DNA of 62,733 nt, filler included, from Choristocarpus tenellus KU-1152 (taxonomy: Eukaryota > Protista > Phaeophyceae): assembly GCA_964200185.2 (NCBI GenBank). It is 11 parts of 11 records of this genome, joined end to end, with 100 filler letters (N's around TTAATTAATTAA, not from the genome) between each part and the next. Parts side by side here need not be neighbours in the genome. Positions count along the whole stretch, not along the records: positions 17,650 to 22,570 come from CAXNAD020012525.1; 10 more parts are not named here. The stretch is one strand, 5' to 3'. Shown here one piece after another: positions 1-62,733 of the stretch (the stretch's first letter is position 1; the number at the start of each line of letters is the position of its first letter). The notes under the pieces are model-generated. The model ran no database searches. It was not told the DNA's origin and was given only the letters and a program-made list of their open reading frames with translations. The position numbers and the translations under genes are program-made.

Positions 1-119
1 CTTTTTTGGTGTGATTTGGTCACAAGTGTCGGATTTGAAATGTCAGCAAAAAAAAAAATGTTTGACCGAAACGGACACCCCCTCACAAACCACCCCCCAC
101 CCCCCAGATACTTTGACCC
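1..119. mobile_element. MITE family A, partial copy
   Basis: Ends with the TIR CCCCCAGATACTTTGACCC. Confidence 0.65.
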
Positions 120-303
120 TTACCTTTCAACATCAACCCTAATTCCTATCCCCTCGACGCCCTGGCCAGCCAGGAGTGGGGTAGGTAATGATGTATTGCC
201 TCCTGCAAGCAATGTTAATGGCTAGAATGCCCTCAGTGCCCTATCCCAAACATCCCCTTGGGTTACTCACTGGACCATTCCTCTGTGTGCTTGGTCTGCG
301 CAG

Positions 304-3300
304 GCAGCAGTCTGTTTGGAGGGGTACTTGTCCGAGCTAGGGGTTGGGACAAAGGCAGGTGGAGGCCTCCCTGAAGGGATCAAGGTTCCTGAGCTCCTGT
401 TCTACATGTGGAGGGCCACGCAGGGAACATTGCAAGTGGGGAGGAAGGCAGGAAAGACTGCTCTCCGGAAGTGAGATGGGCAGTTGAGAGGCTCAAGAGT
501 CTTAGATCGGGGTGTGATGGTGTGAAAGACTTTAAAACTGACGTGGAGGGTGATGGGGAGAGGATGGTATGGTACATCTCCTGTTCTGAGGGAAATAGAA
601 GAAATTGTGGAGAGCCAAAGAATCTTAGAGAGTAGGGCCACGTTCATTTGGAGGTCAAAATCTAATGTTGTGATTTTGATGTAATCTTGGCTTTCGGGTT
701 TGTTAGTAAGTGTCAATATCCTTGTTCAGGATACACCTTTTCATAACGTATACATTTACCTAAACCAAAACTGTTTCGGAGTAGGAAAATGTCATAGAAG
801 AACCCATGGGAAACCAAGCCCCAAATGGACAAACAGGGCAAAGCTCGTACCCTCTAAGATACTCTCACTCTGGAGGTTCACACTCCTGGGAAAGGGCGTA
901 TGGTTAATTGAGGTCACACCACCTCTCCTGTACGGGAGCAAACCTATTGAACAGGTTCATCACTCCATCCTTGCACACTGTGGCCGATACGTGCCAAATC
1001 GGTTTCTAATCGCTGTTTCGTTTCGAGGAGCGTATTCATTCAACCCCAGTGCCTCCCTCAACAATTTTCGTTTATCTGACTACATCTGCTAGTCCACTAA
1101 TCTAATCATTCCTCTTCAATGTCCCTTATCTCACTATTCTCTTCACTGCTCTTGTTGCCCCAGAGTCCAAATTGCTATGGGGTTTGATGCCTTTGAAGAG
1201 GCTCTTGGAGTGTATTTGCGCAAGGAAGCAGTGGCCGATGTTCACTCCTCTCTTATATTGTGCCCCACAGCCGCCAATCAGGGAAAGGAACGAGCTTTGG
1301 GACAGGGGAGCTTGGCGAGTACACTGGAGGGTGGAGAAAACAAAGAGACAATGGACAGGTTAGCGGATGAAGGACTCACCTTTAGGTGTGCGGCAATTCA
1401 CCATACGGCTGCCTTCTACTAGAGCGAAGAACATGCGTCCTTCCACTATCCTTTGAATATCCTGTACCAATAGAGTGAGAAATGTAGAGGCAAACAGGCC
1501 AAGAACAGTGAAGGGGTATATGCTAGTAGATGGAAGTAATGCACATCTGCTTGATTGTCTTCAAGAATATATTACCTTGCGAGACAAGCATAATCCACTT
1601 CAACAACTACCCGACTCCACGTATTGCAGAGGGAGTATGTTCTTTGTATAGATTACCCTACTGCTACATGACGCGGGCGATACCATAACAGTATGACATA
1701 GCAAGGGGAGATCTTGGTGCAAGCTCTGTTCATGGCTCTCTTTGGAAGAGATATGTCCCTGGGGTCAGGACTTCCTACGAGGTTCCATTGAGGCGTTTTT
1801 ACCAATGGACTTCTTATCCAGAACATACACTGAACAACTAATATGTGCATATACAGCATGTCTACATTACAGTGAGGATCACAATATGTGAGCTCTCACT
1901 TGACACTGTGCAATCTGTATAAGCACGCACCGCCCTACCCAAACCTGATACTTTAGCCCACCTATTCTACGTCCACTCCCTTTTTACATCTCTCATTGCA
2001 TGGACTCCAATTCCCCTATTTGCTTTTGAGGCTGCAAATTTCTTGTCTTTGCTGTACTCTGTATCTCCCATTGCCATAATTCGAGAGGGTAATCCCGGAC
2101 ATGTCACTGCCCTCGGATCCTTCATTTCAATCTTGTGCTACTCCTATCCCTCCATGACGTTATTTGTCAGTATCAATACTTTGAACAATGTACTTGTTGT
2201 TATTACTGTGAGTTGTTCTTGGAACTGTTCTCCAACAGGAGAATGTGCCATAAAGCAACCAACATGTCACCTGACTCTTTTGGAAGGAGCTGGGTAGAGG
2301 TTGAGGGGGATTGGTCGGATCAAAATCCAAATAATCAAGTTACCTAAAATACAAACAAGCAGACAACAAAACGGATAACAACCACACCTGATAAATCAAT
2401 AAATTTAATACAAAACTCGAATTACTTGTGGTACACCTCTACATCAACTAATACTACAATGATATTACTATTGATGGCAACAGGAGAAGTAAGTCCGCTG
2501 ATGATGGGCATAGCCAACCTCTACCTGAACGATCTGTTGGGGTAAAGGAGGGCATTGGCGGGCGTGGCAGAGGGCTTCAGCAACCACCTCAGTTCGGAAA
2601 GATTCTAGGAGAGGGAAGGAAGATTGGACAGAGCGGTGGAGGGTACGGGTCCAGGAGACGATTGATGACAGTCAAGGATTTGGGTAGGGATCTTAAACCC
2701 AAGGCAGCGGCAATTCCCCTACGACTGGTGGACTCTGAGAGGTGATTATTCCCCGTAGCCCCCAGAGGCTTGGCAGTAGGGTATTGAAACACCACTCAAT
2801 CTCTCTTCTGGGAGTCGTCTGACTACAAGACTCTCTAACCCAAGGAATAAATATCTGCACCCGTGTTGTGATCCAAGACCTAATATCTCAAACCCCTCTT
2901 TCCCCGGCTGTGTAATTCGATATGGACCATGATTCCAGAGTTGAACGTTTGTCACACTCTGGGGACAAAACTATACAACGATCCATCTCAAGACCACACC
3001 CAACAAGGTTCACTCACAAACACTTTACCTAACCCATACTCCTCAGAAAGCTCTTGATTGCGCTTCTGGGTGCCCTGCACCTAGCAGAATACAATGTTGA
3101 CGACACCAGCTATGTTGCTGTGCTGAGTGCTGGTGATATGCAAGCCTGGAGGGGAAATGGGCTCGATAGCAATATTGACGAGGGAGTCAGCAAAGTATTC
3201 GAGTGAGAGAGAGACTGGGGCAGCTAATAGGAGAACAAGGGTTGGGGTGGTGATAGCAGTGGGGGTGGATCGGTCTGTGTGAAACCATGATGGTTCGTAG

Positions 3301-6300
3301 TATACAATAGAAAAGGTCCCTGGTCACATTTGCAGAAATTCAACTATTGTAAAGTACATGAACCATGACTTGGACAATGAAGTTAATTGCCCCCTGTGAC
3401 CATAGGGCTGCTGGGAGGCACAGAACTGCTCTGCTACTGAATGTCATCTCGCACATAAACTTGAGCCATCTCTCTCTCTCTCTCTCTCTCGCTCTCTCGC
3501 TCTCTTCTCTCTGTTGTTGTCCTGTTTCAACTATTCGCCAGCGTTTGTTTCCTTCTTGGCTTCTTTTTGCTCCACCCCACGGAATATACCTTATCCCCAC
3601 CCTAATAGCAATATAGTTCTTGACTTCTTTCCAAAAAAAAATTATACGTATTTATTTCTCAGGAGTCTCTGGTGTACCTTTGTAGCGTCTCACCTCGAGA
3701 TGCCCATGGCTACAAACAAGGCATATTCCTTCACTATTGGCTCAAAGAATTTCAAAGGCAATCTGGTGAGATTAGTGGAGTTGCAGGGTTGACTGGGTAT
3801 CTGACTTGGTGTCGGTTGTAAGATGGAATGAGGATTCAGGATGAAGCCAGAGTATCTTAGAGGTTAGAGCCGCGTCCATTTGGGGGCCAAAATCCAATGT
3901 TGCGATTTTGATGTAATTTTGGTTATCGTATTTGTTAGGAAGTGCCAATATCCTTGTTCCGGACACACCTTTTCATAACATTAATATTCTACCTACTCCG
4001 AAATATTTTGGACTACGAAAATGTCATAAAAAACCCCATGGAAAGCCAAGACCCAAATGGACAAACAGGGCAAAACTCATATCCTCAATCAACTTACGAG
4101 AGTAAGCATATCTCATTTAGTGCTCACGAAACTTGTACTGTTCTGTCAAGAGTGACTGTTTGTGGGATTGTTGTATTGGCAGTTATCCAGATCTACGTAT
4201 TGTTTACCATATTTCGTATCTACCGTTGATCCTTTCTCACATTGCAGAGCCTTTAGGATTCTACCAATGCAATCTTAGGCATATTTTCTTTGCTTGATCA
4301 GTGAAAATATGTTTTTTTGTAGAAAGTACCACCACACCACCCCAAGGTATGTCTCCCCTTCACTCGTACCACTCACTGCGCTTTGCTGCTCTTCCGCAAA
4401 TAGAATCCATAAATACACACCCTACCCCCCTTGTCTCTCAAGCTCCACTCGCTAACCGTTTTCTTGTCTAGTTCCTGGCTTTTGCAGTCATGAAAATCAT
4501 CACCCCTGTGATTTCATGACTTCCAGCACTGCATTCGCAGGCTAAGTATTACTATCCGAACTTCATTAGACTTGCCCTCCCCTCCTCACTCTCTGTTTCC
4601 CTTACTCTTTCCCTCCACCCTTCTCTACCCCCACCCTCCATCATATTCCTTGTTCCATTGAAAGGGTCGTTTGATTCGAGTGGCTTGCGAAGTGGGGAGG
4701 CGGCACAAGCTCTTAAACCCAGACAAAATGCGCGGTGACCATGGGAAGCTGGTGGGTTGATATATGGGGGGGTGAAGTCCCAGCTAGGTAACTATAAGTA
4801 TGTAGTGTTTGCTCTCTGTAGATGATGTTATATGGACATTATCAAACGTGTAGTGTGATAAATTGCGAATGGCATTTGGATATTCTGAAATATGCCAAGC
4901 CCCTTCTAGAACAATTTGCACAAAGGGTTGAGCCAGAGTGGTGTACATTCCAAAGTGGAGATATGCATCGATTCTGCCAGTGCGACTAACACACCTTTGA
5001 ACAGGTCACTGAGAGGAACAGAGAAGATCTTGGGGTCACAACCTAGGCTTCAGGCTAGTTTTGATATTAGTGAATAGGGATACCTTTGAATGAAAACGAG
5101 GAATGGAAGCACAATCAATCAGGCAGCTGGGGTCCGGAGGTCATTTGGTCTACGCACCAAACTAGCAAAATCCCGCAAATGGTACCACAAAATGCCACAC
5201 AATAAACAAGCAATGCACAGGAATATCGAGTGCATGGTGTCGCTCAAGCAACGCAGAAGAATGTAATCTTCAGATACTCTGAGAGTGCTTAAAGCACAAG
5301 CCACAATCTTCATAGTTTTGAAGTCTGTGGGGTTTGGGGTTCAATATTGAAGAGTACTTATTTCTTCCAGGAGTGAAGCTGCACATCTGGGAAAAGGTTG
5401 ACGATTCTAAATTGCACGGTGATGCCAGATTGCTACAAGCGGAGGTCCTAATACCTTGCTGTAAACTTTCATCCTATCCCCCAATACTTCTCATTTCGTG
5501 AATAATCCAATAGAACAAATTCTTCTCCTAACCACTACATCACAGACTTGCCTCACCTGTACTGAAACCCCACTGGTAGTTCAAAATAAATACTCCAAAG
5601 CGAAGTCTAGCTAAAGAATTCCTCCAACTTTCCTTTTCATCGACAAAAACAGATGCATATCCTCATGGATGCCCAGCAGGGAGCCGTGCGTGGGTCTGGT
5701 GACTTCTCATGTGTCACCGAGATTCGGTGAGTATTGATCATGGTATCGCTAAGTTTTTAGGAAGAAAAATATTTGGGAAGTGGAGAAGAAAATATCTGCA
5801 TGCACATGTGCTCATGTCTTAATCAGGTATATGATGTGCGAGCTGTCCAAGCATCGGGTACTCCTGCTCATAATCTTACAAGTCCCTATTTTAGGGAAGC
5901 AACGTTCATGTAGAGAACCATTCTACCTGCCCATAGACCCTTTCCTAATCCCTAAGCGCCATCACATTGCTCTCAGGACGGTTGTGCATCTCTTACGGCC
6001 AGTGAGCTCAGATTTAACCCCGGACTCTTACAGACCACGATGTAGACCATTCTATTTCCCATCGTGCCATTGTGGCACGCAAAAAAAGTCTAGATCTGAG
6101 TGAAAGTATCTTAGAGGGTACGAGTTTTCCCCTGCTTATCCATTTCGGGGATTTTCTTACTTTTCCTACTCCAAAATATTACGGAGTGTAGGTAAAATGT
6201 ATACGTTATGAAAAGTCGTGTCTGGAACAAGGATATCGACACTTCCTAACAAAACGATAGGCAAAATTACATCGAAATCGTAACATTGGATTTTGGCCCC

Positions 6301-6579
6301 CAAATGGACGCGGCACTACCCTCCAAGATACTTTGGTGCTCTCACCATTCAACTTGTAGACCTGATATTACTCCCTGAACCTAATTCTACTCCCCTTCCT
6401 AGAAAATCCAAACATCCTCAGCTTCCCTCCTCTTGCCTAACTTCAGGACTGTCCAGAGCTTGGCCAATTCCATAGGAGTTGAGGCCATGCTTATTAATCC
6501 AGACACAATTGTTGCCAGTAGACCCGTCGAGGTGTGGCAGGAGGATGCTTCTGGGAGGTGGAAGAAGTCTTCAGACGAG
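304..6579 (+). CDS. Divergent DUF2009/UPF0652-family protein, internal part (at least 8 exons; start and stop not found in this contig)
   Basis: Phase-consistent GT-AG exons 304-470, 1164-1358, 2484-2741, 3047-3202, 3663-3765, 4665-4751, 5653-5726 and 6447-6579 (donor possibly 6588). The spliced product contains IPLRLVDSERKLLIALLGALHLAEY, NFKGNLGRLIRVACEVGRRHKLLNPDKMRGDHGKLMHILMD and FSCVTEIRTV. These match the DUF2009 motifs IPLRLxxxERxLL, EIGRRHKIMNPEKMR and FSCVxxIxTV as I recall them. Confidence 0.8.
612..870. mobile_element. MITE family B (~255 bp), full length, TSD TGGA, intronic
   Basis: TGGA[GAGCCAAAGAATCTTAGAG...CTCTAAGATACTCTCACTC]TGGA. Confidence 0.9.
3844..4086. mobile_element. 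MITE family B, right end eroded
   Basis: Collinear with 612-870. Confidence 0.82.
6098..6339. mobile_element. MITE family B, reverse orientation
   Basis: GAGTGAAAGTATCTTAGAGGGTAC...TACCCTCCAAGATACTTTGG. Confidence 0.85.
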
Positions 6580-7713
6580 GTCAGATTGGTAGGAAGACCA
6601 CTTTTTCAGACTGTGTACCATGTTGTTGGTCGAGCAAGGGAGATGATCGGTCATTCGTTTCAGTACACAATAGACCCAACTCGAATCCCTAACCCTGACT
6701 CAACTATAGTTCTGATCATTTAGGGTTGTGAACCGAGAATATTTACAACTCACGATTATAATTGGTTCAGCTTTCACCAGTTAATCGTCAGGACAATAGC
6801 ACACGGTCGGTAAGGTTCATTGCCGTGAAACTATAGGTCCCTAATGCTGGTGAGGGCCCCCGCCAGAGGTGAAGTATTTTGCAGCTAATATAATACACGT
6901 GTCACACATTCAGATGTATTTGCATGTGTAAATATGCACAGCAGAAACGAACAATTGGCCTTCTTTATTTGGTTATCCGTACGATACGATTAGCCGGGCG
7001 CGACAAGTGCCAGTTGGTGCTGGTTCACGACTCTACAACTATATCAAATATGCTGTGGTGGATAACGTCCTACGTTTGATTACAGCTTATCTCCCAGATT
7101 TGTTCAACATCGAACCACGTCTATTTTGGCAGGGCTTACGTTCTTGGTAAACTGGCTTACAGTAGCCAACAGGTCCCTGGAAAGGTTCAGCGGAAATCTA
7201 CTAATCAACCAATTGACCATTCAGATACGCCAACAATTCCTGTCAAACAAGGCCATGCCTCAACAAGATTCTTACAGAGAAGGGTCATGGTACACATATT
7301 TAAACTACCAGTGAACTTAGATTCTGGTTTGCAGGGTTGGCTACAGCAATGCCCGAATTACAACGATACAACTGTTTCCTCTAGACGGCAACTTAGCCTG
7401 CTGCTTTCAGGTCTCCTCTTGCCACCAGTTTCTTGTTGCCTGGTCTGAAGTACCTCAACCTAATGAAAGCTGAGGGCACTTTATTGTCTGCTGCTACTTC
7501 AAGAAGAACTGAGCAAAACCTCCAGAGAGATCTATTCAGAATTCCTAAACGCCTCCCAACTACCCTCCCACGATAACAACAGAAGAATTCCCTCGCCTTC
7601 AATCAATAAACAAGTTCTCCGAATCAAGAAAATATTCTTAGTGTGGGTATGGATGAGGGTAACCCCCCTGTTCAGCCTTGGAAGAGTTGGAGCTCAAGAT
7701 TGGTAGTGCATTG

Positions 7714-7983
7714 GAGTCAATGTGTCAAAGAGGGGACGAGTTTTGCCCTGTTTGTCCGTTCAGGGCTTGGCTTCCCCCGGGCTTTTTATTCCCCTTTTCG
7801 GTTTTCTTTGAGAACATTTTGGATTTCGGAGTTGGTAAAATGTATAGAACTACAAAAAGGTATGTCTGGACCAAGGATATTGACACTTGCTAACAAAAAC
7901 GATAGCCAAAATTCTTCAAAATCGCAGCATCGGATTTATGACCCCGAACGGACGTGGCCCTACCCTCTTAAATGATTTGGGTG
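7714..7983. mobile_element. MITE family B, reverse orientation
   Basis: Collinear with 6098-6339 and 22124-22369. Confidence 0.8.
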
Positions 7984-8053
7984 TTGACATTAGGATTAGG
8001 ATAAGTATTTTGTTGGATTTGTCCTAAGTTGGTGTTGTAGCAAGCGATGCGAA

Positions 8054-8235
8054 GGCTCATAGGATCTAGGGTGGGCGGGGGGGAAGGTCTACACCAGGGT
8101 GTCCATTTTGGGCCCTGACCAGGAAAACTGTACATACATTTCAACCTGACACATCAACCAAATCACCAAAAAGTTACGATATGGAAAAACGGGCCCCAAA
8201 TGGACAGCCGCCACCCCCCCCAGAGAGTTTGAGCC
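8054..8235. mobile_element. MITE family A, full length
   Basis: Both TIRs present; flanks CGAA and TGAA (4-bp TSD with one transition). Confidence 0.85.
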
Positions 8236-8813
8236 TGAACAACTTATGATCCATCCTGGATCGCAATCACAAATCAGTCTTGGCAAAACGTAATACTATT
8301 AGATAGATTTTGGACATGGATGGTGCAGATATATGTGGGGGTTCTCATCCCAGCATTGGCAATTTATGACGTACACTAAGCATATGCATGGTACTCAATT
8401 CTGATGTGGTTATAAAGCGGGTTCAATTCAGGGACAGGGATACTCTTGGAGTTGTTGTGGTTGAGGCTGGGTGTGTGAGGTAGAGCTGGGTTAGAGTGAG
8501 GGCTAGGACCAACCTAGGTACTGTTCAAGGTTTGACCGTTCTGTGTAAACTTTGATGTGCACTTGTCCGAGTTGGTACCAATTGGGGATAACTATCATGC
8601 AGTTTCAACCGGACTCTCAACTAAGCTGGTGTGGACATTGCTTGGGAAGCGTCTTAGTTACCTGCCAGAGAAAGAGTTCAGTGGATGAACTATATAATAT
8701 GGGGGCAGGGCCGAGCTTGACCCATTCACTCTTCAACAGGCTGATATTCACTACTCTTGCGCAAGTCATGGAAGGAATGCCTAAGGCATCAAGCAGGGCA
8801 AGAGGTTATGTCT

Positions 8814-8860
8814 GACCCAAAGTATCTGGGAGGGGGGTGAGGTCTAAACCAGGGTGCCAT
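8814..8860. mobile_element. MITE family A, left end at contig edge
   Basis: GACCCAAAGTATCTGGGAGGGGG, cut by the spacer. Confidence 0.75.
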
Positions 8861-8960
8861 NNNNNNNNNNNNNNNNNNNNNNNNNNNNNNNNNNNNNNNN
8901 NNNNTTAATTAATTAANNNNNNNNNNNNNNNNNNNNNNNNNNNNNNNNNNNNNNNNNNNN
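8861..8960. other. Artificial contig spacer (also at 13711, 17550, 22571, 28062, 36909, 39798, 46158, 49623 and 59752)
   Basis: Identical 100-nt N44-TTAATTAATTAA-N44 blocks; the core places stop codons in all six frames. Confidence 0.97.
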
Positions 8961-9020
8961 GCAACATCGGAGTTTGGCCCCCAAATGGACGTGGCTGTAC
9001 CCTCTAAGATACTTTGACTC
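8961..9020. mobile_element. MITE family B end at contig start
   Basis: CCCCAAATGGACGTGGCTGTACCCTCTAAGATACTTTGACTC. Confidence 0.75.
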
Positions 9021-9220
9021 AATCATGCGTGACCCAGGTGAGACAATGCATTGTACTGTGGGCAATACGGTAACACAAATACCCGCAACAATCTCTGAAT
9101 GTTGCCCACGGACAGAAATTTGTATGTAGTGCATGTGTTTCAAAATATTGGGGCATTTTCGTACAGCAGAGTGTGGTCGACCATTGTCGATTCTCCATTT
9201 TGTGCTTCTGAAATACTCAC

Positions 9221-9402
9221 CTCCCCGCTCCTCTAAATCTGCCCCAAGCTGAAACTCCACATCTGCCGCATCAGCGTATGTCCTGACCTGGTGTTGACAT
9301 ACTCAGCATGTGTGGGGGTGTTAGTGATGGTGGTTGGCGTAGAGGGACTTTGAATCAGTCTAAACACTATTCAGAACAATGGTGGTGATGTGAGCACTCG
9401 CT

Positions 9403-9435
<33 letters not shown>

Positions 9436-10715
9436 ACCACCACCACTATCAACCGTGATGATGTTTATACTCACTAAAAAGGTATCCTCCCACAGGACGA
9501 ATCAGAGTGGGAGATGGTCACCAACGGGTTCTTCGTGAAGGGTGGGCGTTGTTGGACATGTTAATGTAAGCAATCCGTCAAGCACAACCCTAGTGGGGGT
9601 CAAAACTGAGAGGCCTTCCATATGGTAGGTGATAAAATCTGATATGTGGACACAAATTCCTACGTGTTGACACCCTCAATATGACTTCATCCTTCCATTG
9701 CTTTTGCAACTTTTCTTTTTAGCGAGTTTTCACTTTTTCACCATTGCAAATATTGCCTCAAAAAAGATGTTTTTGAGATCTTTTGGTTGTCGTAACACTC
9801 TGTTACACTCGCTAAAAATATACTGTTTTAAGTACCTGAAAGCTAGAAATTAGTGTCCATGGTAGATTGTACATCTACTCTCTAAAACGTGTTCTGATGG
9901 GTGTTAAGTTGATAGCAAGGATACTATATCAAGAGCGAAGGATAGAATAGTGGAATTTCTTGACTCCTGGCCATCGTCATGTCTGGGCAGGAATTCCAGT
10001 TGCGCGAGAAAATGTGTGTGTCAAAGATAGAAACATTTTGATTCAAATATATACATGTTGTACGAGATATGTGTAAAGCTCTACACTTTCCATTGCTCAA
10101 CCACTCCAAAGCAACCAATAGAAATAGTTTGACGATAAGACCAAGGCTGCATTCGTGATATTGATTTGAGATGTCAGGTTCGCACCTGTTCCTCCAGAAT
10201 AGAGGTCCGTAGACGCTCTACCAGCTTACTCTTTTTCCCTGTGATACCTAGATCCCGAGACTCAAGGTGATTACGGAGCTCTTGTCGGTTAAGACTCGCC
10301 AAGTCGAGGCCCCTCAGCACCTTGGGGGAATTGTTGTTAGAGGGATTAGAGTCGTTTCTCTGCAGCTGTTGATACATGTTGCGGCCGTTTGCTTTCAAAC
10401 TTTGGTAATCAACGCACCAGATGAAACCAAACGAGGTAACGAGCGAATCGTGGCAGTCAACGAAGCTAGTTCGCATCCCATGGCTAAATTGAAATGAGTA
10501 CCTATGACTATGGAGCAGGTGGGGCAGCTAGATCGAGTAGTTCAGACGCCAACATTCAAGGAAAAACTAATATTGGGTGTCGAGATATTCTCTGCTGCTT
10601 TGTTGCCACTGGTTACCTTAAGCGTTCCCCATTCGTAATCGTCGCCACGGCATTTCCCCTCCCTTTTCTCTCTATTCTTGGCCCTTAGGGTGTTGACGAG
10701 ACCAAGGGCGGCCAT
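9221..10715 (-). CDS. SAP-domain protein, 5' part (3 exons; 3' end lost at the contig spacer)
   Basis: Exons 10715-10617, 10320-10186 and 9287-9221 splice in frame to MAALGLVNTLRAKNREKREGKCRGDDYEWGTLK|VLRGLDLASLNRQELRNHLESRDLGITGKKSKLVERL...EEQ|VRTYADAADVEFQLGADLEERG. The segment LxxLxxxELRxxLxxRxLxxxGxKxxLVERL is a canonical SAP motif. Confidence 0.8.
9490..9645. repeat. Dispersed repeat with a diverged copy at about 24750-24910
   Basis: Shared CAGGACGAATCAGAGTGGG, TCCGTCAA.CACAA, GGTCAAA..GAGAGGCCT and CTGATA blocks in the same order. Confidence 0.6.
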
Positions 10716-10890
10716 GGCGCTTCCTTCTTAGCCCCGACCTTCTGGTGTTTGATGAATTGGTGATTGTTGTGAGGGTGAAATGAAACCGTCGTATTCGACG
10801 ACGCCTTCCTCCGCCTCTTCCAACAACTACAAAGAGGGGATGCAACTTCTTTGATTGTCTCAACATCATCACCATCTTGTGGAATGTGGA

Positions 10891-12350
10891 ATGGCAAGCC
10901 TTCCACATACACAGACCTCCAGCTCGAAACAGCGATGGAACAGCTACAATAGCATACCTTCGCCGTATCCTCAGCCGGAGACTCTTTGCCCACCTGAAGG
11001 GTACCGCCTGGTCGGCAAGGGCCTGCATTGCGCCACTGTTGGACTACAGGTTCGAAACTAGAGACTGGGTGTTCCGTGGCAATGGTTTTCTCTCTGCGTC
11101 AATTTGGTCTCGGAGACTGAAAAATTGACCAGAAAATGAAAGACAAGCATAATCTGATTGGGTTGAGTCGAGTTGGATGGCAGGGGTTGATGGCAAAATT
11201 GCAAGTACACGAAGGATTCCACGTCTCTGTTGGTTGTCAGACTGTTGTTAATCGGGACCAGTCAACTTGTCAACTTGGATAAATGCCTGGTATATATGCT
11301 ATTTTGTTTTCACGGGAAGAAATTCCTTCCCCTATGAAAGGACTTGGAGATATCTGATGTATCCCCACTCGATATCCTGTTGACGATGTTCTTGCTGACG
11401 TACGTTTTGGACAAAGCCGGAAATTTTACCTCGAAACATAATCTAGCAGCTCTTTTTGATCAGGCGGAGACCTTGGTAGTGTCATTTATCGCCTGCAATG
11501 AACTCATGCGAAGTTTTTGTTCAGATTGATTTGTCTGTAGTGCTAGTAGACATAATATACAACTTCCCGTGAATGGCCTAGAAGTACGTATCCCTTGGCC
11601 TCGAGCCCCGCTAATGCCTCTGTTGATATTACCACGATCCCCTGGCAGCCTGCAAGTTTCCCCTTCCTGTCGAGGTTGAAGTTACGCACAGCGATTAATT
11701 TGTCACGGGTACCTGTTCACGACAAGGCAGCAGCATTCTTCGAGAACATGGGAGTGGAAATGGTGAGAGCATATCTTGTACCCGTGTGTGTGGTTGGCGA
11801 TGAAGAGCATATAAAATCTATTTTTGTCCTGAGAAGAGAGGTTTAAGTATAGTTCTATGGCAAGTGAACTAGAGCTCTAGATTATGAAATGCACTCCAAA
11901 TGATTAATGTGCAAGGCAAACTTCAACCAATTGATTCTATGCACAGTCCAGTAGAATGAGTCTGTACACAGTTTCACATCAGTGACATGTTGAAGAGAGA
12001 AACCTATAAAGGTGAGAATGTATGTATAACCCTTGCATTGAATATGAACCCCCTTCTTGGGCAAGTCTTGTGCAGAAACTTGGAGTCCGAAAGATTCTCC
12101 AGGGAAGAGTATCTTTGTACTTCCCATCCTGGCATCTAACTAGAACACAAAGCTCCCAACTTCCAATTCCACCCTCACTTCCTCCCTTTCCTCTCCTCTG
12201 ATGTGTCGAACTGGTGGGGCACGATGCTGGGCAGCTGATTCCTTGCTCAGAGGTGTTTGATGGCCCATACGATATTTGGGAGGAGGGGGTTAAGGAGGCA
12301 CTAGAGGTGGTACTTGAGGGAAGCAACCACCCAATGATCATCCTCGACAG
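10891..12350 (+). CDS. Siw14/Oca (PFA-DSP) family phosphatase-like protein, 5' part, probably catalytically inactive
   Basis: Exons 10891-11049, 11649-11762 and 12235-12350 give LCPPEGYRLVGKGLHC...Q|PASFPFLSRLKLRTAINLS...FFENMGVEM|...EEGVKEALEVVLEGSNHPMIILD. This parallels the family pattern PPxNFxxVxxGxYRS...NFPFLxxLxLKTII...EALxxxLDxxNHPxLIHC. Confidence 0.8.
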
Positions 12351-13381
12351 GTCTAATTTTGAAAAGTTTGTGACCAGTAAGAACATGGAACCTGAGACAA
12401 GACATGAATCCGGGTGGGGTGGGAGTGACATTGCATAATGTGGTGCCATTAAACCAGCGCTGTATGAAGGAGACTGACCTGTTTGAGGACGTGTATTGCA
12501 GATGCTACTGCTGCTGTGTGGTTACGTTTGTTTTTTATGCTGCAGGGTCTAGTTTGGCTTATCCTTCAGTCCGGTTGAAGCTTTGGTTTATGTATCGAAA
12601 TAGCTCCTATTCCGTGAGCACCAGGATTGTATGTGCACGCCAACCTATGCCCTTGAAACCTCCTAGCTAAAACTCCTCAGTTTTATTTGTACCTCAAGAC
12701 TACCAGCTGCTGCCACTGTACCTAATCTGTCGCATTATTACCCTCCCTGATTCGAACATTTTGAAAAGCTTCCCAAGGTCTTACAAAGGTGGACGGAACA
12801 GTTACAACATTTTTTTTTTTAAGACGAGACTCGTACCCGAACAAGAGGCATTTGTTTGAATACGAGTTGAAGATTGGTAGGCACAGACATGTCCTTCACC
12901 CACCCAGGGCAGTCGGAAGTAGGGGGTGGGCGCCTATGCACATTGTCATTCACATCCCGAATTAAAATGCCTACCAGGTGCTGGGCACTCCAGAGGACTT
13001 TTTTTTTGTAAGTGTCCCAATTTGCGGCCAAGTAGTAAAAAAAAAAATCCCAATTCAACACACTTTGCCACTTCTCCACGGAGAACCCTCCTGATCTCGC
13101 TACCAGTACTGCATACAAGCTCAACAAACGGCTTTGAATATTCACTCTCTTGAAGTGTGCCACTCCAGGCACCACACCTCCTTAGCTCTTTGAATATTCA
13201 CTCTTCTTGTTCGAGCGTCTCACGTTTCTTACCCGGCTGTTGACCAAGAGTTAACCTTGCGTCGTCCACAGCACTCTGCCAGGTTGTGTCAGGTAGAGAA
13301 CCCCTCGCTCCGTCGGGCAATGCTTTCATGCAACAACCGATTGGCCGACGCGCGTAAAAAGAAAAGAAAAAAAATGCTGTT

Positions 13382-13420
13382 GCTATGCTATGCTATGCTA
13401 TGCTATGCTATGCTATGCTA
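13382..13420. repeat. (GCTAT)n microsatellite
   Basis: Direct reading. Confidence 0.9.
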
Positions 13421-13810
13421 CCCCTACCGTGCTCGCTGCTACCATTTTTTATTTTTTCTGAAAGTTGCTCTTCTTCTTGGTTGGGTGTGGCAACCCCCCT
13501 CACCAGTTTCTACCCCTCTGCCTGAACCGTGAATGTAATTTAGAGCCGGTGTGCAGTATATGGCTGTGAGAGAAATCGATGACGGTACGATGTGCTCAGC
13601 CCTCTTTACTGTGATCAGTATAACTCATACCGACCATCCACCCCCCCGCCCCCCCGCCCCCCCCCCCCCCCCCCCGCCACCCGCCCCCCCCCCCCCCCCC
13701 CCCCCCTCCCNNNNNNNNNNNNNNNNNNNNNNNNNNNNNNNNNNNNNNNNNNNNTTAATTAATTAANNNNNNNNNNNNNNNNNNNNNNNNNNNNNNNNNN
13801 NNNNNNNNNN

Positions 13811-15060
13811 GTAGGACATGTATTTTCAATATTTGGCTCACCTGAGTTTTTGAGTGAAAGTATCGTAGAGGGTACAAGTTTTGCCCTGTTTGTCCATTTC
13901 GGGCTTGACTTCCCACGGGTTTTCTATCGCATTTTTCTACTCTGAAATGTTTCGGAGTAGGTCAAATGTATACGTTATCAGAAGATGTGTCTAGAACAAG
14001 GATATTGATACTTCCGAACAAACACGATGCCCCAAACTACACAAAATCGCACATTGCATTTTTGCCCCCAAACGGACGCAGCTCTACCCTCTAAGATATT
14101 TTGACTCTGTTACACTCCGATCAAGGTGCTGAGTTTGAAAATAGTATTATTGCAGAGCTGCATCTGTCTTTGGTTACAAGAAAACCAAAACCACACTTTA
14201 TCATCCTCAAGGAAATTCTGTGTTAGAGAGAGTACATGCTATGTTGCATTCTATGCTAGCAATGTATATCTCTGTTGCTGAGGATAACTGGGCATCGTTA
14301 CTGCCTTTCGTACAGTTAGCCCATGATACAGCATTCAGTGCAAAGTTGTATGGAACTCCATTTTTCCTTCTGTTTGGAAGACAAGCTCATTTACCTGTTG
14401 ATATTATCCTTGGTTTGTCTAATGCTGATTCAGATGTCGCTACTGAAGAGTTTACTCAGCAAACCAAAGATAATTTACAATTTGCATTTGAGATGGCATG
14501 TCGTAATCTCCAATGAGCACAATAAAAATCAGGAACGTGTCAACTATCATCTAGTGTTCCCCGTTTTCGTACCTGGTATCAAGTTCTAGTCCATAGGCCA
14601 CATGAGAGTACTGATGGTCCGAATCCGAGGTTACTTCACCCTTGGAGGGGTCCATATGAAGCACATTCTAAGGTATCACCTATCATGTACAGGGTAGTAT
14701 TTACCTGGAAACCGACATCCATTTTCCGTTCATCTGGGTAGAATGAAGTGTTAATATCAAGTCCAACCTCCCACACCAGATTTAAATGAAATGGATTATT
14801 TGTTTCTGGGAAAACCATTACCATTACCAGATGTTGGCCATCAAATCTCTCTGCCTGTTATTGGTCAATGCACTATTGATAGCATTATTGGACATAGACC
14901 TGGTCCTGGTCGTTGTTTGTCCACTAATGTTATCTATCGCCTTCGTCCTTATGGCTATGGACCATCTTGTGATCTTCACAAAGGAATCGAACAGACCTCA
15001 CAATGCCGTGAAATGATTGCAGCCTATCGTGCAGTAAAAGGGTTGGATAACCAGTATTGT
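13811..15060 (+). mobile_element. Ty3/Gypsy (chromovirus-like) integrase plus chromodomain, degenerate, interrupted by a MITE
   Basis: After removing the MITE at 13852-14107 it reads FGSPELLHSDQGAEFEN...TTLYHPQGNSVLERVH (second D and the E of D,D35E), then GTPFFLLFGRQA, the GPY motif HPWRGPY, and a chromodomain IDSIIGHR...YRLRPYGYGPSCD...IAAYR. Frameshifts and stops are present. Confidence 0.88.
13852..14107. mobile_element. MITE family B inserted in the Gypsy integrase core, TSD TTTT/TGTT
   Basis: GAG...CTC termini; removing the element plus 4 bp restores CCT GAG TTG TTA CAC TCC GAT (PELLHSD). Confidence 0.9.
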
Positions 15061-15089
15061 TACAACGCGGAAGTCTCGGTAGGACCTTC

Positions 15090-16440
15090 ATGTTATAGCA
15101 TGCACCAGAAGCTTACCTCCACAGCATGTATAGCTCCAATCCACATGCCTATAGAAGATGCTGGTGCTCGTGTAACTCTCTCAGGATACTTCAGCAGTTC
15201 AGGCAATCCAACGAGTGTCAGGTTAGCAGGACAGGGGGTACTGCTCTCTTTCAATGCCAATGAGTGTATGGCATCAGATATATTATCTAAAAACCGTTGC
15301 AACATTCCCAAGTTACAGATCTTACTCTGCAACCTTTAGCAAATCAGAGTTCCTCTTTATAAGGTTCCCCACGCGTGTGTACTGCTCACGCTTGTTAGAA
15401 CTTGAGAAGAAATACTCGTGCTACTCACCTGTAACAGTAACGTTCTTGTCCCACACAGTGTTGACTTGATAATTCCTATTTACTGTTATCTTAATCCTTT
15501 GCATAGTCTATATATCACGCATTGCCACAATATTGTAACCTATTGTTTCAGTAAAGAGATTATTGTATATATGTGCGGTACAGATTCTTGTCAATTTTGT
15601 TGTTGTTTGTTTAATTGTGTGTTTATTTATTTTTTATGACTTGTGTGTCTTGGCAGGATCTTGTAGTACCCACATATCGTAATCCTTTTCATAGGTTGAC
15701 CATCTAGTTTAGACAAATTGTTTGTTTGTCATTTTGTCATAGATGGGCATAGCCTATCGTTTTGTGAAGAGATGAGATAACTGGTAACAGATGTCAGTTA
15801 ACCTGTTCACGACCAGCTCTGACTTGACATCTCGTGTTTACCAGGTTTATCAATCCTTGCAAATAGACTATACATATGTTGGTGGATTTGGATAAATTAT
15901 TAATAATTTTTTTATCTAACTCTCCTCGTTTGCATGAGTGGACACATGCGATGGTGAAGAGACTGTATTGCTGCTCACAATAGCACTGTGTGCTAGAGGT
16001 GACTGTTCATTACATCATGTCATGTTTTCATGAAATTGATTTATTGATCATCATGAAATGACTAACCCCATAATAAAACAAAAATGAAGATTCAAGTCTA
16101 CCACTAGGTAAGATATGGAGACTTCAGATGAGTCATACATGTTATTTATTTTATTTTGAGTGGCGTGATCCCCCCAACATGATGTAATGACTGTACAGTC
16201 ACCTCGTATCGTTTTAGGAGAGTTGAGCCACCAACGCCATACGTCTGAGTTGCCCACTTGGAATATTCTAGTCATCATGAGCAATATTCCAATCGATGTC
16301 AGAATTGAGGAAGCAGAATGGGTACACACATTTGATCTCATCATTTGCTGTGTTGATTTGGTATGTAACACGTGATGTTTTCATGCATCGGAGTGGCGAT
16401 CAAATCATCGTATAACACCCGTATAGCAATGTTGAATCAC
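15090..16440 (-). mobile_element. Highly decayed Gypsy-like reverse transcriptase/RNase H relic
   Basis: Faint collinear remnants: QMMRSNVCTHSASS (compare GIIRPSxSP), LNSPKTIRGD, IMGLVIS (compare MPxGLxNS) and AIVSSNT. No intact YxDD. Confidence 0.35.
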
Positions 16441-16853
16441 AAATGATAGTCAAACCGTTTATTGACATCGTACAGTGTTTGGTCCTCATATCCCCATTCT
16501 GAGTATCCTCTGTTTAAAACAAGATAATAGAGACCTATATACTGACCACATATACCTCTCACCTCGTCCTTAGGCTGATTGATATGCTGATTCCATACTC
16601 TCAGACCTCATAAACTTGATTGATGTGCTGAATACACAACATTAACCTTAGGCTAATGTTATCCTGATCAGATATTCATTAATGCCTCATTTATATATTA
16701 TACTTCATTTTGTATTAATGGAACCATGTACTACAATGATGCAATAGTGTACTAGCAGTCACACATATTTCCCATTTCCCTCCCAGAGCTCACTATTTGG
16801 TTGACTGTGAATCATGTTTACATGGCTTCAAGGCCGATCAGAAGGGAGGGTGA

Positions 16854-17199
16854 TGTGGAAAGTATGTTTGTCGGTTTTTATATTGTTACACTGATTGAGG
16901 TTCTTTATTAAGCATCCATGATTCCAGCAGCGGATCTTCGGTGAGAATGAATCCATGGAATCTCTTTAAGGGTCCAGTTCCATAGATATGGGATGGCTCT
17001 TCGTTCAGAGTTATCAAACATGAAAGATTCAGTTCGTTCTCACGTCTTGACGTTTTCTGATAATCCTCTCTCACTAGATCCTCAGTCTATCAGTTCTCAC
17101 AGTTTTTATACAAGCTGTCTTGCACTTGTCCAACCTTAACCTCGTCATCTCGGTTACGGTTTGTCTAGTCCATCTTGCCTGGTGATTCTCTTCGCCACA
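16854..17199 (+). mobile_element. 3' LTR with polypurine tract, probably belonging to the Gypsy at 13811
   Basis: Termini TGTGG...CCACA form an inverted pair, directly preceded by the purine tract AGAAGGGAGGGTGA. Confidence 0.6.
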
Positions 17200-17649
17200 C
17201 TTATCTGAGTGAACCACGCTGCCACAGAATCATACGATTCATATATGTTGGAGCTGGATCCTGCTGTGCAGGGGATTGTTATGTCTGTACAGTGCAGTCG
17301 TCTAAACTTGATGTGATACACTGTATGTACTGTACTGAACTGCACAGTACAGTAGGTGCCCCTATTTTGGGCCAAATATTCTGAACCAAATCGAAAAATA
17401 TGCAATTTTGTACCGCTTTTTTGACATGCTCAAGAAATAGGATTTTGTACCGGAATTCTCGTATTCGGGTGATTTGGCACAAAATCTCAGAGATATTCAT
17501 GCGAGTTTAGAACGCGCGTAAAAATTTCTCGCGAAAAGTGCCTTTCTTCNNNNNNNNNNNNNNNNNNNNNNNNNNNNNNNNNNNNNNNNNNNNTTAATTA
17601 ATTAANNNNNNNNNNNNNNNNNNNNNNNNNNNNNNNNNNNNNNNNNNNN

Positions 17650-20068
17650 CTACAGACACCAAGCAATCTCGACAGGTTTATCACCTTTATGTTCTTTGAT
17701 GATTTTGGGGATACTTTAACATATATATCCCCAGCATTTTGGATGCAGCGCACTACTCCGGATCCATCTGACCCCCTCAACCCAACTAACTCCCTTTCGA
17801 GACCTTTTGGCCGTGATCCTCGCACACAGCTGGATGCCTTAATACCCAACTTTGATGGGGATATAGAGGTTGGAGGATTAGATTCCTTCATTGAGCAAGA
17901 CTCAAAGTATCTGGGGGGAGTGCCAGCTGTCCAATCGGGGCACATTTTCCATGTCGTAATTTTTGGGTGATTTGGTTGCATGTGTCAGATGGATAATGTA
18001 AGTTCACTTCTCCTGGTCAGGGCCAAAATGGACACCCTGGTGTAGACCCTCCCCCCACTACCAGATACTTTGGGCCTAACGCAGACAGAATTTCAGAGAG
18101 GTACGAGAAGTACTGGAGAGACTGATGTCTGCTAGGCAAAAAAACAGGGAGAGAGCCAACACTTTGATTGCCAGGTCTTCCCCAAGACTGGAACTCAAAC
18201 CAGATGAACTAGTATTTGTGAAGAAAGCAGACAGCTCTATCCATGGGGGAAAACTAGGCAAGACAAGAGTGGGCAAGAAGCTAGTTCATTAAAGATGGAC
18301 GGGACCTTGGACTGTAAAGGAAATTTCTCACAAGAGTAGTAGCATGACGTTCGAATTGCATGGTAGGCAAACACGCACACGTAATGTTCATGCTTCTCAT
18401 GTGAAACCCTTCCATGTAAGACCCATCCATTTGATACATAGCTTCCAATATGAATATGCCCAAATGGTGTGGGAATCGGACCTAGGTCTAGCAGCAGAAT
18501 CTGTGGTAGTAACACCAATGTATGCCCTTACTGACAAAAAAGCAGTATTGTCACCATCGAATGTGCGGCATTGGGAATACAAGGGGGAAGTACCAGAATG
18601 GGCATTTGTCAGATTGGGTAACCGAAACAGAAGCTATGGGCAGCTTCACCCCACTACAGTGGGATATTTTCCATACACTTTGGGACCTCTACAATCCACC
18701 CACGAGCCCATGCCCAACTGACATTCCCCGCCAAGAAAAACTCTTGTCCCGAGAGGATGCATTAGTCCTTTTCCCCACAGGCACCACTGTCAAGAAGTCG
18801 TGGAGAGACGAGAAAGGAAGAGACATGTGGTACACAGGCACAGTTTTGGAGTTCAAGTCACCTTACTGGAGGGTACGGTTTAACAATGGAGATTGGTAGG
18901 AATTCCATAAGAGCGAAATGAGTCGCTTCTCCCAAAGATGATCCAACAGGTAACAACTTTATGCCCAGAAGACAAGGTGAGTGAGAATTAGCTGGTACGT
19001 GCCAGAACAAAGGATTGAGGTATTGATAGTCATAGTCCCCGCATGGAGTATAGGATTGCAGAAAGTTGGAACCGTCAAGCCGACCACATCAGAGCATATA
19101 GTAATATATGGGTTGCATTATTCTTTCTTTCTTTCTGTTAGCCCTGATCAAACCATTTTTTTTTCTGTCAGCACTGATCTCACCATTTTTTTTGCTTTGT
19201 TTTGTTTTTGTTTTTGTTTTCTTTATGATTTCCTGTTTTAAGCACCTGCAGCCTTGAGTATGCTTTAGGCGTAAGACAGGAAACAATTAAATGATACTTT
19301 GGAACTTCTGAAAGTTGTGCTTTAGAAGGAGCAAGTTTATACCCAGATTAGGCTAAATCAGACCAACTCTGATGGCATTCTTTGACCCTTGGGACAGATT
19401 TCTCCAAGGAAACAAGGATATCTGTTGACCTATTTTAGGACTAGTTGGAGGTATGTCTTTTTTCTGCCACAGTACGATCTGAGGTGATTGATGGTATCTA
19501 TTGTCGTCACTGGTGACAATCACCTATGGTAAGCATGAAACATGTGTTCCTAGTTCACGCTGGGGAACATGTTATAGGCGAATAGCACGATATTTCTTCC
19601 TGCAATCTAACAGTACGAGCAGTATATACACGTAGGGATTTTACAAAGAGGAACTCCGATTTGCTAGAAGATGCAGATTAATATTTGTAGTACGTAGGGA
19701 ACCTTACAGAAAGGAACGCCGATTTGCTAGAAGTTGCAGAATTATATTTGTAATTTAAGTATGTATACAACAGTTTACAGATGTCTCTTAACTTCTAGAT
19801 AATAGGAAACTGTGGAGGATGTTAAAAAAGGGTTTGTCATCAACAATATGATTCACTTCTTGAAAATTGATAAGCAGTGCATTAACTGACACCAAGCAGT
19901 GGCTATCAATCGAAAGAAGTACCCTTGTTTAGCTAACCAGATGTGCGTTGGACTCCCTTGACTGTTGGAGTATCCTAGGAGGCTTGTACGAACATTAGCG
20001 TCATTTATAGATCTGTGGATTGGAGCTACACATCCTGTGGAGGTAACCTTCTGGAGCGTGTTGTAACA
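17650..20068 (+). mobile_element. Ty3/Gypsy 3' half: integrase C-terminus, chromodomain, Tudor-like domain, 3' region, PPT and 3' LTR (19570-20068)
   Basis: Reads PFGRDPRTQLD...RWTGPWTV (GPY/F), RNVHASHVKPFH, chromo-like YALTDKK...WEYKG/KYQNGHLSDWVTE and Tudor-like GTTVKKSW...WYTGTVLEFKSPYWRVRFNNGDW*EF. GGGGAACA precedes an LTR bounded by TGTTA...TAACA. It carries two in-frame stops and a frameshift in a G run. Confidence 0.85.
17899..18076. mobile_element. MITE family A inserted in the Gypsy integrase frame
   Basis: Both TIRs present. Removing it (with a few flanking bases) rejoins FIEQ to RRQNFREV; the TSD is degenerate. Confidence 0.85.
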
Positions 20069-20328
20069 TTACACCAGGGTGTCCATTCAGACCCTAACCC
20101 AGAGAAGTGAACTTACATTATCCATCCGACGCATGCAACCAAATTACCCAAAAATCACGACATGAAAAAATGGGCTCCGAATGGACAGCGCGCCCCGCCA
20201 GCCGCCCCCCCCCCCCCCACTACCCTCCCCCGACCAAACACACACCANNNNNNNNNNTTTTTTTAGTTCCCGCCCACCCCCCACCCCCCCCCCCTCCCCC
20301 CCCCCCCCCCCCTCCCCCCTCCCCCCCC

Positions 20329-20359
<31 letters not shown>

Positions 20360-20374
20360 CAGATACTTTGAGCC
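20069..20374. mobile_element. MITE family A lacking its left ~30 bp, directly abutting the Gypsy LTR; the poly-C tract is probably mis-assembled
   Basis: Starts TTACACCAGGGTGTCC immediately after the LTR terminal CA and ends CAGATACTTTGAGCC. Confidence 0.75.
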
Positions 20375-20702
20375 TCCATCAATCACACACATATCCTAGA
20401 CTTAGCACCCATTTCAACATAAGGGGGTAGATTTCCACCTTGTTTCGAACTTTAGAAGATAGTTCCAAAATTATTATATAGATATAGATGTTCCTCATAA
20501 ACATGAAAATATTAAACAAGCTTACCGCCATTGCTTTGCAGCTTGAGGGTACCTCTTCTTTACCCCAACCCTCCTCCTATACCATATTCGCCACTGTATA
20601 TCAAAATTTGGCGTACGTCTATGAAGAGGTCGTTTCAGTACTATATTTCACCATGCTAAAATGAAATAAACTACTAATCCGCTTCATGAACAAAAAAAAT
20701 TA

Positions 20703-21137
20703 GAGTCAAAGCATTTTAGAGGGTAGGGCCGAGTCCGTTTGGGGTCCAAAATCCAATATTGCGATTTTGACGAATTTTGGATCAAAGAACCTGGGTAGGG
20801 GGGGGATGTCTACACTAGGGTGTCCATTCGGGGCCTGACCAGTAGAAGTGCACATATATTATCCATCCGACGCATTCAACCAAATTCACCCAAAATTGCA
20901 ACATGGAAAAATGGTCCCTGACTGGACAGCTGCCATCCCACCCCAAAACACTTTGAGACTTTTGGCTATCGTGTTTGATAGCAAGTGTGAATATGTTTGT
21001 TCTACACACACCAGTCTTACACATTTTAGGTAACTGTGTTCACACAGAAAACCGAAAAAGAGCTTGAAAAAACAAGGGAAGCCAAGCCCCTAATGACAAA
21101 CAGGGCAAAATTCCTATCCTCTTACATGCTTTGGCTC
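20703..21137. mobile_element. MITE family B containing a nested family A copy
   Basis: GAGTCAAAGCATTTTAGAGGGTAGGG...TATCCTCTTACATGCTTTGGCTC. Confidence 0.85.
20779..20959. mobile_element. MITE family A nested in a family B copy, TSD TTTT
   Basis: The family B consensus GAATTTTGGCTATC is split as GAA-TTTT[A]TTTT-GGCTATC. Confidence 0.88.
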
Positions 21138-21234
21138 TTTGATGACAAAAGTCATTGTATATATGACAGTGTATATTTTCGTACTTCTTGAGCACAAGGA
21201 TATGAAGATAGACACATGCAGGTCTATAAAACAC

Positions 21235-21333
21235 ATAATCCATCCGACGCACGCAACCAAATCGCCAAGAAATCGTGATGGCAAAATGATCCCCAAATGG
21301 ACAGCCGTCACCCACTCCCAGATATTTTGCTTC
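21235..21333. mobile_element. MITE family A, right-half fragment
   Basis: GCAACCAAATC...CCCCAAATGGACAGCCG...CCCAGATATTTTG. Confidence 0.65.
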
Positions 21334-21948
21334 CCTTCTTGCCTATCTTCCCGGTGTACTTAGTGTGTCTTATATGCATGTATGAGAATGAATTATGCCA
21401 CCAATAAGTATTTTTCGTCAATATTTCGTTGGAAATACCAAAATGATATTCACAATTACATAAGAATTGACCTGCATATATATATGTATATATACATCTC
21501 GTCCACACATCTTAATGATAAAATTAGAGGATTCTAATGTCAGAGTCGGACTTACAGTCGAGATTTGCGTACGCTATGTAAACTTAAATAAACAATAACC
21601 ACGTTGATTATTAATTTACAAAACTCTGTTGTCACATCCAAATCTTTTTCTCCTAACCCTACTTAAGATAGATACACTATTTGTTAATCATTCCTGCAGT
21701 AGTTCATCGACAACATCGTAACAACATGATGACTTCTGAAAGAGGTTTGTGTGGGGTTTTTAATTCGAGCTTATGAATTAGAGGAAAAATAAATATAAGA
21801 GAACTTCAGAAAGAGGGATTGCTCTAAGACTGCCTGTCTGTGGCCGGAAAGAAAGGTAATGATACATTAAGGGGAAAATATGCTAAACTGATAATAGAAA
21901 ATTTAGTCAAAGGTGGTACTGAATACGTATCCAGATGAGTTAAGAATA

Positions 21949-22120
21949 GACCCAAAGTATCTGGGGGGGTGGGGGCGTCTACACGAGGGTGTCCATTTGG
22001 ACAAAAATCGGGAAAAGTGCATTTGCATTATCATTATGGCAGCCAAATCACACAAAAATCGCGATATAAAAAATTTGACCCGAAATGGACAGCCGCCACC
22101 CCTCCCAGATACTTTGAGCC
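21949..22120. mobile_element. MITE family A, full length, 3 bp from a family B copy
   Basis: GACCCAAAGTATCTGGGG...CCCAGATACTTTGAGCC. Confidence 0.88.
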
Positions 22121-22123
22121 ATA

Positions 22124-22369
22124 GAGCCAGAGCATTTAAGAGGGTAGGAGTTTTGCCCTGTTTTTCCATTCGGGGCTTGGCTTACAACAGGAGTTTTATA
22201 CCCTTTTTCTGTTTTCTGTGTGAATTACGTAAAATGTGTACGTCTATGAAAGGTGTGTCCAGAGCAAGGGATATTGACTCTTGCTAACAAACACGATAGC
22301 CAAAAATCATCAAAATCGCAACATCGGATTCAAACGGACGTGGCCCTACCCTCTTGAATGCTTTGGCTG
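22124..22369. mobile_element. MITE family B, reverse orientation
   Basis: GAGCCAGAGCATTTAAGAGGGTAGG...CCTACCCTCTTGAATGCTTTGGCTG. Confidence 0.85.
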
Positions 22370-22511
22370 GTAAAGAAATTGAAACAGTAGAGGGTGAGGA
22401 GGTTGGTGCTTGATCTACTCGTTACAGCTATTACTCAATGGTGAGCATATATCTGGGGAAGATAATATACCTGGATTACAGATCGTGCTGCATTTTGTTA
22501 CTCGTGTAGAA

Positions 22512-22694
22512 GACCCAAAGTATCTGGGAGGGGGGGGGGGGGCTACACCAAGGTGTCCATTTGGACCAAANNNNNNNNNNNNNNNNNNNNNNNNNNNNNN
22601 NNNNNNNNNNNNNNTTAATTAATTAANNNNNNNNNNNNNNNNNNNNNNNNNNNNNNNNNNNNNNNNNNNNCCCCCCTCCCAGATACTTTGGGTC
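22512..22694. mobile_element. Two MITE family A ends on either side of a spacer (22512-22570 and 22671-22694)
   Basis: Both carry the GACCCAAAGTATCTGGGAGGGGG end in opposite orientation, so they are probably different copies. Confidence 0.7.
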
Positions 22695-23470
22695 AGATAT
22701 AGTCGCCGTTTTCAATGCCGATACAGTCAGACCAAAAGATTTAGTCACCTTCACAAATACTGTCATCATCCAGGGCAAACCTCCTTGTGTCTTGGAGACA
22801 ATACCCGCATCATCAGCATGAAACATACGCGAAAAAGTCGCTGAATTGAAGTGGTGTCCGACTCCCTAGTTCTCCTCCTCTATTTGCGTTGTTTATGGTC
22901 GCCATCCTTGAAGATAACAAGGTCCTTGAAAATGGCTGGGTCAGAGGTGAACTCCTCAACTGCCACAATTTATCAATGTAGTGAAGATGTTGAAGAGGAT
23001 CAGAGCAAGAACACACCCCTGCGGAACGTCCCGTCCAACGTGTCGAATAACCTGGTGTTATCCTTACGTTATTTGTGCTGACACAAGTATATAACATAGG
23101 TTATACGTACGTTTATATTTAGTTAGGTATGATACAAAGTACGTACGTGCATAAGAATGTAGTAAGTCAACATTTATTCACACGTCAGTGATGATGGATG
23201 GTTGACGGGCAATATAATAATTCAGTGTATGCTTTATCATGTAATTCAACTGCTAGATTTCGATGATGAGCCTTACATGCACAAAGCTTCTTAACACAAC
23301 GCCTTGAACCAGTCTGTCATCCATAGAACACATGCCCTCATAACATCATGGAATTGCCTGATGGCAGAGATATCGTTGGAGGTACGTCAAATTTAGCCAG
23401 CACAACCCCCAGGAGATCAAGACCTACAGAGTCATGTGCTTTTTGTAGATCGGTAGATAATGGCATGAAA
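22695..23470 (-). mobile_element. Degenerate non-LTR (RTE-like LINE) reverse transcriptase fragments
   Basis: DLQKAHDSV...VVLAKFDVPP, QGCVLA.ILFNIF and FHADDAGIVSKTQGGL..MMTVFVKVTKSFGLTVS..KT, split by unrelated sequence at about 23030-23290. Confidence 0.85.
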
Positions 23471-24037
23471 CCAGTCCACACTGGAGTGCTCCGAAAGTTA
23501 ATTTTTTGAGAAGTTAGAATGTTGTGGGGAGATCTTCGATTTAAAAGGGATCCCAGCTTCAACCTCTCTCGTTGGGACTCCTTTATTTAAATGTTTACTC
23601 ATTTCCACACAAAAAGAACATGAAATGGGATAGGTACCCGTTAGGTACCCGTTTGGGTTTCACAATATTTTAGTATTTACCCATTGCATGTTTTGGTAAC
23701 CAGCTGAGGTAAGTCGTAAGGAAGGTAGGGTATGGTAAGACAGCTTTTTGATGTACCGTAAGTTTAAACTCCTCCCAAGGTGTGGAAGCCCCCAGTTTCT
23801 TTTTCTTTGCTGGCCATTTAAGGCGATTTTGATCTTCTCAGGTTATTTGAAATAATGTGCGCGCGGAAAACACCTACTACTCGCGCGTTGGGACGTATAT
23901 GGTTACGTAAGAGCAAAACAACGACGCTGTAAACACTCGTATAGGTGAACACGACGGCTTCCCAGGGTGTATTGACCCCTATGTCTACCATATGGCTTCA
24001 TCCTTTCATTGCAACTCTCTGATAGGAAGTGTACATA

Positions 24038-24505
24038 TGTTAGAGGCGAATAGCGCGAGCATTCCTTTCTGCGTGCCAAAATGCGCGAACAGTATACATA
24101 CACGTAAGAATTCATATAAGAGGAACTTTGAATTGATAGAAGATGCAGATTAAGATTCGAAATGCATACGTAATCCTATAGAATAGACGTCAATTCCTGA
24201 AATTTGCAGAATAAAGATTTATGATTGGAGTATTTACACAGCAGTTTGCAGACTTGATTTAACTCTTTGGCTGTAGAAAAACGGTGAATGATGTTAATAA
24301 AAGGCTGAGTTGCTGACCATACGACTCATTTCTTTGATCCTTACCCTCTTTTGATAAAGTGAAAAGCGAGACATTGGCTGAGCTAAGCATCAACTGACAA
24401 CATACATGGTCATCATCTGTGAACCCCCGCGTAGAGTCATTTTAAGGTCGTTGGATTTGAGTTGCATATCCTGTGGAGGTGTGTTCTGGAGGGCATGCTG
24501 TAACA
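24038..24505 (+). mobile_element. Solo LTR related to the LTR at 19570-20068, with a 4-bp TSD (CATA)
   Basis: TGTTA...TAACA termini, CATA at 24034-24037 and 24506-24509, and high similarity to 38663-39088. Confidence 0.85.
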
Positions 24506-26584
24506 CATATCTGCACCCTTTAATAACACCTCAAAGAACGTGCTTATTGTGAGATTTGTCGAGAAACGTGACTATTCGTCACATCCTCTAAACCGATAGT
24601 AAGTAGACTACCATAGTTGGTTACAGTCCGACACAGATGTGTACGTATACAAACTAGCAGGTTGTGAATTATGTTAATTTAACACTATTTGACACCATTG
24701 AGAACTACTGTAAGGATGCGTACACTGGCGAAAATGATATCTTTGCACAACAGGACGAATCAGAGTGGGGAGTAATGTTCACCGTCAGGGCCCTTGTTGT
24801 GAAGAGAAGGCTCTGTCGGATATTTCAATGCCACCATTCCGTCAACCACAAGCAAACTCCTGCGGTCAAACGGAGAGGCCTCCCACCATACGTAATTGAT
24901 AGCTGATACATTTTCCTGATGGTTGATGAGCTAGATTAGGCTTGTGATTAACGTCTCGTGGAACTCTTCCCTTATTTCTAGACCATCTTCATAGTGTCAA
25001 TTTAGGACCAGTTTCAACTACGACGGCTATTTTGGTAGTTTCCTTGTTTTCTTGTTTTCTTGTTTTCAAATACAACACTGCAATTAATTATTTTAGAATA
25101 TCCGAAATGATTTTTCCTGACAAAAATGCTGACTCTATAGTTTTCATGGTCGTTTTCTTGACGTTATGCTTCATTACATTTTGTTTCTTTTTTTCTCCTA
25201 CAGGGCAACATCGTCAAAATGTTAGTGGGCACAATAATAAAAACAATCAATTGTGACCTTTGTTGAAATATATTTTTACCTGTTACCTGTTATATAAACA
25301 GGTATATATATACATATCAATATATGTTTTGAAGCTACAAAAAAATTAATGACAACAGATTCCAAAATCTCCGAATATTCGAATATTATGTAAGAATGTT
25401 AAGGAAACGAACCTTCAATATTTTTATTATCATACCCTCTGACATTTTGCAGATGTTTCAGAGGGAAAACCATTGAAAACTATACTTCAATAAAATACTT
25501 CAATAATGGAAAAAACAGGAATTTTTGAAATAACGTTTTATTGTTATATATGGTAAGGAACGGATTGATACATACATGATACATTTCTGGAAGATATGAT
25601 AACATGGAACCTGTGTCGTTTTTACTGTGGCAGCTACAGGGGAAGTGATCTACTCATAGATAGATATAGATAGATGTATGTCGCCCTTCCCATATCGTAT
25701 TAACTCTCCCGTGAAAGTGGATGTACTCTTTGTCTGCTCTCCTCAAGTACGTCTGTCAAGAATGCGTGACAGAATAGGAAAGAGGAGGATACCAGGTAGT
25801 ATCTGAACAAGACCTAACGAAGTCCAAATGTCTCGTCTTTGGAACACCGTCCAAGGGAATCACACAGGAATGAGTGGGCTGGGGTTATTATTGACGACAG
25901 TGGTCATATATGGTGATCAAAAGCAGAAGGAATCTTTTTTAGGGCTTTTCGTGTCCTTGTAAGTTTGACCGATAGTTGGTGGACAGACTTCTACCCCTGT
26001 GTATGTTAATGATGAAGGGGATTAGTCTTCCGAAGACAATAGTACTCTCTTTTGTATTTCGTTTATGGTGGGAGAAGAGTCTCTATTTGAAAGAACTCTA
26101 TTTTGCACGGTTATTTGACTTCTTATGTTTGTGTTTTATTTATGCCTTCAATGCTTGTACGTGGTCTTGATGTTGAGATAGATATAGATCTCTTGTCATA
26201 TATTTTATAGTAAGGAGGTACATTATCCCATTCTCAAGTGAGTGAACTTGACGCTAAAGAGTAAACCACAAAAACCCAATACTTGGAACAGGATTTCTTA
26301 ACCATTTTCAGCATCACCACATCCAACAACAGGAAAATAAGAGCAAAAAACATAAATCTTGGTGTCACGCTACAATGATGGCTGTCGCATCAACTTTGTC
26401 ATGGCATAACCTTTGATCAACAACATTTTTTTTCATGAAAATTCATTTGTTGTAATCGCATCGGCATGCTTAACCTCATTTGATGGGTCTCCGTTGGCCA
26501 ACTTGCAGTAATCATGAGAAATACAGGACTATACTTAAATAAAGTAGTCCGCTCGCGCGAATCGCGCAGTAAACGATGATTTTG

Positions 26585-28061
26585 ACATCTTGGCAACAGA
26601 AAAGGTTGAATCCTAGATCAGGGACATGGGCGACATTTTAAAGGGGTATTTCTACCTCCTTGTTGTCACGTGACGGAAAAAAGATGATTATATTACCATG
26701 ACCAGCAATGCAAAAGGAATTTTGACTGGCAGTGACTACCCTTTCATTTCCAACGCAAGGCTTGTAGTTAGTCATGTGAGTTATCATATTGGTTACATAA
26801 CATGAAGCTGCACTGTCCAAAATCCATTCTTCCCTCTCGCCGCCAATCCCAACACATGACACCAAACATTCGTTTGCCCCACACTTGCCTGGAGCATTGC
26901 TGCTCGGAGAAGTCCTCAGTGGCGACCAGTAGTGCGTATAGCTCATCGTTGCCGCAGCTGCTGGTACTTTCCCCAGTAATGCAGGAAGGATTCGCCTCGG
27001 TCTTGATCTCTTCCTTCCCAGACTGAATCGTAGTCAAGAACACCGAAGTACACGTTGTTGCATCATGGGCACGTCCATCACATTTGGTGCAAATGCGGTT
27101 TGGGCAATCTGTCTTTTCATGACCATGCTTACCGCATCTCTCACAAGGAATCTTCTCGGAACGTTTTGGGTTGGAATTAGAACCATGTTTCTTTCTTCCA
27201 CCATTAAATTTACATTCAACCCCGCGACCTTGGCCGTTGCGATGAGGCTGACTCTTCCCTTGCGATGAGATGTTAATGACCAAAGCATGGTTGTTCTTTT
27301 GTCTTGAGTCCTTGCCCTGATGAAGGGAAGCACATCGCTCTCTAGCAGTTTTCTCTATGTCTGCTCAACATAGTGTTCTCTGTGAGGCCATCATACGTAT
27401 CTCGGTATATCGTAATCTGATCCGAGAGCACTCAGGAACTGTAGCAGCAGCTTGTCCGAGATCACCAGATCCATTGATAGCATCCTCCCCCGAAGCTCTT
27501 CCAAGTGGTTTAAGGTCAGGATCGGATTTGCCCCCTTCTCCACCTTTGCAGTGAAAAACTCACGGAACAAATGTTGGCTATTACCCACTGTATTGGGCAT
27601 AGCTCGCTCGGACTTTGGTGCGTATAGCACAGTGCCCTGGTGGTGGGTGCAACGAGAGCAACTCTAAGTGCATGGTAGGCCTCTTCGGCCATCCAGATAT
27701 CATTCGCACTGAAGCCGTCCGAGAGAAGTTCTTCGTAGGAGCGTTCTTGATGGACTGGCCTTTCACTTGTCAACGCATCCAAACAGTGGGTATATCGGCA
27801 ATGAACGATGAAACGCCTCCGCCAGTCCCGGTAGTCCGAGTCGTCCAATAGCTTCGGTGGTTGGGTTCTTGATCTCTTTGTCGTAGGGTGAACAATATGT
27901 GCGCCTGTCCCTAAGCTCTCTGAAGAACCGGACCTCCGGCTTGCTCCACTTCGGATGCTCCCAGCATCCAAACTGTTTCCCCTCTCTGGGAATTTTTCCC
28001 TCAACATGGGTTCCATAGGACCCACTTCGACTGGTATGCCCCCAGCCGGAGACCGTGTGCT
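26585..28061 (-). mobile_element. Ty1/Copia gag and protease relic
   Basis: Gag DDSDYRDWRRRF and LLQFLSALGSDYD, two CCHC knuckles (CERCGKHGHEKTDC, CTKCDGRAHDATTC), protease EWILDSAASCYVT and NVAHVPDLGFNL. Multiple frameshifts. Confidence 0.88.
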
Positions 28062-28177
28062 NNNNNNNNNNNNNNNNNNNNNNNNNNNNNNNNNNNNNNN
28101 NNNNNTTAATTAATTAANNNNNNNNNNNNNNNNNNNNNNNNNNNNNNNNNNNNNNNNNNNNAAAAAAAAAGAAAAGA

Positions 28178-28216
<39 letters not shown>

Positions 28217-29716
28217 GGGGCATAGATGACAAAAGGCATGATGGTAAGAACGGAAGTGGGTCAAGGACTTAGAGAAAACAAGCAGAAGAGGCCGACTGGT
28301 TCACTAATTAGGGTATGAGTGGGTGTAAGAGAACATGTTGTCTGGAGGTGGGGGGAGGGGGGGAGGTCAGCAAAGGTGGTCGCAACCACAGTACAATACA
28401 CGATCATAGTTGGGTGGTGTTTCACAGACAAAGTTACTGAGTAGGATAGAGAGAGCTAGATTCTTCGGAAATGGGTTCAGGGGATGAGTCACAGATACAT
28501 GTCATGTCGCCACAACAGCCACATTCCGAGAGCAACATAATACACCAGATAATAGAACGGTGGAATTTTGAACAGTAGAATGGTAAGCAAAATTATTTTT
28601 GCGTTTCAGTCTCTTTGACAGTGAGAGAGTGGAGAAAGGCTTTTTTTTTTTCACATCCACATCATCCATGAGCACACACTGAATTATACTCGGTTGCGTA
28701 GGCACATCGTGTAGAGATAATGAGGCGTGAATTATCTAAATAGTGCAATATTGGCAAGGGCATCATGACCACCTTTTTGTGTGGCAGCACACTGGCAGAG
28801 AAAAAATTTGAAGGTTGGGTTTGACAAAAATGGTATTGGATGTACAAGAGCAGTCTCTTGTCCTGACCTGGTTCACTCTCTTCTAAAGGATATTTGGATA
28901 ACAGCGACATATAATATTTTGACAAATCAGAGGCCGGGAACCTACCCACGAAGGGGAGTCAGGATTCAGTTCTGCCTTGATTCAATCTCAACACAATTGA
29001 CAGGGTTATTACCATAACCGCCATGATATTGAGTTTATCCAGAGTGCATCGGTTCTCTTTGACATAAATGAAAGTCAATAGCAGCTCCTGTGTCAACACC
29101 CACAACTCCAGTCACTCAAGGCCCCTGCCTTTGATGTTGTCCAATGTTGAATTGAGATGCCGTTGTTCCACCGGGGAAGGGCAGTTGTGCAACTGACTTC
29201 CCCGGTCAAACAGTAGTATATCGATGCTTGACACAACACCAAAGAACCTAACAACCCTCTGACCAGAAACTAGAAAGGAATGTGGGAGCCATCAAAAGAA
29301 GCTTGGATCCAACTGTGACTTTTTGCATATACAAAGGGTCCACACCAACACCCTTCAGTTGGCACTTCAGTTGGCACCACACTCAGTCCTTATCTCATTA
29401 TCCTACAATATCCCTGTGCTGGACAATGTTAGCAGCCAAAACAGTCATTTGAATACATAGTGAAGCCCACATACAGAGCATCATGCTTATTCACTGAGCA
29501 TATCCCTGCCACTACAAGAAGCATCCGAATCTGAACATTCTAATTTATCAACATGATACTCAAAGGTCAAACCTCTAAATGGCCTCTATGACCATCCCTT
29601 GACTGACTAATAATACTGAACAGGTGAAAGTACCCTCTTTCATCATGTCAAAACACTTCATCGGGATCAAAGCACATTGCAAGAAAAAACCTCTGAAATG
29701 ACAGCAAGACACCTAC

Positions 29717-30694
29717 CATGCCCAGCCTCAGTTCTCTCCCTGCCCCCATGGTGTTATTGTCAATGGGACCTGGAGACTCAGCGCCCTCTTCTATTTTCCC
29801 TTTCTCATCTGTTCTCATTATCACATCCATGCCCTCAGCAACACCCTCCTGAGAGCAGAAAGAAGGGGGGCAGAGGTCAAGGACAAAAAGAGTATTGCTA
29901 GAGAGGTTGCGGGCGGGGGGCAAGGCAGGGATATATATGTATATATAGGAACAAATCGCATCTGTGCTAGTTCCTCCAAATAACCAGCTCTCGGTACACG
30001 ACCTCTTCCAACACCCGACCATGGCCACCAAGTCGTACCAATCTCGAGGTCGAATAAAAATGTTCACGCCGTCAATTCTCACTCACCATATAAGAGACAT
30101 TCTACCGGACTATCTGATCTATATAGGCAGTACAACGTGGTCATTTTCTTGCCCGAAAAGCATTCTCCTCGAGGGACAATTCAGCGACGCGCTTGGTGCC
30201 CACCTCGACCTTGACGTTTCCATTGTTAGTGCCTCCTTGACCTGGCATATCACCTGACGCGGGCTCCCCTTCACTGTCGTAGCGAACATGTGCCTTCCAC
30301 AGCTGCCACCATTTACTGCATAAGACATACCAAACCTTGAGAAAGAGTCACGAAGCAATGACAAAAAAATGGCAAAACACACGCAACATTAGCTGGATAT
30401 AACGATCCAATTCACTCGCTTTTTACAAACCTAGGCACCCCCTGTTACCTGGAAAAGAAGCGATTTACTCCTTGCCCGTCTACACTCCCATATTACGATC
30501 TGGTTCCAGGAAACAAGATCTCACAACAGTCAACTACAGGGTCATTCCTTGTTCGCCCATGTTCGTCCTACCTGACCCTCCTTCATGGGAACCTCCATGG
30601 CCGACTTGATCTTCTGTTTCTGTATCTCTGGCGTGGGTGGAGGAAGAGTTGGAGATGCCGCCCTGGAGCGATCGCCTCCATAACTAACCACCAT
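29717..30694 (-). CDS. Ubiquitin-specific protease with an N-terminal DUSP domain (USP4/11/15-like), 5' part
   Basis: Exons 30694-30572, 30335-30204 and 29848-29717 are all phase 0 and give ...PMKEGQ|VWYVLCSKWWQLWKAHVRYD...|...SPGPIDNNTM...LRLGM. The WY-x4-WW-x2-W and PGPIDN motifs are DUSP hallmarks. The catalytic-domain exons were not found in this contig. Confidence 0.8.
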
Positions 30695-31146
30695 GACTGG
30701 AACTTGGGATTGTTGAATCGATCTGTAAGCACCAAGGGCCGTTAAAAATGCCGATTGAGACTTACGCACACGATTTCCACTGCGAATCTCGTGAATTATC
30801 AACACCAGTTCTCGCCTTCTTGCCTCAGAGTTCTCCCTGAAGGTCTATGGAAGTCCGTCGATCACGATGTCCTCGACTTTCTATTTTCTGAACTTTGTCG
30901 AACAACACCTACCCTCTAACAATAACAATACAATAATATAGAAAGAAAAAAGAACATTTCTGGAGATTTTTTTACTTGTACTTTCATACTACAGGGCGCT
31001 ATGTGGTATTATTCAACATCTCTCACATACAAAAACTCAACCTTCAATTCCAAACTGAAAATATCAAGATATGCGACACATACTCAAACTTCAAAAACTG
31101 TCCATTACTATTACTACTATTGTACTATATATTGAGGGTGAGAAGG

Positions 31147-34100
31147 ATGAGGAACCTTGTCGCTAGGTTGGTGCTAATTCCCACATGCTCGTGGGCTTTC
31201 GTGATCAAAGCTCCTACGACCATGTGCGCTGAAGGTATGGCTTGTGAAGTGAGTCATGGGAGCATAGATTATGCTGGGAAACCTCAGTCATGATAGTCTC
31301 TCAATCCTCCCCTATGTCAACTGCGTTCAACCCCGTTCCACACACCGTCTCCAGTCTCTCCTTCAACACACTCTACCTCCCGGCGAGAATTTCTACGGGA
31401 CTGTACCATGGCAGTCCCCTTGATATTAGTTCCCACAGTCAGTATGGTGCAAGCTGATGAAGGGGATGTTAATGAGGCAGAAGCTCCTCCAACCTCTTCC
31501 AACAGGTTTCGCAATCGAATGAGTAACGAAAGTGAGGGAGAGCTTGGGCCAGGGAAGGCGTCCGTGATAGGGTGGAAGGAGCCGCGTGTTACACAAAGGG
31601 GTTTTATGGACTTGTCCTTTGGGGGGAAGCCTGGAGGAAGACTTGTCTTCTCGGTGAGAGTACCACTTTTGGCACTATTGTATTCGTGGCAATTATGAAT
31701 ATTTTGGAGTTGCTCTTTTTCGTGATGCAAACAAGTATAAACCCCCTACACACTCTCTGACTGGAAACTTCCACATCACTCGACCTTAACTCCCCCCAAC
31801 AGCTCTATGGGGACCAAGTGCCAGAGACTGTAAAAAATTTTGCATCGCTCCTCACGGGTGACAACGAAGGGGGCCTCACATACAAGGGAACGGAAATCTA
31901 CCGTGTCCTGAGTGGTCTCAATATTCAGGTAAGACGCTCCTCAACACCTGGTACAAGAAGCAGTTAGTTGTGTATTAAACGTACAGTTTTCAGGATAGAT
32001 TTTTGTGGGCCTTGGAATGTCTTCTCTTCTGTCCTGTTGATTGCGCAAGTATGAGTGTTGTCCTCTGAGAGTGTATCCAACCGGTCTTAGTCGGCTACAC
32101 CTCTCGACAACTCTGCCCCTGACTTATTGGGTGGGGTGGCTGCTGTTCGTGTTCCTCCAAGCAGATGGGAGCTATTGGCAGTGCAAACGGCCGAACAGGG
32201 CAGGCAGCGGGAGGGAAGCCATTTCCACAAGAAAACTTCGACATTCCGGTGAGCTCCTGGCTTTTGGGTGTGACCTTTTCAGTCTCTGTCCTTCCTCCCA
32301 TCTATCCCACCCATCCAAAGTTCAATTGAATGCATACCTGTGAGCGTGTTCCAAAGTCCCACCATTTTTTTAAGTATCACACATCATGAACTTTGTCCAT
32401 CGCATGCTTTTGCAAAGGAAGAGGTGATACAGATGGACTCCCTGCGCTGGCTTTCCATGAATTATTTATGGAAGCAGCAGCAGCACATTATCAATCCTAC
32501 GTACTCATCCCTCATCTCATCAGGACTTCATCACACGATCACCACTCTTGTCTCTGGGGGATCGATAGTATCTAGCACCACTCTTCGTTTGTAAGTCATG
32601 ATCTATGTTGGCAGCAAAGCTCTCTTATTGAGACGATGGGATGTGCTTGGTCACCCTCTGTGGATGTCTACGTCTGTATAATCTGATATAAATATCTTTC
32701 ACACATCACCTCTCACTCTGTTAAGAAACCATTGGGTCATACTTTGAAGTACATGCGTCAAAGTACATCTATACATATATATATATATGCATCTACATAC
32801 CCCGGTGTAATATAGATGCGTTCATCATATTATATTATATTATATTATTATGCTGTCAATGAGTCAGTTAGAAGTACCGACACCTTGGCGGCAGGCCATA
32901 GGTTTGAGGCAATAGTCCTGTTAATTATCTATGAACATACTACTAGTATATGTTCCCTTATTTGAACGTAAATGTTGCATGGTATGTTGTAACTGAGTGT
33001 AGGCACTGCATGATTTAAAGATGGGAACGAAGGTAAACCTGATCACTCTACGATACATTATGGATTGAATTTGTAATCAAACCGATGCACACTGATTGCA
33101 GAACACATCGTTATATGCCAAAAAAGGGCACAGATAATGGCCTTGTCCACTTACCCACATTCTGAAAGGCGTTGACCTGTGCTAGAGTAGTCTGAAAGGT
33201 GGTGAGAATGATACCGTTGGTCTCTTGTGCTTCTCTGCCTTTCGGTTATAGTGTGGAGTAGTAGAATAGTTTAGTTATGAAAGGGGGGGAGGGCGTTTTT
33301 CATCCAATCACGGTAAGCCCCCTGCATTGCATCAAATTGACTGTATATTACCTCCATAGTGCATCGTGTGTCAATAACTGGATCAACGATTGAGAATGAA
33401 GCAGTAGTTTTGCAAGGTACTTACTCCAGTCCAGAGTTTCTATAGCTGTCTTTGAGAGGTCCGTGCTGAGGGCTGTGTGCTGCGTCCTATATCAATGCTA
33501 TCAGTTCATAATTATTTATAGTGGTTATCCCTCTGTCCGCTCCTCCTCAACTAACCCAGAGCATCAACCTTTTTTTTTATTACCTCTAGTTAAAAGGATT
33601 GGGATTAGGGCTAAAGCAGGCCTTCATCTGCATGAACTGCACATTTAAAGACAGTGGTACTACATCATGTGTATGGATCATACTCGATTTTCTTCAATTT
33701 TGAGGGGTGAAGGCAAAGAATGTGGTAGATCCAGAATAAATAAACATGTGTGTGTGTGTGTGTTTTTGTGCTTCACTTGTACATGGGTTTTTGAGAGACA
33801 CATAATTGCTCTTGTAGTAGATAGTGTTCATACTATTGTAGTACCATGAATGCATATTTGTTTCATGTCTTTGAGGGTAAGGTTTCCTTTATCTTGTTTG
33901 TTGAAGTGGAGCATCTACATTACTATACACATTTTGTATGCCAACAAAACTTGCTCTTGTGCACCTTGATGTTTTTTCCTTTATTGCAATCGCTAACCAT
34001 ATGCCTGGCACCATATGCTCTGGAGTACACATTTATTTTGTTTTACCTCCGAGTATATATATATATATATTTATTTATTTATTTTTAATGCTTGGATTAT

Positions 34101-35131
34101 CTCTATCGTCCGCACCCCCCACCACATGTTACATGTTTTAAATGCATGCAGCACAGGGCAGAGGGCATGTTGAGCATGGCGAAGGACTTGGATGGCAACA
34201 GTGATAGCAGGTGACAGCAGTTGCAGGTAGTCTCGAGCTCCTGTGCTCATGGCCATGATCATTTCTTCAATTTGTGCTGTGTCACGAAGCATCATTTTTG
34301 TGATGGTGTGTCTCCACACATGATCTGAACGTATGAAATCCAGATTACAGAAGTGTGATGGAAGGTGTGTTCACTTATAGGAGTGGGTGGCACCCTCACA
34401 ACTAGGTAGTGGAAAATCCGTTTGAGGGATTCGGTGTGTGCTTGGATCTTGCACAATTCATTTGTTGGTGCTCAAGTGGGACCCCTGAGTGCATCTTGTC
34501 ACTATTTGCACATGGTGGGACTACTGTTGTCTAGCTAGTGATGTGTCCTTGCATATATACTGCTCCATATGAAGTAGAAGAGGTCTCCACACCTTGAATA
34601 TATGTATGCATGTGTATGTGTGTGTGTTTGTTCAAACCTTGTAGCCTAGCATTATGCGGAACCTCATCCCTTGGTCTAAAGGTGAAGGAAAGATATGCGT
34701 CAGAATGTCAGTCATTTCCGCCATCAGAAGGAGGTAGGTTGTGAAGGTATTGCATGCAAAGTTGTCGAAAGCTAGGAACAAGAGTGAGTCAGCAAGTCAG
34801 CTCGCTTAAGGTTTGGGGCATGGTAACTTCATCTTAGGGCATACAACACACGTTTGAGCATTCAGTCCTTACCAAGATTAGAATCATCCCTTTCATGGAA
34901 TGAAAAAAAAGGCATTGTGTTTTATCGCCCCTTGCTTCTGTGAACACCCTCAGGTTTTTCATAAATGTGAAGGAGGATGCAGGGTGGGCAGATGGACGGT
35001 ACGTGGCCTACGGGCGTGTGGCAGAAGGTATGGATGTAATGAAAAAAATCGAGGCAGTGAAAGTCACCGGCGGAAGCAACAAGCCGGTGGAGTCAATTGT
35101 TGTGGAAAATTGTGGTCTTCTGGACGACTGA
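31147..35131 (+). CDS. Cyclophilin-type peptidyl-prolyl isomerase, complete, predicted plastid thylakoid-lumen targeted (6 exons)
   Basis: Exons 31147-31234, 31355-31653, 31803-31928, 32165-32248, 34152-34210 and 34954-35131 are phase-consistent from ATG to TGA. Cyclophilin motifs: GRLVFSLYGDQVPETVKNF, YKGTEIYRV, GMLSMA, SRFFI, WADGRYVAYGRVAEGMDVMKKIE, KPVESIVVENCG. The N-terminus has a signal peptide ending SWA-F, a transit peptide, and a Tat motif SRREFL...VQA-DE. Confidence 0.93.
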
Positions 35132-36691
35132 ATTGTTATCGACCTCTACTTCCAAAGGGGTTGGAAGGTTATGTTTGGGGACAAGGGGGGGGTAGATGCG
35201 AGGACTATCATATAGAGGTTGTGAAAACAGTTTCATCTTTGCTTGTTGTACTTTGGCAGGGAGTCAGTTGTCACAGCCACTTGCAAATAAGCAAATGCAC
35301 GTCAGCACAGCAGGGTATCTGTTGTAGTGTGAAGCGAGGCAGAATGCAGAAGATGTTTACGATTTTGTTGGCATGATGAGCCACACTATGGATTATGAGG
35401 AGTAATAATAATGAAACGATGCATTTCTGTTTTGGAAGGATGCCTTGGTTTTGAAGTATTGGGCAAGTCATTTTTTTCCTCTGAAGTGCTAAATAGAGCT
35501 CTACAACATGCCTTTCAGCATCATTCCAACAACGATTGACCTCACAGAAGTGGTTTATCTTTTTTGATGAAGGCGCAGGTCTGTCCCTCATCTTAGATTA
35601 TCAACATCCCAATAAATGATATGAGGCAGGTGCACCAAGCTTGAAGAGAAAATACTGAGACATACATATTGGGTTCTTCTTAGCTGATATCTTGGCACTC
35701 CTCTGACTTTCAACAAAGAATACGATACATGCACAACACATATTTATTCTGTTTACAGTATAGTTGTTAGAAACATCTACGCATGCATATCATTACCATT
35801 AATCCATCCTTCAACTATTATTAGTTTTGCGAAGTGGCCCCACTGTAACAAGGACTCTGGATGCTCCTTACATATGTACCTTGTAAATTCCGTGTGTACG
35901 TTATTAACTTGCATACTCTTCTCCTTACATTTCTGCTCACAAGTGAGCTCACTCCAATCACTCTTCCTCTACATTTTCCCCGTGTATCTGTAAGGGTACG
36001 GGTTATCAAGTACGTTATTTTTGGTGGTGTGAACCAGTAGAGTATTCTTTTTTTTGTCAGATTCGTTAAATTGAAAAATTCTCGGTATTATACTCCCCAT
36101 ATTCCAATAAGTTCGCTTAAAGTTAAGTAGTTAATTTTCTTTCTATTTCCGTGTTAAACAACAAAAGCCACTGGTGTGGACGACCTTACTCACCATAAGA
36201 AAGACCCACACTCCGTAGTCGCTGTGAGTAGTAGTGGAGGTTGATTCCGTCAAGGTAGCAAAAGCACACCTGAACAGAGTAGATGACAACTGAAAAGGCA
36301 CTTTCAACGATCTCCTCAGCCGGGTAGTGGAAAGAAAGATCTGCATCACCCTTTTCCACTCTTGGACAAACTAGCCCACTGTGATCTAGTCATTAGTCCT
36401 GTTATTGAAACAGGATTGGGAAAGGAGGAGCGTCGAGGGCTTCATTCACATTGGCCATGCTTCTAATACTACTGTGGTTGCCAGGAGACTGTACTGGACC
36501 TCAACTGTGTGCTGTTCACTGTGTACCAATTTATTGCTGATGAGTGATCATAGGTGTGTTACATGTGGTTGCTCATCAAGTGAGAGGCGTCGGCTAAATT
36601 GTTTTTCGTTTGCCTTTGCATATGTGGAGAGAGAGATAGAGTTGAACCTCCTCTATTTCGTACAACGGTAAGTTGCGTGATACTCACTTTT

Positions 36692-36869
36692 GTCTCAAAG
36701 TATCTGGGGGGGGTGGCGGCTGTCAATTTGGATCTAATTTCTTCATGTCGTGATTTTGGGTGATCTGGTTGCATACGTCGGATGGTTAATGTAAGTACAT
36801 TTTTCCTGGTTATGACCCAAATGGACGCCCTGGTGTAGACCCCCCCCCCCCCCCCCGAAACCTTGGGGC
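36692..36869. mobile_element. MITE family A, reverse orientation, at a contig end
   Basis: GTCTCAAAGTATCTGGGGGGGGTGGCGGCTGTC...CCCTGGTGTAGACCCC. Confidence 0.82.
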
Positions 36870-37260
36870 TTTCCTCCCATTTTCCAAAGAGCCTCCCCAA
36901 TTCCCCCCNNNNNNNNNNNNNNNNNNNNNNNNNNNNNNNNNNNNNNNNNNNNTTAATTAATTAANNNNNNNNNNNNNNNNNNNNNNNNNNNNNNNNNNNN
37001 NNNNNNNNACACATGTTCAGTATTATTATGACCTTGAAATTTTGTACATGTTTAATGGATATATATATAGTGTTTACAAACTTTCATTCTAATACTTAGT
37101 TCTACTACTGTGAGATCAACGAAGATGCGAGAACGTTCTTTTATACCCTCACTTACATGTGAGGATTGGGTTTTACACAAAGGATCAAACATGTTCTGTA
37201 AACTCCGTATCTTGACATCAATGCAACGATTTTCAATTGTATTTCGCCTTGTGAAAACTG

Positions 37261-37583
37261 TTAACCCTTTAGGATTGATGCGTATTTGGTTGGAATTGAT
37301 TGTGGTCCGATGGGCGAGAGGACGATTTTCCTCACTAAAATCAAGTTACTTTGACATTCGTCCGTCCGTCGTCCAGTATCTGACTGGGAGACCTGTTTCT
37401 TCTCTCCCAGGACGAGATTTTTCACGGAAGAAGAAGAGTCGTGATCCTCCATGTCTTCACTGTGTGCAACCCTAAACTCTTTATTGTTATTTTAACTCCA
37501 CTGCTATTCCTAAACGCTCATCAGACACCAGCCAGCCAGCCGGCCCTCATCACTCACCTTGACCAATAATGCACACTTTCCAT
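37261..37583 (-). CDS. Possible 5' exons of a gene of unknown function
   Basis: ATG at 37583, a donor AG|GTGAGT after 37558 and an acceptor TTTAG at about 37473 splice in phase to MESVHYWSR|VAHSEDMEDHDSSSSVKNLVLGEKKQ. No recognisable domain. Confidence 0.3.
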
Positions 37584-37900
37584 CGTAGTCGCGACCTCTC
37601 TTCGATTCTTGTTCCGCAGTGATTGGCTGGTCCACTTGATCAAGCGCGAGCCCTCCTCTCGACACACGGCAATCGCCAGCGCGTACGCTCTTCCCAACCT
37701 CAGCCTTCGACTTCTGTGAAACTTGAAGCCTGGACCGCACCACGATATCCGGCATGTCCTTCGACAGAGGGGCTTCCACAGCAATTGTGGTGAGTTCTGC
37801 GTGGACACTGTACGTCGTAGTGAGCTGCGCGCGAAGGTTAAGCTCCGAATGTCTGGCACAGATCGTGTTTGCAGGAACGAAACGGTCGAGGTGGGCTTAA

Positions 37901-38202
37901 CTTGATTAATATCGAGGTGATGTGAGGCAAGTTGATCGGTGAATCAGCATATCAAATTAAAGCTGAGATCATAGGCAGTCGATTGGCGCAAAGAAATCCA
38001 ATCACAAAAAAAATCTTGATATGATTATCAGCGATTTTCATTTTTGGGGCAATTCAACCGAACGTTTCGGCATGTACTAACTCAACACAAAGTAATTTGC
38101 GATCGGATTTCTTTGCCCCAATCGACAGCATTTGATCTCAGCTTTAATTTGATATGCTGATCACCAATCAGATCTCCTTACATCACCTCGATATTAATCA
38201 AG
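37901..38202. repeat. Fold-back element with ~105-bp imperfect inverted arms
   Basis: CTTGATTAATATCGAGGTGATGT...TCAGCATATCAAATTAAAGCTGAGATCA at the left is mirrored by TGATCTCAGCTTTAATTTGATATGCTGA...ACATCACCTCGATATTAATCAAG at the right. Confidence 0.88.
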
Positions 38203-38662
38203 GCTGGTCTGATCCTAGAGGCTGCTACCACTACCATATGGTAACACACCATCACCTTGTTACATACTTCTGATACACATCGTCGTACAATCGACCCGAG
38301 GGAACAATTATATCAAGTAACATGATAACCATCATTTCCATTGGATACCACTCTATCGATACAACACAGGCACCCATTACGTGCCTTGGCTTCATCCCAT
38401 GGGCTTGTGGATCGGAGCGACACATCCTTGTGAAAGGTGAGCTATGGATGGCTTTGTAACATCTATCCAGCATACTACATTCCATTAGTATTTATAGCAT
38501 GCCAAAAATACGTTTCCACCATATTTTCCTTTCAAGCTAGCAAGTTGTTCGATCGCATGCATATATGTTTACCAATCTGCACACTTGCACTGTACAGGTA
38601 ACATAAACTAGTACCACTACTCAGACAGAGTACACATTTTTCAAATGCACACAACATAACAC

Positions 38663-39088
38663 TGTTACAGGCGAATAGCGTGAGTATTTCTTTCTGCGCG
38701 CCAAAATGCGCGAACAGTATACATACGTCAGAATTCATATAAGAGGAACTTTGAATTGATAGAAGATGCAGAGTAAGATTCGAAATGCAGACATAATCTT
38801 ACAGAATTAGATGTCAATTCCTGATAGTTGTAGAATAAACATTTATGATTGGAGTATTTGCAGACTGGCTGTAGAAAAACGGTGAATGAGGTTAATAAAG
38901 GCTGTGTTGTTGACCACATGACTCAGTTCTTTGATCCTTACCCTCTTTTGGTAAAGTGAAAAGTGAGACATTGACTGAGCTAAGCATCAACTGACACCAT
39001 CCATACATGGTCATCATCTGTGAACCCCCGCATAGCGTCGTTTTAAGGTTGTATTTGAGTTACATATCCTGGGGGACACGCTGTAACA
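38663..39088 (+). mobile_element. Solo LTR of the same family, with a 4-bp TSD (ACAC)
   Basis: TGTTACAG...CTGTAACA perfect 8-bp inverted ends, and ACAC at 38659-38662 and 39089-39092. Confidence 0.88.
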
Positions 39089-39174
39089 ACACTACCCACC
39101 CTTCCTCTAGACCTAGCTTCATCCACCAATCAAGACGAACACATACTTCTACAGACATAATACCCTGAGTGTTG

Positions 39175-39275
39175 GACCCAAAGTATCTGGAGGGGAGGGG
39201 GGTCTACACCAGGGTGTCCATTTGGACCAAAATCAGGAAAAGTGCATTTACACTATCCATCTGACGTATGCAACC
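39175..39275. mobile_element. MITE family A, left half
   Basis: GACCCAAAGTATCTGG...TATGCAACCA, then switches to mariner-associated sequence. Confidence 0.8.
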
Positions 39276-39797
39276 ATGAGTATGTTGTTGTGCTACCTCC
39301 GTGCCATAAGTCTGTTCTGCGTTGTCCATAACGTTTGAAGATGTTGATGAAATTCATTCCTGTAAAAAGATTTGGAATCCTTGACGACTTTCTGGTTAGG
39401 GACAGCTATTTTTATGATCATTACTCCCCATCCATCACAATTTTTGTCAGCCACAGGAAATGCCTCCATGTTACCTTCGGCGTGTTTTCAAGCTCATCAG
39501 ACAGCTGCCTCTTCCTCTTTACCCCTGTGTGCCCCACACTGAAGTCATTCCCCCCTTTGTATCTAAATGCTTGATTGTACACCACAGAAAGAGCTGCCAA
39601 GCCCTCTCAGGTGTGGTTTCATCGAATACCTCATACTGTTTCTTAATGACCTCCATCATCTCCTCAACGGACCCAAACCACTTCCCCATCACTCGGCATT
39701 TCAAAGACCTGAAGAAGCACAGGTCCATGATATTGAGGTCGGGGGAGTAAGATGGCCGTGTCACAAGCCTAATCGACCACCCCTCAGTCTTTCCTGC
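39276..39797 (-). mobile_element. Tc1/mariner-superfamily transposase C-terminal fragment
   Basis: PSYSPDLNIMDLCFFRSLKCRV (mariner SPDLNxxD motif with the third catalytic D), followed by ERAWQ and KGG. Truncated by the spacer. Confidence 0.85.
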
Positions 39798-39897
39798 NNN
39801 NNNNNNNNNNNNNNNNNNNNNNNNNNNNNNNNNNNNNNNNNTTAATTAATTAANNNNNNNNNNNNNNNNNNNNNNNNNNNNNNNNNNNNNNNNNNNN

Positions 39898-40055
39898 ATT
39901 AATTAGTCTATTCCATGATTGATTTCCCAGCTCACCACGATTAATTAGTCGATTCCACGATTGATTTCCCAGCTCGCCACGATTAATTAGCGATTCCACG
40001 ATTGATTTCCCAGGAATGCCACGATTGTTCGTCGATTCGATGATTGATTTCCTGG
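39898..40055. repeat. Minisatellite with a ~42-bp unit, at least 3.5 copies, cut by a spacer
   Basis: Unit ATTAATTAGTCGATTCCACGATTGATTTCCCAGCTCGCCACG. Confidence 0.85.
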
Positions 40056-41298
40056 TTTTGTACCACATCAATTTTGTTCCGCTTTTTTGGGGCATGCTCA
40101 TGGGTGAACAAAATCGGGTAACCTACTGTATCATATAACCAATGTGTAATTGACACATACGGACATAAGCACATACACAAAATACTTCAGAATGCTACCA
40201 CTCAAGTCACCATTGTTCTGTTATGGTTATTAATTAGGTAGGTGAAACCGTCAAACAACCTTTTTTGATCCTTCCAAGCAGCACAAATCACAAGTCCAGG
40301 CATACCTTTCCCTCAGCATAATTGCATATCTTCCCATCGGTGTGGGGGAAGGATTACCGGTTTATAAATGGAAAGGTAGAGCAAATTACGCTGTGATAGT
40401 ATGTCAAAATTTTCCAACCACTGGGCGTATTGGGGATAGTGTTCCTAACGTGCATGCAACCACACATTTGAAACACATGGTTTGTACTTCCTCGCTTGCG
40501 TACAAGTTAGTTGCTCCTTCACCCAATCTTGTCTCGCATTTTCACTCCAAAAACGCTCCGTGATTGAGGTCAGATCGAAGGGAAATATTTGATGGGGGAG
40601 GTACATAAAGCTGGTCCAGCTTTGACAATTGAGCCCTGCTCCCACTGATTAGTGTCTGCATGGTACGCATGCAAACTCCTACGTTATATGTCAAGATTGT
40701 GTTTAGTGTGGAGTTGAGGGTGGCAACTTGGTGGCCAACTTTTTGTCTTCCCCCAGAGCAACAGGTTAGAAAAAGTTTGAAGTATGCAATGTGTATCTGC
40801 ATCATTCCAAATGAAGGCCATGAAAATGTTGCTGTCATCCTCATATCCCCCATGCTTTGTCCTTGCGATCTCTGGCAATTGTCCATCCACATTCTAAATC
40901 GGTGATTTTGACTATCCCCTTTCCCAATCGAACCACCTACCTCACACACACATTCAGAGAAGGAGTTGCAAGTGATAACCTTTTTGAAATAGAAAACTGA
41001 AAAAATCTGTTGGATAAGACACCACGAAGATTGTATCATTGATGTTCATCAAACCGCCTTGCAAGGTGGTCGAAAACCAAGGTTCCATTTCAACTTTGAA
41101 TGTGGTTAAATTAAACTACACACTTCGGTCCGAAATGTTGACTGGAGGTTCTGAGACCTCCATACCACTAACCAACGAAGTCAAGGTGCGGATTATCATG
41201 GTGGTTAAGGTCTTAGGATATACGAACAACAGCACAAATGCAAACTAAAGTAAAGGAAAATCAAGCAGACTCTTCTTGACCTCTCTTCCTGCCTGCAG

Positions 41299-44200
41299 TT
41301 TGGACTGTTGGAAGCTTTCTGCCCTGAACTACGCTTTGACAGTGGCGAGAACTACTTCCCTATCCCAGTTGAGGTGTTTATTTCGGTATCCTTACTTCTT
41401 CGAAGACCGCTGCCGGATGAATGTGAGGAGGAAGAGGCATCAGATTATAGTGAAAGTGTGTACGAAGAGGAATCCTCTCCGAGATGCGAAGCGGAATCTA
41501 AGGAGGGTAGACAGAGTGAAGTGCTCGACTACGTGTGTATCAGATGTGGGAAGAAGGGCTGGAGCATCCCATCAGGTGGTTGGAAGATTGTTCCTTTTCC
41601 GGTGGGACTGCCGAAGTGGACAACGGAGACCCTTCTGGAGGAGGTGGATGTGAACACTTTCGAGTACAGGTTAAAATTTCGAAGTGGTTCCGAACAATAT
41701 TTCCTTCTTAGTGCCTGATTGTTTTTTATTTTTTGTTGTGTATATTGGCTTTGCTCTACTCCCTGAACTTCTCTGTCCCTCTGTAGGAACACCTAAACAA
41801 GCTCTCGCCTTTTCTCCAAACTCCTACCAACACTTTCCACCTTTTGCTTTGCGCGCCAGTAGCTCTTATTTTCTTGCTGACTTGATAAGGCAGTGAGATA
41901 TGCTTATTATGGTTTGCTGAGAGATATTTTGCTTGTTGACATGTCGCGCATCCCATCGCCTTGTGCTGTGAGTATTCCGTGAGGAGGCTTGTGGAAAACC
42001 AAAAATACACATCAACGAGAGCAAGGATTAAATACTGAATGCGTATTCACACCCATGCTGCAATAGTGAAAAACCCATCCTCTCAGAGTACCTGTCTAAA
42101 GGCAATGCAACAGAGAGACGACTGCATTAGGGTACCTGTATGCGTGGGTTCTCTACATCGTTAATATTTCCTGATATTCATTATGGTTTGCGCATAGTGA
42201 TGCTTACATTACATGCATCTCATGGTTGCCTGTTTTATGTGCTGTATATAGGTATTTGTGTTCATGGTTATGCTTTAAGTCCTCCATGTGCGCTGGTGGA
42301 TGCACACGAGGAATGGCAACATCTTACTAGTCCAATTTGCATTTTGTGTTCTCTTGGTTGGTGGATGTTACATGTACACAAAAAGTTCAAAACAAAATAT
42401 TACATAGCGGGCTGCCCATTTTACCAACATCAAAGTTCTTTGTCAAACAAATGTATGAAAATAGGCTCGAGCCTCACAGGTGCATCTGGAACGGGATGGA
42501 CGGACCCAGCGGCTCTGGTAAAAAACTGTCATCTGTGCCATGCTACGGTTTTGTAGAACAACTGGACCCACACCGAATCGTCCCTTTCCTAAGGAGAGCT
42601 GGTGAGCCTCTAGTTTTTGCGCCTCCAGGAATTTGTATGGATTACAGAGTTGAAGCATTGTCTTTGTAGGTTCAATGCCAAGTCACACAGCACTCCCAGG
42701 ACAGGATATCATTCGCGGTTGTTCAGTGTGTGAAGCGTATGGTACATTAGTGCGATAACGTTCCAACTGTTGTATGCCCGTAAAACTCCTGCAGGGCTGA
42801 CCAATGTGTTGGAGTTGAAGTACGCGTTTCTTTACGGTTATAACGGGACCACCTTTGTAGTTCCTGGAACAAGAATGGGAACACACACCGGGGATCTAGA
42901 GCACGTCACGGTTAGAGTTGACGCACATCGCCTGCGGTGAGTTTGTTCCAGTTTGGAGTGATGACATCAGAAAGGGAATTGTCGTTGAGCTTTTAGGGGT
43001 CCCTATCACAGACTGTGGTACATGGTTTTGAGCACTGCTGGGGAGGGAGCTTTCTGTTAACATCGTGCTTGTGGCTAGTTTTCTGTTCTATGGCTACACC
43101 CTCTTAAAGGGGGGGTTTCAGTACCTTTTTTTGAGGCAGTTTTTTTTTTAAAGTTCAAAATGGTCACTTGGATGCTTTTTCTGTCGGGGAGAGGGGTTTG
43201 TCCAGTGAGAAGTGTTGACAGGGAAGATCGTTTGTGAGTAGCGGTACGTGGAGCTCAATATGCGCTATCTAAGGTTACGACTGCGTAAATTCAGGCAACA
43301 TGAGGACCTTGTGATTAGCTTGCTGAATCTACGCCGGTTTGTCTGCTTTGAAAGGAGCACAGTACTCAGAAGGATGTTTTTGTTCGTTTGTGCATAATTT
43401 CATGGTGTACATTCAATGTGTGACACCCCCTTTCGCAGATCAATATAGACAAGCTAGTAAGTTGCGTGCTCAGTAGCCTTGTGTACATTCAATGTGTGAA
43501 CGGTTGATGTCACTACTCCACATGTAGCCAGCCCCGAGCACCACTTTTCATACGTAGGGTTTGGGTTAGTGCCTTGATTATTGTGAGTCTAAGTCACTAG
43601 GGAGGATGAAGTTGATTCAGGTGGAAAAACTTTAATGCGCTTGACTGCAACTGAAATGTACATGCAGCGAAAGAACTGACAAGTGCGAACCGCTGAGCTC
43701 TGCGAGAAACGCACACTCTGCGAGAAACGCGCGAAAAAAGAACTGATTGGAAATGTGGTCCTCAATTTTGGGTTTCGATGAAGATTCCGATCTTACAAAG
43801 AGCGTCAGATTGTGAGCGGTTGAATCAAATCGTAGATTCCCCGACACCATTCTTTCACCCATGCCTGCGATGGGTAAGCGCAAGGGGAGGCATTTCAACG
43901 TCGGCCTTGAAACTGCTGCCTCAAAGAGTCAGTCCCCTCATTTCGAGTTGGCCATCCCACGCCTCATCTTTTCTTATTCTCTACCGGATCGGGTGCGTAC
44001 CTCACTATTGTGTTAATCAGACGTGAATAGGGACTTAGCAGTGCTCATGTCCTTTACATCTTCCTTCTGGTGGTGCAGGCATTGTTGATGTACTGGGGAG
44101 CAACTCGGACTTTCCCTCCCGTGGGCGTGAGTAGTGAGTGCCATGGTCGCGTGATAAGTAGTGAGTGCCATCGATGTTCGTGGATGCATTCATTGTTAAA

Positions 44201-46145
44201 AAAAAAAAAGTAGATCCATTTTTTTTGTAATAATAATAATATTGTGTTCATCCATCTCAACCTCTGTTGTGTTCTTGGGTCCAGGGAAGTAAGTTGTAGT
44301 GGAAGCGATGAGAGCCGGTGTAGCGGTACAAACAACAAACTAAATAAAAAAACTACGGGTGTGAAAGAAGCCGATGGTGGTGCGAAGTATCGAATTTTTA
44401 CCGTTGGTGGTATATGTAAATTGGTATTTACCGTTGGTGGTATATGTAAATTGGTATATTGGTGGTACGCTGTGAAATGTCATACCGGTCTCTGATGATC
44501 CTCCCACCTTGTTGTTGATAGGAATATCTGATTCATCTTCAAAATCAGCGCGCTGCCTGCCAAGTCTTCAGTTACATTCAGTTACATTCAGTTACATTTA
44601 CTTCCGGTGCATGGGTTCACCGGAAGTATCTTGTAGGAACTATGCTGTATTGTATGGTGTAAGAAAGTGTAAAAATAGAAAGGTGAAGACTTGATAGACC
44701 TACTCTGTAGAGCAACAAATGATTAAAAAAAGAAAATGCAATTCTTGTCTTAAAAAAAAAGAAAATGCAACTACCGATATCAGCACGGGTGACAAAAAAG
44801 AGGAACGTAAGAGTTAAAAAGTAATTTTTCATGTTTGAAAAAAACAGTTTTTAACTCTTACACGTACATGAAAGAAAGGGTTGATTTTTTTTTTGTGAAA
44901 AAAATGTTTCACAATATTCTCGAAGGTCGTCAATGCGCTCTTTTTTATTATTTTTTATTATGTAAGTAAATTTAGGGGATTGCTTTGTCCTTCTTCAAAA
45001 ATCCCTAACCCTGATCGAGACCGATGCCTTCCCACGCTCTTTTTTATTATATATATATATGTTCTTATATATTTTTTATCTTTTTTGTTTTTGGGGTCTG
45101 GGGAATGGCAGGATCTTGGAGGTGTTCTTTGCTGCTCACGGCACTGGAGAGGGGAAGTGGGTACCATCAGAGTGGTTTTTCAACGAGGTATGGTAGCAAA
45201 AGAGTGTGTGTGTGTGTGTGTTTGTGTTTGTAAGACACACTGCAATGCTGCTATCCCTTCGACAGCAGGCAGCAAGTTGTCCAAGTAAACGCCTTCTGTA
45301 TATATAGGAAGCTTTTTTTTTTTTCTTAGTGGGAAACGCCTCCACTGTACACAATATTTTGCATGCTAATAATACACAGTGTGAGATGTCCCAGTCCAGT
45401 GCTCTACAGCGGTTGAAAATCAGCCACTGCTGTGTCTTGTCTTTATATAGTCTTGGCCGGAGTTGGGGAGAGGGGGGGAAGGGGAAAGATTTTAATTTTT
45501 GAGTCAAAGACACCTTTGTGCACACATTCAAAGAAGGAAGTTTTTCCTTTAGCGCTTGGAAATGTATTGCCTTTTTATATATATATATATATTTTTTTCT
45601 ACTCCATATCAAACATAGACACTGTTTTCCTATTTCTGTGGTATGTCTTGATTTTGGGGTATCCTATTGGTGGTGCTGGCGTTTTCTGGGATCAGATAGG
45701 TGCGTGTGATGGGCAAACCTTCGTTGCTAGTGCTGTGTAAGAGTCAACTAGTTTTTGTTTCTTTGTTCTTTAAAAACAAAAAAAATCTGATGCATCTTCA
45801 ACTTTTTTCCATTTTTTCTGGATTGTGAGACATAGAAAATAAAATATATATATTAGTGACAGCATGCACACATGCACACACAAACACATGCACACACACA
45901 CAATTGTCCCAGGTTTTGTCTCTGGAGACTGATCCGTCAGCAAAAACGCTTAGGAGGGAAGACTTCCTTCACCTTTCCAAGGGGGAACATTCTAACCCTT
46001 TCCAAGATTGCCAGGGGGTGGAAGGAGCAATCACTGCAGATGGGAAGGCAGAGGAGGGGTTTGGTGATGGTGGAGGTGGAGGAGGGAATAGGCCGCTTGT
46101 TTTTCCAGCCCGAAACGGGCATGCTAGCTACCCTGCACCACAGAG
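41299..46145 (+). CDS. Vps62-like domain protein, internal part
   Basis: Exons 41299 to about 41668 (donor uncertain), 42480-42601, 42795-42936, 45112-45187 and 45913-46145. Motifs in order: FCPELRFDSGENYFPIPVEVFI, VPCYGFV, KYAFLYGYNG, GTHTGDLEHVTVRV, VFFAAHGTGEGKW, RPLVFPARNGHASYP. This is the Vps62-family pattern AP-x4-H/D-xxE-xY-xP, YNG, HxGDWEH, SAH-xxG-xW, P-xVY-xAxGSHAxY. Confidence 0.82.
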
Positions 46146-46257
46146 GTTAGAGAGGGGNNNNNNNNNNNNNNNNNNNNNNNNNNNNNNNNNNNNNNNNNNN
46201 NTTAATTAATTAANNNNNNNNNNNNNNNNNNNNNNNNNNNNNNNNNNNNNNNNNNNN

Positions 46258-46343
46258 TATGCAACCAAATCACCCAAAAATCGCTACATGAAAAAATTGA
46301 CCCCAAATGGACAGCAGCCACCCCCTCCCAGATACTTTGTGTC
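46258..46343. mobile_element. MITE family A, right half at contig start
   Basis: GCAACCAAATCACCC...CCCAGATACTTTG. Confidence 0.78.
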
Positions 46344-47098
46344 GATGGGCTTCAGAGGTTCATGAGAAACCAAATGAAATGTTTCTTAAAAAAATGATGA
46401 TTTCTGTCTTTCTCTTGAAATATTTGACCTGTAAATGAACAGCATCTGCATGCCTTATGGGCTTGAAGCTGTAGTATCTTTTGCATAGATTTAGAACCTC
46501 ATTGACAGCATCACATCATTCGTCCCACATATTGAACGAGATACATCCTTTTTAATAACAGCAAAGGGTCTTCTCTTCAAACCGCTACACATCTCTTCTG
46601 TCAGTTTCGTCCACCCTATCCATCATTTCCACAGTCTGTATCTCAAAGACCCAATTTAACATTGCCTCTCCCCACACCCCGTTCAGTCTCATTGTTGAAT
46701 ATATATAATGGAATATGTTGTACTGGGTAGGGTGAGGATAAAATTTATAGTTCATAGTTTGCAGTTGGGACAAGGCGAGTTGGGCCTGCTATTGATGATA
46801 TATATCGTAGTGTCTATTGGTCTTAGTTTTGAAACGAAGTAGTTAGTGACTCTTCGATATTCTGAGCATGTTGTCTCCCCTTGGCATTTCACCATCCTAG
46901 GTCTTGAGAAGTATATCGAGGAGTTACAGATGCAATATACCGAATAATAAAAAGAGTAAAACTTCTTCTCTGTCTTGTATCTATCTTCTATAACAAAAAC
47001 GTGAACAATTATACGACAATGCCTTATGACCCAACCCTAAATAAGCTATGCCCATAATGATACTTTACAATAAATCTTGAAAATATCTTGATATCCAG

Positions 47099-47362
47099 AG
47101 AGGGCGTGCTACTGCAGTCTCCAAACCTCCTCACAGGACCAAGGGAGGGAGGAATAACGGGCAAGGTAAGGTGCTGGGAGGAGGGTCAAAGATCGCCCTC
47201 CTGTCGGGTGCACTCGCTGAGGTTGCAAACGGAGGGATGGGAGGTACTCTGAATGTCTTCCTAGGTTCATCATCTAAAAGATTAGAAATGCCGGAGATAT
47301 CAAGCATGCGTGACTACATGACTTCGCTGGTGGCCCCTGGTCGTGATTTGGCGTCCTTGAAG
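47099..47362 (+). CDS. Isolated internal exon (88 codons) of an unidentified gene
   Basis: A GC-richer open block bounded by a CCAG acceptor and an AAG|GTGCGT donor, phase 0 at both ends. No recognisable motif. Confidence 0.45.
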
Positions 47363-49264
47363 GTGCGTAAAAGATAGTTTAAAGTACGACACACTACTGT
47401 ACATCTTGCCCTGCTGTTCAAGCCTGTGGTGACATGTTTAGGTATGATATTTCAGGCTATGTTTCCGGAGTGGGATGGGGGGGGAAGGGCAGAGATGTGG
47501 AGAAAGAGAGATGGAAGTAAAGCGATCATGATTTGCTTAACCTAGGCAACAGGACCATCAGCTTGTATGTTGAATTAAATTTATGGAGTGTCCTGTAATC
47601 TGGAGTAAATAGCACATCCTGAAAAATACTCAAAGGGATTTCCAACACGTAACTCTGAGTAAGTACATTAGTGTATGCACTGCATATACTCATATATGAG
47701 GTCCATGCTTCCTCATTTGTCCGATCAAATGCAGCGCTAATGAGGGAAGAGAGGGAAACCTCTGTGTTGTCTCAGTAGATTATAAGCTTGATAAGTTCGC
47801 ATATGACTTCATTTTAGTATGGAGTAGTGTGCCTTCGCAGTTCTCTGATAGGCGTAGGAAAAAAAAGTGCATAAAAAAAGTTAAGATGTTGTGTCACCTG
47901 TTGCATTTGTTATTTAATCAGTGAAGGAAGATATTGATATCCCTTGTTGGCTAGTATTCATCAAAACAACTTTACGTCTTTTACATTTTGTTGTTGTTGT
48001 AATTTGATTGCTTGAGTCAACACAAAAGAACCGATTGGGTTACAGATACGGTTAGGTTTAGTTAATATGGATCAGCAATATCGAGGACAACCACATTTCA
48101 ATTATCGCAACATGACATAGTCGCCAATGATCTAACAAAGTCAGAAAAAACAACACATTTTGTCTTATCCGGGCCAAGAGGCAGTCATATTCGGAACATG
48201 CTTTCGGTATTATTTGAACCCCAATACAGATCAATCCATGACCAATCACCAGACTGCAAAGGTCACACTACCCTACACTAAATTAAGTAATATTCAAACG
48301 AGTTAAGGTTATAGTAATATTATCGTGAATTTGTTCCACTCTTCTCCTTGTGACCCCACAACAACTAAGTAAGAGGGGAAACCAAGTGGTACATGTCAGC
48401 ATCGACTTTTACACATTATTGACTACTTAAGCACTAAGCAAAATATACTTGCAATCAACTAATTTGGGACAGGGCAGGCTAAGCGCTCACCCACAGTTGT
48501 GCTGCATGATTTGAGAAGTATGCTGTTTATACTACTGTATCTTGAGAAAAAAAGCGAAGATAAATTTCCCAAGTCTTAGGGTCCCTCATACTGAGGAACT
48601 GGTCCTCGGTCTAGATACTTATGGTAGAGATAGTGAGAAAATCATGTCCTGAGGTTTTGTTTGAATAATTGCCTTTGGGAGTTGCCAGAATTTTTTTTCG
48701 CTTATAAACATCTATCTGAGCAAAAGTAAATGAGAGGCACCCATATTTTGGGCATTTTGCATCATAAGCCAACTTTCCAATCTTATGATATCACCCATAT
48801 TTCTATGGTTAAAGGGCTAAGGTTGACTTGAGAGGATTGATTTCTCTGTTGTTTGAAAGTTTTCGGCTCAATTCGGAACATGTCCTACACGAATTTTTAC
48901 AGAAAGCTGAATTTTGCACATACTTGCCGACATGCTTTAAATGCAACTCTGTGTACCCTTCGATTACTTTGACTCACTGCACAGAGCATAACGCAGCATT
49001 TGCGATATTCAAATGAAAATGCTATATATATATACTCTCTGGAAGTGATCCAATCGAAGGGACATATTTGGTAGACCAAAGTAGGACGAACTCTTTTTTA
49101 TGTTCAAAACAATTTTAACCAACAGAAGTTGCTGTATGTATTCTGTAGCACGACAACCTAAGTGCAGCATAATGCATAAAAGGTGGTTCAGGAGGAACAA
49201 ACGGGAATCACGAATTCAACCAGCTCCAACTACTTGCATACACTTCAAATTGTTCAAGACACTT

Positions 49265-49447
49265 GGTTCAAAGTATCTGGGGGGGAGGGGGAGGGGTCTA
49301 CGCCAGGGTGTCCATTCAGGTCCTGACCAGGAAAAGTGCACTTATATTATTCATCTGACGCATGCAACCAAATCACCCAAAAACCATGACATCGAGAAAT
49401 GGGCCCCGAATAGACAGCTTCCACCCCCCCCCCAGATACTTTGAGCC
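49265..49447. mobile_element. MITE family A, full length, TSD ACTT
   Basis: ACTT[GGTTCAAAGTATCTGGGGG...CCCCCAGATACTTTGAGCC]ACTT. Confidence 0.92.
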
Positions 49448-49518
49448 ACTTACCAACCCACAGTTCGGGCTAGATCTAGGAATGACAAGAACATGAACCT
49501 CTAGCCATGTGCTTTGGG

Positions 49519-49554
<36 letters not shown>

Positions 49555-49561
49555 ATAGAGA

Positions 49562-49595
<34 letters not shown>

Positions 49596-50575
49596 GGTCG
49601 GGGGGGGTGGGGGGAGAAAAAANNNNNNNNNNNNNNNNNNNNNNNNNNNNNNNNNNNNNNNNNNNNTTAATTAATTAANNNNNNNNNNNNNNNNNNNNNN
49701 NNNNNNNNNNNNNNNNNNNNNNCAAATGACAGGGGGTCTTTGTCCTAGGCATCCCAATATACACCTGATTTGACAGTTTCACGAGACTTTTGAACCCCAT
49801 GAGATGCAACTCAGTTGGCTTTGCGCTGGTGATCCTCCACAGTCTTGACAGCCCAACATCTCAAACCTTTGGACGCCTCCCAATCTATATGAGAACTAAG
49901 CCTCGTCCAGAGGATTTGTCATGTCGGTTGTTCCTGGGCAAGATCGGAGGTTGCAAAAGTTATGTGACATTTAATTCCAAACAAACGTCTATGAACAGAC
50001 AGGTACATTGTTATGACATACCTTGATGACATCACCTTGTGAAAGCAAGATGAGGTAGTTGTGATAGTGGCACGTGCCTTGGTGGATGACGTACTTTGAC
50101 TTGCTGATTGACAGGATGAAGGAGTCTCTTCCATACTGTATTCCATACTCTTTTGTTATGCTGTAGGAACTCAACCTAGGTCAGTCCTGAGTTTTTTCTC
50201 TAATACTAATATATTGATAGTAATATTTTTAGGTCAAAACGAGTTATTGGTACCTGTACACTACTTGTATGCATGGTTCATATATACAGTACTGTAGACA
50301 CAAAACTATAAAATTGATAAATGTGGTAAGGATTAGCACTTGGAATATATTCATATTCGTAGTAATATTAACATTTCTAAGCATTTTTTTTATGGCACAG
50401 TCAAAACCAGTACAACAGTAACAAGAACTAATTGACCTTAGAACAAAAATAGCTCTTGCTTCTTGTGCAGGAGATTTTTATTCTTTTGGGTGTCCTTTGA
50501 GTGTGTGTGTATGTGTGCACTTACTTCTTATTTTATTGACGACCAAATGCACCTCCTTCCCCCTTTGTAACACAG

Positions 50576-53299
50576 GTGCACTACCTGAGTGCATTTGATG
50601 TTGATGTCATCTTGGTCATGAACAACGGACGCATCATGGCTCAAGGAAGGTATCATCATAATCTAAACACACTGTAGTGCAAATGCCACGCTTCCCCCAC
50701 CTCCCCCCATCTGTCCTCTCCTCCTGTGATGTGCTGTGTATAAAGGTCAAGTCATGTCAAGCCAAGTCAGTGGAAATGTCAATGTTCTCATGCTTGATTG
50801 CCGTTCCTATTCGAAATATTTTTCTTATTTTTTGTGTTTTGTGTGAAAAGGAACATTGTAGTGGACTGAATGGTTCTACACTAATTGAGAAAAAAATATA
50901 GTGCACTGTTTGTACTATTATTAATGTATAATGTTAAAGTGTAATGTTAATTATATTGTTAATGTATATTGTTAATTTATTATTTTGTAGGTGAAAAGGC
51001 TCATGGAAATGTGTACAATTTTGTGACTTTGTTCTTCTGCCTGTTTTTAATTATTATTTTAACCAAGCTAAGGTTAAATGGGATTGTGAATTGGAATGTT
51101 TTCAACCTACTCCATAGAAGATGTGTTGTATTACGCACTACACTACATCTTTCAACACTAGAAGGCATTTTGATGTTCCCTTGGCAATGGTTCGCTGAGC
51201 AAGATACTGAGTGATACAGATAGCCCTGGAAACCTGCAGTACTTAACTTGTGTATGAGGTATTGCAAATAGGACTTGAAGGCGTTTCTGTGTGACTGGTT
51301 TTGTTCCCTTTCTTTATAATTCTCTTGATCTTGATGGAGGGGACTGTGTGGACTTCAAAATCGGTGAAGTTGTTCTGTGGTGCATAAAATGTGTCCAGAG
51401 CATAAAATATTTTTAGAGCATAGATGGTGTTGGAGCATAAAATTTGGTTCACAAGTCTGAGGACTGTTAATAGACTGATAAAAAAAGAAGCTAAAGATAA
51501 TCACTTTGGAATGTTGGCAATTAATCAAATCATCAACTTATGTTGGGAATGAGTCAAATTATCAACTTATGAGGCACAAGTGAAGCGGTCACATGCGGTG
51601 TTGAACAGTGGGGTGGAGTATATTAGGGAGGTACTCGCAAGTTGTCATCTCAATATCTACTGTTAGGATGTGTGGGTTACGCTAGCATGATAATGTGATG
51701 TGTACAGGTGGAATAACAGTTACTCTGGAATACATTGTAGTGAATCTTGTATATTCAAAGTACGACTAGATTAGGAGAGATTATGGAAGGTGGTGGGTAG
51801 TAAAAGTGACACTGATAGTGTTAGTTTATTATTTTTATTATCTGACTTGAGAAGGAGAAAAAAACCCCAATTGTATTGATAGGCGTTTGTATGTTTTAGT
51901 AGAAGAGTTCAAAAAACAGCATTACATGCACATAAACACCTATCTTTGTGATATAGTACATAATACGTAGTACTTTGAGGATGAAGTATACAAGAACAAA
52001 GTTAGAAGTGTTTCATTGTCACAGATTGTCTTATAAAGTAGGAATATCTACTGATTCATAATACCTTCACTGCACTACCTACTAATATTGATATTGTAGG
52101 GATGTTTATTGTTTTGTTATTAATAGTGTGTGTGCCATATTGGAACTAATAGTGGATGAGATCAATGTAACAATATCACCACTACTTTTACTATTATTAG
52201 TAGTAGTAGTGCTATTATTGTTATTATTATTTGTAATAACAAAACAAAACAGCACGCCTGATCTCACCATATGAGACTCACAGGTACCAAGAGCTGTCGG
52301 AGAGAGGCCATCTGTCAGTGGTGGAGAGAGAGAAGTTGGATGCGGAGGAAACCAATGAAAGCTCTTTGAATACACTGCCAGTCAGTAGCATCCATGTTGA
52401 GGTGACTGGTACACCAAACACAACAACACCAAACACAATCAAGGTTAAAGATGCCACAATAACAGATGAATGTGGTAACATGGGATCACCAACGAAGGCA
52501 GGGGTTGGGGTGGAGGACCCCAACCTAGTAAAGGTGGGAGAGGGGGATCTTGTCGTGGCTGTGAAGTTATGTAGTGATGGACAGGAGGGTGTGGGTCAAA
52601 AGTTTCCAAGGGAGGGGCGTCAGGGGTCAAGGGTGGGAGTGGTTTTGAGTAGAGATGGTATGGATGATGTGATGAGAAGGGCTAGTATGGACAGTAGACT
52701 GAGCAGCTTTGATATGGGTGCTATAATGGGTGACCAACTTGAGGTGTGTGATACTCAAAATGGCAAGGAGAAGGGACATGACCATGACCAGGATAATCAG
52801 GAGCTGGTGGTGGAGGAAGACAAGGAGGTGAGATAGGGGAAGGTGGCGTAGTGTGAATATTAGGTGTTAGTTGTACCTTTTGAGGCTTTGATAAGAGGTA
52901 CTATTGTGATTGTACATGAAGTGAGCATGGTTTTGTATCTCTGTGTTTAACTATTGGATTGGTTGATTATATTGGTTGGAGGCTTTGTGAGATGTGATAT
53001 GTACATGTGTACTGTGTTGTATGGTGAGTACTGTATGCAGAAACCGCATACCACACTCTGGTCGAGGTTGTGTATTTCATGGACTACTTGGGAGTTCTAT
53101 TATGCATTGGAGGGGTGTTCTGTGGTTTAGGAGAGCATGGCATTTATGTATTGGGCGTGTGTTGATTTAAAAAAAAAATGAAGCAAAACCCTTCTGTTCA
53201 CTATTGATATCAATATTGAAATATGATAATGAAATAACTGTTGCTAGTGGGACTCCTTCCCCCACACGTGCTTGAAAGTAAAGGTACCTACATGTATAT

Positions 53300-53335
<36 letters not shown>

Positions 53336-54367
53336 GTTATTTTTTAATGTTCCTGCTGTATGTTGTGAAGTGTGTGTTGTGAAATGTAGCCATAATTGTT
53401 GCTATCACTGTTCCTCCACCTTGTCAGGTGGGTACTGTTAAAAAATCAACGTACATACAGTATGTTAAGGAGGCTGCAGGGCTGTGGACAGTGGTGGTGA
53501 TAATCTTGTTGATGGCCCTTGGTCAGGTACGGCATGGGAAAGGCTACCAATCACTGTCAGGGGGACAATGGGGAAAGGAGGTTGAAAGGCTGGTGTTGTG
53601 TATGGGTGAAGGAAAAAATTTGAGGTGTTTGAATGTATTCTGTGTAGGGCACGGACAAGAGGGTATTGAAATTGAGTCTATTCTGATACATATGCTATTC
53701 CTCAACAAGTTCTTCAATGGTGTTTTGAATGTTTTTATTATAGTTAGTACTGCGGTAGTATCCTTAGTTTAATCTTGTACTTGAAAAAAGAGTATACTCT
53801 AGTCCAGTGTAACTGTAACTATAGAGTAGACCCTTACTTTTACCACTGATGCTTACATAGTTATTATATAGTTATTACAAATACAGTCTTTACTATTATA
53901 ATCAATATGAATGTGGTGTATTTTAGTTATAGTTCTTGCTTACAGGCGAGTTTTTTTTAAATCTCGTATAAGCATGAAACCTCTTTTATTTATTTTTTTC
54001 TCTTCACCTTGACCTGCTGTTCCTCTCCATCTCTCTGTATGATTTCAATGTATCCCTCCTTAGTCAATGTTTATATTTTTGTTCTTATTACCCAAAGGAT
54101 ATGAACTCCTAATCCTAACCCTACATTAGATGGTCACGTGGTAGAGACCTCAATATACAGCATACATGATACTATTATTGTACTATTATTGGTTTTATAT
54201 ACAAAAGGTGGGTGTCTCGTGGACATGAAAATGTGATCAAACATACCCTCCTGGCACCATGCTCGGCAAATGAAATTCCACATTGCTTGAGAGTATTGAT
54301 AGTAAAACAGAAAAAAAAACTCCTCCAAGGAGTTTCCGACACAATGTGGAGGCCTTACTTCCTTCAG

Positions 54368-54399
<32 letters not shown>

Positions 54400-57300
54400 T
54401 CTCTTTTCCCCATGTGATGGTGGACCATACATGCATGGGGTAGTATAATAATAATAATAATTATTATTTTTGAGTATTTATGGCATAATAATTCCAAATA
54501 TGTACTATGTACCAAATCGATGACACCTATGCACCCTTGCCCCTGACCCTGCCCCTGCTACTAAGCATGTATGTTATGTTTTGTATGCTATTTTTGCATG
54601 TCTTGATTGTATTCTGTGTTGTTACCTATCCATCTGTACTTTGTTTTTGGTTGATTGACAGGTTCTCATATTGTCAGTTAATGTCTGGCTCGCAGAATGG
54701 TCCAGGGAGAGTGCTGAGAGCCAGGAGAGGATGGAGTGGCCTGTGGTATTTGGATGTTTGGCCTCAGCGGCGTTGATTGTGTCCATGTTGAGATCACTCC
54801 TCACTTTCTATGCACTGGTGGAGGTGAGCTATTAACTATTGACTACTAACTATTAACTATCAGAAGGGTTAGGGTTAAAGGGTTGGGGTTTGAAAGAAGA
54901 GTATGATAGAAATATGTGCTCACTAATATAGTAGTGTGTACTCTAAGGTTTTATTATTTATCAAGTTTTATGTATCTGTATGTTTATACTTAGAGTTGAC
55001 ATAGAGGACAATTGAGGACTGCCTTGCACCTTGTGTCTATTTATTGTGTATATTTATTGTGTATATTTATTGTGTATATTTATTGTGTATATTTATTGTG
55101 TATATTTATTGTCTGACAAAATTCCCCCCGTCCTGAGGTACCCTGTTATTGATTCTTATGGTGGTACATAGATGCCACACCTACAAACACATGGCAGTAG
55201 TCTATTTCTTGAATTTGACGGATTGTAACTGTTTGGTTTCAAACAGTGTATTCAAACAGTGTATGCATGTGTTTCATGAGACTGATTATCACTACGTTGA
55301 TGCTTACATCTTTGTACTGTGCCTGTCTGTACTGTACTGTAACTGTCTGTAATGTAATGTGCCTGTCTGTACTGTAATGTAACTGTCTGTAATGTAATGT
55401 AACTGTCTGTAATGTAATGTAATGTAACTGTCTGTACTGTACCACTCTTTTTTTTGGCAAGTCAGTTGTGTGGACTCTGTGCTGGGGGGGGGTTCGTTGT
55501 TTGTAATCTCTATGGCTTATGGATGGTATTGTTTTAAATTTTGTTTATATGTGTGTTGAATTTTAATTGTAAGTATCAATATAATTTAGTAGAGATTACA
55601 ACAATTATTTTATTTATATTTGGTGCGATGATGGATTCACTATCAAAGCTTTATGCTTCTAGCAATATGAAGCTAGATTGAGAACAATATTATTATTACT
55701 ATTTTTATTATTAAGGTCAGTCTGTACTGTGGAAGCATCCTTTTGATTGAGATTTTAATGTACGGATACAGTTTGTCAGTAAGGTTGAAGACCTTGATAT
55801 TATTGATCAATCCCCCCCCTGTTGTAACTGATAGTTGTGACAGGCTCTCTCATTTCCTATTTGATGTGACATATATAAATATAAAAATACTTGTATGTCC
55901 TTTTTTTTTACAGGCTTCACACAAACTTCACAAGCGAATGCTCAATAGGATCCTTAGGGCTCCGGTGATATTCTTTGACTCCAACCCAGTAGGCAGGTAT
56001 GTGTATCACTTTCCGATAGTACCATCACGCATTATTGGTATAGTTATAGTTATATAGTATTGGTGATATGTTTGTTGGTTGGTGAGTTGTGTTTTTCTAT
56101 TTGTAGAAGTAGTAGATCAATTTGTGAAGTGGTGTTGCTTGGATCCTTAGCTCTATTGTTTTGTGTATGTTGGATAATATATACTATACAATATATGCAG
56201 GTAAGTATAAAAGATATTGGTAAGTGCGTAAAGGTTTGTGGGGTATGTACACACACATCTTGAGTTAGATTATTATTATTATGAGGTCTGCATGCTGCTT
56301 TGTAGCAGCTTATTAGTGCATTGTTCATTTCAAGAGTGTATGATACACATTTATTGATAGCTGTAAATAACATAATATGTTGAGGTTGGTCCTGTACATG
56401 TATCTGTACATGTATCTCTTTTCTCACGGATGCGTGGATCAATGAATTGTGCTGACAATCATAGATGTGAATGTACAGATATTATTATTATTAGCAGTAA
56501 TAATAATAGTAATAATAATAATATTACTATGTTATTTGTACATACCCATGGTGGTCCTGTCCTGAGACGTTTTTGTTGACTGTTGACTTGTCCAGAATAT
56601 TGAATAGGTTCACCAAGGATACTCACCTAATGGACGATATGCTGCCAATGACTGTCTTTGACTTCATCATCTGCACATTCATGGTAACTGGAAGCACCAT
56701 ACTGATCCTGGTTGTCAATCCATGGGTTATTTTGAGGTATGTGAGAGGCAGGTTGGGTGGACAAGAGATGGGGGCAGGAAGGATTGTCACAATGAAGTGA
56801 GGTTTCAGAAGAACCTCTACAGGTGGTTGTTGAGTCAGGTTGGAGCCAAGGCTAAGCTTTCAGTATAATTATGTAGTGTATATGTGTATGTATGCATATG
56901 TATGTATGTATGTATGTGTTATGTATGTATATATGTATGTACATGTGTATGTATATGTGTATGTATGTTATGTATGTATGTATGTATGTGTTATGTATGT
57001 ATATGTATATGTATGTATATATATATGTATGTACATGTGTATGTATATGTGATACTTTTGTGTAGCGTTTTGATGCAATTTGATCCCTACAGAATTTTTC
57101 TGGCGTTCAAAAAGATTTGATGATGTCATCTGACGCCTGTGGAATCGTTCCAGTGATACATACCTATACTGGCAGTAAGTGATTTATAACACTTCAGAAA
57201 AAATATACATTTTTAAATTTTATTTTAATTTGAAACTATTTTTTATTCTTGGTTTGATGTTTAATGTGAATGAAGAATGAAAAAGTCACCTTCCTGCAAG

Positions 57301-59376
57301 GAGATGTCATCATTAACCATATATTTTTTCTTACCTGTATTAAAATAAATATGGTAGTGTATATTAACATAAATGTGATGACAGTTTTACATTTGGATGT
57401 TGAAGTAGGGAATGCGGCCATTCTTACATCAAAATTCTGATATTCACACATTCAGATACTACCATATATTTTTTCTTGTTGCCCTGTTGGTCTTCTTTGC
57501 CACTACTCTTCCTTGTATCTATCTACTCATATCTATCTACTATCTATGATGTCTATGTATGATATCTATGTATGATACCTATTGTGTATCTATATGTATG
57601 GTTATGAACTGTGAAATGCTTTGCTTGGTGTTTGTCTCTTCCCCTTTCGTCCCAATGATCTAACCCCAACACTAACCCTAACCCTACTATTGTGTTTTGT
57701 TGTCATGTCTGTGTCTATCAATATTGTGTACATGTACACTGTTCTGTCATGACCCTTCTATATACTCTGTTCTGGTGGGGTCCAGCCTCCTGCCTGCAAC
57801 AGCTTACTTCTACTGGCTACTGCAGTTCTACTTCAAGACAAGCAGAGAGGTCAAGGTAAATCACACAGGGGTACCCCTGGAGCATTTTATCATTATTATT
57901 ATTATTATGTACAAAGTACCGTAGAACCACAAGAATCTAAGATTCACTTTGTTTTTTTGTCTTCAATATGTACAATCAACATGTACAATAGACAAATGCT
58001 ACCGTCATAGCCTGCTCTTAACTTGCTCCACCAACATGGACCTCTTGGTGGTACCTGTGCTAGTTGGTAGAATAAGGGTTGGCATGGGAAGGATGAATTA
58101 ATCTCAGGTAATGTCATACCTTGTCATAGGCATACCTTGATACAGTATTTGATACGTGGTGACTATTCTGGTAGTGTCCAATGGTATCAATAGAATAGAA
58201 TACCTAGGACTAGTCCAGTACATAGTTCCTATCATGCATACACATTGCTAGTACTAAGATCATTTGAAATTCCACTTTGTCTGTCCCTTGATTAATTCCC
58301 TTTGTACATGGCAGCGTCTAGAGGCTACTACCAGAAGTCCAGTCTACTCTCAGCTTAGTGAGACACTTGATGGGCTGGTCACCATCCGGGCATTTGGGGA
58401 GCAGTGTGAGTGTTCTGTAGGGCTGCTATTTGATTTATTGTATCTCTTAGTTAAAATTTGATGTGGGATTATTTTTGTTTTTATTATTTACTAGTAGTGA
58501 CCCTAGCTCTGACTGTACGTAAAATATATGCAGGTATGCCAAGTGGAGGGCTGTATTTGTGTTTTGTATGTCTTGGTGAGGCGTGAATGAGCACATGAGT
58601 TTATTTCTTCATTGTTTCTGGAAGTTAGTACACCTCTTGGCCCTTTAAGTTTGTATGTAATATTTGTAATCCTGTAATCCATAGTTCAGTACTCATTCCA
58701 CACGCAATGCAAACATATTATCATACTTATTATCATACATCTTGTCTTGGCTTGGTGCTTGTCCCCATTGTAACTCCTCAGTAGTCAGTAAGGCATGCCT
58801 CTTTTTTTTAAGAACAATTATTTTTATTTTTATTTTTATTAGTATTGTAGTGTACTCTTTCTTTAAAGAAAAAATCCCTCATGTTCTGGTGTCATTTTTC
58901 GATATCATTTTTTAATTCATCTCCTTATAGAGTAAAAGTAGTTTTGTCCCTATTTCCTTCTTCATAACAATGTCCCTAGCGCTGACCTGAACCTTTTGAG
59001 AGTGCCAACCATGCCACCCTATGCCCATCTGTTAAACTACCCTGTATCCCTCATCATTTCAACACCAAGATGTGGTAGTAACCCTTACGCATTGCCCCAC
59101 CCCTAACCCTAATCATCATCATAATAAAATAACATGACCCTAATACTAACACTAACCTTGACATATACCACTCCCTTCAATGTACCAATGCACCACTGTG
59201 AACAGCTCGTTTTTTGAGTTTATTCATGGACCGAGTCAATCTCAATACCAGGGCGTACTATGCATACATCTTCACAGCACGTTGGCTGGGCTTCCGGATG
59301 GACATGGTGGTTTTGATTGTTCTGATTGGAAGCTGCTTCTTTTCTGTAGCTGTCAATGAGAACAGTTCTAGTATAG
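50576..59376 (+). CDS. ABCC: ABC transporter subfamily C (MRP-like): end of NBD1, linker and most of TMD2 (9 exons; both ends outside the contig)
   Basis: Exons 50576-50649, 52284-52827, 53428-53526, 54662-54823, 55914-55996, 56596-56736, 57786-57855, 58315-58405 and 59206-59376 are all phase-consistent. Motifs: VHYL...[96 protein letters not shown]. Confidence 0.95.
55038..55112. repeat. 13-bp tandem repeat (TATTTATTGTGTA)n, intronic
   Basis: Direct reading, about 5.5 copies. Confidence 0.9.
56878..57050. repeat. (TATG)-type low-complexity microsatellite, intronic
   Basis: Direct reading. Confidence 0.9.
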
Positions 59377-59939
59377 GTGACAAAAATGGAAGGGGGGGGG
59401 GGAGGGGGGGGTAAGGGGAGTGACGATATTAACTGAGATAGCTGGAATTGGTGAGTTTGCTTGTTTCATCTCCACTATGATATAACATAGAATTACAACA
59501 ATATAGTAATTGCAATAGTAATAATATTAAATTTGTAGTAGTAGTAATTGCAATAATAGCTCATGATTGTGTAGCTGAAAGTGGAATCAAGTCACAATTT
59601 TAAAATATGAAGTTCTCTTTACTCCTGAGTATCTGTTCATTAAAGTTGATTTTTTTGTTTTGTTTACTGTTGTCCTTTGTGTGTGTGGGGGGGGTAAGGG
59701 GAGTGACGATATTAACTGAGATAGCTGGAATTGGTGAGTTTGCTTGTTTCANNNNNNNNNNNNNNNNNNNNNNNNNNNNNNNNNNNNNNNNNNNNTTAAT
59801 TAATTAANNNNNNNNNNNNNNNNNNNNNNNNNNNNNNNNNNNNNNNNNNNNAACGAACAAGGCCACCCTGGAGATGGCAAGGGGGGGGGGTACTGTTAAA
59901 TAAGGATGAGTGTCCCACAAACCCTACTGGATTGGTCAC

Positions 59940-60250
59940 AATAAGGGGAGAGTCTATCTGTGACAGTATCCTACTTCTATGTGATTGTGAGACATTATTT
60001 TTTGTCTGTATTTGTTCGTATTTAAAGTTCTCAAAGGGGGAGAGTCTCTCCATGGCAGTACCCTATTTCTATGAGATTGTGAGAGACATGCTATTTTTGT
60101 ATCTGTATTATCTGTGTTCATTGGTTTGAAAGGGGGAGAGTAAATCTATGACAGTACCCTATTCCTATGTTATTTTGATTTTGTGTTTGTATATATTTTG
60201 TTCATAGTCCTGAAAGGGGGAGAGTGCCCTATTTCCATGTGAGTGTGAGA
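59940..60250. repeat. Degenerate tandem repeat with a ~90-bp unit
   Basis: Recurrent AAGGGG(G)AGAGT...GACAGTA(C/T)CCTA.TTCTATG...TGTGAGA. Confidence 0.7.
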
Positions 60251-61294
60251 CTGGTGTAGGAGGTTTTCTCTTGGATATTAAGTCAAATACAGAATGAGTT
60301 CTGTGAGGTGCGAGTGTCATGCTAGCATATTGTTTATCAGGGCAAAATTTGGAAGGGGGTTTTCCCCACAGGTTTCCTCCTCTCCTCAGCTGGGTACCCA
60401 ACACTACCTACTGATATGTTGAGAACCTGAGTGGTGTAGAAAAGCTGGCAGTCAAATAGTAAGTACATATTTGGGAGAGATATCTTTCATATTTACGACA
60501 ACTGTTCATTTTACAGGGGTCCTTATGATATTGACTAGGACTTTTTCCTGGCACAACTGCAAAAATTCAGAAGGCGTACTAATATATATTTTCGTCCTGA
60601 TGTAGGTTCAACCAAAATGGGTTCAATAGAGAGAATGTTATATTCATTTCACTTCCACTGCATTCATGATAGGATAAGGAGCCAAATCGATTGAGAGGCA
60701 GGCAGGGTTGCATCTTAAGGACCCTGAGAAAGGGCAAAGATGTGCTGTTTTGTACAATTGGAGAAAGAGTCTTTGCTTGATTGTGGTGCATCTTTATGTG
60801 CGGAGAGGGGAATATTATTTTGTGTACACTATTGTGTACATAGAGCAATAAAATAGAGTGCATTGCACAGGGTAAGAAATATGGCTTAGAATGCAAAGGG
60901 CCCAAACCTGCCTACCTTTCAATTGGTTCGGCTCAAGGAGAGAGAAATTTTATTATATATTCCAATTTCCTGTTCTTCGCATTGATGCAGTTGTGCTCCA
61001 TGTGGGAGGCATGACATAGACCATGGGTCTTAATAAATGTCATTATGAGCTTGAACTCATAGATTTTATATGTTTTGCTTCTTGACAGTTTATTTACTTA
61101 GTCGTTGTGAGAGCGTTCAATGGCCATGTCTCAGACTGTTTGAAACCTGAATCAAACCAAAAGTGAATCATCAAAGTAAAAGATCCAGCATTTACATATC
61201 ATATTCTCATTTTGGCGTCGTCTCAAGCCTCAGCAGCCGCATACAGGCTTGTGTATTGGATTTATATATACCATCAACGTAACCTGCTAAGAGT

Positions 61295-62513
61295 GTTTCG
61301 TAATAGTTGCCGCTCAAGTCATTATTAGTATCTTAATGGATATGGAGCAGTCACTGAGTGGGTGAAACCGTCAAACTATGGTTTTGGATATATCCAAGCG
61401 ATGTGCAACTGATACTTATGAACAATCCCTCAAATCATTGCCACTCAAGCCACCATTCGTATCGAAGGATATGGGGCTGTTATTGGGCGGGCAAAATGTA
61501 AAACACAGGCTACTAATCTGTTTTTCCTTGATACGATACAGTTCCACCAGTCAACACTGACAGTTGATTGGTCTGTTACGCACTGGTCGTTACTGTCACT
61601 AGGTCATCATCACCACATCAATTACCGTCAGAACACCGCAGTACAGAACAGTCGCTTTGCATTATACACACAGGAATAATATGCGTCACTTGAGTCGCAT
61701 CACATATTGATTCAAGTTTGTTCTCTTGTTCTCTTGTTTGTCATTCTTTTGATTTCTCTTTATTCTTCTTACCAGCAGAAGATGACAGTTGTACGTTAAT
61801 TGTTGATTATTATTTCTTTCTTGGTCCCTCGTAATGCACCAAGCTCACTCTGCAGTAAGTGTACCTGATGCACACCTGGATGTAATATATTCAGAGTTAA
61901 AACCATCCACGGAAACCCTTGCCAGCCAAGGCAACAAGCCTCTCCACAGAGCATGTACTTCTTTCGTTGAGTATCTCATGAAAGAACACTGAATTCACAT
62001 CACATCATTCTTAACTGAACGACCAATGAACCCAGTTATAACAGAATAAATACATCAGTACTTTACAGCACAATCACATCTATTCACAACACAGACTATG
62101 CATTTCTCTCATCGGTGCTTTGCAACACCATGATTCCTCATCGCTCGTAGTCTACACATTTTGCCCAGAAGTAAGATGAACTCGATTTAGGTTTCAACAC
62201 AAAACGGGTAAACATCAGTGTTTGAATATATCCAAGCGGTTTGTAGCTGATATTTATGAAAACACATAATAGCTTGCTCAAACGTCGTCATTATATGTTG
62301 TGGATATTGGGCAGGTCTCGGAGGGTGAAACAGTCAAACAACAGTTTTGAATCCATCCCAACGATGTGTGCCTGATAGCTAAAGTCACTGTTAGTATCTT
62401 TTTGATTTGAAGCAGTTATTAGGTGAGTGAAACGGTCAAACAACAGTTTTAGATCTACCTAAGCGATGCACAACTGATAGTTCTGCAAATTACTTCCGAA
62501 TGCTGCTGCTCAA
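61295..62513. repeat. Degenerate ~100-130-bp repeat family (clusters 61295-61530 and 62190-62513; another copy at about 40180-40290)
   Basis: Core GTGAAAC(C/A/G)GTCAAACAACAGTTTT.GA...ATCCAAGCGATG...CTGATA. Confidence 0.7.
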
Positions 62514-62691
62514 GACCCAAAGTATCTGGGGGGAGGGGGGGTCTACACCAGAGTGTCCACTTTGGACCAAAACCAGGAAAAGTGCACTTTCATTATCCAT
62601 CCAACATATGGAACCAAATAACCCAAATATCGCGACATGAAATAATAGGCCCCAAATCGACAGCCGCCACCCCCCCCAGATACCTTCTGCC
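62514..62691. mobile_element. MITE family A, full length, TSD TCAA
   Basis: TCAA at 62510-62513 and 62692-62695. Confidence 0.9.
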
Positions 62692-62733
62692 TCAAGTATC
62701 CATGGGTATGGTAGGGATATAGGGTAGTCATTG

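Follow-up and report, generated by a model that had tools for sequence, protein, structure and literature searches.

A decayed Ty3/Gypsy retrotransposon of Choristocarpus tenellus with a predicted chromodomain fold ahead of a Tudor domain at the integrase C-terminus

The targeting chromodomains of the chromoviruses are said, in work by Gao et al. from 2008, to lie at the integrase C-terminus. In Ectocarpus, the element Gypsy-10_Ec32 was described with a Tudor domain at the C-terminus of its integrase and termed the first transposable element with a Tudor domain (Genome Biol 2025, PMC12477816). That paper reports one full-length copy together with many deletion derivatives, and places the reader-bearing Gypsy lineages of Ectocarpus outside the chromoviruses and Chronos. 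In its accessible part, the Tudor alone is annotated and a chromodomain call for this lineage was not found.

Here, we analysed a 62,733-nucleotide stretch of C. tenellus KU-1152 DNA (the window). Its positions 17722-18941 on the + strand are the 3′ end of a Ty3/Gypsy LTR retrotransposon pol, and the copy is dead. Its sequence places it in the stramenopile lineage whose type is Gypsy-10_Ec32. Most probably, this is a decayed pol end of that lineage with a fixed extension past the GPY/F module that consists of a chromo-fold domain, a helical linker and a Tudor domain. This reading draws on the sequence homology and the order of the domains, on full-length one-ORF pols that carry the extension, and on the folds predicted for two of its domains, as described below.

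The same lineage and C-terminal layout are found in Gypsy-10_Ec32 and in Gypsy-1_tMin of Tribonema minus (PMC12477816). In a by-eye comparison, the Gypsy-10_Ec32 pol tail (WEYRGRYQDG...LQLDVFHALW...PYWKVRYPDGDWEEL) is colinear with the window from the GPY/F end across the WEYRGxYxDG...LQLDVFHALW block to the PYWxVRYxDGDWEEL Tudor. Together with the phmmer matches given below, this shows in the window the mark of the Gypsy-10_Ec32-type lineage, a colinear tail of the integrase whose last domain is a Tudor. The deletion derivatives reported there also fit the decayed copies seen here.

The window pol is interrupted by a MITE and by two in-frame stops, and it carries a +1 frameshift (Table 1). 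Frame 2 reads past the TAA through RWTGPWTV...NVHASHVKPFH and ...MYALTDKK...RHWEYKG until the five-G run, and frame 0 takes over at 18588 with KYQNGHLSDWVTETEA...FPTGTTVKKSW...YWRVRFNNGDW, the TAG, EFHKSEMSRFSQR and the final TGA. The ORF pieces were searched separately, and an X was set at each break solely in the display alignment. The upstream integrase homology extends to 17722, beyond the start at 18280 given in the original prediction.

Table 1. Features of the retrotransposon copy and its flanks, in window positions
Feature	Position	Strand	Sequence or basis
Tail of another copy of a high-copy MITE-like repeat	17650..17721	.	Piece cut at 17650
Integrase segment downstream of the catalytic core, frame 1	17722..17896	+	...ISPAFWMQR...FGRDPRTQLDALIP...SFIEQ
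181-bp MITE-like insertion splitting the integrase ORF	17897..18077	.	Terminal inverted repeats, type CAAAGTATCTGGGGGG
Integrase linker ahead of the GPY/F module, frame 2 from 18080	18078..18289	+	RRQNFREVREVLERL...KKLVH
In-frame TAA stop, specific to the window copy	18290..18292	+	Translation; exact contig agrees
GPY/F module, the SH3-like integrase C-terminal domain (RWTGPWTV...VKPFHVRP)	18293..18424	+	Alignment with relatives
Predicted chromodomain-fold domain, frame 2 to 18586, then frame 0 from 18588	18485..18701	+	AlphaFold, VIA-align
Five-G run with +1 frameshift, inside the chromo-fold domain	18584..18588	+	Frame switch in translation
Linker with predicted helix (...SREDALxxFP)	18702..18770	+	Helix 146-160, model of P0003:82-312
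PTM/DIR17-type Tudor (FPTGTTVKKSW...YWRVRFNNGDW, stop, EFHKSEM)	18771..18920	+	PF21743, AlphaFold model
In-frame TAG stop within the Tudor domain	18897..18899	+	Translation
Natural pol end, TGA after ...SRFSQR	18939..18941	+	Translation
Same-element sequence 3′ of pol	18942..19794	+	blastn to L001

Logan contigs of the runs X1 and X2 are identical to the window over 18030-18391 and 18451-18796 with zero differences, so the breaks are present in the DNA of this copy. Both runs possibly come from the assembly's own sample and are therefore not independent support for the breaks. Run X3 of the same study, from another organism, contributed no matching reads. The frameshift in the G run and the two stops had been proposed originally, and all three are borne out by the translation, the first stop and the frameshift also by these exact contigs. 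Because of the MITE, the stops and the frameshift, the window copy cannot work and itself has no function.

Among the other copies in these runs, both stop positions are found as sense codons and the MITE is missing. The first base of the stop codon is G, giving a sense codon, in most of them at 18290 and in some at 18897, where the Choristocarpus contig L001 reads GDWEEL. The relatives and L001 read WEYKGK/WEYRGR through the G run uninterrupted, and the exact contig over 18451-18796 confirms the run itself. The X1 and X2 contigs connect 17896 to 18078 with the 181 bases omitted, and inverted-repeat families were identified at the insertion.

L001 is likewise unbroken over the MITE site (2441/2440), and the Choristocarpus protein P0114 unites both flanking protein pieces, with 73% identity to the upstream one and 79% to the downstream one. 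The upstream piece is also ~49% identical to residues 1546-1603 of the Ectocarpus protein P0153, immediately past its rve domain, and the downstream piece is 37-40% identical to P0040, P0153 and P0003.

At the 5′ side, DNA homology to L001 begins at 17722, and in blastp of the piece 17650-17907 the relatives align from residue 25 onward only. The summed contig depth is ~4e5 in the bin of the preceding repeat tail versus 20-400 nearby. At the 3′ side, a single blastn alignment runs from 18078 to 19794 against L001 2440-4185 (75% over 1789 nt). The L001 pol stops at the same point (...SRFSQK), and the relatives finish 10-25 residues past the Tudor. The L001 homology continues ~850 nt beyond the pol stop, in a stretch that possibly includes the polypurine tract and a portion of a 3′ LTR; the piece takes in just the 3′ end of the element and has no second LTR.

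The family is large. Of the 169 phmmer matches that the 103-aa tail piece (18588-18896) gives at E<=1e-3, 42 reach E<=1e-10 and the best has an E of 1e-25, and the piece 18293-18586 reaches blastp E values as low as 6e-29 against family members. The nearest DNA relatives are C. tenellus contigs at 75-82%, and the protein identity to members from Ectocarpus, Nemacystus and metagenomes is ~40-48%. The order of SH3, chromo-like and Tudor units is in register over at least 20 long relatives, down to ~30% identity. A Pfam search of the extra C-terminal tails in a distant clade gave no match.

Full-length pol ORFs bearing the tail come from Ectocarpus and Nemacystus. The 1881-aa P0153 of Ectocarpus has RVT_1, RT_RNaseH, Integrase_H2C2, rve and PF21743 all in one ORF. 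The original prediction had proposed a search for intact copies with RT-RNH-INT-chromo-Tudor in a single ORF. P0004, P0040 and P0124 combine integrase with Tudor. The H2C2 and rve core falls beyond the cut edge of the window piece and is present in the tail-aligning P0153, P0004 and P0040.

The GPY/F module of a Ty3/Gypsy pol is seen in the window by alignment and in the model of a relative. It aligns with the TGPW...VKxFH block of all the relatives. Residues 1-42 of the P0003 model form a three-strand SH3/KOW-like unit (Z ~5.2, rmsd 1.3-1.9), and P0095 matches PF24626 SH3_Tf2-1 with an E of 2.9e-5. That a chromo-fold domain and then a PTM/DIR17 Tudor follow this module, as had been predicted, holds in register throughout the lineage, full-length pol ORFs included.

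The identification of the C-terminal domain as a PTM/DIR17-type Tudor is supported. PF21743 scores 30.4 bits in P0003, over the gathering cut-off of 27.2, and 25.7 bits, below it, in the unbroken L001; at E<=1 it matches 50 of the 99 members. Residues 160-216 of the P0003:82-312 model (pLDDT 93-97) form four strands and a helix in a Tudor/SH3-like barrel, so the barrel is seen in a relative and not in the window copy. The PDB matches of this region include PHF19 (Z 5.2), SMN (5.1), the BAHCC1 TTD (5.0) and RDM15 (4.9), in a Z range shared with KOW/SH3 barrels of 4.9-5.7. The Tudor call of the original prediction is supported on these grounds.

The aromatic columns of this domain (F171, Y186, Y188, Y192, W193, Y197 and W202 in the P0003-model numbering) are 52-92% conserved among mostly degraded members. 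At the comparable putative cage places, the window reads W, Y, F, Y, W, F and W.

In the window piece itself, PF21743 gives a weak match that stays below the cut-off (16.5 bits, E 0.007), and the domain is severed by the stop, as might be expected if this copy alone had captured a host fragment or resembled a Tudor by chance. Such an origin is vanishingly improbable and is refuted by the 169 relatives with the full-length Ectocarpus and Nemacystus pol ORFs. The same position is conserved in distant members, and the fusion is published for Gypsy-10_Ec32 and a Tribonema element (PMC12477816). Neither a missing barrel nor a family that stops before this segment was found, since the extension is conserved in register, full-length ORFs included.

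The segment between the GPY/F module and the Tudor carries the family motif YTLxDR...WEYRGxYxDGxxSxW...LQLDVFHALWxLY, which is kept in 71 relatives (alignment A2). Its AlphaFold model alone has a pLDDT of 90.2 with strands at 12-20 and 26-33, a short third strand and a helix at 54-67, that is, the three-stranded antiparallel sheet and C-terminal helix of a chromodomain. Against 48,161 PDB chains, VIA-align ranks 7vrf first (Z 6.7, 59 of 61 residues, rmsd 2.5), followed by 3mts (6.2), 3g7l (6.2) and 6mha (5.9), all Z scores being below 8 in the range that VIA-align grades as middling. Each of the first 38 VIA rows is a chromodomain, a chromoshadow domain or a protein in which one of them is known.

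In the ESM Atlas shape search, the best two matches are Chromo clusters (TM 0.65 and 0.60), and the ESM feature search likewise ranks Chromo clusters first. Foldseek against the PDB is not significant for this domain (best E 0.2-0.3), and its highest-probability rows are chromodomains; noise from peptide deformylase and COMMD structures is mixed in among the matches. No chromodomain turned up when PDB sequences were searched with a profile of the domain. In the profile-to-PDB sequence searches with the whole module and with this domain, NDUFS6, a NUDIX hydrolase and XPH1 came up as chance matches (E 0.2-1).

The Pfam Chromo profile (PF00385) matches 0 of the 99 family members at E<=1, and nothing in the window piece at E<=10. 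The chromo part of the original prediction hence stands as a predicted fold, by VIA-align and the Atlas, and fails as a Pfam Chromo match. It is the modelled fold that supports the middle segment as a chromodomain.

The profile result would also suit a middle segment that is chromo-shaped and does not read histones, being a spacer, a chromoshadow-like dimerisation unit or a nucleic-acid binder. The 'dual reader' would then be wrong and the Tudor alone, if either, would read chromatin. We hold this to be somewhat unlikely. The chromoshadow structures 1e0b, 6fto, 9cea and 8jzw and the non-histone chromodomains of cpSRP43, eEF3 and GEN1 are among the structural matches, but the chromoshadow domains are outranked by the best matches, histone-binding chromodomains solved with H3K9me3 peptide (7vrf, 3g7l, 6mha and 4u68).

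The putative cage gives a divided picture on the same point. When the sequences are aligned by eye at the DR motif that they share, the tyrosine position that comes first in the HP1 cage (Y24, W45, Y48) falls on prolines in the family, which suggests a non-canonical pocket or none. Against a non-reading role, the aromatics of WEYRGxY and SxW are 85-90% conserved even in decayed copies. The second and third residues of a cage may be supplied by the conserved Y of WEYRG (89%) and the following Y/F (61%).

As a whole, the module of P0003 is modelled as three separate small beta domains (pLDDT 87.3, pTM 0.66). Its region-specific PDB matches are chromodomains at 67-136 and Tudor/KOW barrels at 148-224. 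The helical linker between the two keeps its SRExAL motif among the relatives. Foldseek of the whole module against the PDB is not significant, with weak multi-Tudor matches such as SETDB1 (E ~6e-3).

The chromo and Tudor module would tether the integration complex to nucleosomes with particular methyl marks. The tethering would bias the landing sites of new copies, as chromodomains do in chromoviruses. By this analogy, we infer that the module may guide integration by chromatin. PMC12477816 reports Ectocarpus as being without H3K9me and H3K27me3, and associates H4K20me3 and H3K79me2 with its repeats. Speculatively, therefore, the targets would more likely be H4K20me3 or H3K79me2.

A bolder proposal, which we put forward tentatively and think rather unlikely, is that the Gypsy-10-type lineage from yellow-green to brown algae has an ancestral cassette of a divergent chromodomain and a Tudor that would jointly recognise a stramenopile-specific mark combination, e.g. 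H4K20me3 and/or H3K79me2 where H3K9me and H3K27me3 are missing. If true, the two-domain cassette would be a natural bivalent device for integration targeting and a ready probe of brown-algal repressive chromatin.

The module may instead act after integration or on other partners and have no part in site choice; it might bind methyl-arginine proteins in a small-RNA/silencing pathway, say, or recruit host chromatin factors that shield the element. The Tudor class reads methyl-arginine too, the structural matches include SMN and TDRD3, and intact Ectocarpus elements associate with small RNAs and H3K79me2 (PMC12477816). We nevertheless judge it quite improbable, as the extreme C-terminal place right after GPY/F is the site of the chromovirus targeting chromodomains and as the closest Pfam family (PTM/DIR17 Tudor), PHF19, BAHCC1 and RDM15 are histone-lysine readers.

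Chromatin readers borne by retrotransposons reveal the marks that define safe landing zones in a genome. As brown algae reportedly are without H3K9 and H3K27 methyl marks (PMC12477816), the ligands of the integrase domains would indicate the stand-in for heterochromatin. The isolated chromo-fold and Tudor domains could serve as affinity reagents. What is added here is a conserved chromodomain-fold unit in a Tudor-bearing lineage, missed by sequence profiles, a tandem that is probably ancestral to this lineage, and the occurrence of this Gypsy family, decayed, in a Choristocarpus-like genome.

No characterisation of the architecture was known to the original prediction, and its novelty does not stand in that form after the 2025 publication of the brown-algal Gypsy integrase with a C-terminal Tudor. 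What the accessible part of that paper (PMC12477816) apparently leaves undescribed is just the chromo-fold domain in front of the Tudor. With the fusion published and the chromodomain uncalled there, the tandem is therefore an incremental refinement.

In comparison with the known systems, chromoviruses such as MAGGY and Tf1 likewise have a chromodomain-fold unit straight after the integrase GPY/F, presumed to tether them to marked nucleosomes, whereas the domain of the window lineage is missed by Pfam Chromo and has a second reader-type domain behind it. The PTM/DIR17-like Tudor (PF21743; CDD cd20401) is a single Tudor of plant type; no other Pfam domain matches the family as well, and no other recurs. 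Both share the motif GTxVxK/R...GxVxDY..PYWRVxYxDGDxEEL and a modelled SH3-like barrel with a short helix after it, but here the domain is fused to a retrotransposon integrase and not to a host transcription or chromatin factor, with most members, the window included, scoring below the cut-off.

The SETDB1 triple Tudor, the 53BP1 tandem Tudor and the CHD1 double chromodomain also set several small Royal-family barrels in series, and such multi-reader proteins are the top whole-model Foldseek matches, weak as these are. They have no sequence relationship to the module, in which two different Royal-family types are joined by a helix. Compared with Gypsy-10_Ec32 itself, the window copy comes from another brown alga, and structure prediction adds a chromo-fold between the GPY/F module and the Tudor.

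The plus strand of the genomic piece at 17650-22570, read by three-frame translation and an ORF list, carries a decayed coding region, the broken 3′ end of a Ty3/Gypsy pol. The motifs, stops and frameshift that the original prediction described at 18280-18940 are all present in the translation. The integrase ORF extends upstream of that segment and is split there by an insertion resembling a MITE. This pol copy is a fossil.

Features of the decayed pol tail and the repeats around it
Feature	Position	Strand	Frame	Detail
Integrase segment	17722-17896	+	1
MITE-like insertion	17897-18077		no frame	181 bp
Integrase linker	18080-18289	+	2
Stop	18290-18292	+	2	TAA
GPY/F motif and following segment	18293-18586	+	2	RWTGPWTV...VKPFH, then ...MYALTDKK...RHWEYKG
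Five-G run	18584-18588		between frames	+1 frame slip
Segment after the slip	18588-18896	+	0	KYQNGHLSDW...LQWDIFHTLWDLY...FPTGTTVKKSW...YWRVRFNNGDW
Stop	18897-18899	+	0	TAG
Terminal segment	18900-18938	+	0	EFHKSEMSRFSQR
Final stop	18939-18941	+	0	TGA
MITE copies (very abundant element, about 175-180 bp)	17897-18077, 17650-17721, about 20057-20375, 20783-20950, 21230-21330, 21947-22118, 22510-22570			inverted ends of type CAAAGTATCTGGGGGG, AGRCYCAAAGTATCTGGGGGG
Second inverted-repeat family, pairs	20704-20741 / 22331-22368, 21095-21141 / 22120-22166, 20957-20994 / 22271-22308, 20750-20780 / 22300-22330			motif CAAAGCATTTxAGAGGGTAGG
Long poly-C tract	20195-20362			nine N at 20239-20247; within MITE copy

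The stop damage is private to this copy. Logan contigs of two sequencing runs have G at position 18290 in most other copies and G at 18897 in some, each restoring a sense codon. The contigs of run X1, which like the other run may be the assembly's own source and so not independent, show zero differences over 18030-18391 and 18451-18796. Being exact over 18290 and 18584-18588, they place both the TAA stop and the five-G tract in the reads. As to the insertion, contigs of X1 and of a second run, X2, skip exactly its 181 bases, the Choristocarpus tenellus contig L001 runs through this point without a break and the protein P0114 of this species joins both integrase flanks directly.

The closest DNA relatives are contigs of the same assembly (GCA_964200185.2). 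L001 matches 17722-17898 at 82% and then directly 18078-19794 at 75%, without the MITE. Its copy is also broken upstream, is in frame across the G-run site (WEYKGK...) and has an unbroken Tudor segment ending in ...GDWEELNKSEMSRFSQK-stop. Another contig, L002, is a deletion derivative keeping only the last part. Fragments of the pol 3′ end seem to far outnumber full tails, and the excess fits such derivatives together with the P0114 model, in which the integrase linker jumps straight to the Tudor domain. P0114, an annotated 153-aa 'gene' (L001 2241-3221, CAXNAD020001305.1), is a spliced prediction over a frameshifted retrotransposon remnant and not a host gene. The summed contig depth is about 1e4 at the Tudor-coding 18742-18897 and at 19444-19599, 500 nt downstream, and 20-130 over the chromo-fold part.

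The remaining sequence, from about 19950 to 22570, is a patchwork in which copies of the MITE alternate with members of a second inverted-repeat family and with a poly-C tract that contains an N gap. Counting both full and partial ones, the MITE has at least seven copies within 4.9 kb, over which the summed contig depth reaches 1e5-4e5 versus about 20 for single-copy stretches, and L001 and L002 hold copies about 80% alike. The second family suggests another short non-autonomous element in opposite orientations, while the poly-C tract looks like an assembly gap or low-quality homopolymer rather than biology. At 19641-19752, 3′ of pol, a 49-nt unit is directly duplicated (88% identical, spacing 63 nt).

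The tail is a lineage feature, as its relatives, including full-length pol ORFs, continue through the Tudor segment. A word-index protein search returned one match, a short C. tenellus protein with 65% identity. With the 103-aa piece at 18588-18896 as query, an exhaustive search gave 169 protein matches at E<=1e-3, of which 42 reached E<=1e-10; the long ones are retrotransposon pols. In one ORF, P0153 (Ectocarpus sp. CCAP 1310/34, 1881 aa) carries RVT_1, RNase H, Integrase_H2C2, rve and the PTM/DIR17-type Tudor (PF21743). Integrase domains and Tudor also occur together in P0004, P0040 and P0124, and another relative, P0014, comes from Nemacystus decipiens.

A single layout is common to the alignment of 22 long relatives and the window pieces, where an X marks each break for display only. 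It starts with TGPW...VKxFHxRP and an acidic/aromatic linker, continues with P-LYTLxDR...WEYRGxYxDGxxSxW..E.E...SF.PLQLDVFHALWxLY and a variable proline-rich stretch, and ends with SRExAL..FPxGTxV...GxVxDY..PYWRVRYxDGDWEEL..xE. Even members at only about 30% identity keep these blocks. In a distant metagenome clade, an extra conserved stretch of about 130 aa lies beyond the Tudor domain (P0088:400-554, P0095:436-603, P0122:255-390, P0069:281-420). Its pattern NFG..VGD..RY....GW.RG... resembles another Tudor/Agenet-like barrel, and a Pfam search of these four extensions gave no match.

The Tudor assignment is supported by both profile and model. PF21743 scores 16.5 bits (E 0.007) in the window piece, ended early by the stop, 25.7 bits in the unbroken L001 copy and 30.4 bits in the relative P0003, above the cut-off of 27.2. 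It matches 50 of 99 family members at E<=1, with weak Tudor_3 matches in three and Tudor_5 in one. In an AlphaFold2 model of P0003:82-312 built on the 99-sequence alignment (mean pLDDT 87.3), residues 160-216 reach pLDDT 93-97 and form a predicted SH3-like barrel of the Tudor kind. VIA-align matches it to the Tudor domains of PHF19, SMN, BAHCC1, RDM15 and ERCC6L2 and to KOW/SH3 barrels at middling Z values of 4.6-5.7, and the ligand is not given by the fold; the module might bind methyl-arginine proteins or act post-integration.

The chromo-like claim stands at the level of predicted fold and lacks support from sequence: the Pfam Chromo profile matched 0 of 99 members, and the family profile found no chromodomain among PDB sequences. 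Chromodomains are the only matches to residues 67-136 of the whole-module model (Oxpecker, Chd1, SUV39H1, Chp1, HP1). Modelled alone with 71 sequences (pLDDT 90.2), the domain consists of a pair of long strands and a third, shorter one, with a helix at the C-terminus. Against 48,161 PDB representatives, rows 1-38 are chromodomains, chromoshadow domains or established chromodomain proteins (cpSRP43, eEF3/New1, GEN1 and ZMET2), led by 7vrf (Z 6.7, rmsd 2.5, 59/61 residues). Chromo clusters rank 1 and 2 in the ESM Atlas shape search (TM 0.65 and 0.60) and lead the language-model feature search at 0.89, under the tool's 0.9 line. The Foldseek E-values are not significant, its highest-probability rows (0.93) being Chd1 chromodomains. 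We conclude that the middle segment has a predicted chromodomain fold too divergent for profile detection. The unit may instead be structural or chromoshadow-like. As to a possible methyl-lysine cage, the WEYRGxY and SxW aromatics are 85-90% conserved across the family, and the first HP1 cage tyrosine falls opposite family prolines in a by-eye alignment on the shared DR motif.

With the chromodomain-like reading, the conserved tail comprises three units, the SH3-like GPY/F, the chromo fold and Tudor, in a lineage spanning brown algae and the published Tribonema element. By analogy with chromoviral integrases, it would tether the intasome to marked nucleosomes and bias integration. Ectocarpus is reported to lack H3K9me1/2/3 and H3K27me3, and its H3K79me2 and H4K20me3 to be associated with low expression and repeats (PMC12477816). 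These two marks are the obvious, if putative, candidates for the tail.

According to the same article (Genome Biol 2025), four Ectocarpus Gypsy lineages bear chromatin-reader domains, three of them with putative C-terminal chromodomains. Gypsy-10_Ec32 has a C-terminal Tudor domain, to its authors' knowledge the first in a reported TE, and a homolog in Tribonema minus. A brown-algal Gypsy integrase with a fused Tudor is thus already known. The original prediction, essentially right on chromo and Tudor units after the integrase, had presented the architecture as not known to be characterised; this view is outdated in the case of Tudor and remains reasonable in that of the chromo-fold unit. The available text makes no chromodomain call for the Gypsy-10_Ec32 lineage, and the supplement prints its pol sequence and aligns Tudor (cd20401) only. 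Our addition is incremental structural annotation. The window holds a further, decayed member of this lineage, and by eye the last ~200 residues of the Gypsy-10_Ec32 pol are colinear with it in every layout block.
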